21,415 nt of DNA from a virus. Its lineage: Duplodnaviria; Heunggongvirae; Uroviricota; Caudoviricetes. The translations under genes were made by a program, and so were the position numbers. This document shows, piece by piece, positions 1-21,415 of this stretch. Under the pieces are notes generated by a model. That model did not search any database. It was not told where the DNA came from and was given only the letters and a program-made list of their open reading frames with translations. Positions within the stretch are counted from its first letter, which is position 1, and each line of letters begins with the position of its first letter. Where the stretch lies: the IMG/VR virus record IMGVR_UViG_2737471822_000004, positions 1-21,415 of that record. The stretch is one strand, 5' to 3'.

Positions 1-705
1 TTAATTGTCTCTGATGGTTTTGGAAAATAGATCGTTGACTTCAAAACCATACCTTACAACCAAGTCATATGCTCCAGATTCTATGTATGAGTTTTCAAAA
101 TCCTTTTTGCTGTTTTCTGTGTAACCTCCTATTCCTATTAAATAATCTTCCACCTCTTTTAATCTTGTCGATTTTTCTTTTCCAGTATTCAATAACTTGC
201 TATCGTCATCAAATTCTGCTTTATATTTTTCATGTAGTTTAGTTATAGAGGGGGATAAATTTTTAATTTTAAGAAGAATATTTTGTTGATCAGTGTCTCT
301 TAATTCCTTAATGTAAGGGTTGCTATAAAAAGTTTTTTCAAAGCAACTGGTTATATCTTTGTTTAAAAATGTTTTTAATTCCTTCATTCTTACATCATGT
401 GATTTTTTACTGTCATCTTCAGATGGTTGACGCATAAGTATTTCTGTTGGAGAACATTGGGAGATTGCATCAACAACATATTTTCTTGAATATTCCTTTC
501 TTAACTTTAAATATAGAGTTTTTTCTTTGTCTTGTAATTGTTTATATTCGATTTCTTTTTTTGCTATTGATTCCTGCAGATTTGCATTTTGGTATATCGG
601 AATTACTGTGTAAAATATTGTAAAGGTTGTCAAAAAAAACAATCCAACTTGGGCAATGTAACTTACTCTAATCAACCATAAATCAAATTTAGTATTAGTA
701 TTCAT
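1..705 (-). CDS. Hypothetical membrane-anchored coiled-coil protein, cargo gene B (234 aa), paralog of the upstream gene
   Basis: Complete ORF with stop at the window edge. N-terminal hydrophobic helix (IAQVGLFFLTTFTIFYTVIPIYQ) followed by a K/E-rich heptad-like region. N-terminal ~50 aa align with ORF 722..1570 (shared FYTV.PIYQ...E.IAKKE motif). Very AT-rich. No recognisable catalytic motif. Confidence 0.65.
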   Translation of the reverse strand: MNTNTKFDLWLIRVSYIAQVGLFFLTTFTIFYTVIPIYQNANLQESIAKKEIEYKQLQDKEKTLYLKLRKEYSRKYVVDAISQCSPTEILMRQPSEDDSKKSHDVRMKELKTFLNKDITSCFEKTFYSNPYIKELRDTDQQNILLKIKNLSPSITKLHEKYKAEFDDDSKLLNTGKEKSTRLKEVEDYLIGIGGYTENSKKDFENSYIESGAYDLVVRYGFEVNDLFSKTIRDN

Positions 706-721
706 TATAAGATATCCAATA

Positions 722-1570
722 TTAGTCTAAATGTTGAATGTCTTTTAAGAAATCCATGGCGCGGATTCTTGATTGACCATTTATCAGGAAAATATAAGAT
801 GATAGTTCTCTTTCTGCAGTGTTATTTTTCATTATTTCGTTTTCATTTTTGCGTAACTTAGTTGACTCTATAGTTTTTATCAGACTATTAATTTTTTCAT
901 CAAAACCGATAGGTTTTTTTGTTAATGAAATCTTATTTTTTTCAATAGCGCGACGGATCTTTGCTAGAATTTTGTTGCGGATATTTTCAGGGACATTTTC
1001 TGAACTTGAGATAAAGTTATGATTGCCATTTTTTAATGCTTCATTAATTGCATCATAAGGAGATATATATAAATTACTAGGAGTATTATAGGCTGTTTTG
1101 GCGTCACCCAGTGTATTGTTCACAAAATCTGTGCTCTTAGAAATATAAACTACTCCAACTAGCCCCGAAAAATTCTCCCAGAAAACAGATTCAAGATTCT
1201 TGTTGTTTGCATTGACCGCTCTTTTGGAAATGGTCTTTTGTTTATTTAGTTCATTTAAAGTTTTTCTTAGTTCAGAATTTATTGAATTTAATTTTTCTTC
1301 TGATTCTTTGTATTGTAAATCAAGTTTGGCAATGCTTCCCTCCAATTCTTTTCGTAAGATTTTATTATTCTCTATAAATTTTTGGGAGTTTTCCATTGCT
1401 GTTTTTAATTTATTTAATTCAACTTCTTTTTTTGCAATTTCTTCTGATAAAAGTTCCTTTTGGTAAATTGGTCTTACTGTATAAAAATATCCAAAAATAG
1501 CAAATGCCACCAATACAAACTGTGATACATGGCTAACTCGGCTCAAAAAAACATCAACTTTATTTGACAT
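722..1570 (-). CDS. Hypothetical membrane-anchored coiled-coil protein, cargo gene A (282 aa)
   Basis: N-terminal TM helix (FVLVAFAIFGYFYTVRPIYQ) then a long coiled-coil-like segment. Start aligns with the paralog start. GAGG 5 nt upstream of ATG. 16-nt spacing to the downstream gene suggests an operon. Confidence 0.65.
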   Translation of the reverse strand: MSNKVDVFLSRVSHVSQFVLVAFAIFGYFYTVRPIYQKELLSEEIAKKEVELNKLKTAMENSQKFIENNKILRKELEGSIAKLDLQYKESEEKLNSINSELRKTLNELNKQKTISKRAVNANNKNLESVFWENFSGLVGVVYISKSTDFVNNTLGDAKTAYNTPSNLYISPYDAINEALKNGNHNFISSSENVPENIRNKILAKIRRAIEKNKISLTKKPIGFDEKINSLIKTIESTKLRKNENEIMKNNTAERELSSYIFLINGQSRIRAMDFLKDIQHLD

Positions 1571-1604
1571 AACGCCTCTATAAGATTCTCTTTTTATCTA
1601 CAAC

Positions 1605-1610
1605 ATTATA
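1605..1610 (-). promoter_or_regulatory. Possible -10 hexamer (TATAAT on minus strand) for the cargo operon
   Basis: Perfect TATAAT about 35 nt upstream of the 282-aa start codon. The region is AT-rich, so a chance match is plausible. Confidence 0.25.
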
Positions 1611-2004
1611 ATTTTTTAATGAAAAAAATCATCTAAAAATTAGTTCAAAGCAATACGTTCAAACTGATATTGATGCTTAGGAGCTAATCGGTACGTATTG
1701 ATGGTACAACAGAAAAGAACAATAGAAAGCTTGGGGGCTGACGTTGCTACTGGCGCACATACCCATGTCGTACTAAAAGAGTTCATTTGATTTTATAACT
1801 ATATCAGCCCGTTATTTTTATGTTGATGCGAACAGCCCCGCACGCCTGCCCGCTTCGCTTAACAGACTGGTTTTCATGCACCTCATAAATCGTCTCAGAA
1901 GCCACCACACGAGGGCTTTCTCGTCAAAAATGGTGCATAAGGTTCATGCGTTTTCATGCGCTATAGACATGCACTCATGCGCTCTCAGGCCAGCCAGGGA
2001 AAAG

Positions 2005-2034
2005 GTGTTAAAAATCCCGGTACTCGACCGGGAT
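2005..2034 (-). terminator. Rho-independent terminator after the sid-psu-delta operon
   Basis: Perfect 8-bp stem ATCCCGGT / ACCGGGAT (2014-2021 and 2027-2034) with a 5-nt loop. On the minus strand it is followed by UUUUAACACC. Lies about 20 nt downstream of the delta stop. Confidence 0.7.
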
Positions 2035-2054
2035 TACGTGGGCGTTTTTTCTAA

Positions 2055-2336
2055 TCAGACAGGAATCTGCTGACGGCTTGACAGTTTTGACGCGGAGCCA
2101 TAGCGATTGAGCGTTTGCTGTTGTTTTACCGGGGGTTGTGATTTGTCTGGTTCCTGTTCATTGCGCCGGGGTTTCATGATTATCTTATCCACACTCTCCA
2201 GTGCCGTAAATGTGCAGGAACATTCCAGATTCTGGCACTGATACCACGAGCGTTTAACTGACGGAGCTTCATAGGCTGCTGTTCTGGCGTGTGCAACTGT
2301 ACCGCATTCCGGACATTTAAGTGCCATTAAAATCAC
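2055..2336 (-). CDS. delta: Ogr/Delta-family zinc-finger late transcription activator (93 aa)
   Basis: Translation carries the CPECG...HART...YQCQN.ECS zinc-finger pattern typical of P2 Ogr / P4 Delta. Start overlaps the psu stop by 4 nt. Confidence 0.85.
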   Translation of the reverse strand: MILMALKCPECGTVAHARTAAYEAPSVKRSWYQCQNLECSCTFTALESVDKIIMKPRRNEQEPDKSQPPVKQQQTLNRYGSASKLSSRQQIPV

Positions 2337-2884
2337 TCCTGTATATCGTTAATGTCATTCAGGCGTTGCTGAAAATGCAGATGTTGTGCCGGGGTGTAAG
2401 AGTCCTGGCAATCACGAATCATCCCGGGGTCAGGTATCAAACCGGATTCATCCAGGATCTCACGATAATCCCCGGCAATTTCAGGCGGTGTTATTGCCAG
2501 CTGGCGAACCAGAGCACTGCGTAATATACGGGACGCAACGTCAACCCCTCCGCGTCCCTTCAGGAACGGAGCCAGTGCAGATGTCAGGGCTGCCCCATTC
2601 GCCTGCATAAAATTGCTGAGAGCTGCTTCTGTGCAGGCCTCCATCAGTAAATGCTGCGAGTAAATGCATTCGCGCGCAGCACAGTTAATTTGCCATTTCA
2701 GCACATCCAGACGTTCCCGCAGTAATTCGAGCTGTCGGGCATAATCTGCTGGTTTTTCTGTGGCAGCAAGGAGAGATGCTATCTGTTGTTCAACGGCTTT
2801 TCGGCTCTCACTATGTCCGGCCCACAGAATACGGGCATTCCGAAAACTGGTAAGTGCCTGGTCAGGCGTGCCTCGGGCCGTCAT
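2333..2884 (-). CDS. psu: Psu-like polarity suppression / capsid decoration protein (183 aa)
   Basis: Size, all-helical composition and recalled P4 Psu motifs (LKWQIN.AA, FMQ..G.AL..ALAP, YTPAQ). Sits inside the late operon, coupled to sid and delta by 4-nt overlaps. Confidence 0.7.
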   Translation of the reverse strand: MTARGTPDQALTSFRNARILWAGHSESRKAVEQQIASLLAATEKPADYARQLELLRERLDVLKWQINCAARECIYSQHLLMEACTEAALSNFMQANGAALTSALAPFLKGRGGVDVASRILRSALVRQLAITPPEIAGDYREILDESGLIPDPGMIRDCQDSYTPAQHLHFQQRLNDINDIQE

Positions 2885-3624
2885 ACTGCTTTCTCCTTCT
2901 CAGCAAGTTCCTGACGAACCTTAATTTTATGCATAGCTGCCGGAGAGAGTTGATTACTGAAATCCAGACGCGCCGCATAATCCGGGGCAATTCCCGCCAG
3001 TTTAAACACCGGGTCCTGTTCAGGCATCGCATCGTTAGCCAGAGCCGGTCTGGTGATATGTTTATGAATAAAGTCTTTCAGCACTGTGTCCGGGTCATTA
3101 ACTGAATTCACCACACCCACAACGGCACTGGCTTCCCGGCCCATTGTGGATTTAAGCAGGCTCAGCGTCTGAATAAGCGCTTTTCCATGCGACTGCATAA
3201 AATCTTCCCAGATTTGTTTTGCACGAATATCCACAAGAATATTATGCGCGTGGATATACTTTCCGGCTAATTCTGCAGCTTTCTGCGGCAAAAGTGCATT
3301 TTCGCTTTCCTGAGCCGCCAGCAGCTCATCAAAATCCTCAAGCGTTTCTCGTCCCAGCGCAATTTCCGTGCGCAGTTTTTTCATTTCCTTTGAGACCACG
3401 CCCTGACTTTCACGAAACAGCGTGCGCCACTCCTCATTCAGTGTGTTCGTCGTGGCTTCCATTTCAGCGCGACGCTGGCGGATTGTCGCAATATTATCCG
3501 CTGCCGCTTTCTGCTGACGACGTGCTTCAAGCCATGCGTTTCTGGCTGTGTTCATGGTTTCCAGTGCCCGCTGCGTTACAGCCGGAAAAGTGGAAAGGTT
3601 GTTATTCACTGCGGTGTTGTTCAT
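2881..3624 (-). CDS. sid: Sid-like external scaffold / capsid size determination protein (247 aa)
   Basis: First gene of the late operon, immediately downstream of tandem TGT-N12-ACA dyads. Size close to P4 Sid, helical Ala/Glu-rich sequence. AGGAG 6 nt upstream of ATG. Confidence 0.65.
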   Translation of the reverse strand: MNNTAVNNNLSTFPAVTQRALETMNTARNAWLEARRQQKAAADNIATIRQRRAEMEATTNTLNEEWRTLFRESQGVVSKEMKKLRTEIALGRETLEDFDELLAAQESENALLPQKAAELAGKYIHAHNILVDIRAKQIWEDFMQSHGKALIQTLSLLKSTMGREASAVVGVVNSVNDPDTVLKDFIHKHITRPALANDAMPEQDPVFKLAGIAPDYAARLDFSNQLSPAAMHKIKVRQELAEKEKAV

Positions 3625-3658
3625 GACTTCTCCTGTCGGGTTGGTTCGTTACGTCAAT

Positions 3659-3714
3659 TGTGTCGTGGCTGACACAAGCACACTATCGGTGATCAGTGTG
3701 TGGTGGCTGGCACA
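3659..3714 (-). promoter_or_regulatory. Late promoter region with two TGT-N12-ACA dyads (Ogr/Delta-type activator binding sites)
   Basis: TGTgtcgtggctgacACA at 3659-3676 and TGTgtggtggctggcACA at 3697-3714, centres 38 bp apart, about 45 and 80 nt upstream of the sid ATG. Confidence 0.6.
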
Positions 3715-3802
3715 ACGGGCGCTTGCGGTTATTCAGACGTGGCTATGAAAGCCAGCCAGATAAAAATGCCCTCTGTTTCAGTCTGCTTTATGTCCCTGAT
3801 GC

Positions 3803-3991
3803 GGTGGAACAGGTGAAACATGTGTTACTGCTTTGTTTTATAAAGTATTTATATACACTGCACCGGTGGAACATCGCGGGTAACAAGGTGGAACAGCGGA
3901 TTGGCTGGCGTTACATCTGTTCCACCTCACTATTTCAGAAGGTGAAACAGGTTCAGCCCTTGTAAAATACGGTTGTTCCACCTGTTTCACC
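3803..3991. repeat. Iteron cluster: 8 copies of 9-mer GGTG(G/A)AACA in both orientations, candidate alpha-binding origin/crr
   Basis: Copies at 3803, 3812, 3866, 3887, 3941 (forward) and 3919, 3974, 3983 (inverted, TGTT(C/T)CACC). Outer pairs form an 18-bp inverted repeat. Located between the alpha stop and the sid promoter. Confidence 0.7.
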
Positions 3992-4025
3992 TGTTACCCT
4001 TAATAAATAAGACTCACGCAAAGCC

Positions 4026-6698
4026 TTAACCCGGCACCTCGCTGTTGAAGACATAGAGCCTGCGGGGATTCATCTCTGGCGGGCGAATGGTTGTCTGGAG
4101 TTTGCCATCAGTGGAGGGCAGCAGGTATCCACGATCTGCGCACAGACGCGCCACCTTGCGCGGGTCAAATCCCCTGCAGATTTCTTTCCAGCCGGACGGC
4201 ATGACATAGAACGTAGTGACAGCTTCCGTGCCCTGCGCGGTACTGCCTTTCTCCACCCTTCGCCAGCCCACCATATTGCCGGGGCGGTTGCGCTCGTCAT
4301 ACCAGTCTGCAAAGCGGCTGTACTGATTCGCGGTAAAGAAACTGCGAACCTGCTCCAGTGCGGCGATATCTTCCTGATTGGCGGTGTGCCCGCGATCTTT
4401 CAGCCATGCGTTCAGGCAGACGCGGGTTGCCCGCAGTGCTTCACCCTCAGGCCAGCCGGTGATACCCAGACGGGTTGCCAGTTCACCTGCCATCGCCACC
4501 AGTGCAAAGCGGTTCACAGCCCGGCCCACTTGATTGCCTGCATCTTTCGGAGTCAGGGCGGCAGCATATTCCTTCATCAGCGATTTTGCCTGTGCCGTTA
4601 GTCCGTTAAGATCAGCGGTCAGTGCTTTCAGCCACTCCCGGAACGGCGAACCGTAGTAGCAGGACGTGGCCCATTCAAGATGCTCTGCCAGAGCCTTGCC
4701 GCTGTCGAAGCCGTGCAGCTCCTCAAAAACGCCAAACTTCCCGGAATCGCTGGGGATCTGGATCATCCTGACTTCCATCCCGGCAAAAGTACGCTCACCG
4801 GCCTTTGCCGCATGTTCGGTCAGAGACAACTCGCCAGTTGAAAAGAACAACAGGCGCCACTGCTTACGGGTACGCAGCTCACCGTCCGTACCGGCACGGC
4901 CCTTGCCTTGACCGTTTGCCAGCATGTAGGCGATATTGCCTGCCTCGCGTCCGTCAACTTCCCGGATCTCATCAAGCATCATGGCGGCATCGTTGCGGCG
5001 GCTGGCGCATCCCTCCAGCGCGTTGCCGGTGGCCCGCCATGTCTGCCAGTAGTCAGGCCCGCCGCAGACGGAGGTTGCTGCTTTCATGGTGGTGGTCTTA
5101 CCGTCTGTCGATTCCCCTTTGAGGTGGTAGCCGCCGCCGTCCATACCAACCAGCCGTAACAGTGGTGCAGCAAAGGCCAGGCTGACAGCAAATGCCACGC
5201 GGGAGTTGCCGGTACAGTAGCGGGATACATGCTCCCGCCATTCCTCTGTTGTGCCCGACACGCGGAAATCACGCCCCTGCACGGAAGTGGTCTGGAGAAT
5301 GACACCCTCTGCACCTTCACCGCTGACCTCATCCTGCAGGACGTAAACCTGACCATGCCAGCCAGTACGACTGACGCAGGTCACGCGGCGTTCCGGTTTA
5401 CACAGTGAGATATATTCCATCAGGCGTGCGCGTGCCTCACCGGTGGTGCTGATATAAGACAGCCCGTTAACCAGCAGTACCCGGCGCAGTTCCTCACCAC
5501 TGCCGCTCAGCATTTCCATCGGCATCGCCCAGCGGCGACACTCACCCCACGTATCTTCCCATTCCAGCAGTCGTCCGAAGTTACCGCCATCGGCATCGCA
5601 GGTGATTGCCGTCACGCGCAGCGGGCTGCATATTTTGACGTTCTGGATCTCCGTCTCACCGTTGCGCTGTACCTGCTTTTCATACCAGAGATATTCCTGG
5701 GTAAGACGGAACCCGTGCGGCAGTTGCGTGCGGCTTTCCCCGCACAGTACCAGACCGTTGCGAAAGGCTTCACGGGCACGGGTAATACCGTGCTCCCGAT
5801 GAAAGTCATTCCAGTCAGCCTTAATCTCTCCTGGTGGCAGCGTCATCCAGCCGCCAACAGCTTTTGCCGCCCGTTCAGCAAAGGCTCTGCCGGGATTCTC
5901 ACCCCCGTCCTGAAAATCGTTATCACCGGCGATGATAATTTTTACCTCAGGCCAGCGTGCCCGCAGCGACTGCGCCACATTGGGCAGGTTGCCCGCAGAT
6001 ATGGCAGCCACTACGCATCCGGCAGTGAGCTGGCTTACCGTCAGCGCCGTAGCGTAACCTTCGGTAATCACCACCTGTATCGGTGGTTCAGACGGTAACG
6101 GGCTGAGCGACACAAACGCGCCTTTCATCGTGCTGCCGGGCAGTATGCTTTTTTCACCCGTCGGGGCGATAAGCTGTGCACCGGTCACGGCTCCGGTGTT
6201 GGTCGTGAGTGGTAACAGCAGGGAACCGGCAGGAAAATCCTTACCGCTGATATGCTGTACGCTTCCGGTCAGAGAGGCCGGGTATCCGGCGAACCCTTTT
6301 CCTGTCAGATAGGCGCTTTCTCCCGTGTGGCTCTCTTTCATCAGCGCCGCCACGGTAAGACCCATGTCGCGTTTAGGGGCTTTTTGTCTGGCAGGCTTAA
6401 CAGGCAGTTCCTGCATATCCGGCACATTAAGCACCTGCGCCACCTCCTGCGCAGCCTTTCTGACGCTGTAACCGGTTACGAGCTTAACCAGATCCAGACC
6501 GTCACCATTGCCACACTGGCTGCAGATCCACGTCCCGCGCCCGTCAAGGTCATCAAGGCGAAAACGATCCTTGCCCCCACATTTCGGGCAGGGACCGTGC
6601 CTGCCGTTTTCAGGTACATCAATACGCAGCATCTGCAGAATAACGGGCCATTTCCCCCGTGCGGCGGCTGAAACCTGCGTAACCGTCTGTATTGTCAT
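4026..6698 (-). CDS. alpha: Alpha-type primase-helicase (890 aa)
   Basis: N-terminal zinc-binding CPKCGG...CSQCG, TOPRIM-like EGYATAL / AGDND acidic motifs, C-terminal Walker A GESTDGKTT. Start overlaps the upstream ORF stop (ATGA). Confidence 0.9.
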   Translation of the reverse strand: MTIQTVTQVSAAARGKWPVILQMLRIDVPENGRHGPCPKCGGKDRFRLDDLDGRGTWICSQCGNGDGLDLVKLVTGYSVRKAAQEVAQVLNVPDMQELPVKPARQKAPKRDMGLTVAALMKESHTGESAYLTGKGFAGYPASLTGSVQHISGKDFPAGSLLLPLTTNTGAVTGAQLIAPTGEKSILPGSTMKGAFVSLSPLPSEPPIQVVITEGYATALTVSQLTAGCVVAAISAGNLPNVAQSLRARWPEVKIIIAGDNDFQDGGENPGRAFAERAAKAVGGWMTLPPGEIKADWNDFHREHGITRAREAFRNGLVLCGESRTQLPHGFRLTQEYLWYEKQVQRNGETEIQNVKICSPLRVTAITCDADGGNFGRLLEWEDTWGECRRWAMPMEMLSGSGEELRRVLLVNGLSYISTTGEARARLMEYISLCKPERRVTCVSRTGWHGQVYVLQDEVSGEGAEGVILQTTSVQGRDFRVSGTTEEWREHVSRYCTGNSRVAFAVSLAFAAPLLRLVGMDGGGYHLKGESTDGKTTTMKAATSVCGGPDYWQTWRATGNALEGCASRRNDAAMMLDEIREVDGREAGNIAYMLANGQGKGRAGTDGELRTRKQWRLLFFSTGELSLTEHAAKAGERTFAGMEVRMIQIPSDSGKFGVFEELHGFDSGKALAEHLEWATSCYYGSPFREWLKALTADLNGLTAQAKSLMKEYAAALTPKDAGNQVGRAVNRFALVAMAGELATRLGITGWPEGEALRATRVCLNAWLKDRGHTANQEDIAALEQVRSFFTANQYSRFADWYDERNRPGNMVGWRRVEKGSTAQGTEAVTTFYVMPSGWKEICRGFDPRKVARLCADRGYLLPSTDGKLQTTIRPPEMNPRRLYVFNSEVPG

Positions 6699-7078
6699 AC
6701 TTCCCCCTCATACAACGTCACACCGGTACTGCAGAAGTCATCAAAGGCCGCCGGAAGCGTGCGGTACATCTCCGCCATCACTTCACAGCCGCGCGCGGTC
6801 AGTACCGGCGGCGCGGTCAGCAGTGACGGCTCCAGCATGTCAGTCAGCAGTGCCAGCGCGGCAGCGGCGCCCTGCACTTCGCCGTACTCGTTAATCAGTA
6901 CGCACTCGATATGCAGCGCAATGGCCATTTCAATACGCTCCACTGTCAGGCTGTGCGGACCATACTGATCACTGCCAGTTTCGTTCAGCATTTTCTGCCG
7001 CCATGCTGAAGCAATAGCCCGCCGGTAAAGCGCGGTGGTCATTTCTACCGGGAAAATGGAAACCTGCGGCTGGTTCAT
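6695..7078 (-). CDS. Hypothetical protein (127 aa), immediately upstream of alpha
   Basis: ORF with ATGA stop/start overlaps on both sides. Position is analogous to the small genes preceding alpha in P4 (orf151/epsilon region). No motif recognised. Confidence 0.55.
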   Translation of the reverse strand: MNQPQVSIFPVEMTTALYRRAIASAWRQKMLNETGSDQYGPHSLTVERIEMAIALHIECVLINEYGEVQGAAAALALLTDMLEPSLLTAPPVLTARGCEVMAEMYRTLPAAFDDFCSTGVTLYEGEV

Positions 7079-7359
7079 CTGGCACCTCCTTCAATCAGTG
7101 CGCAGCTGTGTGCAATATCCGTCAAATCTGCCAGCAGGTACTCCATCAGCGCGGCGACACCAGGCGCACAGCCTGCGTCCAGTGCTCCGGCCTGAGACGG
7201 GTATTCAGAAAAGAGAAGCTGGAGCATGTCGCAGGCATTTCTTGCGCGGGTCAGCTTTCCGAAACTGTCCTCTGACAACCCATAGGCAAAAGCACCGGTA
7301 TTGTGTTTTTCAGGCAAAGTGTGGCCCTGAGCACCGTTGAGCCCGTTTGAAATATTCAT
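7075..7359 (-). CDS. Hypothetical protein (94 aa)
   Basis: GGAG 10 nt upstream of ATG. Stop overlaps the next start. Epsilon-like by position and size only. Confidence 0.5.
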   Translation of the reverse strand: MNISNGLNGAQGHTLPEKHNTGAFAYGLSEDSFGKLTRARNACDMLQLLFSEYPSQAGALDAGCAPGVAALMEYLLADLTDIAHSCALIEGGAR

Positions 7360-7390
7360 CGTGAATTACTCCGTTTTCAGCGGTATTTTG

Positions 7391-7750
7391 TCAGAGAAAC
7401 TTTGAATAGTGACCGTCGTCAGGCTCAGCAGAACGCCGTATGGTACGCTCCCGCCAGCGGATAAATAGCACAGACGGATGCAGTGTCAGCGGGCCGGAAC
7501 CACTACTGCCTGCAGGAGCTGGTGCAGGCTTAAAGAGCGGTACATCAAACAGGCGCGTATACCGCTGTTCAAACCATGCCAGAGGGCAGGAAGAAAGCTG
7601 GTTGTCGCTGTCATGACGTATCAGCACTTCACAGCTGAATTCAGGATTAACCAGCGCCACAGAGGGCGAGGCTTCTATTAATCGGATAATCGTGACCGTC
7701 CAGCCACGTTCATGCTGCCAGCGTTCGCCGGGGTGCGGATAATTACGCAT
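7391..7750 (-). CDS. Hypothetical protein (119 aa from the RBS-supported ATG; the ORF extends to 7780)
   Basis: GGAGGTG 5 nt upstream of the ATG at 7750. Overlaps the end of the upstream small ORF by 8 nt. Confidence 0.5.
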   Translation of the reverse strand: MRNYPHPGERWQHERGWTVTIIRLIEASPSVALVNPEFSCEVLIRHDSDNQLSSCPLAWFEQRYTRLFDVPLFKPAPAPAGSSGSGPLTLHPSVLFIRWRERTIRRSAEPDDGHYSKFL

Positions 7751-7919
7751 GTTCACCTCCGCAGGGAATGCGCCCGGCAAAGCTCAGTACATAGTCCGGG
7801 GCAAGTCTGCGCCGCGCTGATCGTTCGTTATCTGCGGTGATCCTTAACATCACAGGACGGGCATTGCGTTGACTGCGGTTGATCGCCGCAAATAACCAGG
7901 TACACTTCTGTTTAGCCAT
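7743..7919 (-). CDS. Hypothetical small protein (58 aa), first gene of the replication operon
   Basis: GAGGT 8 nt upstream of the ATG at 7919. The longer 76-aa ORF lacks an RBS at its first ATG. Confidence 0.4.
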   Translation of the reverse strand: MAKQKCTWLFAAINRSQRNARPVMLRITADNERSARRRLAPDYVLSFAGRIPCGGEHA

Positions 7920-8003
7920 CTTCGTTACCTCATATAACGTGCTGGTCAGACGCCTCGGTGCTGCTGCAAACACTCCGGGGCGTTGCTATTTTGTTTTTCT
8001 GTG

Positions 8004-8047
8004 TGTAATGTGTCATTACACATAAATACATTACAATGGGTGTAATT
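8004..8047. promoter_or_regulatory. Divergent promoter/operator region with GTAATG-type palindromes
   Basis: TGTAATG-tgt-CATTACA perfect palindrome at 8004-8020, further CATTACA (8029-8035) and TGTAATT (8041-8047) half-sites overlapping the start of the plus-strand regulator gene. Confidence 0.45.
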
Positions 8048-8230
8048 GACGTGTCAACACACAAAAATGAAAGACGTGGGAATCCGCCATTCCAGTTCCG
8101 ACTTGACCCTGAACTGCGTGAACTGATGGAACAAGCACAACAGCAGGATGGCGATGAATCGCTAGCGGCTTGGATCAAGCGCATTCTACGCAAAGAGTTA
8201 CAAAGCCGAGGTTTAGAACCAAAGAATTGA
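8036..8230 (+). CDS. Small ribbon-helix-helix-like transcriptional regulator (64 aa), the only plus-strand gene in the satellite
   Basis: PFQFRLDPELRELMEQ... fits the beta-strand then helix pattern of Arc/CopG/ParD-type RHH proteins. Divergent from the replication operon. No clear SD at the first ATG; the GTG at 8051 is an alternative start. Confidence 0.5.
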   Translation: MGVIDVSTHKNERRGNPPFQFRLDPELRELMEQAQQQDGDESLAAWIKRILRKELQSRGLEPKN

Positions 8231-8240
8231 TTAATACGTT

Positions 8241-8263
8241 GGGGAGGCTTTTTTCTCCCCAGC
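8241..8263. terminator. Hairpin between the converging RHH gene and alpA (possible bidirectional terminator)
   Basis: GGGGAG / CTCCCC stem with a T-rich loop. No strong U-tract on either side, so function is uncertain. Confidence 0.3.
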
Positions 8264-8279
8264 TTTGTTAATATTGTCA

Positions 8280-8495
8280 TTACACTACTTCCTCCAATCC
8301 TGCTGATTGAGCTTTAACCCACTGCCTAATTTCTTGTGCATCGTAAACAGATACCCGTTTTGAAATGCGTATAGATTTGGGAAATTCAGGATTGTTCTTT
8401 TCCCAGCGCCAGAGAGTAACCGTACTTATTTGCAAAAAGTCAGCAGTAGCTCGTGGGCGGGCATGTCCAGTGATAGGATAAGTTTTTAATGTCAT
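8280..8495 (-). CDS. alpA: AlpA-family HTH regulator (71 aa)
   Basis: FLQISTVTLWRWEKNNPEFPKSIRISKRVSVYDAQEIRQWV matches the AlpA/Xis-type winged-helix pattern. Typical position between the integrase and the primase operon. Confidence 0.8.
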   Translation of the reverse strand: MTLKTYPITGHARPRATADFLQISTVTLWRWEKNNPEFPKSIRISKRVSVYDAQEIRQWVKAQSAGLEEVV

Positions 8496-8503
8496 GAAAT
8501 TAC

Positions 8504-8531
8504 CTGCCGTATTATGTAATGAACACGGCAG
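8504..8531 (-). promoter_or_regulatory. Stem-loop in the alpA 5' leader
   Basis: 7-bp stem CTGCCGT / ACGGCAG with a 14-nt loop that contains a GTAATG motif, ending 8 nt upstream of the alpA ATG. Confidence 0.3.
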
Positions 8532-8773
8532 ATACTATGGGGATATCAAAATGCTGTGAAGGTAGTGTAATCAACTCTACCTGTAGATTGTTTCAGTCTA
8601 CCCCTTTTGTTTTAATCCCGCATGATTAACCGCTAATCGTAATTTTCTTAAGATTTCTTGTTCATTAGTGATAAATATTGGAGGTAGCTCTCCTAAATGT
8701 TTAATTATGGCGTTAGTCCACTTTTCAGGACTTATCTCTTTTCTTTCACCACGACATTCGCTTGGGTATTTTG

Positions 8774-9481
8774 CTAATATATATATATGGCTGCATTTAA
8801 TAACCCCTCCCTATTTTTTGCATGATGCTCAGCAGTGTTATTTAATCGCTTGGGGATTTTAGGTTCAGATGAAATTCTTTTCGTAAGTAAACTTGGCATA
8901 GGAATTCCAGTTTTTACTGATTTCCATATTAACTCTAAATCTCTTCGCATGATAAGAAGATCTTCAAATGGAATCTCAATGACCTTATTTCCTTCATATG
9001 AGGCCGTTGCCATCAAAACATTATCTCGTATTTTTACCGGTTTAAGCCTGAATTCATAATCTGGATCTATAGCTAATCCATTTTTTATGTCACTTATCAT
9101 ATCATCGGCGTACCAAATACCACAGGCAAATCCTATAATTTGAAGCCCATTTTCAAAATGTTCAAAGGAATCATCTTTAAGGTCATACCATATTGTTGAA
9201 AATTCCATCTCTAGTGATTGATTAGTTAATACGGGATGAATTAAGTCAATTTCCATTTTCTGATTTTTATTGAGGAAATTAACATTAAATCTAACTGCAA
9301 GTCCATCCGCCTTGAATGCGATATTAAAAGCGCCTATTTCGTATAGATGTAATAAATCATCAATCTCGCATTCTAATAGTCTTGAAGCGCGTTCAAATGA
9401 ACAATATTCTAATGGTGGTATTTTTTTGTCAATCCATAGATTTCCTAAGAATATAGTTTCATTCTCTGTTGAATGCTGCAT
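8774..9481 (-). CDS. Hypothetical protein (235 aa), AT-rich cargo gene between integrase and alpA
   Basis: Long ORF with GAGG 7 nt upstream of ATG, 30 nt downstream of the integrase stop. Lower GC than neighbours. No motif recognised. Confidence 0.6.
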   Translation of the reverse strand: MQHSTENETIFLGNLWIDKKIPPLEYCSFERASRLLECEIDDLLHLYEIGAFNIAFKADGLAVRFNVNFLNKNQKMEIDLIHPVLTNQSLEMEFSTIWYDLKDDSFEHFENGLQIIGFACGIWYADDMISDIKNGLAIDPDYEFRLKPVKIRDNVLMATASYEGNKVIEIPFEDLLIMRRDLELIWKSVKTGIPMPSLLTKRISSEPKIPKRLNNTAEHHAKNREGLLNAAIYIY

Positions 9482-9511
9482 TATGACCTCTGTTTTAAAT
9501 TATAAGAGTAT

Positions 9512-10846
9512 TTAATTGATAATGTTAATACCTGATAAGTCATAAGGAGCATGGAATTCGTCCTTATTTAGTTCCAGATAATTAGACCACCATTGCATCA
9601 TTCTGCGGCGTTCCTGCATGTGCTGCGCAAGATGCACATATGCTGCCCGCACTTCGTTTCTTTCTTGGTGACTCATCTGCCGTTCAACTGCATCGCGTGA
9701 CCAGAGTCCTGATTCGGTCAGTGCAGAGCAGGCCATCGCCCTGAACCCATGCAAGCAAACATCAGTTTGAGTGTCGTAACCCATCGTTCGCAGTGCTTTA
9801 TTAACTGTGTTTTCGCTCATCGGTTTATATGGGTTGCTGTCACCGGGAAAAACCAGCAGATATTCACCACTGATTTTCCTTATATCCTCCAGTACCCCGA
9901 TAGCCTGACTAGATAGCGGGACATAATGAGCAGCCCCCATCTTTGCACCCCGATCTGAGAATTTAACCCCTGCGATCTCTTCACGTTGTCCTGGTATCGT
10001 CCATAGCCCATTTTCAATGTCGATCTCCTCCCATCTGGCATGTCGTAGTTCGCTGGATCGCACAAAAGTGTGCAGGGAAAAGAGAACTGCTAGGCGAGTC
10101 AATGGTCTTCCCGTGTAACTTCTCGTTTTCGCTAACAGTTCAGGTAAACGTTCGAGAGGTAGTGCGGGGCGATGTCGTACTTTGGGGGCCGTAATTGCAC
10201 CTTTTAGATCGTGGGCAGGGTTGTAATCGACAATTCCACGTTGCACGGCATAACGGAAGATGCTCGTCATAGTGGTTTTTACACGGCTCGTTGTGGCACC
10301 AATTCCTTTCTCAGTCATCTCAACCAGCATCGGCATCAAGTCACGGGTTTTGAGCGTATCGATAGGCTTTGAACCGATGGCAGGAAAGAGGTGGTTTTCC
10401 ATTTCTCGGAGAATTTTTTTACGGGTGATCTCTTTCCACTCAGGATGCCCCATCGTTCCACTATGCCACTCTCTGGCAACACTCTCGAACGTGGGGGAAA
10501 TTGGGTCTTCCTTTTTGGGTTTCTTTGCTTCGCGAGGATCACGACCATCGGCTAGTAGTTGCCTGGCTTCATCACGCCGTTTCCGCGCTGTTGCAAGTGA
10601 GACATCTGGGTAGACCCCTAATGCTAATGTCACTTGTTTTCCATCAAAACGATAATTCATACGCCAGTATTTTCCACCAGTCTTTCGTACCAGTAGATAC
10701 AAACTCCCTCCATCGGTAAGTTTGTAATCATTGGTCTTCGGCTTGGCGTTTTCTATCTGTTTGGGGGAAAGCACATTAATGGCCATATCTGTACTCATTT
10801 TGGTAAATTGATGGTATCTGCATATCGAACTGGGGAATACCATCAC
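9512..10846 (-). CDS. Tyrosine recombinase, P4-family integrase (int1); probable true start at 10786 or 10798
   Basis: N-terminal arm-binding domain (KLTDGGSLYLLVRKTGGKYWRMNYRF...VTLALGVYPDVSLATARKRRDEAR) and C-terminal catalytic region (HGFRA...RAAYVH...RRRMMQWW). The canonical N-terminus begins at MAINVLSPK. Confidence 0.9.
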   Translation of the reverse strand: MMVFPSSICRYHQFTKMSTDMAINVLSPKQIENAKPKTNDYKLTDGGSLYLLVRKTGGKYWRMNYRFDGKQVTLALGVYPDVSLATARKRRDEARQLLADGRDPREAKKPKKEDPISPTFESVAREWHSGTMGHPEWKEITRKKILREMENHLFPAIGSKPIDTLKTRDLMPMLVEMTEKGIGATTSRVKTTMTSIFRYAVQRGIVDYNPAHDLKGAITAPKVRHRPALPLERLPELLAKTRSYTGRPLTRLAVLFSLHTFVRSSELRHARWEEIDIENGLWTIPGQREEIAGVKFSDRGAKMGAAHYVPLSSQAIGVLEDIRKISGEYLLVFPGDSNPYKPMSENTVNKALRTMGYDTQTDVCLHGFRAMACSALTESGLWSRDAVERQMSHQERNEVRAAYVHLAQHMQERRRMMQWWSNYLELNKDEFHAPYDLSGINIIN

Positions 10847-11057
10847 TTATACCATCACGAGGTTGTAATGTCATGAAATTAACTGAAATGAAAATCAGGC
10901 CGATTCGGTGATAACTTACTGTTTTTTTAAGTGGTTATGTAATGAAGTGAAATGTAGAGAAAGGTCTTTAAAGTGTCCCTGCAGACATCTACTTGAGGCG
11001 GCAGGGGGTTGATTAGAATGGTGTTTTTTAGATTTGAGAAATATTTTACCCGCTATT
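10847..11057. other. Inter-element junction: candidate att site region, duplicated alpA start segment, and direct repeats
   Basis: Contains a second copy of the 16-mer TAATGTCATGAAATTA that overlaps the alpA start codon (10866-10881 versus 8487-8502), a tRNA 3'-end-like GTGTCCCTGCAG (10963-10974), and a TATTTTACCC direct repeat at 11042-11063. Confidence 0.35.
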
Positions 11058-11258
11058 TTACCCATTCGCGCGGCTTAAGAGCTTATTTTTGAATTCACAA
11101 TGGTCACGATATAACCATCTTGCTCGTCCGTGGATAACTTTGGCTTTAGGCAGGTCGCCGGACTTAATCCGGTCATAGATGAAGGTTTTACCAAAGCCAG
11201 TATCAGCCATGATGAATTTCAAATCAACCAGTGAATCAGGTTGTAGTTCGTGTTGCAT
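11058..11258 (-). CDS. torI: TorI-like excisionase / recombination directionality factor (66 aa, AlpA/Xis-type winged helix)
   Basis: 66-aa protein MQHELQPDSLVDLKFIMADTGFGKTFIYDRIKSGDLPKAKVIHGRARW... with an HTH_17-like pattern. I recall this as the E. coli KplE1 TorI sequence. GGAGA upstream of ATG. Lies at the prophage end opposite the IntS-like integrase. Confidence 0.65.
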   Translation of the reverse strand: MQHELQPDSLVDLKFIMADTGFGKTFIYDRIKSGDLPKAKVIHGRARWLYRDHCEFKNKLLSRANG

Positions 11259-11300
11259 GAGTGCTATCTCCGAATAGGGAATCGAACCTGCAAATCAGGC

Positions 11301-11323
11301 AATAAAAAACCGCATTGATGCGG
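11301..11323 (-). terminator. Rho-independent terminator at the end of the early operon
   Basis: Minus-strand hairpin CCGCA-ucaa-UGCGG followed by UUUUUUAUU, between the 114-aa gene and the torI-like gene. Confidence 0.6.
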
Positions 11324-11382
11324 CAATGGTAGGTCTGGATATCTTGAGAAATGAACGGGCCTCATCGAGTGTGAGGCTGTGG

Positions 11383-11727
11383 TTAGTCCTTGCGTAACTC
11401 GCTAATTCTTCTGTAAGTCTCTGGTGCTTTGTTTCCGTGTATCTTCATTTCAGACTTCAACAGAGCAACGAGAGAATCCCATTCGTTGAGGATGCCTTTG
11501 AATGCCGGAACGCGCTTTGCAACCTTGTCGAATGAATCCCTGATTTCTGGAATCTGCTCGACAAGCGCAACGCATCGCCGGAAGTCGGCTACGTCATGTG
11601 GAGCGCCGAAGTGATGACCATAGATATTCTTTTTCAGTCCACATGCGATTGAGGCAAGAGTTGCGCTACTGATGCCAACATCGCCAGTCGATTGCCATTT
11701 CAAAACCTTCATAGCCAAATCTGACAT
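11383..11727 (-). CDS. Hypothetical prophage protein (114 aa)
   Basis: ORF co-oriented with the early operon. No motif recognised. Confidence 0.5.
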   Translation of the reverse strand: MSDLAMKVLKWQSTGDVGISSATLASIACGLKKNIYGHHFGAPHDVADFRRCVALVEQIPEIRDSFDKVAKRVPAFKGILNEWDSLVALLKSEMKIHGNKAPETYRRISELRKD

Positions 11728-11799
11728 TTCTTGTCTCCATAAAACAAAACTCGCCGTAGCGAGTTCAGATAAAAGAAATCCCCGCGAGTGCGAGGATTG

Positions 11800-12084
11800 T
11801 TATTCATTGCCGATATTCACCTTTATCGCGAACACCTTTACCGGTTTATCGCCGAAGTGCGGATGTGTGATTGTCTTGATTTCATATCCGTCATACGGGA
11901 CGTCAATTCTGCGGCTGGAATCGTCGCGCTTCGGATATCCCTTTGTGATAATCAGGCGGTCATGCTTACGGTTAACGAGGCGCTTTTTCCAGTAGTCATT
12001 ACACAAGCGATACTCTTCCGTTTTCTCCCCGCGAATCATGGCATCGAAGTATTCACCTTTGACGGCAAGTTGCAGGTTAGCCAT
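11800..12084 (-). CDS. ASCH/DUF3850-like small protein (94 aa from the ATG at 12084)
   Basis: MANLQLAVKGEYFDAMIRGEKTEEYR resembles the N-terminal pattern of ASCH/DUF3850 proteins. GGAGGTG 7 nt upstream. TAATG stop/start overlap with the upstream gene. Confidence 0.55.
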   Translation of the reverse strand: MANLQLAVKGEYFDAMIRGEKTEEYRLCNDYWKKRLVNRKHDRLIITKGYPKRDDSSRRIDVPYDGYEIKTITHPHFGDKPVKVFAIKVNIGNE

Positions 12085-12344
12085 TACCGCACCTCCAGTT
12101 TCCATACCGCCTGACCAATCCGGCTGGCATAGGTATCTTTGGATACTGCTCCGTCTTTAGCCAGCTCCATAAGAATTTTGCGCAAATCTGCCGAACGCCA
12201 TTCTTCATCAGGAAATTCCTTCTCCATTGCCAACCGCAGATTCCAGGTTGCTATCGTGAATGGATATTCCCCGCCGAGAGCTTTCTCTTGCAGGGCAGAA
12301 CGGGAACGCATCACCTGCAAAACCTTCTCTTTTACATCCATCAT
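12084..12344 (-). CDS. Hypothetical prophage protein (86 aa)
   Basis: ORF translationally coupled to both neighbours (4-nt overlap with the DUF551 gene, 1-nt overlap with the ASCH-like gene). Confidence 0.5.
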   Translation of the reverse strand: MMDVKEKVLQVMRSRSALQEKALGGEYPFTIATWNLRLAMEKEFPDEEWRSADLRKILMELAKDGAVSKDTYASRIGQAVWKLEVR

Positions 12345-13342
12345 TTTGCCTCCTGCGGCGGTTCTGGTAGTGGCATCCAGTGTGTGACATTGCTAATCAG
12401 ACCATATTCATTAGTTTGAGGATGGTTGCCGTTATCGTCTCCGTATTTAAGACTCTCCATAAAACCATAATGCTTATTCCCATTAACGCTCACAAAGCCG
12501 TAATAAGCAGGTATAACGCCGATCTCACACGTAACCAGCAAAGGAAAACCAGTTCTCCAGTTTAGTTCACCGATTTCAGGCATTCGATCACTACAGCTTA
12601 TCCAACTATCCGGAGTTACCGGAGAGTTGCCCGATAGCGCGTTCTGCAGTCGCTCCAGCTTCACGTATTCCTGAACCCTGTTTCCGTCGCATGCCTGAAG
12701 CCATTGCGCAGCCTTTTGCGCATCAGTGTGAAAGGCACAAGTGCGACCGTCATCAAATTGCATTTCGTAGAGGTCAGCAACTTGTTCAAACTGCGTGTGT
12801 TGTGACTTGTAAGTTTGGCTTACAGGTTCGGCTTCCAGTTCTGCTATGCGCTTCTCTGTGGATTCCAGCGCTGCAACCAATTCGTCTACAGTTCCGGCAG
12901 CTTGCAGTGCGTAATCGGTAATAGCCATCTCATGATCAATTTCAGTACCGTTCTCATTCGTTGAGGTGATAGCAAAATAATCAGAGTCGATTTCGTTATC
13001 AGCTAAGTGGCGTAGCGTATCGGCAACAAGCTGGCCGTTTTCGATTAGCAGCCTCCCAACCGTAAGCGCAATATCCTCGTTCTCCTGGTCGCGGCGTTTT
13101 ATGTATTGCTGGTTTCTTTCCCGTTCATCCAGCAGCGCCAGCACGGTTTCTGGTCCGGTCAGAAATTTGAAGGCGTTGAGCGCATCAATATCCACACCGT
13201 AATCTTTAAGTTCCTGTTCACTTAACAAATCATCATCAGCTGGCAACATTAACAGGCGTTCCATTGCTGGAATTGCACGTTCCGCCGCCTCACGCAGTGC
13301 CTGGTAATTAATTTCGCTCACTGGTTGCCTCCTTTGCGCCAC
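12341..13342 (-). CDS. DUF551-domain phage protein (333 aa), Ea22-like early-region protein
   Basis: C-terminal [10 protein letters not shown]...LLVTCE...YYGF...[12 protein letters not shown] matches the DUF551 pattern common in lambdoid early-left operons. Acidic N-terminal region. Confidence 0.65.
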
Positions 13343-13501
13343 ATCGCATTCAGATATTTGTTTTGATTCACTGATGGAAAAGAATTTCTCTTAAGCAATT
13401 CCTCTCTCGATGGCATTGGCTTTACGCGTTGGCGAATAATCATTTCCGCCGGAAGAATTCCGGGATTGTATGCAAGTCCTCTCATGGTAAATTCCTCTTT
13501 G

Positions 13502-13816
13502 TTAATTTATTCGTATGCCTGTTCTCTCTTCATCGAGTTTTTTTAGCTTGTATCGCATAGCTCTTACTGAATAAATTGAGCGGCAGGTTGCAATTGCTAT
13601 TTCTTCTGCGGAGAACTTACCGAAAAGTGATACTTCGGCTCTTGTCCATCGTCTTCCACGAAGTCGGCTAACAATGTCAGCGCCAATCCTTGTTGCTTTC
13701 GCCATTACTGCTTTTTCAGTCCTTTCCAGTTTTTCAGCGATAACTTCAACTGGCATTGTCGCCGCCACTTCGCGCAAGAAATCGACTTCCCATTTCTCCC
13801 ATGGAGTCTTTTTCAT
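13502..13816 (-). CDS. Hypothetical prophage protein (104 aa)
   Basis: ORF in operon context. Basic C-terminus. No firm family. Confidence 0.45.
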
Positions 13817-13827
13817 AGGCGATACCG

Positions 13828-14316
13828 TTATTTGATAAGAAGTGAAGGTTTCCCAACTTTGAGTTGAGCGCCGGGGATATTTATTCCTGCTTTTAGTTGG
13901 TGCTTGATTGCCAACTTGTCGGCTTTAATTGTCGTTTCGAACTCAACGTATTCAGGAGGAAGGGCGCTTGAGTCGATGATTTCTACAATTTCTGACGGTT
14001 TGCGGATTGTTACCTGGTGAATACCTGCTCGAATATTTTTCTTGCCAACCATTTCAAGCGATGACGCTATATATGATTTGATGCTGTCAATCTTATTTTG
14101 AATTACTGCGGCTCGCTCATTCAGTGACTTTGCCTCTTCCTTGAGGCGTTCAGCATAAGCAGATTCATTTTTAATGACGGAAAGAAGTTGCTCTATTTTA
14201 TCGGTAAATTCTCCTTCCATGCCTTCTATTGTGTCAGCAATCATCTCTGGTTCTAAATCTGAATCCATCAATTTTGCGTATTCATTGGCAATTTCATACA
14301 GTTTGCTCACTGGCAA
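13828..14316 (-). CDS. Sipho_Gp157-like protein (162 aa), frequent partner of RecT/Erf recombinases
   Basis: Coiled-coil N-terminus and C-terminal ...IKADKLAIKHQLKAGINIPGAQL... pattern. Start overlaps the 3' end of recT. Confidence 0.5.
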   Translation of the reverse strand: MPVSKLYEIANEYAKLMDSDLEPEMIADTIEGMEGEFTDKIEQLLSVIKNESAYAERLKEEAKSLNERAAVIQNKIDSIKSYIASSLEMVGKKNIRAGIHQVTIRKPSEIVEIIDSSALPPEYVEFETTIKADKLAIKHQLKAGINIPGAQLKVGKPSLLIK

Positions 14317-15205
14317 CCTCCAGTTTCGCTTTGCATTCTATGTAAATGGCTTGTACGTTCTGCTGTAATTTCATTCCAGATGTCAGGCGATATGCTTCTG
14401 CAAAATATCGCTTCAAATCATCCATGTTTTCTGCCTGAGCCATTTCATCGCAAAGAAGTTGTACTTTATCCATTATTTCCTGCTGGCGTTTCCGTTCATC
14501 TTCGCGGATATCTTCCTCTGATTTGTGCGGCATAACTGGTTCAGTCCACACACCTTCTTCTTCGTTTAGTACGTGAATAGCACTATCAAGACGTGATGCC
14601 TTAGGCCAATACTTGCTTGCACGCTTTACGACCGTCTTTCGCGCCATCTCATTCCAGTGATTTACCCATGGTCCTTTATCGCTGAATGCCGCCTTGCTTG
14701 TTTTCCTTACAGCCTCAATTTCAGCCAGACTCATCTCTTCCGTTAGATAATCACCTGCTGGCGTCTTAACTGTGCAGTAAACGCCAACGATATCACCGCG
14801 ATCACCGAAGGCGTTGTATTTATGGGTTGGTGCTTTATCAAGCCCGTTTGACTCATAGGTATCGTTAGCATGAACAAGTTTTGCCTGACCCCATGAGATA
14901 ACACCAGACTCCATTGCAATATGGAGCAACCCCATATAACTGATATCAAGGCACACCATGCCGTCGCGCGGAACCAGATAAGCCAGTTTGCTAGCCGGGT
15001 TTAAGGTGATGCCGATCGCCGCAACATTGATGATGGCGTTCTGTGCGCTGGTTGGATTTGCCAGTGCCGTTTTAGCCAGGTAATCGTTTTTCTGGAAATA
15101 CTGAATTGCAAACTGGCTTTCCTTAGCCCATGTCACCGTCTGTTCAGTCAATGCTCCGCAGAATAACTGCTCCTGCTGTTTAACGAATTCAACGATATTG
15201 CTCAT
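14294..15205 (-). CDS. recT: RecT-family single-strand annealing recombinase (303 aa)
   Basis: GPWVNHWNEMARKTVVKRASKYWP matches the conserved RecT motif (Rac RecT: GPWVTHWEEMAKKTAIRRLFKYLP). Family-level call. Confidence 0.8.
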   Translation of the reverse strand: MSNIVEFVKQQEQLFCGALTEQTVTWAKESQFAIQYFQKNDYLAKTALANPTSAQNAIINVAAIGITLNPASKLAYLVPRDGMVCLDISYMGLLHIAMESGVISWGQAKLVHANDTYESNGLDKAPTHKYNAFGDRGDIVGVYCTVKTPAGDYLTEEMSLAEIEAVRKTSKAAFSDKGPWVNHWNEMARKTVVKRASKYWPKASRLDSAIHVLNEEEGVWTEPVMPHKSEEDIREDERKRQQEIMDKVQLLCDEMAQAENMDDLKRYFAEAYRLTSGMKLQQNVQAIYIECKAKLEVASEQTV

Positions 15206-15513
15206 GCTGCTTCTCCAAAAATGTGTCTGCGCTTGAATATTGCGAAGGCATATTCAGCCTTAACTCTTTCGGTTATTGCATCCCAGAACCATTCAGCGGC
15301 TTTTTCCTGATAGTTACAGTCATCATCTTCCAGCCAGTCGATAGCGTCCTTAGTGTGTTCATCTGGTTTATATGAGCGAAGCATTTCGCTTATTGGGTCG
15401 CAACGTTTGCAGAGGCGATCAACTTCACTGTTGATTCGTTCGTAATCTTCATCAGTAAAACTTGCGATTATTTGCGATATTTCACGCTTATCATTCAGAG
15501 TCAGAATCATCAT
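15202..15513 (-). CDS. Hypothetical prophage protein (103 aa)
   Basis: ORF with 4-nt overlap to recT. Acidic. No motif recognised. Confidence 0.5.
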   Translation of the reverse strand: MMILTLNDKREISQIIASFTDEDYERINSEVDRLCKRCDPISEMLRSYKPDEHTKDAIDWLEDDDCNYQEKAAEWFWDAITERVKAEYAFAIFKRRHIFGEAA

Positions 15514-15598
15514 CTTTCTCCTGTTCTTTGTGCTGATTGAGCATTTTGTTCATCTGACGAATGAATTCTTCGTCTGACCAGTTATCCGTAAAACTCAT
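15491..15598 (-). CDS. Possible small ORF (35 aa, acidic C-terminus)
   Basis: Below the ORF-track cutoff. Its ATG overlaps the stop of the upstream 56-aa ORF (ATGA) and its 3' end overlaps the 103-aa start. Supported only by coupling geometry. Confidence 0.25.
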   Translation of the reverse strand: MSFTDNWSDEEFIRQMNKMLNQHKEQEKDDDSDSE

Positions 15599-15765
15599 GG
15601 ACGGCCTTGTTGTTTCAAAATATCCCAAAGCTTTTCGAGCAAACTTTTCATTCTTGGTTGTTTAAAGTCTGCTCCGGTTAAAATATTTTTTCGTGAATGC
15701 TGTACCGATAAAATCGGGTTGAAAGGGCGAACCGATGCCGCCCCTGCAATAGCGAACTGTTGCAT
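15595..15765 (-). CDS. Possible small protein (56 aa), leader gene of the early operon
   Basis: AAGGAG 6 nt upstream of the ATG at 15765. The longer 91-aa frame has no RBS at its first ATG. Confidence 0.3.
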   Translation of the reverse strand: MQQFAIAGAASVRPFNPILSVQHSRKNILTGADFKQPRMKSLLEKLWDILKQQGRP

Positions 15766-15825
15766 AGGATGCTCCTTCTGTTTGATTGCATAACGAAAAC
15801 GCCTCGAGTGAAGCGTTATTGGTAT

Positions 15826-15855
15826 GCATATAAAAAGGCCCTCACACTGGAGGGC
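15826..15855 (-). terminator. Rho-independent terminator downstream of the 108/141-aa gene
   Basis: Minus-strand hairpin GCCCTC-cagugu-GAGGGC followed by CUUUUUAUAU. Confidence 0.6.
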
Positions 15856-15961
15856 AAAGAAGACTTCCAATAATCAGAACAAGTCGGCTCCTGTTTAGTT
15901 ACGAGCGACATTGCTCCGTGTATTCACTCGTTGGAATGAATACACAGTGCTTATTCGCAGC

Positions 15962-16288
15962 CTACATAATCATTCCGGTTATTATTACCATTTCAATATC
16001 ACTATCTTTCATAATGATTGGAGTTGAGTTATCAACTTTACTTTTACTCCATTTTCCTGCATCAGTTTTTAACGCTCCACAATAAGAAAGCCAATCATCA
16101 TCACAATGTTCTGGAACACTAATTCTGACAAGAACACGTGATAGTGCTTTTTCGATACTTTCATCACAATTAGCATTTGTGTAATTGCCGTGAGACAATT
16201 TCAAATCGTTAACTTCATCTTCATTGGCATCAAAAATATAGATTTCAGTCGACTCTGGAACATTTTCATAAACCATTAAAACTTTCAT
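15962..16288 (-). CDS. Hypothetical protein (108 aa from the ATG at 16288; the ORF is open to 16387)
   Basis: GGGG 5 nt upstream of the internal ATG (MKVLMVYEN...). Own terminator downstream. AT-rich. Confidence 0.45.
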   Translation of the reverse strand: MKVLMVYENVPESTEIYIFDANEDEVNDLKLSHGNYTNANCDESIEKALSRVLVRISVPEHCDDDWLSYCGALKTDAGKWSKSKVDNSTPIIMKDSDIEMVIITGMIM

Positions 16289-16392
16289 TTTTACCCCATA
16301 TTGTTTATGCCAAAAATAAAGGCCACCATCAGGCAGCCTTTTTGTAAATGTTGCAGGTATCAAGTAAGTAATTAGATGGAGCGCCATAAATT

Positions 16393-18099
16393 ATGAATTC
16401 ATCGTTTGTCGGGTCCATCTCCATCTCTTGGCCTATTGCCATTCTTGCGTCAGTGTCATCAGAGGCGAAGCATAAAACAGCCCCCGTCACCATCCCAGGA
16501 GACATCATTATCGATGCTTCTACTGGAGAATTTACCTTCAATGGCATTGATTATATTTTCCATCCGCTTGGCGCAAAATCAGTAGAGATTATCGGCGGTA
16601 AGTTCACCGCAAATGCATACCACACCCAGCGTCCTCAGGTAATTTTCAATGATTACCCTGATGGGCTGGAGAATTTACCAACGCGCGTGGTGATAAAAGA
16701 TATGCAATGCTTTAACTGCGGTGTTGGCTACATCATGGTTAACTGCCAGGACCCAACAAGCATCCACGTTACGGTTGATAACAACTACTGTAAGACTGAT
16801 GACAACACTGACCAGTATATCTCTGATGCGGGTATGTCAGGTGGGCAGGGTGAGGTATACCCATATCTGATGATTCTTGGTAATACGACAGAATCCGTCG
16901 ATATTGGAACGCCTCGCAAGTCAATGTTCCATGTGACCAATAATACCTTTGATGTTTTTATGCAGAGTGGTCCTAATGCAGATTTGGGTAAAGTTGGTGG
17001 TACTACGATAGGCGGCAATGTTAACGGCAATCTTTTCTGCAACAGGAATACGGAATGTGCATGCGAATTTGACACTTTTACTGGTGGTCTTGAAGTATCT
17101 TTAACATCAAACCGTTTTGTTAACACTGCCATTAAAATGATGTCAATGCAATTTGATAGCAGCACTCGCGTCGGATTAGGTGGTAGATCTTCAATATCGA
17201 ATAACGTATTTCATTTTGAAGAAAATCCGTTAAATGACTTTGCAATATTCTTACGGACATCACTTGTTAGCATATCTAATAATGTTTTTTATTACAAAGG
17301 TGCGAGCATTCCATCAGATCAGAGGATATTTAACTTTATAGCATCACAGGCGCTCAACAATAGTAACAATGGTTTCAACGGAACATGGTGCGCAGGTATT
17401 AGTATCACCGGTAACACAATGCAAATGGTGTTAGACCCTGCCGTAAACACGTCTCTAAGATTGCAATGTATTAACCCGACTGATATGTCAGGAGCGGTTA
17501 TATCGGGTAATTTTATGGCGGGCGGAGTAGGAATGGTGCTTAACGCCAGACCAGAAAGAAACAGAAACGTATGGACAGGTAACTTCATTACGTCAGGGTT
17601 ATTTACGGCAGAAGATATCTGGCGAATGAACTCAGCTTTTGTAGGTTCAGGGAACTACATCGGCAATGGTTATGATAATACGGTTAATGGCATAGCAATG
17701 TTGAGCAAGACTATACCCGCGGTATCAGATGGTTCAAAGATAAGAATTACTCTTGACCAGCAGATATTAACCGGGGCTGCATCTGACCGCTCACTTTACC
17801 TTCTCCACATAAAAGTAACCGGTGGGGTAAAAAACAACTACGCTACATATATCATGTCTTCTGGTGCGCATGACGCAACAGCAAGAGCCGACGCAACTGA
17901 CCTTAAACCCCCTATTGACCAGCGTTTAAACCCAGGAGATACTTCCATTGCAAACCTGCAAAGTTGCTTTAAAGCCGGATACAATGGAAGTGGGTATATT
18001 GTGCTTGAGGCCCTTTCAACATTCAGCGCGGCAAATCAGCCACCAACAAAAATTGAATATGCAATAGTACCATTATCAACAAACTTCCCAACGCTGTAA
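16393..18099 (+). CDS. Parallel beta-helix protein, probable phage tailspike / receptor-binding depolymerase (568 aa)
   Basis: Repetitive Gly/Asn/Thr-rich sequence with recurring ISNNVF / ITGN / ISGNF motifs typical of right-handed beta-helix tailspikes. Adjacent to an O-antigen acyltransferase. No recognisable P22-type head-binding N-terminus. Confidence 0.55.
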   Translation: MNSSFVGSISISWPIAILASVSSEAKHKTAPVTIPGDIIIDASTGEFTFNGIDYIFHPLGAKSVEIIGGKFTANAYHTQRPQVIFNDYPDGLENLPTRVVIKDMQCFNCGVGYIMVNCQDPTSIHVTVDNNYCKTDDNTDQYISDAGMSGGQGEVYPYLMILGNTTESVDIGTPRKSMFHVTNNTFDVFMQSGPNADLGKVGGTTIGGNVNGNLFCNRNTECACEFDTFTGGLEVSLTSNRFVNTAIKMMSMQFDSSTRVGLGGRSSISNNVFHFEENPLNDFAIFLRTSLVSISNNVFYYKGASIPSDQRIFNFIASQALNNSNNGFNGTWCAGISITGNTMQMVLDPAVNTSLRLQCINPTDMSGAVISGNFMAGGVGMVLNARPERNRNVWTGNFITSGLFTAEDIWRMNSAFVGSGNYIGNGYDNTVNGIAMLSKTIPAVSDGSKIRITLDQQILTGAASDRSLYLLHIKVTGGVKNNYATYIMSSGAHDATARADATDLKPPIDQRLNPGDTSIANLQSCFKAGYNGSGYIVLEALSTFSAANQPPTKIEYAIVPLSTNFPTL

Positions 18100-18102
18100 A
18101 TT

Positions 18103-18138
18103 TGTGCGCACTATGAAAAAGTTAAATAGTGCGCACAA
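18103..18138. terminator. Bidirectional terminator between the converging tailspike-like and acyltransferase genes
   Basis: About 10-bp stem built on the self-complementary GTGCGCAC (18104-18111 and 18130-18137), followed on the plus strand by TTATTTATATTA. Confidence 0.55.
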
Positions 18139-18147
18139 TTATTTATA

Positions 18148-20103
18148 TTATATATCGATAATTATATTTCCAAACCCTTCAATTGCCTTTCTTGCTCCAT
18201 ATCTTGATAGATGATACTCATCAGAATACATAACGTCACCTTTGTCAGATACTAGGTTACATCTCCCATTCCTACACATGAAATCATAAGGGTTTATAAA
18301 CTTTATACTTCCGTTATCTGATAGCCATTTGTTTAAATAATTATTGCTATCTAACCTATCACCGCTTTCTGTACTGAAAATACTATCAATGCATTTCTTT
18401 TCAACATATGAAGGGCGACTCACACAAGAAAGACCACCGTCAGAGCCTATTGCTGCCGGGTGGCTTCCAATAACAATTACTTCCTGATTTGTGTACTCTT
18501 GAATATTTTTAATAACGGATGCATTGAATTTCATATAATCATTATTCCCGTTGAACTTATAAATGTTACCATCTTTATCAGATAACATTTCAATGTATCT
18601 AAGCCATGACTGAGCATAAACAAGTGGTATCTTATTATTTTTCGAGTAATCTATCGCTTTGGTTCCAATCTTCACGCCATATACAGAAATCTTGCCTTTT
18701 TCTGTAACGTAAACGCTATTTGATAGATACGCTCCATCAGCGAAGAATGCAACAGCTGATATATTTTTCTTTGCAAGAAACTCACTCATGGCTAATGAAT
18801 ATTGTCTTGCATAACTATCTCCCATGAAGACAAATGATGGTTTTTGTGTTTTATCTCCAAGAACTACCATTTCACCTTGCTTAACCCCAAAGCCTCCGAA
18901 TAAATATTCTTTAAATCCAGGCTTGAGCATTTCCATGTTTTCTTTATAATTTTGTATTCTAAATGCAAATCCGTTGTCTTTTATTGAAGATGAATACGAA
19001 ATCATAACCAATATAGTTAATGATAAAAACAATACTGATTTGTAGCAAAACTCATTTATTTTTATCTTTCTGAATTTATTTTCTATTGCGTTGTACATTA
19101 AGAATCCAACAGCCAGCGAAGATAAAATCAATGATGCTTTCTCGATATCATTTAACTCTCTATATATCCAGTATTTGTAAAACACAATAATAGGCCAGTG
19201 AATTAGATAAACTGAATACGATATCAGGCCTATCGTAACGCTGACCCTGTTATTCACAGCGAAGCCAGCGTATTTTGCATCATGTGAAAGAATGCAAAGC
19301 ATGGCACCCAATACGGGAATCATGGCATGCAAACCAGGGAACTGAGTTGATGATGAGTAAAGCAACGCAGATGATACTATCATCGCAAGTCCCGCAGCCA
19401 TCATAGACTCCTTCATTAGTTCAGATGGTTTTATCCATCGAGAAATGAAGAATGCGAGTCCGCCGAAAGACAACTCAAAAACCCTGAACGGCATCCAGTA
19501 GTATGCTTCAGTTTGCATGTTTATAGTTGCCCACTGAGAGGATGCCAGAGAAGCAATACTAATAATAACCAGAACCCATGGCACAAGGCTCTTTTTTACT
19601 AAATATGCTACTCCGATAATCAGAGGCCATACAAGATAGAACTGCTGTTCAACACCAAGGGACCATGTGTGCAACAATGGATTTATTTCTGATGATGTAT
19701 CGAAATAACCAACGCTTTGTGCAAAAAATATATTTGATGCTGAATACAACGCATATATTGCTGATTTAGATACACTAACAAAATCAGAAGGTGAGTACAG
19801 AATAAAGCACCCAGCAAAAACGGCGATCAGCGTTGCTATAAGAGCCGGGTACAGTCTTGCTATCCTGGCGAACATGAAATTAATGTAACTGAAAGTTCCC
19901 TTCTCAGTTTGATTAAAAATTATTCCAGTTATCAGATAACCAGAAATAACAAAAAATACATCAACGCCAACAAACCCTCCGGGAACACCACTGAACCCTA
20001 CATGGAATATAAGAACTAAAATGACGGCAACAGCACGGAGTCCATCAACTCCTGGCTGGTAATTTTTAGACAATGTTTTGTCAGTCTTCAAAAGAAAGCT
20101 CAT
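18148..20103 (-). CDS. Acyltransferase-3 family O-antigen acyltransferase with C-terminal SGNH domain (OafA/Oac-like, 651 aa)
   Basis: N-terminal GLRAVAVILVLIFH...GGFVGVDVFFVISGYLITG acyltransferase_3 signature, multiple TM segments, and C-terminal FVFMGDSYARQY (GDS motif). AT-rich. Confidence 0.85.
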   Translation of the reverse strand: MSFLLKTDKTLSKNYQPGVDGLRAVAVILVLIFHVGFSGVPGGFVGVDVFFVISGYLITGIIFNQTEKGTFSYINFMFARIARLYPALIATLIAVFAGCFILYSPSDFVSVSKSAIYALYSASNIFFAQSVGYFDTSSEINPLLHTWSLGVEQQFYLVWPLIIGVAYLVKKSLVPWVLVIISIASLASSQWATINMQTEAYYWMPFRVFELSFGGLAFFISRWIKPSELMKESMMAAGLAMIVSSALLYSSSTQFPGLHAMIPVLGAMLCILSHDAKYAGFAVNNRVSVTIGLISYSVYLIHWPIIVFYKYWIYRELNDIEKASLILSSLAVGFLMYNAIENKFRKIKINEFCYKSVLFLSLTILVMISYSSSIKDNGFAFRIQNYKENMEMLKPGFKEYLFGGFGVKQGEMVVLGDKTQKPSFVFMGDSYARQYSLAMSEFLAKKNISAVAFFADGAYLSNSVYVTEKGKISVYGVKIGTKAIDYSKNNKIPLVYAQSWLRYIEMLSDKDGNIYKFNGNNDYMKFNASVIKNIQEYTNQEVIVIGSHPAAIGSDGGLSCVSRPSYVEKKCIDSIFSTESGDRLDSNNYLNKWLSDNGSIKFINPYDFMCRNGRCNLVSDKGDVMYSDEYHLSRYGARKAIEGFGNIIIDI

Positions 20104-20257
20104 TATTCATCCGTATTCATTCTTTTTTGCTGTGCTGATATTAGCACTGACATCGCCACCGATCGACTTTTGAAGTGGTAACTAGGCGAAAACGGGATAC
20201 ACAAAGCTTTGCACTTGATTGCAAGGCGTTGTGCTCTTCGATAGTGGTTAAGGTGGA

Positions 20258-21415
20258 TCACTCTGGCTTTTCATCAAGCCAGTCCGCCCACCATTGCATC
20301 ATTTCTCTGCGCTTATCGAGATACTGAGCATGGTTGTAAATTCCACGTACAGATCCGCCGTTGGCATGTGCCAGTTGCACTTCAATGGCGTCGGCAGGCC
20401 ATTCGTGCTCGTTCATAATCGTGCTGAATTCATGCCTGAATCCGTGACCGCTTTCCAGACCCTCATAGCCGATTTGTTTGATCACAAGCAGTACCGCGTT
20501 CTCGCAGATTGGCTTCTTCTTATCGTTGCGCCCGGCAAAAACAAACTCTGATACTGGTTTGGTGATTGAGCTTAGCGTAGTGAGAAGTTCAACCACCTGG
20601 TCTGACATCGGGACCACATGAATTTTGCGTCCCTTCATCACACTGGCGTCGATGGTGATAATCCTGTTTTCAAAATCTACGTTCTTCCATTGCATGGAAC
20701 GAAGCTCTTTCGTTCTTAGGGCTGTGTAGCGTAAAACTTTGGTCGCAATGAGCGATACGATACTTCCTGAAAATGTTGCAAGTGCTTTGTTGAATGCCGT
20801 GATCTGGTCGGCAGGTAAAAACGGGAAGTTCTTCTTGCGGTATCCCTTCATGGCGTCAGCAAGGTCAGGTGCCGGGTTATATTTAGCCCTACCAGTAACA
20901 ATAGCGTAGCGGAAAACCTCGCCGCATCTTCTGCGGGCTTTGTTGGCTCGCTCCATTGCACCGCGATCTTCAAATCTGCGGATTACTTCCAGCAGTTGCA
21001 TCGGCTCAATATCCTGAATTTCAAGGCCGCCGATGATGGGTAAAATGTCGTCATCAAACATTTTGGCAAGTTCAGTTGCATAGCCTACTGACCAGACTTG
21101 CTTCTTGTGCTCGTACCATTCCTTGTAAATCGCACTAAAGGAATTGTTGTTAGACGAAGCCTTTTTCGCCTTTACCGGATCGATGCCAACCGAGATGTCT
21201 TTCCTCGCAGTCCATGCCTTATCCCTTGCCTCCTGCAAAGTCATTAGCGGATATTTTCCTACGGTCAGGATTTTCTCCTTACCGTCAATCTTGTAGCGAA
21301 GCTGCCATACCTTTTTCCCGGATACAGGGACATAAAGGTACAGGCCATTACCATCGAGAAGGCGGTATGGTTTTTCTTTCGGCTTTGCTGCTTCAATCTG
21401 CTTAACGGTGAGCAT
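20258..21415 (-). CDS. intS: IntS-like tyrosine integrase (385 aa); ATG sits exactly at the window edge
   Basis: MLTVKQIEAAKPKEKPYRLLDGNGLYLYVPVSGKKVWQLRYK... N-terminus and C-terminal HGFRHEF...GIYNHAQYLDKRREMMQWW catalytic region. Recalled as near-identical to E. coli K-12 IntS (CPS-53/KplE1). Upstream region and att are outside the window. Confidence 0.85.
   Translation of the reverse strand: MLTVKQIEAAKPKEKPYRLLDGNGLYLYVPVSGKKVWQLRYKIDGKEKILTVGKYPLMTLQEARDKAWTARKDISVGIDPVKAKKASSNNNSFSAIYKEWYEHKKQVWSVGYATELAKMFDDDILPIIGGLEIQDIEPMQLLEVIRRFEDRGAMERANKARRRCGEVFRYAIVTGRAKYNPAPDLADAMKGYRKKNFPFLPADQITAFNKALATFSGSIVSLIATKVLRYTALRTKELRSMQWKNVDFENRIITIDASVMKGRKIHVVPMSDQVVELLTTLSSITKPVSEFVFAGRNDKKKPICENAVLLVIKQIGYEGLESGHGFRHEFSTIMNEHEWPADAIEVQLAHANGGSVRGIYNHAQYLDKRREMMQWWADWLDEKPE

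What the first reader, a model, noticed from the sequence alone, without database searches (positions are those of the whole stretch)
1..1570. Unassigned two-gene cargo (tandem membrane-anchored coiled-coil paralogs) in the satellite's variable region next to psu/delta
Two adjacent co-oriented genes (282 aa and 234 aa) share a conserved ~50-aa N-terminus (TM helix plus FYTV.PIYQ...E.IAKKE) but have divergent coiled-coil C-termini. They are far more AT-rich than the flanking late operon and sit just after the delta terminator and a cos-like sequence. From established knowledge, the equivalent position in P4 (gop/beta/cII) is a hotspot where satellites carry diverse anti-phage systems. I cannot match these proteins to any named defence or exclusion family, so this is a candidate novel membrane-associated abortive-infection or superinfection-exclusion module. 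The functional claim is inference only.
Basis: partly seen in the sequence, partly recalled or inferred. Interest (0 to 1): 0.85.

Follow-up and report, generated by a model that had tools for sequence, protein, structure and literature searches.

The report
Unknown membrane-protein pair in satellite hotspot
Two adjacent genes for single-pass membrane proteins of an unannotated family sit in the swap-prone defence slot of a P4-like phage satellite in E. coli, which makes them plausible but untested candidates for a new envelope-level anti-phage function.

Summary
Two co-oriented ORFs, A (722-1570, 282 aa) and B (1-705, 234 aa), have 28-31% GC. They share about 53-70 N-terminal residues and nothing else. 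They follow sid-psu-delta, a terminator hairpin and a conserved cos-like element of an 11.6-kb P4-like satellite integrated at tRNA-Arg (argW).

The sid/psu/delta/cos backbone occurs in 851 of 5426 complete E. coli genomes, but only 7 carry this pair. Sister satellites hold a retron, a SIR2+ATPase pair, DprA+PRTase or an ABC-three-component system in the same slot.

Neither protein matches Pfam, PADLOC, PHROGs, NCBIfam, PDB or BFVD. The shared N-terminal module defines a large unannotated superfamily of at least 719 clusters at 50% identity, across many phyla. Members lie mostly in satellites, prophage ends, islands and next to Hachiman, Gabija or STAND genes.

Family-wide features indicate an N-in/C-out topology with a periplasmic stalk and head. 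N-terminal extensions are K/R-rich, and C-terminal cysteine counts are even (odd in 6 of 128, p≈1e-28).

The best reading is envelope-level phage exclusion. This is inference, and no phenotype is known. It is a new variant of a known kind. Interest is moderate.

The parts
1..705 (-). Gene B (234 aa). It has a short cytoplasmic N-terminus and one TM helix with the SQ...T...P.YQN..L.E.IAKKE module. A stalk helix runs to about residue 84 and is followed by an all-alpha head with an invariant Cys84/Cys121 pair.
722..1570 (-). Gene A (282 aa). It has the same N-terminal TM and juxtamembrane module. A predicted continuous helix runs to residue 153, giving a stalk of about 115 aa. The all-alpha head covers 159-279 and has no Cys.
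1571..1827 (-). Cargo-specific 5' region of the A-B unit. It contains a Shine-Dalgarno sequence (GAGG) and an AT-rich TATAAT-containing stretch that is conserved with the Citrobacter homologue L012. There is one sigma-70-like site at 1826-1798, but such sites are no more frequent here than in shuffled sequence.
1827..1835 (.). Junction between backbone and cargo. Similarity to about 850 other E. coli satellites ends here.
1836..2005 (-). Conserved non-coding backbone element with GCATGA-type repeats and a G-rich motif. It is cos-like but not verified as cos.
2010..2036 (-). Intrinsic-terminator-like hairpin (9-bp stem) followed by a U-run, downstream of delta.
2055..2336 (-). Ogr/Delta-like zinc-finger activator of the satellite backbone.
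2333..2884 (-). Psu of the satellite backbone.
2881..3624 (-). Sid-like capsid-size protein of the satellite backbone.
9512..10846 (-). Satellite tyrosine integrase. The element ends at about 10977-10984, at the att core remnant GTCCCTGCAG.

Best explanation
A and B form a two-gene unit that was swapped into the defence hotspot of an 11.6-kb P4-like satellite. In the circular form, the hotspot lies between delta/cos and attP/int.

Both are type-II single-pass inner-membrane proteins. About 12 residues are cytoplasmic. The TM helix has one highly conserved face (S16-Q17-L20-A24-G27-T31). It is followed by a juxtamembrane P-x-Y-Q-K...L-x-E-x-I-A motif. A periplasmic alpha-helical stalk comes next, about 115 aa (roughly 17 nm) in A and about 48 aa (roughly 7 nm) in B. 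Each ends in an all-alpha head, and the two heads are unrelated and fast-diverging. B's head carries a conserved cysteine pair.

Most likely the pair is expressed from the integrated satellite and protects the lysogen at the envelope. The variable periplasmic heads would intercept components of incoming phages, such as ejection or tape-measure proteins or the DNA conduit. The conserved TM module would anchor or oligomerise the proteins. The result would be a block on genome entry, that is, superinfection exclusion.

Shown: anatomy, position, variability of the slot, family breadth, topology indicators, genomic associations.
Inferred: expression, oligomerisation, and any anti-phage activity or its mechanism.
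For: Position and slot:
- The element is integrated at tRNA-Arg and carries int, alpha, sid, psu and delta. The pair is the last cargo before the distal att site.
- The slot is hypervariable among satellites with 98% identical cores. Elsewhere it holds a retron St85, SIR2+ATPase, DprA+PRTase or an ABC-three-component system.
[quoted passage not shown] In that work, 6 of 8 randomly chosen unknown loci protected against phages (PMC9122126; bioRxiv 10.64898/2026.02.27.708500).

Topology:
- There is a single TM segment.
- N-terminal extensions in relatives are K/R-rich.
- C-terminal Cys counts among 128 representatives are 0:27, 1:3, 2:64, 3:3, 4:31. Odd counts are 6 of 128, against about 49% expected (p=1.5e-28).
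- B has invariant C84 and C121.

Modularity:
- The N-terminus is 73-75% identical within each family, and the heads 27-33%.
- Conservation in the TM helix has a 100-degree periodicity. Q17 is conserved at 99%, P34 at 100% and E43 at 98%.
- Single-gene relatives combine an A-like N-terminus with a B-like head.

Associations of relatives:
- Satellites or their remnants: L002, L003, L010, L012, L013, L020, L027.
- The int-att end of 186/P2-like prophages: L021-L023.
- A moron site between Q and terminase: L024.
- Next to a NACHT/STAND gene in Klebsiella: L025, L026.
- Directly after HamA-HamB: L016.
- Directly after GajA-GajB: L087.
- Among bacteriocin, CDI and RHS genes: L028, L098.
- Sources.
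Against: - No phenotype exists for any family member.
- No homology to any known exclusion or defence protein.
- Defence adjacency among distant relatives is suggestive only. About 2-4 of 27 loci qualify, and there is no formal background control.
- Some relatives sit in ordinary chromosomal contexts, for example after an RND pump or in a metabolic neighbourhood.
- No member was found in 50,697 sequenced phage genomes.
- The promoter is not established.
- Most family members are single genes, so the need for the pair is unexplained.
Confidence: 0.35

Rival explanations
1. Abortive infection through the membrane. The periplasmic heads sense an incoming phage. The conserved Gln-containing TM module then oligomerises into a pore or lesion that depolarises the cell before the phage completes its cycle.
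For: - The N-terminal TM and juxtamembrane module is the most conserved part across at least 719 clusters, while the ectodomains vary. This is the effector-plus-sensor pattern typical of defence proteins.
- The conserved polar face of the TM helix (S16, Q17, T31) fits helix-helix association.
- TM proteins in P4/P2 hotspot systems are proposed suicide effectors (PMC9122126).
Against: - A single TM helix with no cytoplasmic domain has no link to intracellular infection cues.
- No toxicity data exist.
- No similarity to holins or to CBASS, Pycsar or retron TM effectors.
Confidence: 0.2
2. An envelope accessory function unrelated to phage. Examples are protection against bacteriocins, CDI, T6SS or RHS toxins that cross the periplasm, or another host-fitness 'moron' role such as envelope stress tolerance or surface remodelling.
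For: - Relatives lie among colicin/cloacin immunity, Pyocin_S-PAAR and CdiI genes (L028) and near an RHS toxin on a Burkholderia conjugative plasmid (L098).
- Some relatives are chromosomal singletons, for example 20 bp after RND pump genes (L007).
- The periplasmic orientation suits interception of imported toxins.
Against: - The slot in sister satellites is filled with recognised anti-phage systems.
- Several relatives are directly adjacent to Hachiman, Gabija or STAND genes.
- No cognate toxin gene accompanies the pair in the window.
Confidence: 0.2
3. A satellite life-cycle function. The pair would be late-expressed membrane proteins, read through from sid-psu-delta, that aid lysis in a spanin-like way or manipulate the helper phage.
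For: - The architecture resembles i-spanins: an N-terminal TM, a periplasmic helical stalk and cysteines. There is a weak hit to phrog_89, an Rz-like spanin family (E=0.016).
- In 6 of 8 satellite contexts the genes are co-oriented with, and just downstream of, an Ogr/Delta gene.
Against: - Present in only 7 of 851 E. coli satellites that share this backbone.
- Opposite orientation to delta in L010 and L013.
- A terminator hairpin separates delta from the pair.
- No lipobox or o-spanin ORF, holin or endolysin nearby.
- The family also occurs outside satellites.
Confidence: 0.07

Closest known systems
P4 hotspot cargo (gop-beta-cII of P4; PARIS, retrons, SIR2, DprA-PRTase and others in P4-like satellites; Rousset et al. 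2022, de Sousa et al. 2026 preprint)
   Same: Same genomic slot, between Psu/Delta/Sid plus cos and int/att. The region is AT-rich and swapped between satellites with near-identical cores. It is a small self-contained gene unit.
   Different: No sequence or fold relationship to any of those systems. Both proteins are periplasm-facing membrane proteins with no enzymatic or nucleotide-binding domain. No phenotype has been measured.
Membrane superinfection-exclusion proteins of phages and prophages (T4 Imm/Sp, P22 SieA, HK97 gp15, lambda RexB). Named from general knowledge, not tested here.
   Same: Small membrane proteins encoded on mobile elements in accessory positions. An envelope-level mode of action is the best fit to the topology.
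   Different: No homology was found: no PHROG or Pfam hit beyond coiled-coil noise. A and B have long helical stalks and a module conserved across phyla that those proteins lack. An exclusion function has not been demonstrated.
Rz-type i-spanins
   Same: Type-II N-terminal TM anchor, periplasmic alpha-helical or coiled-coil region, and cysteines in the periplasmic part (B).
   Different: About twice as long, with globular helical heads. No partner o-spanin lipoprotein gene and no lysis cassette. Only a marginal phrog_89 score (E=0.016).
FtsB/FtsL/DivIC bitopic coiled-coil pair
   Same: Two small bitopic proteins, each with a TM helix carrying a key polar residue, followed by a periplasmic coiled coil. 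A possible model for A-B hetero-oligomerisation.
   Different: No Pfam DivIC match for A or B. Only 2 of 120 relatives match weakly. Different motifs, larger ectodomains and a mobile-element context.

Membership tests
P4-like satellite defence-hotspot cargo | Lies between Psu/Delta/Sid (plus cos) and the integrase/att of a P4-like satellite | tested here: met
   sid, psu, delta, alpha and int were identified. In strain PD4 the element is bounded by the tRNA-Arg att core, and the pair is the last cargo before the distal att.
P4-like satellite defence-hotspot cargo | Slot content differs among satellites with near-identical core genes | tested here: met
   The backbone is in 851 of 5426 genomes and the pair in 7. 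The junction is at 1827-1835. Other occupants are listed.
P4-like satellite defence-hotspot cargo | Confers resistance to phage infection | not testable with these tools
   This needs cloning and a phage challenge. The pair was not found in the held text of the supplements of the two hotspot studies, some of which were cut when stored.
Any described defence protein family (PADLOC-DB 2.0, Pfam, NCBIfam) | Significant profile match | tested here: not met
   The best PADLOC hit is E=0.062 (JetC coiled coil). There is no Pfam or NCBIfam hit above the cut-off.
Rz-type i-spanin / spanin pair | N-in/C-out TM anchor with a periplasmic coiled coil | tested here: inconclusive
   The architecture is compatible. 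The only sequence signal is phrog_89 at E=0.016.
Rz-type i-spanin / spanin pair | Cognate o-spanin lipoprotein gene embedded or adjacent, within a lysis cassette | tested here: not met
   There is no lipobox ORF in any frame from att to cos. No holin or endolysin is nearby.
FtsB/FtsL/DivIC | Match to the DivIC/FtsB profile | tested here: not met
   There is no hit for A or B. Of 120 relatives, 2 hit at 2e-5.

The most novel reading that the evidence does not exclude
The conserved N-terminal module (D-x2-L-x-R...S-Q-x2-L-x3-A-x-F-G-Y-F-Y-T-V-x-P-x-Y-Q-K-x2-L-x-E-x-I-A-K-K) marks a previously unrecognised, phylum-spanning superfamily of periplasm-facing, single-pass proteins carried by satellites, prophages, plasmids and defence islands. 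These would constitute a new class of envelope-level immunity. Hypervariable, disulfide-stabilised periplasmic heads on stalks of set length would detect or block phage genome delivery. The invariant Gln/Pro/Glu TM-juxtamembrane module would execute the response. The A/B pair would be a two-height version of this, with heads about 17 nm and about 7 nm above the inner membrane.
Probability: 0.2. Interest if true: 0.8.

Novelty: new variant of a known kind. Interest (0 to 1): 0.5.

Why it matters
Most known bacterial immune systems sense infection in the cytoplasm. Mechanisms that act while the phage genome crosses the periplasm are few and poorly understood.

If this pair protects cells, and with it a family of at least 700 sequence clusters, it would add a widespread, easily recognisable envelope-level module to the defence repertoire. 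It would also provide a simple two-gene model in E. coli and Salmonella for studying how genome entry is blocked or sensed.

If it does not protect, that is a useful counter-example to the assumption that everything in the P4 hotspot is antiviral.

Tried and rejected
Searches that found nothing:
- Profile searches of A and B against Pfam, PADLOC, PHROGs and NCBIfam gave only coiled-coil noise.
- PDB sequence profiles gave nothing.
- Foldseek against BFVD gave nothing. AFDB was unavailable.
- A Pfam scan of 120 diverse family members, looking for informative domain fusions, found none.
- Literature and supplement searches by accession, peptide motif and DNA words found nothing. The pair is not among the named new P4 systems Crouga, Bandua, Aernus, Toga, Reve and Hailong.
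- tblastn of A against 50,697 phage genomes found nothing.
- Rfam and tRNA scans of the window found nothing.

Ideas tested and dropped:
- The cos identity could not be confirmed. The P2/P4 19-mer is absent at up to 3 mismatches, and there is no hit in the phage collection.
- The idea that 'Ogr/Delta + A + B' is a fixed functional trio is not supported. Orientation relative to delta varies, and the pair also occurs without delta.
- The spanin idea fails for lack of an o-spanin or lysis genes.
- By eye, the leader of A contains no P2-late/Psid-type TGT-N12-ACA box.
- A TonB/TolA-like SHLS anchor motif is absent by direct reading of the TM sequence.

Limitation:
- The neighbour census used naive ORF calling. 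It has no formal background control and is only suggestive.

Full report
**What is in the sequence**

Window 1-1570 holds two co-oriented minus-strand ORFs. A is 722-1570 (282 aa) and B is 1-705 (234 aa). They are 16 nt apart. GC is 0.28-0.31 here, against 0.48-0.53 over delta/psu/sid and about 0.6 over the primase gene.

The two proteins share 26 of 53 identical N-terminal residues (E=1e-12). A profile-profile comparison of the two families aligns only the first 70 columns, at 99.3% probability. They are therefore paralogous in an N-terminal module only.

Upstream on the same strand lie several backbone genes:
- an Ogr/Delta zinc-finger gene (2055-2336)
- psu (2333-2884)
- a sid-like gene (2881-3624)
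- a Toprim/DUF927 primase (4026-6698)
- a tyrosine integrase (9512-10846)

Between delta and A there are three features. The first is a 9-bp hairpin with a U-run (-13.8 kcal/mol). The third is about 260 bp of cargo-specific leader. I could not verify cos. The P2/P4 19-mer is absent at up to 3 mismatches, and the segment has no match in the phage collection.

**Where it comes from**

Bases 1-1800 are 99.8-100% identical to 7 of 5426 complete E. coli genomes.

In strain PD4 the element lies between dsdC and tRNA-Arg/yfdC. A 16-bp att core (CCCTGCAGGAATCGAA) is repeated 11.6 kb apart. The distal copy is about 610 bp beyond the window's left edge. A strong hairpin follows B's stop codon there (-19.9 kcal/mol, z=-5).

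The window matches PD4 only up to base 10984. The rest is a different prophage, carrying IntS, RecT and a tailspike, integrated in tandem at the same site.

The exact A and B proteins occur on 270 and 848 public contigs of E. coli and Salmonella. All are annotated 'hypothetical'.

**Is it variable cargo in the hotspot?**

Yes. The sid-psu-delta-cos-like backbone (1800-3650) is present in 851 of 5426 genomes. Similarity stops sharply at window 1827-1835.

In satellites whose backbone genes (sid, psu, delta and, where present, the DUF927-type primase) are 95-99% identical at protein level or ~98% at DNA level, and in more distant ones, the same slot holds other cargo:
- DprA plus a phosphoribosyltransferase
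- an ABC-three-component system
- a 398-aa unknown protein
- retron St85
- SIR2 plus an ATP-binding protein

In the circular form, this slot lies between delta/cos and attP/int. That is the main P4 hotspot described by Rousset et al. 2022 (PMC9122126) and de Sousa et al. 2026 (bioRxiv 10.64898/2026.02.27.708500). The latter report that 27% of P4-like elements have only unknown genes there, and that 6 of 8 randomly chosen unknown loci protected against phages.

The present pair did not turn up in those papers' supplements as held here, some of which were cut when stored. I searched by accession, peptide motif and DNA words.

**What the proteins are**

Neither matches Pfam, PADLOC, PHROGs, NCBIfam or PDB sequences beyond coiled-coil noise.

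The AF2 models are confident (pLDDT 87 and 88) and entirely alpha-helical. A is one helix over residues 3-153 followed by a helical domain at 159-279. B is a helix over 6-84 followed by a helical bundle.

A's stalk shows modest heptad periodicity (p≈0.02). B's stalk is too short to judge.

**A large hidden family**

A profile of the A family finds 719 clusters at 50% identity (E≤1e-3) and 422 at E≤1e-10. Most share only the first 60-110 residues. None of 120 diverse members carries a known Pfam domain.

The shared module is strikingly conserved. Q17 is at 99%, T31 at 99%, P34 at 100%, L41 at 97% and E43 at 98%. Conservation in the TM helix peaks at 100 degrees, which indicates one conserved helical face. 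The sample was selected through the GYFYTV motif, so positions 27-32 are partly circular.

Within the A and B families the N-terminus is 73-75% identical pairwise, against 27-33% for the heads.

The modules also recombine. Single-gene relatives in Pectobacterium and Klebsiella indica combine an A-like N-terminus with a B-like head.

**Topology**

Three observations bear on it:
- There is one hydrophobic segment per protein.
- Relatives with N-terminal extensions have very K/R-rich extensions.
- C-terminal cysteine counts are overwhelmingly even among 128 representatives: 0:27, 1:3, 2:64, 3:3, 4:31. Odd counts are 6 of 128, against about 49% expected (p=1.5e-28).

B also has invariant C84 and C121.

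Together these indicate an N-in/C-out orientation with disulfide-bonded periplasmic domains. This is inference from sequence statistics, not an experiment. Only about 12 residues of A or B would face the cytoplasm.

**Genomic company of relatives**

In Enterobacterales the genes sit in several kinds of context:
- P4-like satellites or their remnants, often just after an Ogr/Delta gene and a cos-like element (L002, L003, L010, L012, L013, L020, L027; L009 keeps only the cos-like remnant)
- a Klebsiella island next to a NACHT/STAND protein
- a cluster of colicin, pyocin and CDI immunity genes

In IMG/VR prophages they lie in two places. One is between int and the prophage end of 186/P2-like phages. 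The other is as a reverse-oriented insert between Q and terminase.

More distant members have these contexts:
- directly after HamA-HamB in Roseateles
- directly after a complete Gabija system, with GajA at E=0 and GajB at 1e-252
- on a Burkholderia conjugative plasmid near an RHS toxin

Among 136 neighbours of 27 distant loci, the most frequent Pfam families are integrases and transposases. Others lie in ordinary contexts, for example 20 bp after RND pump genes.

Tandem pairs occur only in the enterobacterial A/B lineage, in 3 of 59 metagenomic loci. None was found in 50,697 sequenced phage genomes.

The association with mobile and defence regions is consistent, but I could not compute a proper background.

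**Interpretation**

The position, the turnover of the slot and the company of relatives make an anti-phage role the most likely one. The topology argues that any such role is exerted in the periplasm or inner membrane.

I therefore favour exclusion of incoming phage genomes (confidence 0.35). The rivals are:
- periplasmic sensing coupled to membrane permeabilisation, that is, abortive infection (0.2)
- a non-phage envelope role such as protection from imported toxins (0.2)
- a satellite life-cycle or spanin-like role (0.07)

The last is disfavoured for three reasons. The pair is rare among satellites with the same backbone. There is no o-spanin or lysis gene nearby. The family also occurs outside satellites.

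No step of any mechanism has been demonstrated.

**Verdict**

It is a new variant of a known kind.

Unknown genes in this hotspot are common, and are already expected to be antiviral. The added value here is the recognition of a broad, unannotated, periplasm-facing family with a sharply conserved TM module. Interest is 0.5.

Noticed in passing
window 8598-9481 (-): A second AT-rich gene (GC 0.31-0.35) lies directly downstream of the integrase. It is 235 aa from the first ATG, and annotated as 293 aa in strain PD4. It has no Pfam, PADLOC, PHROG or NCBIfam hit. Related satellites have a divergent gene at the same position: 25% identity in L012, and hypothetical proteins of 274 aa in L005 and 259 aa in L003. 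This may be a second variable slot.
   Followed up: partly
window 10985-21415: The window stops matching strain PD4 at 10984, inside the att core (GTCCCTGCAG then ACATC). It continues into a different prophage carrying IntS (20258-21415), RecT, Ea22-like, tailspike and acyltransferase genes. So a satellite and a prophage sit in tandem at argW, and no tRNA gene lies in the window.
   Followed up: partly
window 2055-7080: The backbone differs from canonical P4. The gene order is sid-psu-delta rather than sid-delta-psu. Delta is a single 93-aa Ogr-like protein. The primase is an 890-aa Toprim+DUF927 type rather than D5_N/Pox_D5. The replication genes are co-oriented with the sid operon.
   Followed up: partly
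L002 1-9565 (Enterobacter hormaechei): A P4-type satellite carries a 1034-aa SIR2-nSTAND protein in the canonical psu-side hotspot. It also has a second Ogr/Delta gene with an A/B pair after the primase. This is either two cargo regions or a tandem satellite remnant.
   Followed up: partly
L027 6782-9732 (E. coli, Logan SRR33822390): A different satellite type encodes a P2 capsid-like protein (Phage_cap_P2, 345 aa). It is followed by Ogr/Delta and a single B-like family member.
   Followed up: no
L007 3618-8633 (Pseudodesulfovibrio): A 210-aa family member starts 20 bp after the genes for an RND pump (adaptor plus AcrB-like). It sits where an outer-membrane factor gene would normally be, and may belong to the same operon.
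   Followed up: no
window 1640-1786 (-): A 48-aa ORF lies in the leader between the cos-like element and gene A. The alignment of upstream regions in homologous loci shows no obvious conservation over it, so it is probably not a gene.
   Followed up: partly
L080 and L081 (metagenome contig Ga0209935_1000238): The same family-member locus occurs twice, about 82 kb apart on one 177-kb contig. The right-hand neighbour ORFs and one ORF immediately to the left have identical coordinates in both copies. This suggests a repeated mobile unit.
   Followed up: no

Follow-up and report, generated by a model that had tools for sequence, protein, structure and literature searches.

A probable cos packaging region of variant geometry at the cargo boundary of a P4-like satellite

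Does a short G-rich motif lying between the late operon and the AT-rich end of a phage satellite belong to a cos site, and could the satellite still be packaged from it? We have approached this question for a stretch of viral DNA of 21,415 nucleotides (hereafter the window; all positions are counted from its first letter). According to our analysis, positions 1826-1980 of the minus strand probably represent cos, the packaging region, of a P4-like satellite of 11.6 kb that is integrated at argW. This cos is a variant, non-canonical one, in which neither the 19-nt cohesive segment nor the distal heptamer typical for the family is found.

The assignment to P4-like satellites follows from the gene set, from a match to an element in E. 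coli PD4 and from the P4-like size of that att-bounded element. The PD4 element and window 1-10984 are 99.95% identical, a divergence of at most 0.05%. It measures 11,615 bp (P4 has 11,624 bp) and is flanked by a 16-nt att repeat at a tRNA-Arg locus near dsdC; the far att end of the satellite is absent from the window, and it is through PD4 that the size of about 11-12 kb, which suits the small capsid, and the att repeats at a tRNA, both typical for P4-like elements, can be ascribed to it. The late operon runs on the minus strand and begins with a sid-like gene (2881-3624, 247 aa), which has a weak match to the Psu family in Pfam (E=2e-9) and is annotated in the PD4 genome as a polarity suppression protein. 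It continues with psu (2333-2884, 183 aa; PF07455, E=8.9e-45) and ends with delta (2055-2336, 93 aa; PF04606, E=7.5e-16), which has a single Ogr/Delta zinc finger and is the last gene before cos. Upstream of these three genes lie a primase gene with Zn-ribbon, Toprim and DUF927 domains (4026-6698), a DUF5375 gene, alpA (E=1.6e-7) and a tyrosine integrase gene. The reading frames of the sid-like gene, psu, delta, primase, alpA and int are full-length in the window, and with them (the sid-like gene by its weak Psu-family match) the core set of P4-like satellites is present except for epsilon, which was not identified among the P4-like core genes of the window.

A few observations on the surroundings of these genes should be mentioned. 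Compared with the PD4 element the window has a 2-nt insertion (AT) at 8777-8778, which truncates an accessory gene between alpA and int (235 aa, as against 293 aa in PD4). At the integrase side the att core is cut short near 10975 (GTGTCCCTGCAG) and unrelated DNA follows, the window having no tRNA. A second element follows within 10975-21415, with lambdoid early genes (Ead/Ea22 with DUF551, Gp157, RecT), an AT3-SGNH acyltransferase gene at 18148-20103 and a second integrase gene at 20258-21415, and the two elements together look like a tandem arrangement at the tRNA-Arg locus that holds the satellite in PD4. Behind delta, on the minus strand, there is a terminator-like hairpin (2008-2035; AAUCCCGGU-cgagu-ACCGGGAUU and then UUU) with a 9-bp stem, -14 kcal/mol and z=-2.4 in RNA folding; a scan with a strict terminator consensus did not call it, and no Rfam family was found in window 1400-4100. 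A 65-aa open reading frame of the plus strand (1876-2073), which runs opposite to cos and the delta terminator and overlaps both, has no Pfam match and is probably spurious.

In the non-coding DNA beyond delta the earlier note had pointed to a minus-strand 14-mer resembling the cohesive ends of P2, 186 and P4 but lacking one base and diverging in its 3' half. This 14-mer, GGCGTGCGGGGCTG, is indeed present as the reverse complement of window 1833-1846, one base off the 1832-1845 given for it; alignment proves the description of its likeness accurate, and, as had been noticed, the site has the late operon on one side and the AT-rich cargo on the other, the delta stop being 208 bp upstream of it. 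By itself the 14-mer is not beyond chance. The sequence GGCGWGGCGGGG is expected 1.6 times per shuffled window at up to 2 mismatches and, because of the indel, it fails at this tolerance to match at 1833-1846; the canonical cos (GGCGWGGCGGGGAAAGCAY, up to 3 mismatches) occurs nowhere in the window. Since the 14-mer alone is statistically unremarkable, and blastn with a 781-bp query (E<=1e-5) drew no match from the phage collection, it might be argued that we deal with an accidental G-rich resemblance unrelated to cos. However, the junction pattern GCGGGCRGGCGWG has one exact match in the window, at 1841-1853 of the minus strand, where 0.04 would be expected. Furthermore, an nhmmer profile built from eight P2-family cos cores (P2, P4, 186, RE-2010, three Klebsiella Peduoviridae and 500465-1) gives a single significant match, from 1883 to 1836 of the minus strand (26.5 bits, E=1.4e-7; profile positions 1-44 of 61), the runner-up in the window having E=6. 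These matches, together with a collinear homology that extends over about 175 nt of Peduoviridae cos regions and the syntenic position, effectively refute an accident, the probability of which we regard as negligible.

The same profile, run on the complete 11.6-kb PD4 element, finds the same single match, and 1883-1836 of the minus strand is the sole cos-like site of the window and of the PD4 element. A 78-nt query made from the subfamily consensus retrieved, at a relaxed E-value, Peduoviridae cos regions with E down to 4e-4, namely those of RE-2010, of Klebsiella P2-like phages, of one Yersinia phage and of E. coli 500465-1. As the profile match is unique both in the window and in the whole PD4 element, the two findings that, in the view of the earlier note, could have spoken against a cos, namely no significant alignment to any P2-family cos region and a better cos elsewhere in the full element, can be set aside: the alignment is significant (E=1.4e-7, with collinear homology to the Fels-2 type in addition), and the search brought no better site. 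The interpretation as a packaging site is thus supported in the sense of a cos homologue that is the only one in the element, its function being predicted from sequence.

Cos sites of the P2 family have, as the work of Ziermann & Calendar (1990) is quoted in PMC9122126, PMC2231350 and PMC5694545, a 55-bp core and 19-nt 5' cohesive ends; as references we used the joined genome ends of P4, P2 and 186. The aligned homology of our locus to such a cos region extends over some 155-175 nt and includes a cluster of four direct repeats GCATG(A/T) on the minus strand, at 1975-1980, 1967-1972, 1954-1959 and 1944-1949 (cluster 1944-1980). The window holds 15 GCATGA sites, four of which fall within 107 bp and on one strand. 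Clusters at the corresponding place, some 70 nt ahead of the core, are also found in P2, P4, 186, RE-2010 and 500465-1, and within the satellite subfamily the columns of the cluster are conserved at 0.92-0.96. Comparison of the phages suggests that such an upstream cluster would be a defining feature of cos, and it may represent the terminase-binding (cosB-like) part of the packaging signal.

The core begins with the 12-mer TGCATGAAAACC (1869-1880, minus strand), which is the same in Fels-2-type Peduoviridae. It is followed by a 22-nt arm, AGTCTGTTAAGCGAAGCGGGCA (1847-1868, minus strand), which contains a tandem AAGCG-AAGCG at 1851-1860 and ends in the top-strand nick context GCGGGCA. The pattern GCGGGCR^GGCGWG (the caret standing for a nick) occurs exactly and uniquely at 1841-1853 of the minus strand, here as GCGGGCA^GGCG, and by homology the top-strand nick is predicted between 1847 and 1846. 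Next comes the homologue of the cohesive-end segment, GGCGTGCGGGGCTG (1833-1846, minus strand), which, aligned to the ends of P2, P4 and 186, has 14 nt in place of 19 (GGCGWGGCGGGG plus 7 nt); the opposite-strand nick, if it is guided by the heptamer, would by the same homology fall between 1833 and 1832. The position of the distal heptamer (1826-1832, minus strand) is occupied by TTCGCAT, where P2-family cos sites have YGCGCGC. In full, the minus strand of the window reads TGCATGAAAACC AGTCTGTTAAGCGAAGCGGGCA^GGCGTGCGGGGCTG^TTCGCAT, and the cos of P2 reads TGCATTAAAACC GCCCCGTGAAGCGGGCG^GGCGAGGCGGGGAAAGCAC^TGCGCGC. As a single strand the core has no significant fold (z=0.3). Abutting it is a sigma-70-like promoter (1798-1826, minus strand; TCAACA-17-TATAGT with a TG extension), a pattern match from a consensus scan only, which is directed into the cargo genes.

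It would be natural to take such deviations for decay, as the earlier note did when it called the site possibly degenerate. From IMG/VR, Shigella and E. coli we brought together 35 distinct cos sequences of the satellite subfamily; a profile search of genome contigs with Psu contributed one locus, from Shigella. The 22-nt arm with the tandem AAGCG-AAGCG is present in 35 of the 35, and the 14-nt segment in all of them except one (L021), where there is a deletion. The consensus of the segment is GGCG[G/T]G[C/G]GGG[G/C][C/A][T/A]G, and on its 3' side most have a heptamer of the CGCGCGC kind (exact in 11 of 35), with TRAGGGG beyond it in agreement with the P2 flank TGCGCGCTGACGG. The canonical arm has 17 nt and the canonical segment 19 nt; the 19-nt segment stands at every site of 120 canonical-arm loci from IMG/VR, as it does in the 117 distinct canonical sites compared, and as 11 of the 120 loci carry satellite genes, satellites with canonical cos sites of the P2, 186 and Fels-2 types exist too. 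Relative to the canonical arrangement, in the subfamily the block AAGCGGGCA^GGCGTGCGGGG is moved by 5 bp, and 4-5 nt are missing from the 3' half. The spacing from 12-mer to heptamer is nevertheless 36 nt in both, 17+19 in P2, P4, 186 and the Fels-2 type and 22+14 in the subfamily, because the 5-nt AAGCG duplication offsets the shortening from 19 to 14 nt, and MAFFT aligns the two sorts of cores without gaps. The window has this 36-nt spacing as well, the heptamer position itself being filled by unrelated sequence. The missing base and the short 3' half are thus common to a whole satellite subfamily and are not a private decay: the earlier suspicion described what is seen correctly, misjudged its origin and overlooked the loss of the heptamer.

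The non-coding stretch 1833-1985 shows a majority fraction of 0.86-1.00 when 38 distinct loci are compared, at least as high as that of the delta coding sequence, although this estimate is partly biased, some of the loci having been retrieved with patterns from the conserved arm; past 1832 the column conservation goes down to 0.5-0.7. When phages were scanned for the 14-nt variant (GGGCRGGCGNGCGGGGCTG), the matches were confined to satellites and unrelated GC-rich DNA, and none was to a helper cos. When the full text of the literature was searched with the variant sequences, no paper on the satellite 14-mer came up, the lone match being an unrelated cytomegalovirus paper. One relative, L015/L067 (IMG/VR UViG_647000237_000010), is changed at both sides of the arm, AGTCTG to TGCCTG and GCGGGCA to GCAGGCA, and these changes together create a perfect 6-bp inverted repeat, TGCCTG...CAGGCA, around the AAGCG duplication, resembling CCGCCC...GGGCGG of P2. 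Two IMG/VR contigs contain two canonical cos cores each in the same orientation, at 350-382 and 10969-11001 (L117, 10.6 kb apart) and at 2546-2578 and 9793-9825 (L155, 7.2 kb apart); these could be tandem satellites or assemblies exceeding one genome unit.

As opposed to the features common to the subfamily, the heptamer appears from the alignment to be a private defect of this copy, eroded or replaced. TTCGCAT differs from YGCGCGC by 3 mismatches, which is worse than in any of the 117 distinct canonical sites, where 104 heptamers are exact, 11 have one mismatch, 2 have two (the maximum) and none has three or five. Among the 35 distinct subfamily sites 11 are exact, 13 have one mismatch, 8 two, 2 three and 1 five, and the difference in exact heptamers (11/35 vs 104/117) is highly significant (Fisher p=8e-11). 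This relaxed conservation could mean that many copies are decaying. On the opposite strand the heptamer, read as GCGCGCR^, mirrors the GCGGGCR^ that precedes the top-strand nick, and because of this mirroring the heptamer is probably a second nick half-site, as far as one can judge from the sequences, so that its loss could impair maturation.

From here one may arrive at a view of the locus as a relic: a cos homologue that is no longer matured, having lost its distal nick-site heptamer when the present cargo joined, in what is now a fixed, non-mobilisable island whose backbone is conserved merely through youth. The three mismatches, when 115 of the 117 canonical sites have one at most, and the mirror symmetry with the second nick-recognition half-site that it suggests, would fit such a view, as would the rarity of this combination of cos and cargo (7 of 5426 genomes) and the 2-nt insertion that truncates the accessory gene in the window copy. 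Against it, the proximal arm, the GCATG cluster and all the core genes are intact, the divergence from PD4 does not exceed 0.05% and the size of P4 is retained. The heptamer, besides, varies widely in the subfamily, position 2 included, and the rest of the site is kept, and because it varies without loss of the remaining site it is perhaps not strictly required in the re-phased variant. A relic is thus a possibility which we take seriously but consider somewhat unlikely, and we favour, with reasonable though limited confidence, a cos site that is still in use, possibly inefficiently.

The site also marks the boundary between the backbone and the cargo to within a few bases. Of 5426 complete E. 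coli genomes, 846 have the subfamily backbone by megablast, and only 7 of the 846 carry the cargo of the window. In an evenly spaced sample of 60 E. coli records the edge of homology falls at window 1827-1835 in 59, in agreement with the hotspot boundary that had been supposed here, and in most IMG/VR relatives the homology breaks exactly at 1833; across the subfamily many different cargos stand beside the one conserved site. In the window the cargo is an AT-rich (28-30% GC) module of two minus-strand genes at 1-1570, one of 282 aa (722-1570) and one of 234 aa (1-705). Their proteins have no Pfam or PADLOC match and no recognisable defence domain, and the sole NCBIfam match is to an SMC model (E=1.6e-5, far below the curated cut-off); we consider the module a candidate for an uncharacterised defence system.

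The hotspots of P4 and P2 lie directly beside cos (Rousset et al. 2022, PMC9122126). Adjacency of cos and defence hotspot in P4-like satellites and P2-like phages, and the idea of cut ends seeding recombination, are already published (PMC9122126, PMC8628076, PMC13586616), Rousset et al. having proposed that recombination mediated by cos ends drives hotspot turnover (PMC9122126). One could suppose in this connection that the sequence owes its conservation chiefly to cargo exchange, as a recombination boundary or substrate, for instance through terminase-cut and filled-in ends, and not to packaging. In most relatives the homology goes no further than exactly 1833, where the cohesive segment is predicted to end, as this supposition and the model of Rousset et al. 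(PMC9122126) would have it, and the hotspots of helper phages likewise start directly past the heptamer. But such a model would still need terminase cleavage at the site, and for this reason such exchange would be an addition to packaging and no alternative to it; nor would a mere joint explain a conserved GCATG cluster 70-130 nt away. We find it very improbable that exchange is what the site is mainly kept for.

Returning to a cos still in use, we may outline how it would work. Its homology, its uniqueness, its conservation and its place at the boundary have direct support in the comparisons presented above, and from the same comparisons we infer the binding sites of the terminase, the nick positions, the identity of the helper and the present-day function. 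The terminase of a helper phage would bind the GCATG repeat cluster and the TGCATGAAAACC arm, introduce one nick into the minus strand, behind GCGGGCA at 1847/1846, and another into the opposite strand at a distance of some 14-19 nt; the circularised satellite would be packaged into a small capsid derived from the helper. The region presumably descends from a P2-family cos, closest to the Fels-2/Wadgaonvirus type, and in the core of the re-phased subfamily the AAGCG duplication would have shifted the nick-site block by 5 bp; the cohesive segment has 14 nt in place of 19, with the cargo hotspot beginning immediately distal to it. Cleavage of the second strand is perhaps less efficient in this copy, because the distal heptamer appears to have been replaced together with the cargo.

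We may even suggest, as a speculation that we ourselves consider rather unlikely, that the re-phased cos with its block shifted by half a helical turn, the relaxed heptamer and the 1833/1832 junction are together the footprint of a cargo capture. If it were true, the re-phased cos would produce ends of 14 nt or else a 19-nt end of another sequence (GGGCAGGCGTGCGGGGCTG), which in either case could not anneal to the ends of the helper, and the junction 1833/1832 would be foreign DNA joined to a terminase-cut, filled-in end. The cargo junction would then give direct support, at the level of sequence, to the model of hotspot turnover by recombination of cos ends.

The re-phased satellite subfamily is widespread in E. 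coli and Shigella, and the locus described here would fix the packaging site and the exact border of backbone and cargo for a satellite lineage found in about 16% of complete E. coli genomes. Extraction of hotspot cargo becomes straightforward, since everything distal to GGCGKGCGGGGCTG is cargo. That cos stands beside the P4 hotspot was already known; what is new, to a modest degree, is the altered geometry together with the relaxed half-site. As a natural variant of cos with a changed geometry (14 vs 19 nt, offset by the 5-nt duplication) and a relaxed distal half-site, it may serve as a test case for how P2-family terminases place their two nicks and for whether terminase-cut ends seed the exchange of defence genes. 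It also points to phages of the Fels-2 type, over those of the P2 or 186 type, as likely helpers. Candidate helpers are common, since 855 of the 5426 complete E. coli genomes have a cos region of the Fels-2 type. The count is nearly equal to that of the satellite subfamily (846) among the same 5426 genomes.

How does this cos compare with the systems already known? As in P4, it lies downstream of the satellite late operon and directly adjoins the variable hotspot, and as in P4, P2 and 186 its parts follow in the same order, a GCATG/TGCAT cluster, the 12-mer TGCATKAAAACC (at 1869-1880 of the minus strand in the window) and AAGCGGGCR^GGCGWG..CGGGG, with the same 36 nt from the 12-mer to the heptamer position. 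It differs from P2, P4 and 186 by a G in the 12-mer (TGCATGAAAACC) where they have T (TGCATTAAAACC), by an arm of 22 instead of 17 nt and a segment of 14 instead of 19 nt, and by continuing GGCGTG-CGGGG with CTG where they have AAAGCAC/T. The satellite has the gene order sid-psu-delta, with a single-finger delta, where P4 has sid-delta-psu, and, different from P4, its late operon is co-oriented with the primase gene. As in the defence hotspots of P4-like satellites (PMC9122126; Moura de Sousa & Rocha 2021, PMC8628076), AT-rich variable cargo abuts cos, and a backbone conserved across hundreds of E. coli genomes carries differing cargo; in this subfamily, however, the hotspot extends from cos to the far att end, the integrase gene standing at the opposite end beside tRNA-Arg, and in P4-like satellites it extends from cos/psu to int.

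The resemblance to the Fels-2 type is closer. Cos sites of this type, found in Felsduovirus RE-2010 and SEN8, Wadgaonvirus 500465-1 and Klebsiella phages of the genera Kapieceevirus, Gegevirus and Elveevirus, have the segment GGCGTGGCGGGG(A/C)TACGAG, in the layout TGCATGAAAACC plus 17 nt ending in AAGCGGGCA^GGCGTGGCGGGGATACGAG^CGCGCGC; in SEN8 the cos is annotated as GGCGTGGCGGGGATACGAG (PMC5427200). In 500465-1 (L074, NC_049342.1, about 1504-1557) the cohesive segment has 18 nt (GGCGTGCGGGGATACGAG), lacking one G as the satellite segment does, which may reflect either true variation or an error of sequencing; as a trait by which a helper might be recognised we rejected this deletion, as it is absent from five other E. 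coli prophages of the type. The Fels-2-type phages keep the 17-nt arm, the 19-nt segment and an almost invariant CGCGCGC, and it seems plausible that the satellite CTG arose from their CTACGAG subtype through a 4-nt deletion. Identical in the window and in these phages are the 12-mer TGCATGAAAACC and AAGCGGGCA^GGCGTG. They have in common a G within the 12-mer, an A directly ahead of the nick and a T as the fifth base of the cohesive segment. The GCATG cluster is near-identical too, with GTGCATGTCTATGC.GCATGA...CGCATGA and many invariant aligned columns; at 1944-1974 the window has GTGCATGTCTATAGCGCATGAAAACGCATGAAC and the phages have GTGCATGTCTATGCCGCATGAGATCGCATGATC. Judged by these alignments, the nearest relatives of the window cos are the Peduoviridae of the Fels-2/Wadgaonvirus type, and not P2 or 186.

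Follow-up and report, generated by a model that had tools for sequence, protein, structure and literature searches.

A predicted Psid-type late promoter with two tandem activator dyads in a divergent P4-like satellite prophage

On the minus strand of a 21,415-nt viral DNA (positions 1 to 21,415 of IMG/VR record IMGVR_UViG_2737471822_000004, the whole of which is referred to here as the window), positions 3650-3714 very probably constitute the late promoter of a divergent P4-like satellite prophage, equivalent to Psid of P4 and driving sid-psu-delta. The original prediction was of an Ogr/Delta-activated late promoter upstream of sid that carries two tandem TGT-N12-ACA dyads 38 bp apart. Both dyads are present, and the assignment as a late promoter is supported by the content of the operon, by the geometry shared with P4 and by conservation of the triplets. 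The promoter would be a Psid orthologue of a known type and changes no concept; what is added here is a two-site layout that is invariant across the family, together with a third conserved element upstream.

Results

Promoter and operon

The two 18-mers are perfect matches to TGT-N12-ACA, with starts 38 bp apart, and the distal dyad is identical to the proximal one at 16 of 18 positions. They occupy the interval 35-90 bp upstream of the sid ATG (3624, minus strand), and relative to this codon the distal dyad starts at -90 and the proximal dyad at -52. The features of the promoter, the operon and the rest of the element are collected in Table 1.

Table 1. Features of the promoter region, the sid-psu-delta operon and the surrounding element, in window coordinates
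Feature	Position	Strand	Description
Terminator after delta	2010..2035	-	intrinsic; AATCCCGG-tcgagta-CCGGGATT then TTT; read from sequence
delta	2055..2336	-	93 aa; single Ogr/Delta zinc finger; PF04606, E 7.5e-16 (above cut-off)
psu	2333..2884	-	183 aa; Pfam PF07455 Psu, E 9e-45
sid-like gene	2881..3624	-	247 aa; first gene of operon; Pfam Psu family, E 2e-9
Shine-Dalgarno for sid	3630..3634	-	AGGAG; GG invariant in A3
Predicted transcription start	3649..3651	-	A at 3650, 7 nt past CACAAT
-10-like hexamer	3657..3662	-	CACAAT; 4/6 matches; part of invariant CACAATT in A3
Proximal dyad	3659..3676	-	+ strand TGTGTCGTGGCTGACACA; sid direction TGTGTCAGCCACGACACA
-35/-10 spacer	3679-3663	-	17 bp; contains left two-thirds of proximal dyad
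-35-like hexamer	3680..3685	-	TAGTGT; weak, 2/6 matches to TTGACA
Distal dyad	3697..3714	-	+ strand TGTGTGGTGGCTGGCACA; sid direction TGTGCCAGCCACCACACA
Upstream element	3739..3759	-	CTGGCTGGC-TTTCAT-AGCCAC; window-clade variant of CTGGC palindrome
Iterons	3803..3991	.	at least 8, 9 bp, GGTGGAACA / GGTGAAACA, both orientations; between primase stop and promoter
Primase (alpha)	4026-6698	-	Toprim/DUF927
AlpA	8280-8495
Integrase	9512-10846

A consensus scan of 3500-4150 recognised no consensus sigma-70 promoter, which fits a promoter that depends on an activator. The proximal dyad shares 4 nt with the -10-like hexamer, and the CACAATT block to which this hexamer belongs is near-invariant, as GCACAATTGAC, across 79 regions from related loci (see below). 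In the -35-like hexamer, the T at 3685 (-35) and the G at 3683 (-33) fall in invariant columns of the alignment designated A3. From the conserved CACAAT and from positional homology with nt 9557 of P4, we infer a transcription start at ~3650, which leaves about 26 nt to the sid ATG. Counted from this start, the dyads are centred at ~-55.5 (distal) and ~-17.5 (proximal), so that the earlier estimate of roughly 55 bp between the distal dyad and the start agrees with the predicted value of 55.5 bp. Using the proximal dyad as the -55 site of a second start was considered and rejected, because that start would fall at ~3612, inside sid. An Rfam scan of the whole window at the gathering threshold returned zero matches.

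The three genes downstream are tightly packed on the minus strand, with the start of psu overlapping the stop of sid, and the operon is closed by a strong terminator (2035-2010). Its last gene, as had been proposed, encodes a zinc-finger protein, and it matches PF04606; note that the RefSeq start of delta is an ATG at position 2327. The predicted window Delta is 47% identical to P2 Ogr (finger domain) and 45% identical to the N-terminal half of P4 Delta. Ogr is required by the late promoters of P2, which have TGT-N12-ACA in common (PMC3931495), and P4 is trans-activated by Ogr; Delta is an Ogr homologue that activates the late genes of both P2 and P4 (PMC7552001, PMC8628076). A single promoter over psu-delta-sid has been described (PMC13586616). 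The left half-site TGTGTCAG is the same in the window proximal dyad, in the annotated activator site of P2 PO/PP and in the distal site of P4, which supports the prediction that the Ogr of a helper would also recognise the window promoter. Activation and autoactivation of sid-psu-delta by Ogr/Delta are predicted by homology.

Comparison with P4 and P2

The layout of the two dyads is that of P4 Psid. In P4 (NC_001609) the dyads are TGTGTCAGGGCTGGCACA at 9493-9510 and TGTCCGGTGTACGTCACA at 9531-9548, the sid ATG is at 9583, and the dyad starts are at -90 and -52, the same as in the window. Both have a spacing of 38 bp and a proximal dyad centred 43.5 bp from the sid ATG, and in each, at an equal distance from the ATG, the right half of that dyad shares bases with CACAAT. 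When the P4 start is placed by the same rule (at nt 9557), the P4 dyads come to lie at ~-55 and ~-18. Julien and Calendar in 1995 and Reiter et al. in 1998 are said to have found footprints of P4 Delta on Psid at ~-55 and ~-18, and control of Psid was reportedly described there as complex. The dyad centres counted from the predicted window start (-55.5 and -17.5) agree with these reported footprints.

Like P4 Psid, the window promoter is positioned to drive sid, psu and a gene for an activator of the Ogr family. The two elements differ in gene order (sid-psu-delta in the window, sid-delta-psu in P4), in the activator (a single-finger Delta of 93 aa in the window, a two-domain Delta of 166 aa in P4) and in the primase operon, which lies upstream in tandem in the window and is arranged divergently in P4. 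The psu-delta swap is a frequent variant found in ~20% of P4-like elements, and the gene arrangement of the window is also a described variant of the P4-like organisation (PMC8628076). Searches of a phage collection that included P4 gave no matches, either by blastn (distant mode) with positions 2000-4100 or by tblastn with the window Sid. Aligned pairwise, the window and P4 Sid proteins are 24% identical over 226 aa (E 7e-13), and homology to P4 is visible only in such pairwise protein comparison and in the geometry of the promoter.

P4 has a further promoter with this pattern, the late leftward promoter PLL (dyad at 9133-9150), which contains a single TGT-N12-ACA dyad and drives the replication/immunity operon. 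A perfect equivalent of PLL was not found in the window element. When one mismatch was allowed, a search of the window for additional activator sites, a PLL equivalent among them, turned up about as many as chance would give and nothing interpretable.

In the helper phage, the P2 late promoters drive structural and lysis genes. In the P2 record (NC_001895), the centres of the annotated activator sites are 55.5 bp (PO, PP), ~57 bp (PV) and 57.5 bp (PF) from the annotated starts, and the distal window dyad, at -55.5, is within this range of -55.5 to -57.5. PP, PO, PV and PF have one site each and none at -18, unlike the window. None of the four P2 promoters is a perfect match to the pattern: PO/PP and PF read TGT-N12-CCA and PV reads TGT-N11-ACA (imperfect sites at 3063-3080, 10243-10259 and 17561-17578 of the P2 record), and the textbook consensus is thus fitted better by the promoters of satellites than by those of the helper P2 itself. 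Since the P2 late promoters match imperfectly, a perfect TGT-N12-ACA is neither necessary for such a promoter nor by itself diagnostic of one. Note also that the operators of PpsR/CrtJ in purple photosynthetic bacteria likewise have the form TGT-N12-ACA and are often paired; the likeness is superficial, as these operators belong to an unrelated host clade and regulator, and the window contains no such regulator.

Conservation among related loci

Related loci were collected starting from Sid. A protein search returned 126 Sid homologues, and an alignment of 17 Sid homologues yielded 80 metagenomic and 57 IMG/VR loci, to which 7 genomic loci were added. The sid start was located in each of 146 loci, giving 81 distinct upstream regions of 160 bp, from Sid homologues whose identity ranges from 100% down to 24%. 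Both dyads are present in 79 of the 81, a count that should be read with the phylogenetic non-independence of the loci in mind, with the distal dyad starting at -88 to -93 and the proximal dyad at -50 to -54; 71 regions have a spacing of 38 bp and the other 8 one of 39 bp. One of the two exceptions is a sid pseudogene with a mis-set start, and the other has the proximal TGT changed to TAT.

Because the count of 79/81 selects on the pattern itself, a second alignment (A3) was made with MAFFT from 13 divergent representatives without use of the TGT-N12-ACA pattern. Mean column identity in A3 is 62%. Its invariant columns comprise the distal TGT and ACA, the proximal TGT, the CACAATT block, T-35/G-33, the GG of the Shine-Dalgarno sequence and the ATG; the others are two bases in the upstream motif. 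Within the dyads, the 12 nt between the triplets are free to vary, with 30 different 18-mers among the distal sites and 20 among the proximal ones, and complementarity at the six inner pairs is 0.07-0.55, mostly near the chance level of 25%. Because inner complementarity is near chance, the conserved feature is the two triplets at a fixed spacing, as expected of a site for a dimeric protein, and not a hairpin.

The gene next upstream of the promoter is a divergent alpA in ~68 loci and in P4, and a tandem primase in ~66 loci including the window. The dyads are unchanged whichever of the two is present, and hence travel with sid-psu-delta. The comparison shows the two-dyad layout of these predicted Psid promoters to be an invariant of the family and not a peculiarity of P4, and one that outlasts the disappearance of any detectable DNA similarity, the psu/delta swap, the change from a two-domain to a single-finger Delta and inversion of the replication module. 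Delta is a single-finger protein in all related loci (75-161 aa, mostly 90-124 aa), and among the loci compared only P4 has the 166-aa two-domain form. The -18 dyad is kept across the family although every relative examined except P4 has a single-finger Delta.

Alternative explanations

Judged by the window alone, the dyads might be two functionless TGT-N12-ACA matches that happen to fall together. The 401-bp intergenic region is rich in TGT and ACA because of its iterons, and at least two sites occurred in 772 of 20,000 (3.9%) shuffles of it. Across the window the bare pattern is at chance frequency, with 6 sites observed against 5.3 expected (104 against 107 when one mismatch is allowed), and the 4 perfect matches besides the dyads lie inside coding regions or outside the satellite element. 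Of 5000 dinucleotide-preserving shuffles of the window, 281 contained a pair 19-60 bp apart and 18 contained one 37-39 bp apart. As evidence against chance, these window-only statistics are modest. The matter was decided by comparison with P4 and the relatives, which confirms, at the level of sequence, that the pair is real: positions and spacing are identical to those of P4, and nearly all orthologous regions keep both dyads despite divergence of the bases within and around them, in loci that are far from being near-identical copies, as the mean column identity of A3 indicates. We therefore consider coincidence extremely improbable. Operators for some other regulator, such as host CRP, an AlpA/Vis-like protein or a primase/origin-binding protein, are likewise very improbable. 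The TGTG...CACA of the dyads resembles CRP half-sites (TGTGA/TCACA), and the promoter has an iteron-rich origin beside it and, in many relatives, a divergently oriented alpA as well. The CRP consensus is TGTGA-N6-TCACA, with 10 nt between TGT and ACA, whereas both window dyads have 12, and the inner bases that CRP needs vary across the relatives. The iterons are a different motif (GGTGRAACA), distinct from the dyads, which argues against a primase/origin-binding protein, and persistence of the dyads next to either upstream neighbour argues against both AlpA and the primase. In addition, the left half-site is identical to the left half of annotated activator sites of P2 and P4.

It could also be that the dyads act as nucleic-acid hairpins (a terminator, an attenuator or a cruciform) in transcripts reading through from the primase, and not as protein sites. 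In the window, the two halves of the proximal dyad can pair over 7 bp (TTGTGTC/GACACAA), and the primase is co-oriented with sid with no terminator detected between them. Across the family, by contrast, many sites pair only at TGT/ACA, in keeping with the near-chance complementarity of the inner pairs, compensatory changes that preserve pairing across clades are absent, and neither dyad is followed by a T-run. The dyads are present, moreover, where no gene reads toward sid (the loci with divergent alpA, and P4), and we regard the hairpin explanation as highly improbable. A different kind of alternative is a refinement of the late-promoter model itself, in which activation is through the distal dyad only and the proximal one, at -18, serves as an autoregulatory brake capping expression of sid-psu-delta; bound Delta at -18 would then hinder formation of the open complex. 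Placed between the -35-like and -10-like elements, and sharing bases with the second of them, the proximal dyad occupies a classic position for an operator; it is conserved as strongly as the distal dyad, and the reported footprints of P4 Delta cover both -55 and -18 of Psid. Conservation of the right half may, however, partly reflect the overlapping -10 element, and since Delta of the relatives has a single finger, the behaviour of the two-domain P4 Delta may not transfer. This refinement is a plausible one that, in our estimate, falls somewhat short of probable.

Proposed mechanism

Under the late-promoter model, the vestigial -35 element (TAGTGT) and the sub-optimal -10 element (CACAAT) would leave the promoter silent on its own. 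A zinc-finger activator, either the Ogr of a helper phage or the element's own Delta, would bind the distal dyad at ~-55 and recruit RNA polymerase in a class-I-like manner. By analogy with P2 Ogr, recruitment would proceed through the alpha subunit of the polymerase; for Ogr, a genetic interaction with rpoA is indicated by Ogr mutations that suppress rpoA109 (PMC11434276). Because delta is inside the operon, firing would be self-reinforcing once triggered, that is, the circuit would contain positive feedback.

The same protein probably also binds the proximal dyad (~-18, within the -35/-10 spacer), where its effect, to judge from the position, would be to modulate or to limit by feedback more than simply to recruit; the dyad may be a brake or a second contact. 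A broader version, in which satellites in general share a two-site logic whereby one activator turns the operon on at -55 and restrains it afterwards at -18, is speculative and we consider it rather unlikely; within it, the conserved CTGGC palindrome described below could be a third control element or an insulator. If this logic were true, a governor of the capsid-redirecting genes would have evolved as a built-in part of satellites, one that the late promoters of the helper lack.

With the predicted promoter, the control point of the helper-exploitation operon is now annotated in a P4-like satellite of E. coli. A signature for the late promoters of satellites can be written as two TGT-N12-ACA dyads separated by 20-21 nt, the second having its end covered by CACAATT. 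The promoter also offers a defined target for testing which helpers trigger a given satellite.

Region upstream of the promoter

The iteron array at 3803-3991 is likely to be the replication origin. In P4, the type-1 repeats of ori lie ~80 bp upstream of the distal dyad, and the window iterons are in the equivalent place; the P4 repeat is the 8-mer GGTGAACA, and the window iterons are one base longer. Origin, Psid and sid would thus seem to make up a single conserved module.

In other clades and in P4, a palindrome or hairpin, CCTTTyCCTGGCTnGCCAGAAnAAGG, lies a short way upstream of the distal dyad. Most related loci have this CTGGC palindrome 22-25 nt upstream of that dyad (9457-9473 in P4); in the window it is altered and lies ~21-24 bp further from the dyad. 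In some clades it is followed by a T-run and folds with -18 kcal/mol (z -3.1), which is terminator-like. A general role as a terminator was rejected, as the convincing hairpin with a T-run is found in some clades and not in P4 or the window. A scan of 3500-4150 recognised no terminator between the primase gene and sid. Because the primase gene lies in tandem upstream with no terminator detected, activator-independent read-through from the co-oriented primase into sid is possible in the window clade.

Copies of the motif in the form CCTTTTyCTGGCTnGCC occur elsewhere. The window has one at 1988-2004 (minus strand), just past the delta terminator. P4 has 4 matches against 0.09 expected, one of them at 8724-8740 (minus strand) between ORF88 and cI, where it overlaps the -35 of a putative promoter (TTGCCT-N17-TATAGT).

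The element and its surroundings

The core genes of a P4-like element (int, alpA, alpha, sid, psu and delta) are co-located in the window; a homologue of epsilon/ash was not identified in the window element. The cos 19-mer of the P2/P4/186 type had zero matches in the window at up to 4 mismatches, and zero at up to 3 mismatches in the copy of strain PD4 with its 12-kb flanks. Among the related loci other than P4, most of which were covered with only ~1.5 kb of flank, a 186-like cos was found only in one (L075). A degenerate cos candidate, GGCGTGCGGGGCTGTTCGC, is present at 1846-1828 (minus strand) downstream of delta, in the interval 1571-2054. The cos site may be of a non-P2 type or may lie outside the window, and both the helper and the cos type of the window clade may differ from those of P2; no helper prophage was found in the window.

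The sid region of strain PD4, where the element is integrated at argW, is 100% identical to that of the window. Integration of the window copy at the same argW site was ruled out, since ARAGORN found no tRNA gene in the window. Of 5426 complete E. coli genomes, 841 (~15%) contain the 2.1-kb sid region, and at least four E. coli genomes match it at 100%.

Downstream of delta are two AT-rich open reading frames on the minus strand, at 1-705 and 722-1570 (234 and 282 aa). Their products have N-terminal segments predicted to be hydrophobic, along with coiled-coil-like sequence, and Pfam and PADLOC gave nothing for either. Their position is that at which P4-like satellites carry variable anti-phage cargo (PMC13586616). 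Beyond the integrase, the segment 12341-20103 contains genes of the lambdoid-prophage kind, namely Ead/Ea22 with DUF551 and RecT, and an AT3-SGNH O-acetyltransferase gene.

Follow-up and report, generated by a model that had tools for sequence, protein, structure and literature searches.

Gene content of the element

We analysed a 21,415-bp stretch of E. coli DNA, referred to throughout as the window. From position 1 to approximately 10,850, the window has the same layout as an island of E. coli strain PD4 that lies between dsdC and tRNA-Arg. All genes of this island are on the minus strand, and their listed order starts with the integrase and ends with two unannotated ORFs. The genes that matter most for this study are as follows:

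9512–10846, minus strand: integrase, first in island order, followed by an HTH/AlpA-like regulator and then an Icd-like gene
6695–7078, minus strand: DUF5375/orf106, preceding alpha in island order
4026–6698, minus strand: 890-amino-acid primase-helicase-initiator ('alpha'), assigned with Pfam and BLASTP; the iteron block comes next
2881–3624, minus strand: Sid-like Psu-family gene, after the iteron block (weak Psu Pfam match, E = 2e-9)
2333–2884, minus strand: psu (Pfam Psu), with the Ogr/Delta gene next

Pfam searches placed Psu domains on two ORFs and also detected DUF5375 and integrase domains. On an identical element, RefSeq annotates an Ogr/Delta-like protein, two polarity suppression proteins, an HTH regulator, an Icd-like protein and an integrase. 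As a core-gene test for P4-like satellites we used psu, sid, delta, an alpA-like regulator, alpha and an integrase, all of which were found within this island of approximately 10 kb. Judged by its gene content, the element is a P4-like satellite.

The late genes (2055–3624) run in the order sid-like, psu, delta and are co-oriented with alpha; in P4 the order is sid, delta, psu, divergent from alpha. Upstream of the sid-like start at 3624 we identified two TGT-N12-ACA dyads (3659–3676 and 3697–3714), 38 bp apart, with centres 43.5 and 81.5 bp from the sid-like ATG. Their geometry matches that of the P4 sid sites exactly (L001 9493–9510 and 9531–9548; ATG at 9583), and the distal dyad is identical to its P4 counterpart at 15 of 18 positions. 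The dyads probably represent a Delta/Ogr-activated late promoter on the minus strand. Promoter and terminator consensus scans of 3500–4150 returned nothing, with no sigma-70 consensus and no terminator-like hairpin between alpha and the iteron array. No Rfam family was found in the window, and no tRNA was detected in it.

Downstream of delta, two minus-strand ORFs (1–705 and 722–1570; 234 and 282 amino acids) matched no Pfam family, and RefSeq lists both as hypothetical proteins. Their location is the variable cargo position of P4-like satellites, which a published account describes as often holding anti-phage genes (PMC9122126). Past the satellite integrase, the window diverges from PD4, which has tRNA-Arg/yfdC there. 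The remainder of the window, from approximately 11000 to 21415, is a KplE1/CPS-53-like prophage segment with a TorI-type excisionase region, and it includes these genes:

12341–13342: Ead/Ea22-DUF551
13828–14316: Gp157
14294–15205: RecT
18148–20103: AT3-SGNH acyltransferase
20258–21415: second integrase

From this arrangement, the satellite and the prophage appear to be integrated in tandem.

A single iteron array just after alpha

A first-pass annotation of this DNA had noted eight copies of GGTG(G/A)AACA within approximately 190 bp, and our pattern match confirmed this count. We found eight exact matches to GGTGRAACA in the 21,415-bp window, all of them inside 3803–3991 (at 3803+, 3812+, 3865+, 3887+, 3918-, 3941+, 3974- and 3983-). 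In 100 dinucleotide-preserving shuffles, the pattern averaged 0.35 copies and never exceeded 2, so that none reached eight. One-mismatch copies elsewhere in the window were at chance level (8 extra versus 8.6 expected in total). Using a relaxed pattern and alignment to relatives, we found 3–4 further degenerate copies. Together with the eight exact ones they span 26–223 bp past the alpha stop codon (4026–4028). The edge of the exact array is 35 bp from this stop codon, or 26 bp when the degenerate copy at 3992–4000 is included. The array is composed of the following parts:

3803–3820, plus strand: exact tandem pair GGTGGAACA-GGTGAAACA, flanking the AT-rich stretch towards sid
3821–3864, no strand: AT-rich spacer of 44 bp, a candidate DNA-unwinding element (GC 0.225 in 3820–3859)
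3823–3828, minus strand: GTAACA core, a degenerate copy inside the AT-rich stretch
3865–3895, plus strand: same-direction trio of GGTGGAACA (3865–3873), degenerate CGGGTAACA (3877–3885) and GGTGGAACA (3887–3895)
3909–3926, minus strand: inverted copies, degenerate GATGTAACG (3909–3917) and exact GGTGGAACA (3918–3926)
3941–3949, plus strand: single exact iteron GGTGAAACA
3974–4000, minus strand: alpha-proximal triplet of GGTGGAACA (3974–3982), GGTGAAACA (3983–3991) and degenerate AGGGTAACA (3992–4000)

The outer tandem pairs (3803–3820 and 3974–3991) had been described as an 18-bp inverted repeat. They are indeed inverted, but the repeat is imperfect, with 16 of 18 positions matching (89%), because the G and A variants stand in swapped order. 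The AT-rich trough at 3821–3864 is off-centre, with two exact copies on one side and six on the other, and the iterons that directly flank it are co-oriented, whereas the outer pairs are inverted.

Each part of the array has a counterpart in related loci. The pair at 3803–3820 corresponds to the conserved distal '--' pair in alpha-oriented coordinates, and its equivalent lies at approximately +216/+225 past the stop codon in most related loci. All three copies of the trio at 3865–3895 are invariant among loci using the same word, and the degenerate copy at 3909–3917 is a full GGTGGAAC in relatives. The single iteron at 3941–3949 matches a copy that related loci have at a conserved position of approximately +90 past the stop codon, and the triplet at 3974–4000 is the +44/+53/(+62) tandem set of nearly all related loci. 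We found the iteron region at an identity of at least 90% in 326 of 5,426 complete E. coli genomes (6%).

The degenerate copies at 3877–3885, 3992–4000 and 3823–3828 read GGGTAACA or GTAACA, which is closer to the words of other specificity groups (described below) than to the window's own word. Close relatives share these copies, which could be left over from an earlier specificity or serve as low-affinity sites. Two ORFs overlap the array (3696–3965, plus strand; 3838–3990, minus strand). We treated them as non-coding rather than as genes, because they are unannotated in RefSeq, because conservation is restricted to the iterons and because the Shigella locus L032 carries a 1-nt indel.

Searches with the exact or one-mismatch pattern revealed no second iteron cluster in the window or in the complete PD4 element. 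Likewise, no other candidate origin, defined as an iteron array with an AT-rich stretch, is present in the element.

Domains of the adjacent protein

Pfam searches of the 890-amino-acid protein identified PF08273 (Zn_Ribbon_Prim), PF13362 (Toprim_3) and PF06048 (DUF927; E = 2e-90), and RefSeq names it 'TOPRIM and DUF927 domain-containing protein'. In BLASTP, P4 alpha aligned to amino acids 5–322 only, with 38% identity over 327 amino acids (E = 8e-49). A phmmer search of PDB sequences with the helicase part matched 8tch (SaPIbov1 Rep; E = 4.5e-15) and 5dgk (SCCmec Cch; E = 2.9e-13).

We then considered the C-terminal region. A profile of the last 140 residues gave an hhalign probability of 0.08% against the C-terminal 200 residues of P4 alpha and had no match among PDB sequences. 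An AlphaFold (AF2) model of amino acids 641–890 was confident over the last approximately 110 residues (pLDDT 85–94), with a helical region followed by a beta-beta-beta-alpha-alpha-beta-beta winged-helix-like domain. In a Foldseek search, this model matched Cch (E = 5e-5) and SaPIbov1 Rep (E = 2e-4) in their C-terminal parts (probability 1.0; approximately 210–228 aligned columns), and fold searches with the C-terminal domain also returned TcpK. Judged by these sequence and fold matches, the protein is a chimera of a P4-alpha-type primase with a DUF927 helicase, a helical region and a predicted C-terminal winged helix. We had also considered homology of the C-terminal domain to the origin-binding domain of P4 alpha and rejected it, as BLASTP, profile–profile comparison and a profile search of PDB sequences were all empty.

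Arrays in related loci

To place the array in its family, we compared 55 loci from species-representative genomes, 49 of them usable, and 59 loci from IMG/VR. The protein family is widespread in Enterobacterales, at 57–99% identity. An array is found just after the gene in about 95% of 105 related loci; it begins approximately 30–50 bp past the stop codon in 45 of the 49 usable genome loci and in 58 of the 59 IMG/VR loci. Copy positions and orientations are conserved, the typical order, read from alpha, being ++-++--, the AT-rich stretch and --. The position of the AT minimum is conserved as well (median +169 past the stop codon, with a median GC of 0.23; 46 loci).

The repeat word itself varies. 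At least eight different words occur among the related loci and are distributed by lineage: GGTGGAACA (the window), GGTGTAACA, GGGGTAACA/TGGGTAACA, CTGGTAACA / (C)TGGTAACA, GTAGTACA, TGGATACA, GCGGTTACA and TGGGAACA. Loci with the window's word keep every iteron invariant, and none of the related loci contains a P4 octamer array.

One Serratia locus (L051) encodes a DUF927 protein without a primase domain, approximately 65% identical, and carries 12 copies of the window's word between spacers that cannot be aligned with those of the window. The iterons therefore travel with the helicase and winged-helix part. The L051 gene (3614–5695) and those of L050 and L115 are DUF927-only homologues of approximately 693 amino acids that lack a Zn-ribbon or Toprim primase. 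They adjoin an AntA-type antirepressor gene and have the same kind of downstream iteron array, so the primase fusion is optional in the family.

Two intact homologues at 57% identity, L039 (Klebsiella spallanzanii) and L047 (Scandinavium), had no array within 600 bp downstream (of 6649). The IMG/VR locus L109, which has the same C-terminal sequence type as these two, likewise had no array. The origin of L039 and L047 may lie elsewhere.

A delta-like gene follows the array in every locus type examined. In the distant relatives L025 (Proteus; 6958–7185) and L038 (Enterobacter; 6966–7238), the iterons are directly followed by a gene for a zinc finger of the Ogr/Delta type, and no sid or psu was recognisable by comparison with the genes of the window. 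L025 also has a HEPN_LA2681 gene (8760–9518). By gene content, loci of the L025/L038 type look like delta-only satellites with the same replicon module.

Three genomes carry two copies of the module, and in each the words differ: Pantoea stewartii (L004/L046; GGTGGAACA with GGTGTAACA), Pantoea leporis (L013/L052; GGTGTAACA with TGGTAACA) and Enterobacter intestinihominis (L042/L012; GGTGGAACA with TGGTAACA). This pattern, in three out of three, fits incompatibility avoidance but is not significant, given that a random pair would differ with a frequency of approximately 0.7 (a rough estimate).

Word switches and a predicted DNA-binding hairpin

Considering that the word varies between lineages, we examined closely related proteins that use different words. 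Such pairs, 96–99% identical in protein sequence, are L023/L024, L025/L028, L019/L020/L030 and the window versus Pantoea L006/L013. In near-identical pairs the same change is present in each copy of the repeat (for example, GGTTACA to GGATACA), and the flanks and spacers can still be aligned. In five independent switches, amino acids 857–880 differed at 20 of 120 positions compared with 46 of 2,594 for amino acids 330–856, a 9.4-fold excess (Fisher p = 1.3e-12). Seventeen pairs sharing the same word showed no such excess (5.6% in amino acids 857–880 versus 4.2% in amino acids 330–856; p = 0.17). The segment concerned is the following:

4059–4130, minus strand: predicted beta-hairpin ('wing'), amino acids 857–880, including K866 and T870, delineated with the AF2 model, the fold matches and the substitution excess

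We propose that this hairpin is the iteron-specificity determinant. K866 is found in every locus with a GGTG/GGGG-type word (G at word position 2) and R866 in all others, in both data sets. Four of the five switches involve a change at column 870, whereas Q868 and R872 do not vary. From the alternation of side chains along a strand, residues 866, 868, 870 and 872 would be expected to lie on the same face. No column in amino acids 330–890 separates GGTGGAACA users from GGTGTAACA users across all lineages; these two words are therefore possibly not functionally distinct and may share one specificity.

The hairpin codons lie approximately 30–100 bp from the iterons. Because the two adjoin, block replacement by recombination could yield the co-variation by linkage alone. 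For L025/L028, the spacers are 15% divergent, and alpha is 4.8% divergent in nucleotide and 0.6% in amino-acid sequence. By a rough estimate the spacer divergence is near the synonymous level of alpha, a result that favours a change in place for these two loci. Bulk substitution rates of iterons versus spacers in close pairs were not discriminating, and the signal lies in the concerted changes at the same position of each copy. Whole-locus divergence scans of close pairs showed that other satellite genes, including upstream genes, differ too.

Outside the hairpin, column 197 (codon 6108–6110, minus strand) differs in five of five switch contrasts, always through small, conservative exchanges (S, A, T, V or I). 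The other hotspot of recurrent change is the linker at amino acids 90–205, which is hypervariable in general. No link of column 197 or of this linker to origin specificity was evident.

Origin model and alternative explanations

The locus has the features of a SaPI/PICI-type Rep-ori module, namely a DUF927 Rep helicase, a C-terminal domain with a predicted winged-helix fold and approximately 6–12 iterons downstream of rep. On this sequence evidence, we consider it highly probable that the block at 3803–4000 is the single replication origin of the P4-like satellite and that it is read by the winged helix of the adjacent initiator. The best-supported description of the replicon is a module of the SaPI/PICI type, not the two-part P4 type, with an initiator that took only its primase from the P4 alpha lineage. 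Iteron binding, melting at the AT-rich stretch, the site of initiation and orthogonality between groups are all features that we infer.

In the mechanism we propose, the gene at 4026–6698 would encode a self-loading initiator that combines a P4-alpha-type primase, a DUF927 hexameric helicase and a winged helix. The winged helix would bind the 9-bp iterons GGTG(G/A)AACA, which form inverted sets around the 44-bp AT-rich stretch. Helicase rings would assemble on the iteron sets and the AT-rich DNA would melt, after which the fused primase would start synthesis, allowing the excised satellite to amplify independently of its helper phage. Word specificity would reside largely in the hairpin that follows the recognition helix (amino acids 857–880), and the iterons and the hairpin would co-evolve, giving rise to mutually distinct replicon specificity groups.

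This model retains much of the first-pass annotation. The 9-mers had been taken for the cognate sites of the adjacent 'alpha' variant. The co-variation of hairpin and word supports the cognate relationship, but the protein is not P4 alpha beyond amino acids 5–322. The cluster had been called an origin or a cis-required enhancer; an origin is the most likely of these, and with only one cluster in the whole element the framing as ori1 or crr falls away. A replication specificity group distinct from that of P4 had also been suggested, and this holds, with at least eight groups in which the hairpin co-varies with the repeat word.

We weighed several other explanations. Under a bipartite arrangement of the P4 type, the cluster would serve a variant of P4 alpha as its crr enhancer (or ori1), with a second cluster some kilobases away. 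The element is P4-like in its sid-like, psu, delta, DUF5375/orf106 and integrase genes, its primase is 38% identical to that of P4 alpha, its word resembles GGTGAACA, and the cluster just after alpha is in a crr-like position. However, the absence of a second cluster from both the window and the complete PD4 element largely refutes this arrangement; the origin-binding part is unrelated to that of P4 alpha and belongs to the SaPIbov1 Rep/Cch family, and no related locus has a P4 octamer array. We therefore regard it as very unlikely. Another alternative is that the alpha-like protein does bind the iterons but uses them mainly as control sites, for copy-number control by titration or handcuffing, for autoregulation or termination of the alpha operon, or for modulation of the late promoter. 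Iteron arrays of other replicons, such as iteron plasmids, often serve both as origin and in control. The array does lie between the end of the alpha operon and the Psid-like late promoter (sites at 3659–3714, 88 bp away), with no terminator-like hairpin separating it from alpha. Against this, there is no other candidate origin in the element, a conserved AT-rich trough lies inside the array, and the family precedent is an ori downstream of rep (PMC9371898, PMC6092414). Control would add to the origin function, not replace it, and we judge a role mainly in control to be unlikely.

The iterons could also be bound by a different protein, such as Ogr/Delta, an AlpA-like regulator or a host factor, with co-variation reflecting linkage only. 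The delta-like gene that follows the array in all locus types would fit such a binder, as would the divergence of other satellite genes in close pairs and the co-inheritance expected of hairpin codons that adjoin the iterons. Delta/Ogr sites, however, are TGT-N12-ACA dyads and are separately present at 3659–3676 and 3697–3714 with P4-identical geometry, and these sites are conserved whereas the iteron word switches rapidly. Moreover, the substitution excess is confined to the predicted DNA-binding hairpin and arises only upon a change of word, and in Serratia the word is retained beside a DUF927 protein whose gene neighbourhood is different. These findings leave a different binder scarcely plausible. 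Finally, apart from the shortness of the word, nothing favours a chance or non-functional repeat cluster. Eight copies against 0.35 expected, a layout conserved in more than 100 loci of many genera and concerted word changes refute it, and its probability is negligible.

Implications for satellite biology

P4-like satellites are found in about a third of enterobacterial genomes, and surveys treat 'alpha' as one component, without origins or iterons (PMC8628076, PMC10085698). Within the literature searched, nothing specific emerged on P4-like origins, or on DUF927 with iterons, in enterobacterial satellites. The principle is not new, as iteron origins beside Rep genes are well established. What the present analysis suggests is that a common E. 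coli lineage (6% of complete genomes) carries a SaPI/PICI-style Rep-ori module grafted onto a P4 primase, with the origin in one compact block of approximately 200 bp, and that this module has diversified into specificity groups of iteron and hairpin. It also names a few candidate specificity residues. Whether satellites residing in one cell have compatible replicons becomes directly testable, and the engineering of P4-based delivery particles could draw on the module for small orthogonal origin/initiator pairs.

A broader and more tentative proposal, which we hold to be possible but somewhat doubtful, is that P4-like and delta-carrying satellites of Enterobacterales share this chimeric initiator, and that substitution of one or a few residues on one face of the hairpin (K/R866, 867 and 870), along with concerted turnover of all 8–12 iterons, gives it a new origin specificity, resulting in at least eight mutually orthogonal replicon groups. 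If this were true, several satellites could coexist and amplify in one cell without cross-talk, and the family would represent a compact, naturally sampled protein–DNA recognition code. As a corollary, the split ori/crr of P4 would be a rearranged derivative of a single alpha-ori-sid arrangement, or the reverse.

Comparison with known replicons

P4 has octamer type I iterons (TGTTCACC/GGTGAACA), and P4 alpha is their binder. In the annotation of P4 (NC_001609), the type 1 repeats read GGTGAACA and are found at crr, just after alpha, and at ori, upstream of sid, in clusters approximately 4.5–5 kb apart. The satellite family and the neighbourhood are shared with P4 (orf106/DUF5375-alpha, and sid with a Delta-dependent promoter), although the gene order here is sid-psu-delta with all genes co-oriented. 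The Zn-ribbon/Toprim primase is homologous, whereas the helicase and origin-binding parts are without similarity. Where P4 has two cis clusters several kilobases apart, there is one cluster here, and it fills both P4 positions: it follows alpha closely, as crr does, and its distance of 88 bp upstream from the distal Psid activator site is comparable to that of P4 ori, which lies 80 bp upstream. The first-pass comparison with the P4 ori1/crr iterons holds in that the word GGTG(G/A)AACA resembles GGTGAACA with one extra base; it is a 9-mer, not the P4 octamer, and the readers are not detectably homologous. The likeness of the words is real at the level of sequence but is not evidence of a homologous reader.

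Close parallels are found with SaPIs. The Rep of a SaPI is a self-loading helicase and initiator that recognises iterons through a winged helix in its C-terminal domain. The SaPI ori directly follows rep and has 6–12 iterons distributed around an AT-rich region, no fewer than two of them on either side and in opposite directions (PMC9371898). In SaPI5, the primase and Rep are fused (PMC9371898), and Cch has a DUF927 domain and is a relative of SaPIbov1 Rep (PMC7581432). Like SaPIbov1 Rep and SCCmec Cch, the protein described here has a DUF927 helicase, by both sequence and fold, and a predicted C-terminal winged-helix domain; like SaPI5 PriRep, it has a primase fused to the helicase. The proposed origin, too, lies directly downstream of the gene and has iterons, an internal AT-rich region and inverted outer sets. 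Unlike SaPIs, the element resides in a Gram-negative host and is a P4-like (sid/psu/delta) satellite, its fused primase is of the P4-alpha Zn-ribbon/Toprim type, and its iterons are 9-mers rather than penta- or hexamers. The array is also less symmetric than the SaPI description, with the AT-rich stretch between two and six copies and the flanking copies co-oriented.

In E. coli PICIs, an AT-rich region lies between two iteron sets adjoining pri-rep, and a rep-ori segment of EcCICFT073 supports plasmid replication; PICI Pri-Rep has been described as different in sequence from P4 alpha (PMC6092414). The present element shares with these PICIs the host species and, in its proposed origin beside a primase-helicase gene, the presence of iterons on both sides of an AT-rich region. 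Unlike this element, E. coli PICIs exploit helper phages of the lambdoid or phage-80 type, and sid, psu and delta are absent from them. Iteron plasmids of the RepA/pi/TrfA type provide a further comparison, as they also have short words next to an AT-rich unwinding element, winged-helix readers and incompatibility or specificity groups. Their initiators are non-helicases that recruit host DnaB, whereas here the initiator would be the primase-helicase itself.

What the first reader, a model, noticed from the sequence alone, without database searches (positions are those of the whole stretch)
6695..7919. Four translationally coupled small ORFs form a leader cassette ahead of alpha
ORFs of 58, 119, 94 and 127 aa are chained to alpha by overlapping stop/start codons and strong SD sequences, which supports real genes. 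None carries a motif I recognise. In P4 the equivalent position holds epsilon (helper derepression), kil and orf151, so these may be helper-manipulation or host-takeover factors specific to this satellite lineage.
Basis: inference. Interest (0 to 1): 0.4.

Follow-up and report, generated by a model that had tools for sequence, protein, structure and literature searches.

The report
P4-type early operon, diverged copy
The four small ORFs are real, conserved genes, but they are diverged counterparts of known satellite phage P4 early genes (kil, orf151, an epsilon-related small protein, cnr) that sit ahead of the primase gene, not a lineage-specific invention.

Summary
All four ORFs exist on the minus strand at the stated coordinates, each with a GGAG/GAGG ribosome-binding site. 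Three of the four junctions overlap (ATGCGTAA, ATGA, ATGA). The 119-to-94 junction is a 31-nt spacer. dN/dS of 0.07-0.28 and conserved synteny across Enterobacterales genera show they are coding.

They are not orphans:
- 58 aa: Icd-like, 54% identical to the Kil-containing C-terminus of P4 Eta.
- 119 aa: remote homologue of P4 ORF151 (N-domain plus C-terminal tail).
- 127 aa: DUF5375, 40% identical to P4 Cnr.
- 94 aa: long member of the uncharacterised ~75-aa family found just upstream of cnr in most P4-like satellites but absent from P4 (hhalign 94%). It has a tentative link to epsilon (80%).

The cassette is therefore the promoter-proximal part of a P4-type early/replication operon in an integrated P4-like satellite (int, alpA, alpha, iteron origin, sid/psu/delta).

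This lineage lacks epsilon proper and the C4/CI immunity RNA. Instead it has a divergent RHH gene and a covarying, strand-asymmetric terminator hairpin that points to a ~85-nt cis-antisense RNA over the first ORF's start site.

The cassette is an ordinary known kind. The regulatory variant and the 94/75-aa family are moderately interesting.

The parts
7743..7919 (-). ORF1, 58 aa: Icd-like / Kil-like small protein, first translated gene of the operon
   Evidence: NCBIfam NF033153 Icd-like, E 5.5e-24, 84 bits against cut-off 25. 54% identity to residues 86-131 of the P4 'cI ORF137' (the Eta reading frame, whose C-terminal part is Kil). dN/dS 0.07. The ATG at 7919, not the GTG at 7973, is supported by the conserved ATGGCTA plus SD in 12 lineages and by RefSeq.
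7391..7750 (-). ORF2, 119 aa: remote homologue of P4 ORF151. Tudor/SH3-like beta-barrel N-domain (residues 1-66) plus a disordered tail ending in a conserved motif
   Evidence: hhalign against P4 ORF151: 78.7%, E 1.7e-5. Class-against-class: 79%, E 1.5e-5, with a reversed control at 0.2%. Shared C-terminal tail WR[ED]...PD[DN]x[HY]..[FY]L. Iterated profiles of the two families converge on the same 23 ORFs. AF2 N-domain pLDDT 73-91. Fold hits to DUF1653/DUF4222 phage proteins, E 1e-4 to 1e-2. dN/dS 0.12-0.28.
7075..7359 (-). ORF3, 94 aa: disordered N-terminus plus helical hairpin. Long-form member of the uncharacterised ~75-aa family that precedes cnr in most P4-like satellites. Tentative distant relative of P4 epsilon
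   Evidence: AF2: pLDDT 70, helices 30-52 and 65-92. The family is small and found only in enterobacterial records among the named hits. hhalign against the 75-aa family: 93.8%, E 1.7e-7, 73 columns. Against the epsilon family: 80.2%, E 1.4e-5, 55 columns. Controls are <=1.5%. Same position immediately upstream of cnr, with ATGA coupling. The window protein gives no Pfam hit. Two distant members hit PF25738 below threshold. dN/dS 0.12-0.18.
6695..7078 (-). ORF4, 127 aa: Cnr (P4 ORF106) homologue, DUF5375
   Evidence: PF17345, 50 bits against cut-off 30. 40% identity to P4 ORF106, E 9e-17. Same PHROG 5991 as P4 ORF106. ATGA overlap with alpha. dN/dS 0.21.
4026..6698 (-). alpha: primase-helicase (Zn-ribbon + Toprim + DUF927), last gene of the chain
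   Evidence: Pfam hits. N-terminal ~320 aa are 38% identical to P4 alpha.
3803..3991 (.). Iteron cluster: candidate alpha-binding origin / crr analogue, where Cnr-alpha control would act
   Evidence: Eight exact copies of GGTGRAACA in both orientations, all within 190 bp. Expected 0.35 in the whole window, and 0/100 shuffles reach 8. The P4 type-1 ori repeat is TGTTCAC[CA], i.e. GGTGAACA.
7920..8057 (-). Operon control region and 5' leader: conserved -35-like TTGACA (8057-8052), palindromic operator-like repeats (8002-8010 / 8014-8022 TGTGTAATG/CATTACACA, and related TGTAAT half-sites to 8046), then an A-rich tract and hairpin
   Evidence: Inverted repeats. TTGACA is conserved in 7 of 8 lineages aligned (TTGCCA in the eighth), while the palindrome sequence differs by lineage. 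Promoter function is inferred only.
7879..7998 (+). Predicted cis-antisense RNA gene: promoter-like TTGATC (7879-7884), 16-nt spacer, TACACT (7901-7906); transcript about 7913-7998, complementary to the start codon and SD of ORF1; invariant TGGTCA (7943-7948); terminator hairpin (arms 7949-7958 / 7975-7983); T-tail (7985-7998)
   Evidence: Hairpin covariation: 91.7% of cells paired against 73.5% in shuffles (0/500), 8 of 12 pairs with double changes, covariation score 0.69 against 0.31, slid controls <=0.30. Strand asymmetry in 12 lineages: plus-strand RNA sum dG -259 against -192 kcal/mol, 29 G.U pairs against 6. Promoter hexamers conserved in 11 of 12 lineages, but they lie inside conserved codons. 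CM R1 finds 21 strong matches, all on the strand opposite alpha and, where checked, over the Icd-like start. No Rfam family matches. Transcription itself is not shown.
8036..8230 (+). Divergent 64-aa ribbon-helix-helix-type gene (YlcI/YnfO family, Arc-like): candidate repressor of the operon
   Evidence: NCBIfam NF041551, 20.7 bits, below its cut-off of 30. PHROG 228 Arc-like repressor, E 9e-6. RefSeq names it a YlcI/YnfO family protein. A small gene on the opposite strand occupies the same position in Pantoea, Citrobacter and other loci. The repressor role is inferred.
8280..8495 (-). AlpA/Vis-type HTH gene upstream of the operon
   Evidence: PF05930, 31.6 bits against cut-off 21.

Best explanation
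The four ORFs plus alpha form the early (replication, 'left') operon of an integrated P4-like satellite. It is a diverged, re-ordered copy of P4's kil/eta - epsilon - orf151 - cnr - alpha operon.

Gene order here is Kil/Icd-like (58 aa), ORF151-like (119 aa), a 94-aa helical protein of the widespread '75-aa' family, Cnr-like (127 aa), then the alpha primase-helicase.

Inferred mechanism:
- Transcription starts at a sigma-70-type promoter in the 7990-8060 intergenic region.
- That promoter overlaps palindromic operators and faces a divergent RHH gene.
- Ribosomes that initiate on the first ORF are handed down the chain through overlapping or closely spaced stop/start sites. This keeps the long mRNA translated, and so protected from Rho-dependent polarity as described for P4 kil/eta.
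- It also ties the output of Cnr to that of alpha.

Inferred functions by homology:
- The Icd/Kil-like protein blocks host cell division.
- Cnr restrains alpha-driven replication at the iteron origin downstream of alpha.
- The ORF151-like and 94-aa proteins have no demonstrated function. The 94-aa protein is the best candidate for a protein-binding helper or host modulator, because of a possible epsilon relationship.

Gating is probably by a cis-antisense RNA over the first ORF's ribosome-binding site, standing in for the C4/CI immunity RNA that this lineage lacks.

Shown: gene reality, homologies, synteny, hairpin covariation and strand asymmetry. Inferred: promoter, RNA expression, coupling, all biochemical functions.
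For: - ORFs, overlaps and SD sites.
- Coding constraint.
- RefSeq annotation and prevalence.
- P4 map for comparison.
- Icd-like. Kil as the truncated form of Eta: PMC10111431.
- Cnr. Cnr controls the copy number of P4's plasmid stage: PMC8628076.
- ORF151.
- 94-aa against the 75-aa family and against epsilon.
- The literature notes a 75-aa unknown protein between 'epsilon' and alpha in 61% of P4-likes, and cnr in 90%: PMC8628076.
- Satellite context (int, alpA, alpha, psu, sid-like, delta).
- Iteron origin.
- Absence of C4/isrK here, with a positive control in P4 and classic P4-likes.
- Antisense hairpin.
Against: - No expression or functional data of any kind.
- The ORF151 and epsilon links are profile-level only (about 80% hhalign probability from shallow alignments, Neff 1.5-2.9).
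- The 75-aa family itself does not match epsilon (1.5%).
- Four surveyed loci carry both epsilon and a 75-aa-type gene. So the 94-aa protein is at most a paralogue of epsilon, not its replacement.
- The gene order differs from P4.
- The alpha C-terminal part is DUF927-type, not P4's, so Cnr-alpha control may not transfer.
- A Citrobacter variant lacks cnr altogether, and a Pantoea variant has only a truncated Icd-like ORF. Neither is therefore indispensable.
- The antisense promoter hexamers lie in conserved codons, so their conservation may be due to the protein alone.
- One locus (L050) has both the antisense motif and C4.
Confidence: 0.8

Rival explanations
1. One reading: a lineage-specific cassette of novel helper-manipulation or host-takeover factors with no counterpart in P4.
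For: The 119-aa and 94-aa proteins have no curated family hit above threshold and are annotated 'hypothetical'. They evolve faster than alpha: 55-74% against 90-97% amino-acid identity. For the 94-aa gene, dS against Citrobacter (2.3) far exceeds that of alpha (0.33), so this gene looks like a swapped module.
Against: Two of the four have direct pairwise homologues in P4. The third has a profile-level match to ORF151 plus a shared C-terminal tail. The fourth belongs to a family found in most surveyed P4-like loci. One is the Cnr replication regulator.
Confidence: 0.08
2. The 94-aa protein (and the 75-aa family) is the functional epsilon of these satellites: an anti-repressor that binds the immunity repressor of a P2-like helper with a different immunity type. 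The remaining ORFs act as in P4.
For: hhalign of the 94-aa family against the epsilon family gives 80%, E 1.4e-5, over both helices, with controls <=1%. Two distant syntenic members hit PF25738 at 16.4 and 14.6 bits over the same region. This element class has no epsilon proper. The gene diverges fast and shows allele swapping.
Against: The window protein itself has no PF25738 hit and no pairwise similarity to P4 epsilon. The 75-aa family against epsilon gives 1.5%. L043, L052, L058 and L072 carry epsilon AND a 75-aa-type gene. A helical hairpin is a non-specific fold, and the fold search was uninformative.
Confidence: 0.25
3. ORF1 plus the antisense RNA is primarily a type I toxin-antitoxin (addiction or abortive) module that stabilises the island. 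Its position ahead of the replication genes is incidental.
For: The family is named for P1 Icd, a host cell-division inhibitor, and Kil, carried in the homologous P4 Eta C-terminus, functions in cell killing. A conserved terminator and promoter-like pair is positioned to give an RNA complementary to its SD and start codon.
Against: ORF1 overlaps ORF2 by 8 nt and heads a five-gene chain, as kil/eta does in P4, where its translation controls read-through. There are no PADLOC hits. The Pantoea variant keeps the RNA motif but has only a truncated Icd-like ORF, which argues that the RNA gates the operon rather than one toxin.
Confidence: 0.15
4. The ORFs are chance open frames in a GC-rich leader and are not translated.
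For: None beyond their small size.
Against: dN/dS of 0.07-0.28, conserved lengths, starts and SD sites across genera, and family-level homologies.
Confidence: 0.01

Closest known systems
Satellite phage P4 left (early) operon: eta/kil - epsilon - orf151 - cnr (orf106) - alpha
   Same: Same operon logic and same strand relation to alpA/vis and int. There are homologues of Kil (Eta C-terminus), ORF151, Cnr and the alpha primase domain. Stop/start overlaps chain the genes together. An iteron origin with nearly the same repeat (GGTGRAACA against GGTGAACA) lies downstream of alpha.
   Different: There is no epsilon proper, no Ash/Eta N-terminal part, and no C4/CI or isrK RNA. The ORF151-like gene comes second. 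An extra 94-aa gene precedes cnr; P4 has a 135-nt gap there. The alpha helicase part is DUF927-type. A divergent RHH gene sits between alpA and the operon.
The '75-aa protein of unknown function' of P4-like satellites (Moura de Sousa & Rocha 2021, PMC8628076)
   Same: Same position immediately upstream of cnr with ATGA coupling. Profile-profile match of 93.8% over 73 columns. Same two-helix pattern with a conserved Cys near the C-terminus.
   Different: The window protein is 94 aa, with an extra disordered ~25-residue N-terminus carrying a conserved AQG..LP motif. Sequence identity is too low for pairwise detection.
P1 immI region (c4 RNA - icd - ant)
   Same: An Icd-family small protein is the first translated gene of an operon controlled by a small RNA acting on its translation start (NF033153 hit; P1 organisation from established knowledge).
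   Different: No C4-family RNA is present. The predicted regulator is a cis-antisense RNA from the opposite strand. Replication genes, not an antirepressor gene, follow.
P22 immI (mnt / arc-ant with the sar antisense RNA)
   Same: By analogy only: a divergent Arc/Mnt-type RHH gene facing the operon, plus a short antisense RNA ending at an intrinsic terminator and overlapping a ribosome-binding site (P22 organisation from my own knowledge).
   Different: No sequence relationship was tested or claimed. The genes controlled are different.
Gram-negative PICIs (int - alpA - pri/rep)
   Same: Integrase, AlpA-type regulator and a primase-helicase in the same order.
   Different: This element carries psu, a sid-position Psu-like gene and an Ogr/Delta gene. 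These are the P4-type capsid-hijacking and late-control module, so it is P4-like, not a PICI.

Membership tests
P4-like satellite (marker set of Moura de Sousa & Rocha 2021 / SatelliteFinder) | Tyrosine integrase | tested here: met
   9512-10846 is 52% identical to P4 Int. RefSeq annotates a tyrosine-type recombinase.
P4-like satellite (marker set of Moura de Sousa & Rocha 2021 / SatelliteFinder) | Psu (PF07455), Sid-position Psu-like gene, Delta (PF04606) | tested here: met
   Psu 152.9 bits; the 247-aa Psu-like protein 37.7 bits; Ogr_Delta 58.2 bits. The custom Sid profile was not available.
P4-like satellite (marker set of Moura de Sousa & Rocha 2021 / SatelliteFinder) | AlpA (PF05930) | tested here: met
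   31.6 bits against cut-off 21.
P4-like satellite (marker set of Moura de Sousa & Rocha 2021 / SatelliteFinder) | 'epsilon' marker as used in that work (PF10554 Phage_ASH, i.e. the Eta N-terminal part) | tested here: not met
   No Pfam hit on the 58-aa protein. Only the Icd-like C-terminal part is present. The element would therefore score as a variant lacking this marker.
P4-like satellite (marker set of Moura de Sousa & Rocha 2021 / SatelliteFinder) | alpha marker PF03288 | tested here: not met
   Alpha has Zn_Ribbon_Prim, Toprim_3 and DUF927 but no PF03288 hit. The primase domain is nevertheless 38% identical to P4 alpha.
Icd-like host cell division inhibitor (NF033153) | Score above the curated cut-off over the whole 48-position domain | tested here: met
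   84 bits against 25, profile positions 1-47 of 48.
Icd-like host cell division inhibitor (NF033153) | Inhibits cell division or kills on expression | not testable with these tools
   Needs an expression experiment.
Cnr / DUF5375 (PF17345) | Score above the gathering threshold, and homology to P4 ORF106 | tested here: met
   50 bits against 30. 40% identity, E 9e-17. Same PHROG.
Cnr / DUF5375 (PF17345) | Negative control of alpha-dependent replication | not testable with these tools
   Only context is available: the gene is ATGA-coupled to alpha, and an iteron origin lies nearby.
P4 epsilon / Derepression protein family (PF25738) | Score above the gathering threshold (27 bits) | tested here: not met
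   The window 94-aa protein has no hit at E<=0.1 and no BLASTP alignment to P4 epsilon. The best family members reach 16.4 and 14.6 bits.
P4 epsilon / Derepression protein family (PF25738) | Remote homology at profile level | tested here: inconclusive
   A6 against the epsilon alignment gives 80.2%, E 1.4e-5. The close-relatives-only profile gives 30%. The 75-aa family gives 1.5%.
P4 ORF151 family (PHROG 10748) | Detectable homology over the N-domain and the C-terminal tail | tested here: met
   hhalign 78.7% and 79% with a reversed control at 0.2%. Shared C-terminal motif. Iterated profiles converge. The two sit in different PHROGs (30862 against 10748), so the homology is remote.
DUF4222 (PF13973) | Score above the gathering threshold (27 bits) | tested here: not met
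   15.8 bits on residues 5-25 only. Fold-level similarity to DUF1653/DUF4222 phage proteins.
C4 antisense RNA / P4 CI immunity RNA (RF01695) with isrK (RF01394) | Covariance-model hit upstream of the kil/icd-like ORF | tested here: not met
   No hit in the window at gathering threshold or at E<=10. P4 and four classic P4-like loci score 75-84 bits.

The most novel reading that the evidence does not exclude
This satellite lineage replaced both P4 trademark devices. In place of the C4/CI immunity RNA, it gates its early operon with an undescribed ~85-nt cis-antisense RNA (plus an RHH repressor) acting on the Kil/Icd-like start site. In place of epsilon, the 94-aa protein acts as the helper-derepression factor. 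If so, the uncharacterised 75-aa family present in most P4-like satellites would share this role, tuned to different helper repressors.
Probability: 0.15. Interest if true: 0.65.

Novelty: new variant of a known kind. Interest (0 to 1): 0.35.

Why it matters
P4 is the textbook phage satellite, yet it is atypical of its own family. Most relatives carry a small gene next to cnr that P4 lacks, and that gene has no known function.

This locus shows a second architecture, present in about 6% of complete E. coli genomes. It keeps Kil-, ORF151- and Cnr-type genes, carries a long form of that unknown gene, lacks epsilon and the CI RNA, and appears to use a cis-antisense RNA and an RHH protein instead.

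If confirmed, this would show how satellite immunity and helper activation can be rewired while the replication core stays fixed. It also gives two concrete, cheap targets for experiments: the 94/75-aa protein and the antisense RNA. As a finding about 'four small ORFs' alone, it is ordinary.

Tried and rejected
- Rfam on the whole window (gathering threshold) and on 7600-8800 (E<=10): no C4, isrK or other credible family. A traJ_5 hit (21 bits against 50) is chance.
- Pairwise BLASTP of the 94-aa protein against P4 epsilon: nothing.
- hhalign of the 94-aa family against ORF151, and of the 119-aa family against epsilon: nothing.
- Foldseek of the 94-aa model against BFVD: only non-specific helical hits, E>0.3.
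- Foldseek of the 119-aa model against PDB: Tudor/SH3-like barrels only (SAWADEE, DUF1653 3be3, UvrD Tudor, CarD, Mfd), all E>0.03. This is too weak to infer RNA-polymerase binding.
- PDB sequence searches for all four proteins: nothing.
- PADLOC for the four proteins and neighbouring unknowns: nothing.
- tblastn of the 94-aa protein against the phage collection: nothing. blastn of the region against phages gave only a 69-bp patch.
- Strict mutual exclusion of the antisense motif and C4 was rejected, because L050 has both.
- The idea that the 94-aa gene simply replaces epsilon was rejected, because four loci have both.
- The T[GA]ACCA motif as a leader-peptide stop codon was considered but not tested.
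- The primary P4 kil/eta paper (PMC94026) could not be read. Its content is cited second-hand from PMC10111431.

Full report
**Observation**

All relevant genes are on the minus strand. The ORF list and raw sequence show:
- 58 aa at 7743-7919
- 119 aa at 7391-7750
- 94 aa at 7075-7359
- 127 aa at 6695-7078
- the 890-aa alpha gene at 4026-6698

Reading the junctions directly:
- 58->119 overlaps by 8 nt (ATGCGTAA) behind GGAGGTG.
- 94->127 overlaps by ATGA, behind GGAGGTG.
- 127->alpha overlaps by ATGA, behind GAGGGGGAAG.
- 119->94 is not an overlap. It is a 31-nt spacer with GGAG.
- The first ORF has GAGGT 7 nt upstream of its ATG.

RefSeq annotates exactly these CDS in an identical locus of E. 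coli PD4: Icd-like, two hypotheticals, and DUF5375. The 1.4-kb block occurs at >=90% identity in 333 of 5426 complete E. coli genomes.

**Are they genes?**

I compared orthologous loci from Citrobacter (L004) and Pantoea (L005) using the Nei-Gojobori method.

| Gene | dN/dS |
|---|---|
| 58 aa | 0.07 |
| 119 aa | 0.12-0.28 |
| 94 aa | 0.12-0.18 |
| 127 aa | 0.21 |
| alpha | 0.05-0.06 |

All four are therefore under purifying selection, but they evolve faster than alpha.

Between the window and L004, dS of the 94-aa gene (2.3) far exceeds that of alpha (0.33). This part of the operon is mosaic.

The same five-gene chain is found in Yersinia, Rouxiella, Enterobacter, Shigella, Pantoea and metagenomic contigs.

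**What the element is**

The surrounding genes are:
- a P4-type integrase, 52% identical to P4 Int
- an AlpA-type HTH gene
- alpha, whose primase domain is 38% identical to P4 alpha
- Psu, a Psu-like gene in the sid position, and an Ogr/Delta gene

Downstream of alpha, eight exact GGTGRAACA repeats in both orientations cluster in 3803-3991. The expectation is 0.35 per window, and 0/100 shuffles reach 8. This is nearly the P4 type-1 ori/crr repeat TGTTCAC[CA].

This is an integrated P4-like satellite, not a PICI.

**The four proteins**

The P4 record gives the order vis - 'cI ORF137' (the Eta frame) - epsilon - orf151 - orf106/cnr - alpha.

1. **58 aa.** It matches NCBIfam NF033153 'host cell division inhibitor Icd-like' at 84 bits (cut-off 25). 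It is 54% identical to residues 86-131 of the P4 ORF137 translation. According to PMC10111431 (citing Forti et al. 1999, which I could not read), Kil is the truncated C-terminal form of Eta and functions in cell killing. Eta translation also prevents termination of the late-promoter transcript. The 58-aa ORF is thus the Kil-type part without the N-terminal Ash part (no PF10554 hit).

2. **127 aa.** It is DUF5375 (50 bits against 30), 40% identical to P4 ORF106 = Cnr (E 9e-17), and in the same PHROG. PMC8628076 states that cnr controls the copy number of P4's plasmid stage, and that the cnr family is present in 90% of P4-like elements.

3. **119 aa.**
   - Pairwise similarity to P4 ORF151 is weak (24%).
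   - hhalign gives 78.7% (E 1.7e-5). Class-against-class it gives 79%, with a reversed control at 0.2%.
   - The two families share an extreme C-terminal tail: RWRE..AEPDDxHYSKFL against KWRD..PDNSYRHYL.
   - Their iterated profiles converge on the same 23 ORFs.
   - AlphaFold gives a confident beta-rich N-domain (residues 1-66) and a disordered remainder.
   - The domain resembles DUF1653/DUF4222 phage proteins (E 1e-4 to 1e-2) and Tudor/SH3-like barrels in the PDB (E>0.03).
   - I accept remote homology to ORF151. Function is unknown for both.

4. **94 aa.**
   - It has no curated family. It sits in PHROG 14861, of unknown function.
   - The family is small: 24 clusters at 50% identity among 1.8 billion proteins. 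Where a source organism is named, it is enterobacterial.
   - AlphaFold predicts a disordered N-terminus and a two-helix hairpin (pLDDT 70).

**Survey of 80 alpha-bearing loci**

I surveyed the region upstream of alpha in these loci. It gave the key result for the 94-aa protein.

| Architecture | Gene order |
|---|---|
| Commonest P4-like | Eta (~183 aa) - 74-77-aa protein - Cnr - alpha, all ATGA-coupled |
| Window class | Icd-like - ORF151-like - 94 aa - Cnr - alpha |
| P4 and L068 | Eta - epsilon - ORF151 - Cnr - alpha |
| L043, L052, L058, L072 | Eta - epsilon - ORF151 - 75-aa type - Cnr - alpha |

The 74-77-aa protein is evidently the '75-aa protein of unknown function, in 61% of elements, absent from P4' of PMC8628076.

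Profile-profile results:

| Comparison | hhalign probability | E-value | Columns |
|---|---|---|---|
| 94-aa family vs 75-aa family | 93.8% | 1.7e-7 | 73 |
| 94-aa family vs epsilon family | 80.2% | 1.4e-5 | 55 |
| 75-aa family vs epsilon family | 1.5% | 0.033 | 53 |
| Reversed and unrelated-family controls | <=1.5% | - | - |

Two distant but syntenic 94-aa family members (P0196, P0198) hit Pfam PF25738 'Derepression protein' below threshold, at 16.4 and 14.6 bits against 27, over the same region.

My reading is that the 94-aa protein is the positional and sequence orthologue of the 75-aa family. A link to epsilon is possible but unproven. Because epsilon and 75-aa-type genes co-occur in four loci, they are paralogues at best.

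P4 and classic P4-like loci carry C4 (RF01695) and isrK RNAs inside or upstream of eta (75-84 bits). The window and its class have none. Instead:
- A 64-aa RHH-type gene (YlcI/YnfO family, Arc-like PHROG) is transcribed divergently from the operon.
- The intergenic region has a conserved TTGACA and palindromes whose sequence differs between lineages.
- A hairpin lies between these and the first ORF.

The hairpin covaries:
- 91.7% of cells are paired, against 73.5% in shuffles (0/500 reach the observed value).
- 8 of 12 pairs have compensatory double changes.
- The covariation score is 0.69 against 0.31; slid controls are <=0.30.

It is also strand-asymmetric. In all 12 lineages the RNA of the plus strand, antisense to the operon, folds better (sum -259 against -192 kcal/mol). 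It uses 29 G.U pairs against 6. A T-run follows it in most lineages (weak in L004).

It is therefore an intrinsic terminator for a plus-strand transcript.

A promoter-like TTGAT[CT]-16 nt-TA[CGA]ACT is conserved in 11 of 12 lineages inside codons 4-14 of ORF1. That conservation may be partly due to the protein. It would give an ~85-nt RNA complementary to ORF1's start codon and SD.

A covariance model finds the motif on the strand opposite alpha in 21 loci, over the Icd-like start wherever I checked the coordinates. These include three loci not used to build the model. One of them, L050, also has C4.

I infer a cis-antisense regulator of ORF1 translation. By coupling and Rho polarity it would regulate the whole operon, making it functionally analogous to P4 CI RNA. 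Expression is not shown.

**Mechanism, with status**

- Shown: the genes are real, chained, and homologous to the P4 early genes. An iteron origin lies next to alpha. C4 is absent. A strand-specific covarying terminator overlaps the operon leader.
- Inferred from P4/P1 knowledge: Kil/Icd-like inhibits cell division, Cnr limits alpha-driven replication, and translation of the first ORF protects the transcript.
- Speculative: the 94-aa protein binds a helper or host protein (an epsilon-like role), and the RHH protein is the repressor.

**Verdict**

The cassette is a diverged, re-ordered version of a known operon, so the finding as stated is ordinary.

The parts worth follow-up are the 94/75-aa family (abundant, uncharacterised, possibly epsilon-related) and the predicted antisense RNA plus RHH control that replaces the CI RNA in this sub-family.

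Novelty: new variant of a known kind. Interest: 0.35.

Noticed in passing
window 7879-7998 (+): Conserved, covarying, strand-asymmetric terminator hairpin with a promoter-like pair upstream. It predicts an ~85-nt cis-antisense RNA over the Icd-like start site. No Rfam family matches. It is found in 21 related loci by a purpose-built covariance model.
   Followed up: yes
window 7943-7948 (+), TGGTCA; TGGT[CT]A in all 12 lineages: An invariant hexamer immediately 5' of the terminator hairpin (T[GA]ACCA on the operon strand), unexplained. RNAalifold pairs it with the invariant GCCA opposite the start codon, but there is no covariation to test this.
   Followed up: partly
window 8002-8046: Operator-like palindromes built from TGTAAT half-sites between the divergent RHH gene and the operon. 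Other lineages have different palindromes at the same place (GGTGGCCACC, GGTACGTACC, GGTAATTACC), suggesting different immunity specificities.
   Followed up: partly
window 3803-3991: Eight exact GGTGRAACA iterons in both orientations between alpha and the sid-like gene, close to the P4 type-1 ori/crr repeat. Probably the alpha-binding origin.
   Followed up: yes
window 3657-3715: Two to three copies of TGTGTCGTGGCTGACACAA-like dyads (TGT-N12-ACA) upstream of the sid/psu/delta genes. From my own knowledge they resemble Ogr/Delta-activated late-promoter sites. Not tested.
   Followed up: no
window 11058-21415: Directly beyond the satellite integrase lies a lambdoid prophage segment: Ead/Ea22+DUF551, Gp157, RecT, an AT3+SGNH acyltransferase, and a second integrase at 20258-21415. 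In E. coli PD4 the same satellite abuts tRNA-Arg instead. The window contains no tRNA (ARAGORN and Rfam), which suggests tandem integration.
   Followed up: partly
window 1-705 and 722-1570 (-): Two genes of 234 and 282 aa, beyond the psu/delta end of the satellite (toward dsdC in E. coli PD4). In P4-likes the defence hotspot lies between psu and int. Neither has a Pfam or PADLOC hit.
   Followed up: partly
L003/L004/L019 (Citrobacter), 6583-7306: A variant of the same operon lacks the Cnr/DUF5375 gene altogether. The 101-aa homologue of the 94-aa protein overlaps alpha directly.
   Followed up: partly
L005 (Pantoea stewartii), 6898-7010: Here the Icd-like ORF is truncated to about 36 codons, yet the antisense RNA motif and the rest of the chain are retained.
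   Followed up: partly
L050 (Orbaceae), 5307-5397 (-) and 5611-5698 (+): One locus carries both the new antisense motif and a C4 RNA, so the two are not strictly alternative.
   Followed up: no
Literature (PMC8628076) against P4 record L002 7888-8584: The 'epsilon' marker used to define P4-like satellites in that work is PF10554 (Phage_ASH). That domain belongs to the Eta/'cI ORF137' gene, not to the epsilon derepression protein, which is PF25738. Published counts of 'epsilon' presence therefore refer to Eta.
   Followed up: partly
window 8774-9481 (-) (RefSeq extends the homologous CDS to 293 aa): A conserved gene of unknown function between int and alpA, with no family hit. It is present in the same position in all related loci examined.
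   Followed up: no

What the first reader, a model, noticed from the sequence alone, without database searches (positions are those of the whole stretch)
8004..8263. Small RHH-like regulator divergent from the replication operon, with repeated GTAATG palindromes
P4 controls immunity with an RNA (the CI RNA), whereas here the only plus-strand gene encodes a 64-aa protein with a ribbon-helix-helix-like N-terminus. Its start is embedded in a perfect TGTAATG-tgt-CATTACA palindrome with extra half-sites, and similar GTAATG motifs recur upstream of alpA (8277, 8513, 8567) and near int1 (10927). This suggests a protein-based repressor acting at several promoters of the satellite.
Basis: partly seen in the sequence, partly recalled or inferred. 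Interest (0 to 1): 0.5.

Follow-up and report, generated by a model that had tools for sequence, protein, structure and literature searches.

The report
Swappable repressor cassette of phage satellites
The small plus-strand gene encodes a ribbon-helix-helix protein that most likely represses this P4-like phage satellite's replication operon, working beside a previously unlisted antisense RNA, and a cassette of the same layout sits in the model E. coli island EcCICFT073, where no repressor has been identified.

Summary

The perfect palindrome at 8002-8022 exists, but the start codon is not inside it.

Across about 75 related loci the inverted repeats change whenever the RHH N-terminus and beta-strand change. 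In Xenorhabdus islands only the RHH-plus-operator cassette is swapped, while the primase and AlpA stay 85-100% identical. So the RHH, not AlpA, reads these sites.

The repeats overlie a strongly conserved leftward promoter. Its -35 hexamer TTGACA lies inside RHH codons 1-3.

The window has no C4/CI or isrK RNA; P4 has both. It does carry a conserved two-hairpin plus-strand RNA (about 7914-7999) antisense to the ribosome site of the first operon gene. This RNA shows covariation and matches no Rfam family.

The single GTAATG copies near alpA and int sit inside other conserved elements and do not track the RHH, so a multi-promoter regulon is not supported.

Verdict: a new variant of a known kind. 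DNA binding and repression are inferred, not shown.

The parts
8036..8230 (+). RHH gene. Annotated as 64 aa from ATG 8036; the conserved start is GTG 8051, giving 59 aa (MSTHKNERRGNPPFQFRL...).
8002..8023 (.). Operator O1. Perfect TGTGTAATG-N3-CATTACACA (8002-8022) overlapping the more widely conserved ATGTGT-N4-ACACAT (8008-8023).
   Evidence: Conserved in 41 type-A loci and replaced by other palindromes in other RHH types.
8029..8046 (.). Operator O2. CATTACA (8029-8035) and TGTAAT (8041-8046), an inverted repeat with a 5-bp spacer.
   Evidence: In type B the equivalent second palindrome GGTAATTACC lies in the spacer of the leftward promoter.
8028..8057 (-). Predicted leftward promoter P_L of the icd-like...primase operon. 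The -35 TTGACA is the reverse complement of 8052-8057, inside RHH codons 1-3. Spacer 18 bp. The -10 TAATGT is the reverse complement of 8028-8033. Predicted start near 8021.
   Evidence: TTGACA at the same position in 64 of 75 distinct regions, with TAnnnT 17-18 bp away. Score of at least 9/12 in 64/75 regions against 6% of shuffles. Codons 1-4 show almost no synonymous change.
7983..8011 (+). Tentative rightward promoter P_R for the RHH gene: -35 TTGCTA 7983-7988, 17-bp spacer, -10 TAATGT 8006-8011.
   Evidence: Position is conserved in type-A loci, but the consensus match of 7-8/12 is no better than shuffles. The RHH gene may instead be read through from the antisense-RNA promoter.
8238..8263 (+). 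Terminator-like hairpin after the RHH gene. The T-run is on the + strand only.
   Evidence: Sequence.
7914..7999 (+). Predicted antisense RNA. SL1 is 7915-7946, with loop CCUCAUA complementary to the SD and stem bases complementary to the icd-like start codon. SL2 is 7949-7984, followed by a U-run at 7985-7999 (intrinsic terminator).
   Evidence: Folds. Alignment A3 of 71 loci: 91.5% of cells paired against at most 49% in slid controls; 16 of 26 pairs with compensatory change; 0/500 shuffles reach the observed values. G.U pairs: 288 on the + strand against 42 on the - strand. No Rfam match.
7879..7906 (+). Predicted promoter of the antisense RNA: -35 TTGATC 7879-7884, 16-bp spacer, -10 TACACT 7901-7906. 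It lies inside the icd-like coding region on the other strand.
   Evidence: TAnnnT at this alignment position in 59 of 59 complete rows although the overlapping genes differ. It is TATAAT in Pasteurellaceae loci.
7743..7919 (-). Icd-like gene, the first gene of the repressed operon. Downstream are 7391-7750, 7075-7359, DUF5375/cnr-like 6695-7078 and alpha primase 4026-6698.
   Evidence: NCBIfam NF033153, 82.6 bits. Annotation. 54% identity to the C-terminal part of the P4 'cI ORF'.
8280..8495 (-). alpA/vis-like gene, convergent with the RHH gene. Predicted promoter at 8560-8532.
   Evidence: Pfam PF05930. Promoter scan. The convergent alpA arrangement recurs with several RHH types.

Best explanation
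The gene encodes a small ribbon-helix-helix DNA-binding protein that acts as the type-specific repressor of the satellite's early replication operon (icd-like, two small ORFs, cnr-like DUF5375, alpha primase).

Proposed mechanism:
- RHH dimers bind two inverted-repeat operators, O1 (8002-8023) and O2 (8029-8046).
- The operators lie on the leftward promoter P_L. Its -35 is inside the RHH gene's first codons, its -10 is at 8028-8033, and its start is near 8021. Binding would block transcription of the operon.
- The same operators lie between any rightward promoter and the RHH start codon, so the protein would also limit its own synthesis.
- Directly to the left, a roughly 80-nt plus-strand RNA (7914-7999) is complementary to the ribosome-binding site and start codon of the first operon gene. 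It ends in an intrinsic terminator and gives a second, post-transcriptional brake.
- The cassette (RNA terminator, operators, RHH gene) occupies the place where P4 carries the PLE leader and CI RNA. It exists in several specificity types that are exchanged between otherwise near-identical elements.
- Induction would most simply occur when helper-activated transcription from the alpA promoter reads through the RHH gene, antisense to it, into the operon.

Shown here in silico: the gene is real; the RHH fold is predicted; protein and operator co-vary; the promoter is conserved; the RNA structure shows covariation; C4/isrK RNAs are absent.

Inferred: DNA binding, the direction of regulation, the immunity role and the induction route.
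For: Fold:
- AF2 model with pLDDT 78 and beta-alpha-alpha topology.
- Foldseek top hits are Arc and NikR.
- PHROG 228 'Arc-like repressor', E 9e-6.

Real gene:
- 808 synonymous against 232 non-synonymous codon differences. The N-terminal arm and beta-strand are invariant.

Specificity:
- L061 and L066 have a 92-98% identical left operon, but their RHH is only 56% identical. Their palindromes change from TGTAATG..CATTACA to ATGGTAATTACCAT, present twice.
- At least six RHH types each have their own repeats.
- In Xenorhabdus loci AlpA is 94-100% and the primase 85-95% identical, yet only the hairpin interior, operators, RHH gene and terminator are swapped.

Promoter:
- TTGACA-N17/18-TAnnnT occurs in 64 of 75 regions, against 6% of shuffles.

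Position relative to P4:
- P4 gives C4 (74.9 bits) and isrK (60.8 bits). The window gives neither, even at E up to 10.
- Ten other loci with the module give neither.
- P4 has no RHH gene and no antisense-RNA element.

Antisense RNA.
Against: - No binding or expression data exist.
- The RHH gene's own promoter is not better than chance.
- The exact operator boundaries are ambiguous. In many type-A loci the TGTAATG/CATTACA arms are broken while ATGTGT-N4-ACACAT is kept.
- O1 and O2 have opposite half-site polarity.
- The protein has no sensor domain, so the induction route is speculative.
- The structure is a monomer model of a protein that would work as a dimer or tetramer.
- Fold-search scores are modest, as expected for about 45 residues.
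- In the E. coli swaps the whole right arm (alpA, int) changes together with the RHH, so only the Xenorhabdus comparison separates RHH from AlpA cleanly.
Confidence: 0.7

Rival explanations
1. The RHH protein is a multi-promoter regulator. Besides the head-to-head promoters it would bind the GTAATG copies at the alpA 3' end (8274-8288), the alpA leader (8515), upstream of the alpA promoter (8562-8571) and upstream of int (10864, 10938).
For: - All 8 TGTAATG copies of the window fall within 8004-12003.
- The 11-mer TGTCATTACAC at 8274-8284 is identical to the right half of O1 (CATTACA family D4 and pair I24).
- A 10-bp inverted pair flanks alpA (I8).
Against: - All distal copies are single half-sites.
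- 8515 lies in the loop of a conserved alpA-leader hairpin (8504-8531), also present in L007.
- 10864 belongs to the 16-bp palindrome TAATGTCATGAAATTA that also covers the alpA start.
- L002 has a 98% identical RHH but a 64% identical alpA, and has no TGTAAT outside the operator region.
- Type-B loci have no extra GGTAATTACC.
- The 8274 copy is absent in L007.
Confidence: 0.15
2. Same binding mechanism, different biological role. The RHH plus antisense RNA would be a plasmid-type copy-number control of the primase operon (like CopG plus RNAII of pMV158, or CopB plus CopA of R1) for the replicating or plasmid state, rather than the lysogenic immunity repressor.
For: - The combination of a small RHH repressor and an antisense RNA over the initiation region of a replication operon matches that scheme.
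- The CopG abstract (PMC2724298) describes CopG as the repressor controlling expression of the initiator gene repB.
- The module occurs on 111 plasmids.
- P4 can live as a plasmid, per Moura de Sousa and Rocha (PMC8628076).
Against: - The gene faces the operon rather than being co-transcribed with it.
- Most copies are in integrated satellites.
- The plasmid copy examined looks like a captured fragment next to resistance transposons, with no primase in the (incomplete) gene table.
Confidence: 0.15
3. The GTAATG palindromes are bound by AlpA/Vis or by the integrase, and the small ORF has an unrelated role.
For: - From my own knowledge, not checked here: P4 Vis binds its own promoter region and attP.
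- Motif copies occur near alpA and int.
- In the E. coli type-A/type-B swaps the alpA and int arm changes together with the palindromes.
Against: - Xenorhabdus loci have 94-100% identical AlpA yet carry either type-A or type-B palindromes, matching their RHH type.
- Type-A operators are conserved in loci with unrelated or absent alpA, and on plasmids.
Confidence: 0.04
4. The RHH protein is an antitoxin-like partner of the Icd-like cell-division inhibitor (a type II toxin-antitoxin logic).
For: - Many RHH proteins in the fold search are antitoxins: MazE, ParD, TacA, VapB.
- JGI names some homologues 'HicB family'.
- The neighbouring gene is Icd-like.
Against: - The genes are head to head, not co-transcribed.
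- The protein ends about 7 residues after helix 2, leaving no toxin-binding tail.
- In Xenorhabdus loci the facing gene is the primase itself.
Confidence: 0.04

Closest known systems
Arc and Mnt repressors with sar antisense RNA in the immI region of phage P22 (from my own knowledge)
   Same: Small RHH repressors that bind inverted-repeat operators placed on overlapping, opposed promoters. An antisense RNA lies over a ribosome site in the same region. Fold similarity to Arc was found here.
   Different: There is no detectable sequence relationship beyond the fold (18% identity; PDB sequence search empty). The controlled operon encodes replication functions of a satellite, not an antirepressor of a phage.
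P4 CI RNA with seqA, and the P1/P7 C4 RNA-icd-ant system (Rfam RF01695 C4, RF01394 isrK)
   Same: Same genomic position, between alpA/vis and the icd-like gene at the head of the alpha operon. Presumably the same task of keeping that operon silent in the lysogen.
   Different: P4 uses a sense-strand RNA processed from the leader and has no protein. The window has no C4 or isrK match. Instead it has an opposite-strand cassette with an RHH gene and a cis-antisense RNA, and P4 has neither.
CopG plus antisense RNAII copy control of plasmid pMV158 (PMC2724298, abstract seen; RNAII from my own knowledge)
   Same: An RHH repressor at the promoter of a replication operon, combined with a short antisense RNA over the initiation region.
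   Different: copG is co-transcribed with repB, whereas here the gene faces the operon. The host element is an integrated phage satellite.
Stl/Rpr master repressors of Gram-positive PICIs (PMC6092414)
   Same: A repressor gene facing the excision and replication operon of a phage satellite.
   Different: Stl proteins are larger HTH proteins that are inactivated by binding helper proteins. This protein is 59 aa with no extra domain. [quoted passage not shown]
YlcI/YnfO family (NCBIfam NF041551), uncharacterised prophage proteins
   Same: RefSeq gives this name to the window protein in some genomes. The model matches residues 22-58. The protein at the equivalent position in EcCICFT073 is a true member (67.4 bits).
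   Different: The window protein scores 20.7 bits against a cut-off of 30, so it is at best a distant relative. No functional study of the family was found.

Membership tests
Ribbon-helix-helix (Arc/MetJ/CopG) superfamily | N-terminal beta-strand followed by two helices in about 45 residues | tested here: met
Ribbon-helix-helix (Arc/MetJ/CopG) superfamily | Dimer forming a two-stranded antiparallel sheet that enters the major groove | not testable with these tools
   Only a monomer could be modelled. Alternating polar residues (Q20, R22) and a basic N-terminal arm (RRG) fit the pattern, but this is inference.
Ribbon-helix-helix (Arc/MetJ/CopG) superfamily | Binds repeated (inverted or direct) short sites at its target promoter | tested here: inconclusive
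   Two inverted repeats next to the gene co-vary with the protein type across about 75 loci and in cassette swaps. Physical binding was not tested.
YlcI/YnfO family (NCBIfam NF041551) | Score at or above the curated cut-off of 30 bits | tested here: not met
   20.7 bits, E 3e-4. The type-B protein gives no hit, and the EcCICFT073 protein gives 67.4 bits.
P4-type RNA immunity (C4/CI RNA plus isrK-like leader) | Match to Rfam RF01695 and RF01394 between alpA and the icd-like gene | tested here: not met
   None in the window at gathering score, nor at E up to 10 in 7300-8700. Positive control: P4 gives 74.9 and 60.8 bits.
Type II toxin-antitoxin antitoxin | Co-transcribed with an adjacent toxin, and a C-terminal toxin-binding extension | tested here: not met
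   The gene faces its neighbour. Only about 7 residues follow helix 2.
Cis-encoded antisense RNA of the FinP/CopA/RNAII kind (for the 7914-7999 element) | Own promoter, stem-loops with a loop complementary to the target ribosome site, and an intrinsic terminator | tested here: met
   TAnnnT in 59/59 rows. Two helices with covariation and a + strand G.U bias. CCUC in the SL1 loop opposite the SD. Hairpin plus U-run.
Cis-encoded antisense RNA of the FinP/CopA/RNAII kind (for the 7914-7999 element) | The RNA is expressed and inhibits its target | not testable with these tools
   No transcript data were available.
P4-like satellite (for the host element) | Core set of int, alpA, alpha primase, sid/psu and delta homologues | tested here: met
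   Annotation of the identical element. BLASTP against P4: alpha 38%, cnr 40%, psu 30%, sid 24%, delta 45% identity. No clear epsilon homologue was found.

The most novel reading that the evidence does not exclude
The RHH gene together with the adjacent cis-antisense RNA forms a modular, exchangeable immunity cassette. It is used by several families of Gram-negative phage satellites: P4-like elements, classical and helper-embedded PICIs including the model EcCICFT073, and a capsid-gene-carrying island from Pasteurella. It would be the alternative to the P4 CI-RNA system, and would supply the global repressor that has been reported as unclear for Gram-negative PICIs. Its specificity types would make co-resident satellites hetero-immune.
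Probability: 0.4. Interest if true: 0.75.

Novelty: new variant of a known kind. Interest (0 to 1): 0.62.

Why it matters
P4 is the textbook satellite whose lysogeny is held by an RNA. [quoted passage not shown] A later survey lists only C4/isrK-type immunity RNAs, found in some islands (PMC10111431).

This analysis points to a concrete, testable candidate. It is a 59-aa RHH protein with defined operators on a defined promoter, plus a structured antisense RNA that matches no Rfam family. A cassette with the same layout is present in EcCICFT073. There the RNA element is clearly related, but the small protein is a different family member.

The natural specificity types give a ready-made swap experiment. 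In complete E. coli genomes the type-A cassette is in 217 of 5426, type B in 66, and the P4-type CI region in 998. The cassette also occurs on 111 plasmids.

Tried and rejected
- Pfam gave no family for the protein.
- A profile search of PDB sequences gave only chance hits.
- Literature searches combining P4-like or PICI with ribbon-helix-helix, Arc, CopG or operator terms found nothing on this gene. YlcI/YnfO has no functional paper in the library.
- The primary papers on P4 Vis binding sites are not in the library. The Vis consensus could therefore not be compared with GTAATG, and that comparison rests on comparative genomics instead.
- The promoter scan's candidate leftward promoter (ATGACA 8016-8011, CAAAAT 7993-7988) was rejected because it is not conserved in other type-A loci (sequences). 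TTGACA-N18-TAATGT is conserved.
- A dedicated RHH promoter could not be supported statistically.
- The weak Rfam hit to the traJ 5' UTR (21 bits, E 1.7) was treated as chance.
- An automatic profile comparison of the family with the EcCICFT073 protein failed. A local hmmsearch gave 1.2 bits, so the two are not claimed to be homologous by sequence.
- PADLOC found no defence family in the two end genes or in the gene between alpA and int.
- The idea that the ORF is spurious was rejected on the substitution pattern.

Full report
**Setting.** The window holds a P4-like satellite from about 1 to 10970. A lambdoid prophage of the KplE1 type follows it directly; torI-like gene at 11058-11258.

An identical satellite in E. 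coli PD4 is annotated with every CDS on one strand: two hypothetical end genes, ogr/delta-like, two psu/sid-like, TOPRIM-DUF927 primase, DUF5375, two hypotheticals, Icd-like, alpA-type HTH, a hypothetical and the integrase. The single exception is a 64-aa 'YlcI/YnfO family protein' on the other strand, between the Icd-like gene and alpA. That is the ORF of the finding, 8036-8230.

**Observation.** The perfect inverted repeat TGTGTAATG-tgt-CATTACACA is at 8002-8022. Two more half-sites follow at 8029-8035 and 8041-8046. Four of the window's 17 TGTAAT hexamers therefore fall within 43 bp. TGTAATG occurs 8 times against 3.3 expected.

The start codon is not inside the perfect palindrome. ATG 8036 lies between half-sites 3 and 4. 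Homologues are mostly 59 aa and begin MSTHKNERRG, and in close relatives the position of ATG 8036 reads ACG. The conserved start is therefore GTG 8051. A perfect repeat with 9-bp arms is not remarkable at window scale (2 found, about 0.8 expected). Position, clustering and conservation are what count.

**The gene is real and the fold is RHH.** Against 36 type-A relatives there are 808 synonymous and 232 non-synonymous codon differences. None of the non-synonymous ones fall in R8-R23, which covers the basic arm, the strand and the start of helix 1.

Sequence-family results:
- PHROG 228 'Arc-like repressor' matches at E 9e-6.
- Pfam gives nothing.
- The NCBIfam YlcI/YnfO model scores 20.7 bits against a cut-off of 30.
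- The family is small: 34 clusters at E up to 0.001 among 1.84 billion representatives.

**Who reads the palindromes.** I fetched 80 loci from species genomes.

*E. coli and Shigella.* L061 and L066 have a left operon 92-98% identical to the window up to 7939-7954, and similarity stops there. Their RHH is 56% identical, with PPFQMRL in place of PPFQFRL. Their intergenic region carries ATGGTAATTACCAT twice in place of the GTAATG repeats.

*All loci.* At least six protein types each have their own repeats:
- GNKQIALRV with GTGTCATACAC
- DQYQIRL with TTGTAATTACAA
- SPQFPMRL with GGTATATACC

*Xenorhabdus.* This is the cleanest case. The loci have AlpA proteins 94-100% identical and primases 85-95% identical, yet carry either the type-A or the type-B cassette. 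The alignment shows identity on both flanks. The replaced segment runs from the interior of a hairpin, through the repeats and the RHH gene, to the alpA stop codon.

Within type A the most constant core is ATGTGT-N4-ACACAT (8008-8023). The TGTAATG/CATTACA arms are often broken, so the exact operator register remains open.

**What the operators control.** On the minus strand a perfect TTGACA lies at 8057-8052, inside codons 1-3 of the RHH gene. TAATGT follows 18 bp downstream at 8033-8028. This arrangement (TTGACA, 17-18 bp, TAnnnT) holds in 64 of 75 distinct regions, against 6% of shuffles. Codons 1-4 show almost no synonymous change, which indicates a DNA-level constraint.

In type B the second palindrome sits exactly in the spacer of TTGACA-17-TATGAT. 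The predicted start is near 8021, which puts O1 at +1 to +20 and O2 over the -10 and spacer. Binding there should block the operon.

A rightward promoter (TTGCTA 7983-7988, TAATGT 8006-8011) keeps its position in type A but is no better than chance. The RHH gene may be read through from upstream.

**A second regulator next door.** Between the first operon gene and O1 every locus has two hairpins that fold much better on the + strand.

On an alignment of 71 distinct loci:
- 91.5% of cells pair, against at most 49% in slid controls.
- 16 of 26 pairs show compensatory change.
- No shuffle reaches the observed values.
- There are 288 G.U pairs on the + strand and 42 on the - strand.

The first hairpin (7915-7946) presents CCUC in its loop, opposite the Shine-Dalgarno of the icd-like gene, and covers its start codon. 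The second (7949-7984) is GC-rich and followed by a U-run, that is, an intrinsic terminator. A TAnnnT hexamer lies 8-12 nt upstream in 59 of 59 complete rows, although the overlapping genes differ. It is TATAAT in Pasteurellaceae.

In the window this predicts an RNA of about 80 nt from near 7914. In the window itself SL1 is weaker than in most loci: a 5-bp inner stem plus 4 outer pairs. No Rfam family matches.

**Relation to P4.** The same Rfam search finds the CI RNA (C4, 74.9 bits) and the isrK-like leader (60.8 bits) in P4. Neither appears in the window or in ten other loci with the cassette.

P4 has no RHH gene and no antisense element. The window's Icd-like protein matches the C-terminal part of the P4 ORF that overlaps CI. 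In P4-type elements alpA runs straight into a long Icd-like/eta gene. The cassette therefore sits where P4 has the PLE leader and CI.

**Distal GTAATG copies.**
- 8515 lies in the loop of a hairpin in the alpA leader (CTGCCGT 8504-8510 with ACGGCAG 8525-8531), also present in L007.
- 10864 is part of the 16-bp near-palindrome TAATGTCATGAAATTA, which also covers the alpA start (8487-8502).
- The 12-mer TTATGTAATGAA is shared by 8512 and 10935.
- L002, with a 98% identical RHH but a different alpA, has no copy outside the operators. Type-B loci have no extra copies of their palindrome.

These copies more likely belong to alpA and int control, so the multi-promoter idea is not supported. The 11-mer at 8274-8284, identical to half of O1, remains unexplained.

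**Distribution.**
- Complete E. coli genomes: the type-A cassette is in 217 of 5426, type B in 66, and the P4-type CI region in 998.
- Plasmids: the cassette is on 111 plasmids, and the one examined carries the whole module.
- Pasteurella 'phage' Pmp8: a 15-kb satellite-like record.
- E. coli islands whose gene order fits helper-embedded PICIs: int, alpA, a TIR-domain gene, the RHH gene, then the primase operon.
- EcCICFT073: a 59-aa true YlcI/YnfO member faces the Icd-like-to-primase operon. The same RNA element is present (nhmmer E 9e-14; -41.6 against -24.3 kcal/mol on the other strand), with two copies of GGTGTGGCCCAC between them. Its protein is not sequence-similar to the window's protein (1.2 bits).

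**Literature.**
- Moura de Sousa and Rocha do not mention such a regulator.
- Fillol-Salom et al. state that a global repressor in Gram-negative PICIs is unclear and that AlpA activates.
- Tommasini et al. report C4/isrK-type immunity RNAs in some islands and note that all non-hypothetical genes are unidirectional.
- I found nothing on this protein.

**Verdict.** The gene is a protein repressor at the head of the replication operon, and it reads the palindromes. The claim of several target promoters is not supported, and the contrast 'RNA in P4, protein here' is incomplete, because a different RNA appears to work beside the protein.

Mechanistically this is an ordinary RHH repressor. As an exchangeable RHH-plus-antisense-RNA cassette replacing the CI system across several satellite families, it is a new variant worth testing. 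All binding and regulatory effects are inferred.

Noticed in passing
window 7879-7999 (+ strand): A conserved two-hairpin RNA with its own -10 element and an intrinsic terminator, antisense to the ribosome site and start codon of the icd-like gene. It shows covariation in 71 loci, a strong + strand G.U bias and no Rfam match.
   Followed up: yes
L092 18430-18900 (NC_004431.1 about 1380430-1380900, EcCICFT073): The model Gram-negative PICI has the same layout. A 59-aa YlcI/YnfO protein lies on the opposite strand, the same antisense-RNA element is present, and two copies of GGTGTGGCCCAC lie between them.
   Followed up: partly
window 8504-8531 (- strand RNA): Hairpin in the alpA leader (CTGCCGT with ACGGCAG) whose loop carries TGTAATG. 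It is conserved in L007, and an analogous hairpin with GTAATGAA in the loop occurs with the other alpA type (L002, L003).
   Followed up: partly
window 8487-8502 and 10866-10881; 8512-8523 and 10935-10946: A 16-bp near-palindrome TAATGTCATGAAATTA lies at the alpA start codon and again upstream of int, and the 12-mer TTATGTAATGAA is also shared. The int-proximal copy is conserved in L003 and L007 although their integrases are only 36-42% identical. These may be AlpA or Int sites.
   Followed up: partly
window 10818-10860: Repeats GATGGTAT and ATACCATC(A) between int and the att region, conserved in L003 and L007. They look like integrase arm-type sites.
   Followed up: no
window 8777-8788: An (AT)n tract is one unit longer than in strain PD4. 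This shifts the frame of the 293-aa gene between alpA and int, so the window has only a 235-aa ORF (8774-9481).
   Followed up: partly
window 8279-8288 and 8562-8571; 8274-8284: A perfect 10-bp inverted pair ATTACACTAC / GTAGTGTAAT brackets alpA and its promoter. The 11-mer TGTCATTACAC at the alpA stop codon is identical to the right half of O1. Neither was seen at the corresponding position in L007.
   Followed up: no
window 10960-11260: The satellite abuts a lambdoid prophage (torI-like gene at 11058-11258) and the window has no tRNA gene. In strain PD4 the identical satellite abuts tRNA-Arg, so this looks like a tandem arrangement at one attachment site.
   Followed up: partly
L083 4800-5200 (plasmid pKp_Goe_024-4) and 110 other plasmids: The complete type-A module (RNA element, operators, RHH gene at about 91% identity) is carried on IncR and other resistance plasmids of Klebsiella, E. 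coli and Salmonella. In the plasmid examined it lies near blaCTX-M-15 and IS elements.
   Followed up: partly
L027, L036, L057, L068 (about 3766-4465 in locus coordinates): Some loci carry two tandem RHH genes of different types.
   Followed up: no
L084 7939-8004: The Rfam 'int-alpA RNA' (RF02996, 46 bits) matches in the Pasteurella satellite Pmp8. There is no such match in the window.
   Followed up: no
loci, about 40 nt upstream of the first-gene start on the + strand: The first gene of the leftward operon has a conserved N-terminus (MADTQHTQTRPKF...) in many loci, whether it is a small Icd-like protein or, in Xenorhabdus, the primase itself.
   Followed up: no
window 2013-2035: The only other perfect inverted repeat of the window with 9-bp arms and a short spacer, just downstream of the ogr/delta-like gene.
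   Followed up: no

What the first reader, a model, noticed from the sequence alone, without database searches (positions are those of the whole stretch)
8774..9481. AT-rich orphan gene inserted between the integrase and alpA: a second cargo position
A 235-aa ORF with good translation signals lies in the int-alpA gap, has lower GC than either neighbour, and has no features I can assign. The int-proximal slot holds variable genes in related E. coli islands (for example yfjH in CP4-57, from recall). A single-gene abortive-infection or anti-phage effector is a reasonable hypothesis, but it is inference.
Basis: inference. Interest (0 to 1): 0.55.

Follow-up and report, generated by a model that had tools for sequence, protein, structure and literature searches.

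The report
Frameshifted integrase-adjacent satellite gene, not cargo
The 235-codon ORF is a copy, broken by a 2-bp insertion, of a 293-residue gene of unknown function. Members of its family sit between the integrase and alpA genes in every related phage-satellite locus I examined, so it looks like part of the satellite's integration/excision switch rather than an inserted anti-phage cargo gene.

Summary
The ORF is real: 8774..9481, minus strand, 235 aa, GC about 0.33. It is a truncated allele. The window has (AT)6 at 8777-8788, where every other copy examined has (AT)5: the 60 listed of 63 complete E. coli genomes, and 10 fetched loci. The intact gene is 293 aa and would end at 8598. The frameshift cuts the most conserved part of the protein.

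The gene is not an orphan. A profile search finds 506 clusters, and 27 of 70 sampled members match PHROG 7144, which has no known function. No library assigns a function.

In 30 fetched loci found through the protein itself (Enterobacterales plus Tolumonas; some near-identical), the order is always int, this gene, alpA, on one strand. In some loci the gene overlaps the int stop codon by 4 nt or 1 nt.

The predicted protein has three parts: a MerR/Xis-like winged helix (weak fold evidence), a fast-evolving beta domain, and a conserved C-terminal helical domain (dN/dS 0.05).

The closest known analogue is the iolg/icg gene class of Vibrio PICMI satellites, where iolg deletion abolished excision.

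The best reading is a DNA-binding accessory of the int/alpA switch, inactivated in this window. Anti-phage defence is not supported but is not excluded.

The parts
8774..9481 (-). Truncated ORF (235 aa), the N-terminal 80% of the family protein. It keeps the winged-helix-like N-terminus and the beta-rich middle domain and ends 'AAIYIY*'.
   Evidence: matches the family HMM at E 1.7e-49
8777..8788 (-). (AT)6 dinucleotide run. The two extra bases relative to (AT)5 in all relatives shift the frame, so TAG at 8774-8776 is read.
8598..8776 (-). Out-of-frame remainder of the gene (AKYPSECRGERKEISPEKW...LKQKG*). It encodes the last 58 residues of the conserved C-terminal domain. The intact gene would span 8598..9481.
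   Evidence: C-terminal dN/dS 0.05
9499..9528 (-). Sigma-70-like promoter match (TTAACA-18-TATAAT, 11 of 12) inside the 3' end of int, just upstream of the ORF.
   Evidence: This is a consensus match only; the region as a whole has no more such matches than shuffled sequence.
9512..10846 (-). P4-type tyrosine integrase. RefSeq annotates the start at the position equal to window 10786. Its stop lies 30 nt upstream of the ORF.
8280..8495 (-). alpA (Phage_AlpA wHTH regulator/excisionase family), the downstream neighbour in every locus.
8504..8531 (-). Stem-loop that buries the alpA Shine-Dalgarno sequence (CTGCCGTG...TACGGCAG). A -10-like TAGTAT (8532-8537) lies just 5' of it.
   Evidence: -17.8 kcal/mol, z -5.4; the same hairpin with different sequences is present in other alpA types
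8561..8601 (-). Two small hairpins at and after the stop codon of the intact gene. They are weak here. Relatives carry cassette-specific hairpins at the same place.
   Evidence: (z -1.4)

Best explanation
The ORF is an inactivated allele of a backbone gene of the satellite's integration/regulation module (int, X, alpA). X is a roughly 290-350-aa protein with three parts:
- an N-terminal MerR/Xis-type winged helix;
- a fast-evolving beta-rich domain;
- a strongly conserved, basic C-terminal helical domain.

X is transcribed with or just after int in the quiescent prophage state. Inferred from position, domain make-up and the one genetically tested analogue (PICMI iolg): X binds DNA and works with Int and AlpA in the excision/induction switch. 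It could act as an architectural cofactor of the excisive complex or as a regulator at the int/alpA control regions. The variable N-terminal two-thirds would give element-specific recognition, and the conserved C-terminus a common output, probably contact with something more conserved than Int or AlpA.

In this window a 2-bp slippage in an (AT)n run removes the last 58 residues of the conserved domain. If the sequence is correct, the protein is probably non-functional.

Shown: the frameshift, the family, the strict synteny, purifying selection, the variable/conserved split and the AT-richness. Inferred: DNA binding, co-expression with int, and the role in excision or regulation.
For: - Frameshift.
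- Family size and lack of annotation: 20 close hits, all hypothetical proteins of Enterobacterales; 506 representative clusters at E<=1e-3 and 166 at E<=1e-10; PHROG 7144, unknown function, matched by 27 of 70 members.
- Synteny: int, X, alpA on one strand, with a primase 2-4 kb further on where the flank reaches it. This holds in all 30 fetched loci found through the protein (some near-identical), spanning E. coli, Salmonella, Pantoea, Kosakonia, Pectobacterium, Symbiopectobacterium, Tatumella, Intestinirhabdus, Buttiauxella and Tolumonas, next to integrases about 24% identical. In a Sodalis contig only X and alpA are seen.
- A remote member (hhalign probability 99.3%) occupies the same slot in a sister P4-like satellite.
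- Overlap with the int stop codon: 4 nt in 8 loci and 1 nt in 3 loci. Elsewhere the gap is 7-113 nt.
- The slot is never empty in 45 alpA-anchored loci; 26 of them hold this family.
- The module int-X-alpA recombines as a unit. About 290 further E. coli genomes share the backbone up to about window 7960, then carry other int modules.
- Purifying selection: dN/dS 0.17 overall, 0.21 for the N-terminal and middle parts, 0.05 for the C-terminus.
- The C-terminal 80 aa stay 50-96% identical while the rest falls to 2-49% between elements whose int genes are 85-90% identical.
- Analogue: PICMI iolg/icg genes lie between int and alpA and overlap int by 1, 4 or 13 nt (ATGA commonest). They fall into 13 families of unknown function. 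Deleting iolg abolished excision and transfer (PMC10803314).
Against: - No experiment exists on this family.
- The iolg deletion overlaps int and was complemented only with int plus iolg, so a cis or polar effect is not excluded in that paper.
- A pure architectural cofactor would not be expected to diverge to 2-49% identity between elements with about 90% identical Int and 57-97% identical AlpA. That pattern fits a specificity or sensor role better.
- Some satellites carry unrelated genes in the slot, so the function is replaceable or not universal.
Confidence: 0.5

Rival explanations
1. Stl-like master regulator or sensor. X is made in the quiescent state, binds near the alpA promoter through its wHTH and keeps alpA off. 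Its fast-evolving middle domain is the target of a helper-phage protein that lifts repression. This would fill the acknowledged gap of a repressor/inducer pair in Gram-negative satellites.
For: - The N-terminal two-thirds are hypervariable or mosaic between elements with near-identical int and alpA, as expected for an immunity or helper-specificity determinant.
- The position between int and the activator gene, co-directional with int, matches stl in SaPIs (PMC6092414).
- There is a promoter-like site of its own.
- Cassette-specific palindromes lie between X and the alpA -35 region.
- The literature states that a global repressor in Gram-negative PICIs is unclear and that alpA expression depends on the helper.
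Against: - The palindrome position relative to alpA is not fixed (58-98 nt).
- One variant keeps pairing only through a G-U wobble, which points to an RNA hairpin rather than an operator (L007 versus L074).
- The same P4-like, helper-exploiting backbone is combined with three different slot genes, so X tracks the int module and not the helper-interaction module.
- Loss of a true repressor should derepress the satellite, yet this strain carries the frameshift in an otherwise intact element. The truncated protein may, however, retain DNA binding.
Confidence: 0.2
2. One reading: a single-gene anti-phage or abortive-infection (or superinfection-exclusion) protein expressed from the prophage-state satellite, with a variable sensor part and a conserved effector part.
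For: - AT-rich in every host (GC 0.32-0.42 against 0.45-0.53 for int).
- A fast-evolving N-terminal and middle region joined to a conserved C-terminus.
- A possible promoter of its own.
- Satellites are known carriers of defence genes (PMC9122126, PMC13586616, PMC10803314).
Against: - No PADLOC model matches the protein, and only one chance-level hit appears among 70 family members.
- No enzymatic or toxin-like domain is present. The conserved part is a roughly 75-aa helical, basic domain.
- Fixed position, fixed strand and stop/start overlap with int are unlike the turnover seen in defence hotspots.
- The described P4 hotspots lie elsewhere.
- The family is nearly absent from phage genomes: one weak tblastn hit in 50,697 records.
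Confidence: 0.15
3. The frameshift is a sequencing or assembly artefact, and the window's strain really has the intact 293-aa gene.
For: - The difference is a 2-bp length change in a low-complexity (AT)n run.
- It is unique among more than 70 copies.
- The surrounding 11 kb is otherwise almost identical to strain PD4.
Against: Nothing in the sequence argues against it. Dinucleotide slippage is also a genuine mutational route. Other copies are occasionally disrupted, for example by an IS1 under the match in strain E41 (hit H7).
Confidence: 0.3

Closest known systems
iolg / icg genes (integrase-overlapping / integrase-contiguous genes) of Vibrio PICMI satellites (Nat Commun 2024, PMC10803314)
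   Same: - Located between int and alpA on the same strand.
- Either overlaps the int stop (ATGA, or 1 nt) or follows it closely.
- Many mutually unrecognisable families, all of unknown function.
- The slot is rarely empty.
- Belongs to the int/alpA/primase minimal backbone. The Tolumonas island is similarly minimal.
   Different: - Different hosts (Enterobacterales and Aeromonadales) and different satellite types (P4-like with psu/delta, and PICI-like).
- Homology to PICMI115 IOLG was not tested.
- No genetics exists for this family.
- The domain architecture (wHTH, beta domain, conserved C-terminal domain) is described here only, from a prediction.
SaPI/PICI Stl (Rpr) master repressors
   Same: - Lies between int and the activating or excision gene and is co-directional with int.
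- N-terminal DNA-binding fold followed by a highly divergent remainder.
- Would be expressed in the quiescent state.
   Different: - No sequence or fold match to Stl.
- The genes here are all co-directional rather than divergent.
- Neither repression nor helper-protein binding has been shown.
MerR / Xis / AlpA-type winged-helix DNA-binding proteins
   Different: - No HMM match to HTH_17, MerR or Phage_AlpA.
- The protein is four times larger than an excisionase and carries two further domains.
P4 / P4-like defence hotspot cargo (gop-beta-cII region; Rousset et al. 2022, PMC9122126)
   Same: AT-rich gene of unknown function in a P4-like satellite, next to int.
   Different: - The hotspot lies between int and psu across the att/cos side. 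In this window that is 1-1570, at the other end of the element.
- This gene is syntenic and conserved, not high-turnover.
YfjH of CP4-57 (E. coli K-12)
   Same: Occupies the intA-alpA interval and has a similar length (318 aa).
   Different: Opposite strand; no detectable relationship (hhalign probability 0.5%).

Membership tests
iolg/icg positional class (PICMI satellites) | Gene lies between int and alpA on the same strand as int | tested here: met
   Window: int 9512-10846, ORF 8774-9481, alpA 8280-8495, all on the minus strand. The same order holds in all 30 protein-anchored loci.
iolg/icg positional class (PICMI satellites) | Start overlaps the int stop codon (1, 4 or 13 nt) or is contiguous with int | tested here: met
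   The window type has a 30-nt gap (icg-like). Relatives overlap by 4 nt (L018, L026, L027, L029, L085, L087, L090, L091) or by 1 nt (L031-L033). Start codons were taken as the first in-frame start.
iolg/icg positional class (PICMI satellites) | Required for helper-induced excision | not testable with these tools
   Needs genetics. Shown only for PICMI115 iolg (PMC10803314).
iolg/icg positional class (PICMI satellites) | Sequence or fold homology to PICMI115 IOLG | not tested
The class itself comprises 13 unrelated families.
Known anti-phage defence systems (PADLOC-DB v2) | Match to a defence-protein model | tested here: not met
   0 models for the 293-aa protein. One of 70 family members gave a chance-level hit at E 0.0068.
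P4-like defence hotspot cargo | Located in the int-psu hotspot, with high gene turnover between close relatives | tested here: not met
   The gene is on the alpA side of int. It was identical in position in all 30 protein-anchored loci. The hotspot position follows PMC8628076 and PMC13586616.
MerR/Xis-type wHTH DNA-binding domain | Winged-helix fold recognisable by structure or profile | tested here: inconclusive
   [not shown]
Stl-like satellite master repressor | Represses the satellite's activator or early operon and is relieved by a helper-phage protein | not testable with these tools
   Only positional and architectural resemblance is available. The divergent-promoter layout of stl/str is absent.
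P4 core gene set (int, psu, delta, sid, alpA, epsilon/ash, alpha) | Homology to one of the seven core proteins | tested here: not met
   No Pfam or NCBIfam hit. PHROG 7144 has unknown function. The RefSeq product name is 'hypothetical protein'.
YfjH (CP4-57) | Sequence homology | tested here: not met
   hhalign probability 0.5%; opposite strand.

The most novel reading that the evidence does not exclude
The family could be the missing helper-sensing master regulator of Gram-negative satellites. On this reading it is a modular protein whose hypervariable wHTH and beta domain set immunity or helper specificity, and whose conserved C-terminal domain delivers a common output to the host transcription or recombination machinery. 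It would control whether alpA fires. This would be a functional counterpart of SaPI Stl built on an unrelated fold, shared by P4-like and PICI-like elements.
Probability: 0.15. Interest if true: 0.75.

Novelty: new variant of a known kind. Interest (0 to 1): 0.45.

Why it matters
How Gram-negative satellites (P4-like, PICI, PICMI) keep alpA silent and assemble the excision complex is an open question. The PICI paper says a global repressor is unclear, and the PICMI paper asks how AlpA, Int and IOLG interact.

This work shows three things:
- A single uncharacterised family (506 clusters) fills the int-alpA slot in most of the enterobacterial loci sampled here (26 of 45 alpA-anchored loci, in a sample biased toward similar alpA genes).
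- The family has a DNA-binding-like N-terminus.
- Its sequence splits sharply into a hypervariable part and a conserved part.

That gives a concrete candidate in genetically tractable E. coli, and natural alleles to test: the intact 293-aa form against the 235-aa truncation found here.

For annotation, the slot gene should be treated as part of the integration module. It should not be counted as defence cargo, and this copy should be flagged as a probable pseudogene.

Tried and rejected
- Family libraries. Pfam, NCBIfam and PADLOC on the 235-aa and 293-aa proteins gave nothing. Pfam and PADLOC on 70 family members gave only chance hits. PHROGs gave only the unknown-function family 7144.
- Solved structures by profile: best E 0.067, meaningless.
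- Homology with YfjH: rejected.
- Homology with the 212-216-aa slot proteins: rejected.
- Homology with the ~295-aa 'FAM2' slot family: only a weak N-terminal resemblance at the same position (hhalign P 0.004, probability 8%), not accepted.
- Phase variation at the (AT)n run: rejected, because none of more than 70 other copies varies.
- Known RNA families around the gene: none.
- Post-gene palindromes as operators for X: undecided. Spacing to alpA varies, and a G-U wobble variant favours an RNA hairpin. In the window these hairpins are not more stable than shuffled sequence (z -1.4).
- RNAalifold on a MAFFT alignment of alpA leaders failed because the 5' arms were misaligned. A trimmed alignment was used instead.
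- Literature search for the accession or the PHROG: no paper. SEN1998 of ROD21 turned out to be an AlpA-type RDF, not this gene.
- The profile of all 70 sequences was too diverse for the locus search.

Full report
**1. The observation.**

The window carries an ORF at 8774..9481 on the minus strand. It has 235 codons, an ATG start and AGAGG 5 nt upstream. It lies between a P4-type tyrosine integrase and alpA:
- The integrase is at 9512..10846, with Pfam Arm-DNA-bind_3, Phage_int_M and Phage_integrase domains.
- alpA is at 8280..8495 (Phage_AlpA, E 1.6e-7).

GC in 400-nt windows is 0.31-0.35 across the ORF. It reaches about 0.50 inside int and is 0.40-0.42 around alpA. That part of the finding stands.

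**2. The ORF is a frameshifted fragment.**

Directly after the stop codon another frame stays open for 58 more codons.
- A megablast of 8500-9520 found the segment in 66 of 5,426 complete E. coli genomes, always on the chromosome. The aligned stretch was 1,019 nt against 1,021 in the window.
- In strains OW1E2 and PD4 the gene is 882 nt and encodes 293 aa (WP_001164861.1, 'hypothetical protein').
- The alignment shows (AT)5 in OW1E2 and (AT)6 in the window, at 8777-8788. The extra AT puts TAG (8774-8776) in frame.
- A 161-nt query centred on the run matched 63 genomes. All 60 listed hits span 159 nt, and none of the 63 reaches 99% identity.
- All 10 fetched metagenome, genome and IMG/VR loci with these exact flanks have five AT units.
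- Over 10,984 nt the window differs from PD4 by two substitutions, this insertion and one indel at the att junction.

The truncation is therefore private and recent, or a sequencing error. I cannot tell which.

**3. The element.**

Window 1-10984 is a P4-like satellite integrated at tRNA-Arg (argW) next to yfdC. The att core is CCCTGCAGGAATCGAA.

All its genes are on the minus strand, in this order:
- int, X (this gene), alpA;
- an Icd-like gene, two small ORFs and a DUF5375 gene;
- the TOPRIM/DUF927 primase (4026-6698);
- two psu-family genes and an Ogr/Delta zinc-finger gene;
- two AT-rich ORFs at 1-1570.

The last position is the known P4 defence hotspot between int and psu (PMC9122126, PMC8628076, PMC13586616). 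Beyond 10984 a second integrative element follows in tandem. Its own integrase is at 20258-21415.

**4. The family.**

- No Pfam, NCBIfam or PADLOC model matches the 293-aa protein.
- The word-indexed search gave 20 relatives of 288-321 aa plus one 186-aa hit. The named ones are hypothetical proteins of Enterobacterales.
- An exhaustive profile search gave 506 representative clusters at E<=1e-3 and 166 at E<=1e-10.
- The named members are from Klebsiella, Salmonella, Brenneria, Serratia, Yersinia, Citrobacter, Enterobacter and Tolumonas, all annotated 'hypothetical'.
- 27 of 70 members match PHROG 7144, which has unknown function.
- tblastn against 50,697 phage records gave a single weak hit.

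This is a satellite or island family, not a phage family.

**5. Position.**

Every locus I could reach through the protein itself shows int, X, alpA on one strand. A primase lies 2-4 kb further on where the flank reaches it. This holds in all 30 protein-anchored loci:
- two E. coli window-type copies (OW1E2, PD4);
- an E. coli island next to yicC;
- Buttiauxella, Pantoea, Kosakonia, Symbiopectobacterium, Intestinirhabdus, Pectobacterium and Tatumella;
- a distant Salmonella member;
- a minimal Tolumonas island;
- 17 IMG/VR contigs.

Some of these loci are near-identical to each other. In a Sodalis contig only X and alpA are seen.

The integrases in these loci fall to about 24% identity. A sister P4-like satellite with the same backbone carries a member at about 14% identity in the same slot (hhalign probability 99.3%, E 1e-20). 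That member overlaps int by 4 nt.

In a sample anchored on alpA rather than on X, 45 loci showed an integrase upstream:
- 26 had this family in between;
- 19 had something else (a ~295-aa family, a 216-aa family, or larger inserts);
- none had int and alpA adjacent.

The sample is biased toward alpA types like those used for the pattern.

The distance from the int stop to the X start is -4 in eight loci, -1 in three, and 7-113 nt elsewhere. It is 30 nt in the window type.

About 290 further E. coli genomes share the satellite backbone up to about window 7960 and then switch to other int modules. So int-X-alpA moves as a unit.

**6. The protein.**

With a 70-sequence alignment AlphaFold gives mean pLDDT 82. 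The model has four regions:
- residues ~25-70: a beta-alpha-alpha-beta-hairpin unit;
- ~105-195: a beta-rich domain;
- ~200-214: a disordered linker;
- ~215-290: a helical domain (pLDDT 95-98).

The alignment shows that the C-terminal ~75 residues (AEHHAxNRE..AAIY.L.KYP.ECRG.RKEISPEKW...H..E.PP...TNE..IL..LR.A.N) are by far the most conserved part.
- Between elements whose int is 85-90% and alpA 57-97% identical, the C-terminal 80 aa are 50-96% identical. The rest is only 2-49% identical.
- Between the two major int groups (int and alpA about 24% identical), the C-terminus is still 50-59% identical. It is more conserved than either neighbour. This argues that its partner is something shared, such as a host factor, a nucleic acid or the protein itself, rather than the cognate Int or AlpA (inference).
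- dN/dS between the OW1E2 allele and a metagenome allele (dS 0.18) is 0.17 overall, 0.21 for the N-terminal and middle parts, and 0.05 for the C-terminus.
- The family is AT-rich in every host (GC 0.32-0.42 against 0.45-0.53 for int).

The window's frameshift falls after 'AAIYI', inside the conserved domain, and removes its last 58 residues.

**7. Comparison with what is known.**

The closest described thing is the iolg/icg class of Vibrio PICMI satellites (PMC10803314).
- These genes lie between int and alpA and overlap int by 1, 4 or 13 nt, with ATGA the most frequent overlap, or lie contiguous with it.
- They fall into 13 families of unknown function, and only 3 of 35 subfamilies lack such a gene.
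- In PICMI115, deleting iolg abolished helper-induced excision and transfer.
- The authors propose that int and iolg are constitutive, that alpA is phage-induced, and that the three proteins form the excision complex.

The enterobacterial family reproduces the positional hallmarks. Homology to IOLG could not be tested.

The PICI literature says that a global repressor in Gram-negative elements is unclear and that alpA expression depends on the helper (PMC6092414). That leaves room for an Stl-like role.

It is on the other strand and is unrelated.

**8. Mechanism.**

I commit to this reading: X is a DNA-binding accessory of the int/alpA switch, made with Int in the quiescent state (confidence 0.5). 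In this window it is inactivated.

Within that frame, a role as excision or integration cofactor is favoured by three things:
- the iolg genetics;
- the stop/start overlap with int;
- co-transfer with the int module.

The extreme divergence of the N-terminal two-thirds between elements with near-identical Int and AlpA fits a specificity or sensing role better. I therefore keep the Stl-like regulator as a serious rival (0.2).

Defence (0.15) has only generic support: AT-richness, a variable part joined to a conserved part, and satellite context. It has several points against it.

None of these can be settled without experiments. They are listed under next steps.

**9. Side observations.**

- A strong stem-loop (-17.8 kcal/mol, z -5.4) covers the alpA ribosome-binding site at 8504-8531.
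  - Other alpA types have different sequences forming the same hairpin at the same place. One base pair is seen as G-C, A-U and C-G.
  - A -10-like hexamer sits just 5' of the 5' arm.
  - Transcripts started at the alpA promoter would therefore lack that arm, while read-through from int-X would hide the Shine-Dalgarno sequence. This is inference.
- The 16-mer TAATTTCATGACATTA occurs exactly twice in the window: at the alpA start and upstream of int. The upstream copy opens a 32-codon ORF that ends 8 nt past the annotated int ATG.

Noticed in passing
window 8504-8537 (-); same place in L003, L007, L010-L015, L026, L030, L031, L070-L090: A conserved stem-loop buries the alpA Shine-Dalgarno sequence. 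In the window it is CTGCCGTG..TACGGCAG, 13 bp, -17.8 kcal/mol, z -5.4. Other alpA types use different sequences (CCCGTAAC/GTTACGGG, CCCATAAC/GTTATGGG, CCCCTAAC/GTTAGGGG, CCTGCCA/TGGCAGG). 90.7% of cells are paired, and one pair is seen as GC, AU and CG. A -10-like hexamer lies just 5' of the 5' arm. This suggests fold-back inhibition of alpA translation on read-through transcripts from int-X.
   Followed up: partly
window 8487-8502 (-) and 10866-10881 (-): An exact 16-nt repeat, TAATTTCATGACATTA (26 nt at 88% identity), covers the alpA start codon and a site upstream of int. None is expected by chance. The upstream copy starts a 32-codon ORF (10874..10776) with the same first three codons as alpA (MTL). 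Its stop lies 8 nt past the RefSeq-annotated int ATG (10786). This could be a shared translation-initiation or regulatory signal for alpA and int.
   Followed up: partly
window 10985-21415: A second integrative element lies in tandem at argW. It has an alpA/xis-like gene at 11058-11258 (-), DUF551-type and other prophage early genes, and its own integrase at 20258-21415 (-), cut by the window end. No tRNA gene is in the window. The att core CCCTGCAGGAATCGAA is reduced to CCCTGCAG at 10976-10983.
   Followed up: partly
window 1-10984: The gene order is int-X-alpA-...-primase-psu-like-psu-delta-cargo, all on one strand. This differs from the canonical P4 order of int-hotspot-psu-delta-sid, then alpA-epsilon-alpha (PMC8628076). 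The int-X-alpA block recombines as a unit, with a breakpoint near 7960.
   Followed up: partly
window 1-1570 (-): Two very AT-rich ORFs (GC about 0.29; 234 aa at 1-705 and 282 aa at 722-1570) sit at the canonical P4 defence hotspot. Sister satellites carry a retron St85 system or Drt3a at that position. Their function was not examined.
   Followed up: no
L079, L080, L083, L084 (~3475-4369); L017 8598-9236; L077, L088, L092 and others: The int-alpA slot also holds other families. One is a ~295-aa family with an N-terminal motif at the same position as this family's wHTH and a loosely similar C-terminal pattern (hhalign P 0.004, not significant). Another is a 212-216-aa family. Neither has a Pfam match.
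   Followed up: partly
window 8561-8601 (-) and the equivalent place in relatives: Each X cassette type is followed directly by its own hairpin or palindrome. Examples are GGTACAGT..ACTGTACC, GGGAGAGTA..TACTCTCCC, TGGTAATATTTTATACCA and GAGTTTTCAAAAACTC. In several loci the alpA -35 region follows immediately. It is unclear whether these are weak terminators, mRNA 3' ends or operators. A G-U wobble variant favours RNA.
   Followed up: partly
window 8036-8230 (+): A small ORF (64 aa) on the opposite strand, between alpA and the Icd-like gene, is annotated in RefSeq relatives as a YlcI/YnfO family protein. The module breakpoint near 7960 lies just beside it.
   Followed up: no
NZ_CP069707.1 (E. 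coli E41), one search hit H7: In one of the 66 genomes the match to 8500-9520 is split in two pieces with an IS1A element under it. The slot gene or its surroundings are therefore occasionally disrupted in other strains too.
   Followed up: no

Follow-up and report, generated by a model that had tools for sequence, protein, structure and literature searches.

The interval at positions 10847-11057 of the 21,415-nt stretch of viral DNA analysed here (the window) is almost certainly a hybrid attR/attL site at the tRNA gene argW, where a defective KplE1-like prophage meets a P4-like satellite as the outcome of two site-specific integrations. The seam is real and precisely delimited, and it is an ordinary case of a known and well-understood kind of junction that changes no concept. 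Leftward of the core, window 1-10984 is P4-like satellite; rightward, 10985-11081 and then torI are of KplE1 type. Read on the minus strand, which is the sense of the tRNA, the components would follow one another as torI, a KplE1/CPS-53-type attR arm, the 12-nt argW core CTGCAGGGACAC, the satellite attL arm and satellite int, and the genes flanking the interval, which encode a 66-aa protein (11058-11258), a 424-aa integrase (9512-10786) and a 71-aa AlpA-family protein (8280-8495), all lie on that strand. The origin of both halves, the exact breakpoints, the occurrence of each element alone, the empty site and the conservation of the arm elements are established, and argW itself and the distal att site, which would lie outside the window, are placed from relatives. 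An earlier sequence-only reading had proposed a composite attR/attL site created by tandem integration at one tRNA locus, with argW as first candidate, and comparison bears this out, each element being found alone at argW with homology that ends exactly at the 12-nt core. Either order of integration would yield this same sequence.

The core (10973..10984, minus strand) comprises tRNA-Arg(CCU) nucleotides 61-73 minus one G and forms the crossover segment common to both elements. Its plus-strand form, GTGTCCCTGCAG, occurs a single time in the window (0 expected in shuffles) and is the reverse complement of K-12 argW nucleotides 61-73 (CTGCAGGGGACAC) with one G absent, in keeping with the earlier recognition of an argW-like tRNA 3' end at this place. 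It is a remnant only, as ARAGORN finds 0 tRNA genes in the window, where just these 12 nt of a tRNA 3' end are present, and Rfam has no match in either the window or the interval. The published KplE1 core, CTGCAGGGGACACCAT, is 16 nt long (PMC2951348). That canonical form is not present, one G being absent and CAT replaced by TTT of the satellite arm, as expected of a hybrid site: as IntS would see it, the last 3 nt (CAT) of the 16-nt core and the bacterial side have been replaced by satellite DNA, and as the satellite Int would see it, the upstream part (TCGATTC) of a 21-22 nt identity block is absent.

The breakpoints emerge from comparison with 5426 complete Escherichia coli genomes, searched first with window 9400-11800. 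Many records match only 9400-10984, at 99-99.9% identity, their integrase then being followed directly by tRNA-Arg, and a whole-window search gives strains PD4 and MB64 as matches over 1-10984 and no further. The order in PD4 is dsdC - satellite - int - tRNA-Arg(CCT) - yfdC, and over 1-10984 the window departs from PD4 only in two substitutions, in the (AT)n tract near 8777, which is longer by one AT, and in the core, which lacks one C. Genomes with the IntS/TorI element only match the junction query from 10973 onward, so that the homologies of the two kinds of single-element strain meet over the core. The reconstructed empty attB (dsdC - argW - yfdC) was found at 100% identity, with at least 80% coverage in 912 of the 5426 genomes, and the same hybrid junction as in the window occurs in ten of them. 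In G749 (ST131) another satellite is joined to torI in the same way, and E41 carries a full annotated array (yfdC - argW - intS - gtr genes - P22-like prophage - torI - satellite int - ... - dsd genes). An alignment of the window, four genomes with the same hybrid, the ST131 genome with its different satellite, two prophage-only attR sites, and the attL and attR of the PD4 satellite shows GTGTCCC(C)TGCAG at all sites, with flanks that diverge exactly as expected for BOP', POB' and POP'; the K-12 attR flank and that of the PD4 satellite attR are the same bacterial DNA.

On the prophage side the earlier proposal stands in part: two elements do lie in tandem at one tRNA gene, but the prophage is a defective remnant of ~10.6 kb from intS to torI, similar in size to KplE1, and not a full phage. 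It contains intS, an AT3/SGNH acyltransferase (O-acetyltransferase-like), a 5'-truncated tailspike, cIII, RecT, Gp157, an Ea22/DUF551 protein, small ORFs and torI, the early-left genes running up to torI, and immunity, replication, lysis and head genes are absent between intS and torI. Phage matches of this part are mosaic and cover at most 40% of it. The tailspike (16393-18099, plus strand; also 15595-16387) lacks ~150 N-terminal profile positions, those of the head-binding domain, and directly adjoins the cIII region, a contact that is the scar of a deletion that removed morphogenesis, lysis, replication and immunity genes. The remnant is P22-like/lambdoid and defective, which does not imply a helper-satellite relation, and no P2-like helper is found in the window.

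The recombination genes of the remnant are nearly those of E. coli K-12. The integrase gene intS (20258..21415, minus strand; 385 aa, recognized by Pfam) encodes a protein identical to K-12 IntS at 382 of 385 residues (99%), and the window ends exactly at its start codon; argW would lie next to it, beyond the right window edge, a position taken from K-12 and E41. The last gene of the remnant, torI (11058..11258, minus strand), specifies the recombination directionality factor (RDF) of the KplE1/CPS-53-type module, assigned to a PHROG excisionase family and identical to K-12 TorI over all 66 residues. Between core and torI lies the attR arm, or P arm (10985..11081, minus strand), of which 91 of 97 positions (94%) are identical to the K-12 attR arm, the K-12 region compared being that from the KplE1 core to the torI stop. 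The arm includes the torI stop codon (11058-11060) and falls within the 135-bp attR substrate used for excision in vitro, whose limits follow from its primers, the phage-side one mapping to window 11064-11083 (PMC3509656).

A direct repeat that had been noticed over the torI stop is real: TATTTTACCC (plus strand) occurs twice, at 11042-11051 and 11054-11063, against 0.02 expected, and the second copy spans the stop. On the minus strand the two direct copies, GGGTAAAATA, occupy 11042..11063 with a period of 12 and are nearly unchanged over the eight KplE1-type attR arms of the alignment, where one base differs in one arm. The motif GGGTAAAA, the reverse complement of the repeat as first noted, also recurs in the K-12 attL upstream of intS, and the IntS P' arm-type sites mapped in the KplE1 attL have a TAAA motif in common (PMC2951348). 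Given this recurrence where IntS sites have been mapped, we infer that the two copies are candidate IntS arm-type sites of the P arm. The likeness to the K-12 KplE1 attR extends to torI as last gene, an arm with both GGGTAAAATA repeats, the argW-derived core, intS at the other end, and a defective element of ~10 kb. The window differs in that the bacterial (dsdC-side) half of the site is replaced by the satellite attL arm, in a core without one G and the terminal CAT, and in its cargo, the AT3/SGNH acyltransferase and truncated tailspike standing in place of yfdGHI and the rest. The IntS/TorI recombination module of KplE1/CPS-53 is common to HK620, Sf6 and CUS-3.

Nothing in the phage collection matches the satellite half, whose genes are those of a P4-like element. 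The integrase gene (9512..10786, minus strand) encodes a P4-family enzyme with Pfam Arm-DNA-bind_3, Phage_int_M and Phage_integrase domains, 52% identical to P4 Int, and other Pfam matches of the satellite are to AlpA, a Zn_Ribbon_Prim/Toprim_3/DUF927 primase, Psu (twice) and Ogr_Delta, so that the P4-like core set of int, alpA, primase alpha, psu/sid and delta is present. Downstream of ogr/psu, window 1-1570 carries ORFs of 234 and 282 aa at the position of the P4 defence hotspot, neither of which has a Pfam, PHROG or PADLOC match; the equivalent place in G749 holds sce7725/sce7726-family genes. An (AT)n tract at 8776-8790 has one AT unit more than in PD4, which turns a 293-aa hypothetical ORF of PD4 into a 235-aa frame (8774-9481) and could reflect slippage mutation, phase variation or assembly error.

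The satellite attL arm, or P' arm, from core to int start (10787..10972, minus strand) is 100% identical to the satellite-only attL of PD4 and conserved in eight integrase relatives (78-87% identity; from Buttiauxella, Rahnella, Pantoea, Scandinavium, Citrobacter and others), each of which directly adjoins a tRNA-Arg(CCT) gene. The int ATG follows the core at a distance of 187 nt, and transcription of int leads away from the core. Between the two lie the Int arm-type repeats (10810..10858, minus strand): GTGATGGTAT stands in direct orientation at 10849-10858 and again at 10837-10846, and a third copy, inverted and reading GATGGTAT on the plus strand, occupies 10810-10817. The other arm in PD4 has TACCATCA twice. 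Aligned over the eight relatives and the window, TTCATGACA and GTTCGATAT in this arm are invariant, and so are the arm repeats except in one relative, L017 (3920-3985), where all three change together from GATGGTAT to GCGGGTAT. This relative has the most divergent integrase (78% identity), and the concerted change looks like co-evolution of the arm sites with the Int N-terminal domain.

A promoter for int can be predicted within the same arm. The hexamers ATGACA (10874 to 10869) and TATAAG (10846..10851, minus strand, read from 10851 to 10846), separated by a 17-nt spacer, match the sigma-70 consensus at 10 of 12 positions, the -10 falling at the junction of the two direct arm repeats, although a promoter scan requiring T at the last -10 position does not list this pair. 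Equivalent -10 hexamers in the relatives read TATAAG, TATAAA, TATATT, TATCGT and TATCTT, and the corresponding place in P4, on the annotated arm repeats, reads TTGAAA-18-CATAAT. In P4, Pint is repressed by Int and Vis (PMC7286903), and in KplE1 overlapping sites in attL allow IntS and TorI to repress PintS (PMC2951348); by analogy with both, the satellite Int would repress its own promoter via the overlapping arm sites. The window resembles P4 in its P4-family integrase, a core from a tRNA 3' end, the attP layout (two direct and one inverted arm repeat between core and int, with two further repeats on the opposite side of the core), a promoter-like -10 where the direct repeats adjoin, and core genes for a primase (Toprim/DUF927), two Psu-like proteins, Ogr/Delta, an AlpA-type regulator and DUF5375. 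It differs in its target (argW here, leuX in P4), in its arm repeat (GATGGTAT here, TTGGGGGCAT in P4), in an AlpA barely similar to P4 Vis, and in that the P4 int arm has no copy of the vis start.

Each element might still be mobile. IntS and TorI (with IHF) would recombine the hybrid site with an argW-proximal attL ~160 bp past the right edge and release the ~10.6 kb remnant, and the satellite Int (with AlpA) would recombine it with a distal attR ~620 bp past the left edge and release a satellite of ~11.6 kb; this left distal site, on the dsdC side, would be expected as an argW 3'-end remnant, TCGATTCCTGCAGGG(G)ACACCAT. An alternative that grants the same origin is that the seam is now an inert fossil and remnant and satellite a single fixed island, which we consider possible but on balance doubtful. 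It draws on a core with three C/G where argW and the ten other hybrid junctions examined have four, on a prophage already heavily deleted, and on the AT insertion that, compared with PD4, frameshifts a satellite ORF and hints at decay; the cause would be the one-base core deletion together with the loss of flanking core-type half-sites, blocking one or both integrases. Against it, IntS, TorI and the attR arm are almost identical to those of K-12 KplE1, which is defective yet still excises (PMC2951348), and the three-base allele is common at distal argW remnants elsewhere, among them the attR of the PD4 satellite, so that a three-G hybrid could match a three-G distal site for satellite excision. 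The same allele is seen at the distal site of the tandem strain Z1322HEC0003 and in attR remnants of other genomes, which indicates that it circulates naturally, and NCTC11023 has four. Lying outside a functional tRNA gene, the core remnant is free to vary, and the missing G may also be a homopolymer error in the assembly of the window.

The effect of integration on the tRNA gene itself can be followed in PD4, where the satellite stands alone. There the tRNA 3' end, on the window's plus strand, reads GTGTCCCCTGCAGGAATCGAACC; the gene ends in ...GGGGACAC and then TTT (4570-4590 of comparison locus L001, corresponding to window 10965-10984), so that its CCA end is not encoded, and PGAP annotates this tRNA-Arg with 72 nt instead of 75. 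The CCA is also replaced in relatives L015 and L018, other relatives retain ACACCA, and an IntS element inserted upstream restores an encoded CCA.

The satellite arm holds one further feature, a second copy of the segment around the alpA start, which the earlier reading had reported and which we confirm: TAATGTCATGAAATTA[C/A]CTG occurs exactly twice in the window, at 8487-8506 and 10866-10885 (0 expected in shuffles), and alpA has its start codon in the first copy, as CAT at 8493-8495. Over 26 nt the two copies share 23 identities (8481-8506 against 10860-10885; local score 37, shuffle maximum 29), and we refer to this segment as box A (second copy 10860..10885, minus strand). A second, collinear block beyond those first listed, TTATGTAATGAA, matches 12/12 between 8512-8523 and 10935-10946; it is termed box B (TTCATTACATAA at 10935..10946, minus strand), an exact copy of a segment of the alpA leader. 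Together, alpA (8280-8495, Pfam Phage_AlpA) and its leader (8280..8531, minus strand) thus contain a first box A and a first box B, with a promoter-like TTCACA-17-TAGTAT upstream (8560 to 8532). The leader also has a hairpin, CTGCCGT...ACGGCAG (8505-8531, minus strand), that encloses box B and whose stem is kept by paired changes in two relatives (CTGCCATGTT/AACATGGCAG in L012 and CTGCTGTGTT/AACACAGCAG in L018), which suggests that the stretch from the alpA promoter to its start codon forms a conserved structure, as RNA or as DNA.

In the int arm, box A contains the -35 hexamer of the int promoter proposed above, and our preferred reading, a prediction from the sigma-70 consensus and the geometry of P4, is that it serves as the -35 region of a putatively autoregulated int promoter. 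Box A also opens a 32-codon frame, as had been pointed out (minus strand, 10874 to 10776, reading MTLQPRDGISDGIPQFDMQIPSIYQNEYRYGH up to its stop and overlapping the int start at 10786). Considered as a gene, this frame (10776..10874) was rejected, for although it is open over at least 25 codons in all nine sequences, the variable columns are distributed 6/9/10 over the codon positions with no third-position bias, and its frame relative to int is inconsistent among the nine; it is probably not coding.

Boxes A and B could alternatively be shared operators of a satellite regulator, either AlpA, as an RDF/regulator like P4 Vis, or the adjacent Arc-like repressor. We rate this as unlikely but worth stating, as the alpA leader and the int arm share two collinear matches, CATTACA occurs eight times in the window, seven of them within 8004-10938 where ~0.4 are expected, a perfect palindrome, TGTGTAATG-ACA-CATTACACA, stands beside the Arc-like gene, the relative with the same alpA type (L015) has the same palindrome and a four-copy enrichment, and P4 Vis represses Pint (PMC7286903). 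Opposed to it are the retention of the int-arm copy in relatives without the palindrome and with a different alpA start, the absence of box B from the int arm of Evo1/AH21 though their alpA leader retains it, and P4 itself, in which no analogous duplication was found. Among relatives with the other alpA type no operator palindromes with an arm length of at least 7 were found, and when co-variation of box A was examined in three E. coli variants and the eight relatives, conservation of the int-arm copy proved independent of alpA type, with one co-varying position only, between the window and L015. The Arc-like (RHH) gene itself (8036-8230, plus strand) is preceded at 8004-8035 by a strong promoter-like TTGACA-16-TGTAAT and then the palindrome, probably the satellite early promoter and its operator.

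In its fullest form, this idea would have one satellite regulator, AlpA or the Arc-like protein (8036-8230), act on boxes A and B and on CATTACA half-sites and so control alpA, the int promoter and attL jointly, with coupling through torI read-through added, a scheme to which we give a low probability. No terminator-like site is present from the torI stop to the satellite int start (10786-11058, minus strand), so torI transcription could read through the hybrid site into satellite int. Were the scheme true, such read-through in a tandem array would couple induction of the remnant to recombination of the satellite.

Far less probable still is the origin suggested at the outset for the second box A, which would make the segment at 10866-10885 the stump of an alpA-like gene cut in its first codons by the recombination that joined the elements. 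The 23/26 identity including ATG ACA TTA and the collinear 12/12 block upstream speak for it, but the copy lies 88 nt inside the satellite arm, away from the breakpoint, is unchanged where the satellite is alone at argW, and loses its similarity after codon 3; moreover, the eight relatives, all of other genera, keep its core TTCATGACA without change, even where alpA starts ATGATTAC..., and we have therefore discarded the idea of a recombination scar. In six relatives alpA starts ATGATTAC... or ATGGTTAC..., so the int-arm box is independent of the alpA sequence, and the 5' end of alpA in the window appears to be homologous throughout to that of the other alpA type (MTLKTYP and MITQIYP; GGCAGGTAATTTC and GGCAGGTGAAACCT), which argues against its being a fusion product. 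The 23/26 and 12/12 matches could stem from short-patch conversion or from a shared protein-binding site. That the whole interval is a chance resemblance to a tRNA end accompanied by chance repeats, with no att site, has only the shortness of the core (12 nt) in its favour and is virtually discounted by the 0 occurrences expected in shuffles and by comparative breakpoints that meet the core to the base.

Several elements in a row at one att site are a well-documented situation in E. coli: O157:H7 clade 8 is reported to have tandem integrations at five sites, leuX with its two integrative elements among them (PMC9997748), and P4-like satellites, too, have been described next to other mobile elements or in tandem with them (PMC8628076). 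The junction has in common with other E. coli tandem arrays a single tRNA-derived core used by two elements and a hybrid att site where these meet; the present case differs in combining a KplE1-type remnant with a P4-like satellite, and thereby two integrases and overlapping cores (a 16-nt core and a 21-22 nt identity block). For the opposite arrangement (argW, satellite, then IntS element), a chimeric junction query gave 0 of the 5426 genomes at a coverage of at least 80%, and its nearest partial matches were set aside as belonging to another island, of yee/Ag43 type, located between argW and an IntS phage. One such island, with yeeU, DUF987, RadC-like, antirestriction and Ag43-type genes, lies between argW and the IntS prophage of E. 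coli S1-NGR-02-A (L093, 3400-4200), and argW arrays therefore exist with other partners and in another order.

The boundary between two mobile elements is hereby fixed to the base, and the window is to be read as two separate elements rather than one island. For the argW-targeting lineage of P4-like satellites across the Enterobacterales, annotation gains candidate integrase-binding repeats and a likely int promoter. The junction is also a further example of the crowding at argW, an integration hotspot that is empty in only 912 of 5426 complete E. coli genomes.

Follow-up and report, generated by a model that had tools for sequence, protein, structure and literature searches.

The stretch of DNA analysed here (21,415 nucleotides at its full length; hereafter, the window) carries a torI excisionase gene, a leftward recombination operon, an orphan gene of ~100 aa, a hairpin, a divergent tailspike-like ORF and an intS integrase gene, and thereby poses the question of whether this short arrangement is a prophage which has lost its interior and, if so, at which point the surviving ends were joined. 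All parts of this layout, as described by the original prediction, were found. The prediction had further proposed a large internal deletion with its joint inside 15855-16393; alignment to the full-length argW prophages of Escherichia coli E62 and CFSAN064035 confirms the deletion and locates both of its endpoints, but the actual joint lies at 16480-16483, ~90 bases to the right of that interval. The element extending from 10975 to argW (10.6 kb) very probably derives from a P22-like temperate phage of the Sf6/HK620 type, integrated in argW by an IntS/TorI module and reduced to this remnant by a single deletion of ~30 kb.

Locus and ends of the element

The 21.4-kb window consists of three blocks, i.e. 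a low-GC block, a P4-like satellite and the remnant element (Table 1). Homology to genomes bearing the P4-like satellite stops at 10984, while phage homology begins at 10973. A contig almost identical to the window (L006; 2 mismatches per 10.5 kb) continues after intS into argW (L006 15185-15259), yfdC, mlaA, yfdF and fadL. These neighbours of intS therefore assign the locus to E. coli argW, at which K-12 carries the cryptic prophage KplE1/CPS-53. Neither flank, i.e. the P4-like satellite or argW-yfdC-mlaA-fadL, holds the missing phage modules. The Rfam scan of the whole window gave no RNA family, and a PADLOC search with the 108-aa orphan gene and the low-GC cargo carried by the adjacent satellite gave no defence system.

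Table 1. Coordinates of the blocks, genes and sequence features (window numbering; operon genes in order).
Feature	Positions	Strand	Description
Low-GC block	1-1800		~30% GC, two ORFs
P4-like satellite	about 1828-10984		TOPRIM/DUF927 primase, psu, ogr/delta gene, AlpA, own integrase (9512-10786)
Remnant element	10975 to window end		Bounded by torI and intS
attR core	10975-10986	.	GTGTCCC-TGCAG, one C less than the canonical KplE1 core ATGGTGTCCCCTGCAG
torI	11058-11258	-	Excisionase (recombination directionality factor), intact, 66 aa; phrog_66
Early-left (pL-type) operon	11383-15765	-	Pfam and PHROG matches, gene calls in identical contigs
Operon gene, phrog_1229			114 aa
Operon gene			94 aa
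Operon gene			86 aa
Operon gene, Ead/Ea22 + DUF551	12341-13321
Operon gene, DUF2737	13318-13485
Operon gene			104 aa
Operon gene, Gp157/Gam-like	13828-14310
Operon gene, RecT	14294-15205		PF03837
Operon gene			102 aa
Operon gene	15595-15765		56 aa
Two terminator-like hairpins	15798-15817 and 15838-15855	-	In the gap that separates the 56-aa gene from the orphan gene
"Orphan" gene	15962-16288	-	108 aa; phrog_4658, E=4e-38, full length
Terminator-like hairpin	16318-16341	-	10-bp stem, 4-nt loop, T-run
3' fragment of 83-aa gene	16329-16479	-	~50 of 83 codons; phrog_2471, WP_000394302.1; left deletion endpoint
Chimeric ORF	16393-18099	+	568 aa; P22-type tailspike from codon 30 on, the 29 codons before it antisense to the 83-aa gene
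Deletion joint	16480-16483	.	GCCC, 4-bp microhomology common to both parents, inside the "tailspike" ORF
Acyltransferase	18148-20103	-	AT3-SGNH (O-antigen acetylase type), intact, 651 aa; PF01757 + PF19040
intS	20258-21415	-	Integrase, intact, 385 aa; Pfam arm-binding and catalytic integrase domains

Both ends of the element are close copies of those known from K-12: IntS is identical to K-12 IntS at 383 of 385 residues, while TorI is 100% identical to K-12 TorI as well as to WP_001163428.1. Their arrangement is that of an IntS-TorI module, in which intS points inward beside argW and attL (~165-250 bp past the window end; in L006, argW is immediately upstream of intS) and the torI-type directionality factor gene comes last, beside attR, with the attR core 72 bp past its stop codon.

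To place the attR site, attR and attL were aligned together with the phage Louie attP in a three-way comparison. The duplicated 16-nt att core of KplE1 is CTGCAGGGGACACCAT (PMC2951348); attL in L006 equals this canonical 16-mer and the attR copy reads AAAGTGTCCC-TGCAG. Compared to the core, attR shows two substitutions, which are common to the full-length tandem relatives, and a lineage-specific deletion of one nucleotide, by which four Cs in the full-length tandem relatives (L004 and L015; GTGTCCCCTGCAG) are reduced to three in the window and in seven related attR-containing loci (GTGTCCCTGCAG). The K-12 KplE1 excises (PMC2951348). The excision competence of the remnant, with intact intS and torI genes, is uncertain because its attR core is one C short of that in the full-length tandem relatives. 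Under the improbable reading of a domesticated element, this lineage-specific loss may lock the DNA in place.

An exact 16-nt direct repeat, GGAATCGAACCTGCAA (11278-11293, also inside argW), was considered as the att core and rejected, as it would put torI outside the element; the Louie attP alignment and the published core also rule it out and lead to 10975-10986. All the IntS/TorI elements examined have this 16-mer as a conserved sequence ahead of (upstream of) their torI/xis gene.

The joint and the two genes it cuts

Comparison of the stretch 15400-18200 with 5426 complete E. coli genomes (megablast) gave no genome covering both halves (0/5426). Matches to the left half stop at 16491 and those to the right half begin at 16476, leaving an overlap of 16476-16491, within which the crossover was mapped by three-way alignment and base-by-base comparison using AST198 and E62 as representatives of the left and right parents, respectively. 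The window equals AST198 at 100% up to 16483 and E62 at 100% from 16480 through at least 16539, with base 16479 diagnostic of the left parent and base 16484 of the right parent. Therefore, the crossover is the shared GCCC at 16480-16483, which lies in a patch of loose similarity.

On the left, the deletion ends inside the 83-aa gene, which in intact prophages directly follows the antiterminator gene N. It is beside N in AST198 as well as in the full-length CFSAN064035 prophage at argW, with the complete gene annotated at L003 6781-7032 and L015 7527-7778. On the right, it ends at codon 180 of a P22-type tailspike gene (718 aa at full length in E62). With its two endpoints so placed, the 568-aa ORF is thus chimeric. 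Its first 29 codons exist by accident, the antisense strand of the 83-aa gene being read through in frame; the N-terminus starts MNSSFVGSISISW... and the 29 new residues (MNSSFVGSISISWPIAILASVSS...) are rather hydrophobic. The original prediction had overlooked that, between the hairpin and the joint, the 83-aa gene survives as a 3' fragment and the tailspike is truncated at its N-terminus.

By BLASTP, residues 30-568 of the ORF correspond to E62 tailspike residues 180-718 with 92% identity, and the ORF matches the phrog_29018 profile at positions 153-691 of 694. The Head_binding domain (PF09008), which occupies residues 1-113 of the E62 and CFSAN064035 tailspikes, is absent, and the C-terminal receptor-binding/depolymerase part is present by sequence match. 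A Pfam search with the ORF gave no match, nor was there a significant sequence match to any solved structure, and its identification relies only on PHROG and the E62 homologue. A promoter scan of the plus strand upstream of the ORF gave none, with the total promoter count at chance level. The ORF is a headless, truncated chimera instead of an intact tailspike or receptor-binding gene. The part retained would encode the complete receptor-binding/depolymerase portion of the tailspike.

Retained segments, losses and known relatives

Phages Louie, Dewey, HK140 and others have early regions with 96-98% nucleotide identity to the early-left operon, of which the product of the 56-aa gene gave no match in a Pfam search. 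The original prediction had set the orphan gene and the hairpin at 16318-16341 at an abrupt joint; both occur as native early-left features at the same positions in relatives. The orphan gene, annotated at the same coordinates, strand and length (108 aa) by the gene callers of most assemblies, keeps its position in other E. coli prophages (e.g. WP_001735521.1 of AST198) and is, as judged by this conservation, a native part of the early-left module and not a deletion scar. Pfam gave no match for the orphan or the 83-aa gene, and the PHROGs families of both are of unknown function. The hairpin has a folding energy of -15.2 kcal/mol, which by itself is unremarkable (z-score only -1.7). It occupies the corresponding position, with 98-100% identity, in AST198 and the full-length CFSAN064035 argW prophage. 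Because the latter carries the same hairpin after the 83-aa gene beside N, it can be regarded as a native, intrinsic-terminator-like element of an N-antiterminated operon, downstream of the 83-aa gene, and not as a scar. The region 15500-16700 holds three terminator-like sites against 0.8 +/- 0.9 expected from shuffles, and the operon, which has neither promoter nor antiterminator and contains three terminator-like hairpins, is probably silent.

The extent of the loss can be estimated from two full-length relatives at argW. The 40.4-kb IntS...TorI prophage of E62 has the same acyltransferase-tailspike-intS end and all of the missing modules, in the order argW-intS-acyltransferase-tailspike-Arc-ejection proteins-needle-head-terminase-lysis-Q-nin-replication-cII-cro-repressor-early left-torI. 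The 39.9-kb prophage of CFSAN064035, which, as in the window, lies in tandem with a P4-like satellite, holds the 83-aa gene, N, the repressor, and the replication, lysis and head genes. The remnant measures 10,607 bp from core to core; the deleted length is ~30.9 kb by the breakpoints mapped on CFSAN064035 and 29-30 kb by length differences, i.e. an estimated loss of about 30 kb. Between the TorI and IntS ends, where the absence of immunity, replication, lysis, head and tail-shaft genes had been predicted, profile searches (Pfam, PHROG) and gene calls agree that repressor, replication, lysis, head and tail genes are missing. Judged by the full-length relatives, the losses include N, the 5' portion of the 83-aa gene, the early-left promoter/operator, the repressor/cro/cII immunity region, replication genes, nin region, Q, lysis genes, terminase, portal, scaffold, coat, head-completion, needle and ejection proteins, the Arc-type immI region and the tailspike head-binding domain. 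With both endpoints mapped on full-length relatives and the essential modules gone, the element is a defective prophage, of which the promoterless early-left operon, the headless tailspike ORF, the intact acyltransferase gene, intS and torI remain. The view that only recombination functions and the surface-modification/receptor-binding end were retained is thus upheld by the relatives for the segments themselves, but not for the tailspike, which is a headless chimera. The acyltransferase, the lysogenic-conversion cargo, shows 97% identity to its counterpart at the equivalent place in the full-length E62 prophage; in one sample of the lineage, its gene has a 7-bp frameshift.

The experimentally studied defective prophage KplE1/CPS-53 of E. 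coli K-12 (10.2 kb; Panis et al., 2010, PMC2951348) resembles the 10.6-kb remnant in its argW site, in having intS by argW/attL and torI by attR, in the O-antigen-modification cassette adjoining intS and in the absence of repressor and structural genes. Nevertheless, DNA homology between the two is confined to the ends (1.2 kb at intS and 0.4 kb at torI), and the attR core of the remnant is one base shorter. The K-12 interior holds gtrABS-type genes (yfdGHI), tail-fibre fragments, and replication and nin fragments, while that of the remnant holds the AT3-SGNH acyltransferase, the headless tailspike and a nearly complete early-left operon of the RecT type; with their interiors unrelated, the two therefore decayed independently. 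The remnant shares its end order (argW-intS-(acyltransferase)-tailspike and early-left operon-torI-attR) with the full-length Sf6/HK620-type argW prophages and phages (E62, CFSAN064035; Louie, HK620, Sf6), at nucleotide identities of the retained segments from ~87% (tailspike, E62) to 100%, but lacks their ~30 kb of immunity-to-ejection genes and the tailspike head-binding domain. A further remnant prophage, near sbcB in AST198, shares the early-left segment made up of the 56-aa gene, the orphan gene, the hairpin and the 83-aa gene and is also internally deleted, with a truncated N fused to a truncated DNA-transfer (ejection) gene and with the early-left operon, tailspike and acyltransferase left; unlike the remnant, it has another integrase, another site and other breakpoints, and its tailspike keeps the head-binding domain. 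The element is, therefore, an ordinary decayed E. coli prophage of the already known KplE1/CPS-53 kind, i.e. a fresh example arising from an independent decay event.

Origin of the remnant and its significance

Most simply, the joint would result from one illegitimate recombination at the 4-bp GCCC, by either replication slippage or microhomology-mediated end joining, which would have linked two unrelated points of a ~40-kb prophage, one inside the 83-aa early-left gene just downstream of N and the other at tailspike codon 180; the early-left promoter, N and the repressor would have been lost along with the interior. We infer both the single event and the type of mechanism: a microhomology of 4 bp is too short for the mechanism to be proven from sequence, and a single joint cannot tell whether earlier, smaller deletions came first. 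Moreover, no single sequenced genome has both parental sequences in one prophage, and the parent was pieced together from two mosaic relatives, with AST198 or CFSAN064035 supplying the left side and E62 the right; the tailspike of E62 is identical around the joint but shows only 87-89% nucleotide identity as a whole.

A joint within 15855-16393, for example at a break in similarity near 15950 or at the hairpin, would be suggested by the many genomes that lose similarity at 15950-15957 and by a hairpin that looks orphaned between divergent genes. However, AST198 aligns across 15550-16491 in a single piece (99.4%), ~20 other genomes match 15400-16491 (mostly in 2-3 pieces), and in ES5, as read from its annotation, the same stretch continues into a prophage which still has repressor and replication genes. 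The hairpin is likewise a native terminator, intact lambdoid prophages run colinear with this interval, and the break near 15950 is ordinary lambdoid module mosaicism instead of a deletion scar, all of which make a joint in this interval highly improbable. A position at a short shared sequence, where assemblers can misjoin, might also point to a chimeric contig built from two prophage regions with a short repeat in common. This explanation has a negligible probability: the shared sequence is merely 4 bp, the flanking chromosome agrees on either side, 23 contigs encode exactly this chimeric protein, and an identical 70-bp junction occurs in the 8 loci examined, which come from different samples and independent NCBI and Logan assemblies and differ by 1-2 SNPs per 10.5 kb. 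Because it is identical in at least 8 independent assemblies, the junction is not an artefact but a stably inherited marker of a clonal lineage.

Small size (10.6 kb), intact integrase and directionality factor genes and the adjoining genuine P4-like satellite would all suit a natural compact satellite or PICI-like element, composed of integrase, excisionase and cargo and devoid of structural genes by design. Such a layout, which is excluded by a joint that cuts two genes mid-frame, is scarcely plausible on other grounds as well, as replication/primase, packaging-redirection and regulatory modules are absent from 10975-21415 (profile searches), the retained DNA is, by segment, 87-100% identical to true P22-like phages and prophages, and primase/helper-type genes occur only in the separate neighbour (1828-10984), which has an integrase of its own and a separate boundary at 10984. 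Prophages generally decay by degrees, and a stepwise course would make the present joint the last of several deletions or rearrangements and not the product of one 30-kb event. Further decay is seen within the lineage (the loss of 1 nt from the attR core and, in one sample, the 7-bp frameshift in the acyltransferase gene), and K-12 CPS-53 keeps several unrelated internal fragments, implying multiple events there. Nevertheless, the remnant has only one discontinuity, both sides are colinear with intact prophages up to the joint and no internal fragment of any deleted module survives; a stepwise course is considered unlikely. Even less probable is a domesticated remnant in which a free tailspike fragment and the acyltransferase would remodel the host O-antigen or block superinfection. 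As for the preferred reading of a prophage reduced by a single deletion, the remnant may persist as it is harmless, with no lysis or replication genes, and perhaps as it is useful via its acyltransferase.

The reduction of a 40-kb P22-like prophage to a 10.6-kb KplE1-like remnant has thus been resolved to the base, providing a lineage-specific junction that can be used as a strain marker as well as a correction for the 568-aa ORF, which is likely to be annotated as a tailspike gene and is a truncated chimera. The case is an independent addition to an existing pattern and opens no new question. Together with K-12 CPS-53 and AST198, it follows a pattern in which the integrase/excisionase ends and the O-antigen-modification cargo are kept, while lethal and structural genes are removed. 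Such retention fits the accepted picture of prophage domestication.

Short sequence features of the remnant

The attR core of the IntS/TorI remnant carries a C-run that is shorter by 1 nt, with three Cs in the window as well as in the related loci of the remnant lineage (L006-L008, L010-L012), and four Cs in the full-length prophages that lie in tandem with a P4-like satellite (L004, L015). From these sequences, the 1-nt deletion in attR is specific to the remnant lineage, and excision might be impaired by it. Upstream of torI, at a distance of 20 bp from its start, the 16-nt sequence GGAATCGAACCTGCAA matches the argW T-arm exactly. This 16-mer was found in all fetched loci that include torI, and it is also present in the related phage Louie, where it lies 20 bp upstream of xis. 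Just downstream of the stop codon of the 108-aa orphan gene, a 17-nt inverted repeat (imperfect, 82% complementary) falls at the mosaic boundary (~15950-15957), where the similarity of many genomes ends.

Features of the window
Feature	Position	Strand	Remark
Low-GC satellite cargo, psu-side end	1-1800		29-34% GC; two ORFs, 234 and 282 aa
P4-like satellite	1828-10984		
Low-GC satellite cargo, integrase side	8774-9481		29-34% GC; 235-aa ORF
Satellite integrase	9512-10786	minus	
attR core	10975-10986		
argW T-arm copy	11278-11293		
Inverted repeat	15913-15950		

The P4-like satellite at argW

At argW, the remnant stands in tandem with a complete-looking P4-like satellite, which encodes a TOPRIM/DUF927 primase, psu, ogr/delta, AlpA and an Icd-like gene. 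Other strains (L004 and L015, the latter CFSAN064035) show this tandem arrangement too, there with a full-length prophage next to the satellite. The satellite holds low-GC cargo both at its psu-side end, in a location that resembles the P4 defence hotspot, and adjoining its integrase; PADLOC gave no hits on this cargo.

Related prophages, islands and the acyltransferase cargo

An independent internal deletion was observed in another P22-like prophage, near sbcB in E. coli AST198 (L003, 7041-7703), where a truncated N gene is joined to a truncated DNA-transfer gene; as in the remnant, the early-left operon, tailspike and acyltransferase are left. Beyond torI/attR of the full-length argW prophage of E. 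coli E62 (L014, 40861-43869), a different integrase and sce7725/sce7726-family genes constitute another tandem island at argW. Within the remnant lineage, the acyltransferase of one sample (SRR18481751; L007, 11756-13704) is split by a 7-bp deletion into ORFs of 417 and 158 aa, and the cargo is therefore not maintained universally.

Follow-up and report, generated by a model that had tools for sequence, protein, structure and literature searches.

The question raised by this locus is why an open reading frame (ORF) of 568 codons, whose product has the beta-helical character of a phage tailspike, should begin with a hydrophobic segment and not with a head-binding domain. The window, which is the whole stretch of 21,415 nt that was analysed, is the argW locus of E. 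coli, occupied first by a P4-like satellite (1-10984) and then by the remnant of a defective, P22-like prophage (10985-21415; ~10.6 kb). The ORF (16393-18099, plus strand) starts at an ATG and lies within the prophage remnant. It is best understood as a tailspike gene that has been truncated at its 5' end, with the loss of codons 1-178, and it does not represent a new class of receptor-binding protein, a reading to which we assign a probability of roughly 0.88.

The ORF consists of two parts of different origin. In a nucleotide search, its nt 1-99/101 were 95-97% identical to sequence in 54 lambdoid phage records and about 400 E. coli genomes, and none of these records gave a further match to the ORF beyond that point. 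Nucleotides 84-1707 matched solely tailspike genes, including gp01 of phage swi2 (730 aa; 95.8% nucleotide identity over ORF nt 84-1700) and the genes for 718-aa 'phage head-binding domain-containing proteins' in three E. coli prophages (86.7-88.7% over nt 84-1707). In phage HK106, the left match sits beneath gp42, which is small and conserved, lies between N and cIII, and is annotated on the opposite strand; this gene belongs to the family phrog_2471 (HK106 gp42/VT2-Sakai Sap20-like). Codons 1-28 of the ORF (MNSSFVGSISISWPIAILASVSSEAKHK; 16393-16476, plus strand) are the antisense of the 3' part of this lambdoid early-left gene, and codons 29-568 together with the stop codon (16477-18099, plus strand) correspond to codons 179-718 of the 718-aa P22-type tailspike, or to 191-730 in the numbering of the swi2 tailspike. 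The junction was mapped by three-way alignments of the window with the left parent (HK106 and E. coli CFSAN064035) and the right parent (the tailspikes of E. coli E62 and swi2). It lies at 16476-16483, within an 8-bp microhomology (AACAGCCC) that is common to both parents; an imperfect match continues from there to 16491. The tailspike frame is preserved across it, K28/T29 of the ORF being equivalent to V178/T179 of the 718-aa protein, and the ORF aligns to positions 153-691 of the 694 positions of the PHROG profile phrog_29018.

The odd hydrophobic start of the protein is nothing other than in-frame translation of a neighbouring gene's opposite strand. Its hydrophobic stretch spans residues 5-23, with a mean Kyte-Doolittle value of 1.5-1.8, and S-E-A comes next; there is no K or R ahead of this stretch, and K26 and K28 lie directly behind it. 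Residues 1-25 have pLDDT values below 50 in the AF2 model. Complements of acidic, hydrophilic coding stretches tend to encode hydrophobic residues, and the character of the leader is likely due to its being the complement of just such a stretch (...DDTDARMAIGQEMEMDPTNDEF...). The ATG is a fortuitous start, with GGAG at 16378-16381, 11 nt upstream of it, and some NCBI records begin the ORF at a GTG 20 codons further on. Because the tailspike frame is open backwards through the 28 antisense codons as far as the ATG, gene callers report a 'phage tail protein' of 568 aa, or of 548 aa when the GTG is chosen.

A second chimeric ORF crosses the junction on the minus strand (16329-16547; 72 aa). Its first ~17 codons are antisense tailspike, and the rest is a 5'-truncated remnant of the phrog_2471 (Sap20-like) gene (16329-16483, minus strand), of which the C-terminal 55 residues survive; residues 18-72 match positions 29-83 of the 83 in the PHROG profile. 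A terminator-like hairpin (16341-16318) follows this ORF. As the tailspike gene and the phrog_2471 gene are each without a 5' end, two truncated genes abut head to head.

The extent of the loss can be gauged from intact prophages at the same site in two complete genomes. The prophage of E62 runs torI ... cI ... capsid ... ejection proteins and then, in order, Arc, the 718-aa tailspike, the acyltransferase, intS and argW. The window and CFSAN064035 share 98.4% identity as far as 16491, past which the latter carries N, the repressor (cI), replication genes, nin, Q, and the lysis, terminase, portal, capsid, needle, ejection and tailspike genes before intS and argW; this extra segment puts the DNA missing from the window at about 31 kb, as measured on CFSAN064035. 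The simplest history, we infer, is a single deletion of ~31 kb by illegitimate recombination, in which a crossover within the microhomology AACAGCCC would have joined the early-left gene between N and cIII to the tailspike at codon 178/179. The exact progenitor was not found among the genomes compared, E62 and CFSAN064035 each fitting one side only: E62 shares the right side but differs in its early-left region (Erf instead of RecT), and CFSAN064035 shares the left side, its tailspike being different and the acyltransferase absent. Phage Kapi1, an argW-integrating, seroconverting P22-like phage (PMC8787464), was considered as a source and was absent among the matches listed for the tailspike.

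A Pfam search found no domain in the ORF, and a PDB sequence search returned noise only (E ≥ 0.46), so there is no solved relative detectable by sequence; structural matches of the receptor-binding module share only 9-18% identity. In the AF2 model, most of the beta-helix (~16480-17592) and of the C-terminal domain, a beta-sandwich (~17700-18075), is confident, and the fold is the right-handed parallel beta-helix of the receptor-binding domain of P22-type tailspikes. The first-pass annotation had described a beta-helix protein without the canonical head-binding N-terminus, and this was borne out: structure prediction gave a beta-helix and not some other fold, the relatives were phage tailspikes and not a host surface protein, and neither PF09008 nor an equivalent anchor was present, the homologous region being deleted in the alignment. 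The first of its three options, an 'N-terminally truncated or rearranged tailspike', was right, in the form of a truncation, codons 1-178 having been deleted and the rest fused to an antisense gene; the rearranged variant is rejected. A tblastn search of the six frames of the window for the missing 178/190 N-terminal residues found no coding sequence for them (best E = 2.0), and the head-binding domain has therefore been deleted, and not frame-shifted or relocated.

The loss goes beyond the head-binding domain. Among 20 aligned homologues (39-92% identity), the N-terminal parts are mutually unrelated (Head_binding PF09008, Tail_spike_N PF18668, and other long extensions), and the receptor-binding module is found with no fewer than three kinds of N-terminal anchor; the proteins range from 577 to 990 aa. 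The module common to these homologues begins ~40-50 aa upstream of the breakpoint in the window, which falls between ...MPYGTVQDAIKWVVPEVFPGSNASEKLQAAVNYAVANKTRVVASGVYDV and TAPVTIPG..., and the shortest natural homologues (577-596 aa) retain the cap-helix segment that is deleted here. This segment holds the invariant residues Q157, A159 and G174 as well as seven nearly invariant positions. In the AF2 model of a full-length homologue (P0002), the 178 lost residues include the head-binding strands (30-103), a helical linker (111-127), and an amphipathic helix (152-166) with strands 169-171 and 175-178 (pLDDT 84-90); the helix and its adjoining strands make up the cap and first rungs at the N-terminal end of the beta-helix. 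Uncapped ends of beta-helix proteins tend towards aggregation. The deletion took the head-binding domain, the linker, the cap helix, and the first rungs together.

It also removed pL and N, the late operon, and the immI region, and with them every promoter known for a P22-type tailspike and all of the virion genes. The ORF is now antisense to the early-left remnant, its left neighbours being early-left genes on the opposite strand and not a late or morphogenesis operon, and no head, tail, lysis or other morphogenesis genes were found in the window by Pfam and PHROG searches. With no head-binding domain and no virion genes, the product cannot act as a tailspike or other virion component. A promoter and terminator scan of 15500-18400 revealed nothing convincing upstream of the ATG on the plus strand, and sigma-70-like sites in the same region were not above chance (10 versus 9.2 +/- 3.0 in shuffled sequence). 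The ORF is most likely an unexpressed remnant or, if its product is made, a misfolding one, which would presumably lack function. A counter-point is that the 540 tailspike codons are still open, and a read-through transcript could possibly be translated, given the GGAG 11 nt before the ATG.

Whether the open frame reflects selection was considered from the carriers. Public databases list the exact 568-aa sequence under the name 'phage tail protein [Escherichia coli]' (EIP9468186.1, for example). At least 23 contigs carry it, drawn from NCBI and Logan SRA assemblies and from ENA gut metagenomes, and its neighbours are the same in every case; the truncated form was present in 0 of 5,426 complete E. 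coli genomes. For ten carrier loci that were retrieved, identity to the window is 99.56-99.99% across as much as 15 kb. Carriers this similar represent a recent clone, so the intact frame is uninformative on selection. In a comparison with five full-length copies, 18 nucleotide changes are private to the window (10 synonymous, 8 non-synonymous), with no obvious neutral decay, a count that is itself uninformative on selection after the deletion because the carriers are nearly identical and several of the changes are shared with other homologues (mosaicism). The element probably persists because of the neighbours of the ORF, namely an intact acyltransferase conversion gene and the intS/torI module.

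The alternative that survives best, although we consider it improbable, is that the fragment was domesticated as a free O-antigen depolymerase, a possibility raised in the first-pass annotation. It would be expressed by the host and act in the cytoplasm or envelope on O-antigen or its precursors, for example by trimming the host's own O-antigen or interfering with superinfecting phages, and the antisense leader would serve as anchor or export signal. N-terminally shortened tailspikes of P22, Sf6, and HK620 are active enzymes in vitro, but these constructs keep the cap, and here the cap helix and first rungs, with their invariant residues, are gone from an otherwise confidently modelled beta-helix and C-terminal domain. 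The intact frame and upstream GGAG would permit translation, yet the promoter signal did not exceed chance. The hydrophobic residues 5-23 and following S-E-A could pass for a targeting signal, but they are poorly modelled (pLDDT <50), and the lack of a basic residue before the stretch, with two lysines after it, would by the positive-inside rule argue against export of the C-terminal part. The ORF adjoins an intact O-antigen acyltransferase, but that gene is already split in one carrier, the near-identical carriers give no sign of selection, and PADLOC returned no match. The proposal is accordingly left unsupported.

Less probable again, and in our view a distinct long shot, is that the fusion created a new gene, the antisense-derived leader anchoring a cap-less beta-helix at the envelope as a host protein that binds or cleaves O-antigen. 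If true, the N-terminus would have arisen de novo from the antisense of another gene, and the protein might, for example, remodel the host's own acetylated O-antigen or else decoy or exclude O-antigen-specific phages. That the ORF encodes a genuine tailspike with an unusual N-terminus docking onto another tail protein, as was also suggested at first, can safely be set aside: the module does occur naturally behind several anchors (PF09008, PF18668, and others; 577-990 aa), but the 28 N-terminal residues are the antisense strand of an unrelated gene and so not a protein domain, all natural variants, including those of 577-596 aa, retain the cap-helix segment, and the element is without tail, head, and lysis genes. 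Misassembly, by which a chimeric contig would join two unrelated prophage regions, is just as negligible, for although the junction falls between mosaic phage sequences common to many genomes, a typical spot for such errors, each flank is collinear with what is expected at argW, and at least 23 contigs from independent NCBI, Logan SRA, and ENA sources share this junction and its surroundings exactly, which means that it is real and inherited.

Around the truncated tailspike gene, the remnant retains genes from both ends of the prophage. On the left is the surviving distal part of the early-left operon (11058-16387, minus strand), severed from pL and N by the deletion and recognised by Pfam and PHROG matches. 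It comprises torI/xis (11058-11258; excisionase family phrog_66, and torI in the near-identical region of CFSAN064035), Ead/Ea22-DUF551 (12341-13342), Gam-like (13828-14316), and RecT (14294-15205) genes, along with small ORFs that reach 15962-16288/16387. On the right, also on the minus strand, are an intact acyltransferase of 651 aa with AT3 and SGNH domains (18148-20103; PF01757 and PF19040) and an IntS-type tyrosine integrase of 385 aa (20258-21415; Pfam integrase domains, with intS/tRNA-Arg annotated in E62 and CFSAN064035). The tRNA-Arg gene argW lies ~160 nt past intS and the end of the window, as seen in carrier contigs that reach past the window, L005 among them, and continue as argW-yfdC-mlaA-fadL, so that the integrase stands beside the 3' end of argW and the TorI-type excisionase at the opposite end of the element. 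Immunity, replication, lysis, and morphogenesis modules were all absent from 10985-21415 in the Pfam and PHROG searches.

The boundary between remnant and satellite is marked by an attR-type copy of the argW 3' end/KplE1 core (10973-10984; GTGTCCC-TGCAG), one C short of the 16-nt core, which in KplE1 reads CTGCAGGGGACACCAT (PMC2951348). Beyond the end of the window, L005 alone showed the right copy of the core. The 100%-identity match to strains that carry the satellite only stops within their tRNA-Arg, at 10984. Excision may be affected by the missing C. The argW 3' end also appears split: the core runs to 10984, and the 16 nt that come after it in the tRNA (GGAATCGAACCTGCAA) turn up again at 11278-11293; the 293 bp between the two parts hold torI. 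This arrangement suggests insertion of the torI module into a longer att segment homologous to the tRNA, or recombination within such a segment.

The acyltransferase is likely an O-antigen-modifying, lysogenic-conversion gene that travels with the tailspike module, and the same 651-aa protein follows a full-length tailspike in E62 and in two further loci (L016, L017). Related seroconverting phages carry their conversion genes near int-att-xis, as the acyltransferase is here (PMC8787464). In one carrier (L006; SRR18481751), the region 11756-13704, corresponding to 18148-20103 of the window, encodes the acyltransferase as two ORFs (417 and 158 aa) with a 7-nt difference in length, a sign that the conversion gene may still be decaying in some members of the clone. 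In L017 and L018, from E. coli and one genome labelled Citrobacter freundii, this tailspike, with or without the acyltransferase cassette, ends P22-like prophages beside the tor genes (torT/torR/torS side); presence of the cassette at both the argW and tor sites indicates that it moves between prophages with different integration sites. Some full-length relatives of the tailspike module (P0015 and P0021; 946-959 aa) bear an extra C-terminal SGNH/GDSL esterase domain. The esterase domain in some relatives, and the AT3-SGNH acyltransferase after prophage copies of the tailspike, are hints that the acetylation status of O-antigen matters for this receptor-binding module.

The satellite, in tandem with the prophage remnant at argW, looks complete, with int (9512-10846), an AlpA-like gene (8280-8495), a DUF927/Toprim primase (4026-6698), two Psu-family genes (2881-3624 and 2333-2884), and Ogr/Delta (2055-2336). 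It is 100% identical to copies that directly abut tRNA-Arg in several E. coli genomes, and in E62 and CFSAN064035 a P22-like prophage and a satellite likewise stand in tandem at argW. Three cargo ORFs on the minus strand (234, 282, and 235 aa; 1-705, 722-1570, and 8774-9481) matched nothing in Pfam or PADLOC. The first two are distal to ogr/delta, where P4-like satellites reportedly carry variable anti-phage systems, and they may be regarded as possible, uncharacterised defence candidates.

Both the protein and the kind of event described here are already known, and the value of the locus is mainly for annotation. The deposited 'phage tail protein' of 568 or 548 aa is a pseudogene-like fragment with a spurious N-terminus, best filed as a tailspike pseudogene or fragment, since it has the fold of a tailspike and lacks both the head-binding domain and the genomic context. 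The deletion junction illustrates how plausible-looking chimeric ORFs can arise on both strands, and the locus provides a base-resolved example of a P22-like prophage at argW collapsing to a ~10 kb remnant of intS, torI, and a conversion gene, in parallel with KplE1. The uncharacterised receptor-binding module is mildly novel and could be of use to catalogues of O-antigen-specific depolymerases, and full-length phage copies are better suited to its study.

KplE1/CPS-53 of E. coli K-12 occupies the same site at the 3' end of argW and has the same recombination module, with intS and torI at opposite ends. Its borders are formed by the CTGCAG...ACCAT core, and it is, like the remnant here, without repressor, replication, lysis, and morphogenesis genes. 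Both also keep O-antigen-modifying cargo and tail-gene fragments next to intS, these being gtr genes and tail-fibre fragments in K-12, the counterparts here being the AT3-SGNH acyltransferase and the tailspike fragment. KplE1 has been described as a defective prophage at argW with a 16-nt core and no repressor, with an IntS/TorI module common to HK620, Sf6, and CUS-3, and its size of 10.2 kb compares with ~10.6 kb here (PMC2951348). The remnant differs from KplE1 in being an independent decay event with another breakpoint, in the attR core that is one C short, and in the P4-like satellite in tandem.

Compared with the tailspikes of P22 (gp9), Sf6, and HK620, which consist of PF09008 and a beta-helix, the copy in the window is without residues 1-178, that is, the head-binding domain, linker, cap, and first rungs. 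Laboratory constructs without the head-binding domain (P22 TSP delta-N 109-666, HK620 111-710, and Sf6 109-623) fold, trimerise, and cleave O-antigen free of the virion; those were cut at the domain boundary, with the whole beta-helix kept, whereas the deletion here lies ~40-50 residues inside the conserved module and puts 28 unrelated residues in its place. Among sequenced phages, swi2 gp01 (730 aa; 'head-binding domain-containing protein' or 'tail fibers protein') has the copy of the receptor-binding module nearest to that of the window; unlike the window ORF, it is full length and part of a complete phage genome, of the genus Swiduovirus; the literature on swi2 was found to contain passing mentions only and no receptor information. 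A 730-aa relative (P0001), 95% identical over the shared part, has a Tail_spike_N-type N-terminus (PF18668), and illustrates that this receptor-binding module moves between different tail architectures.
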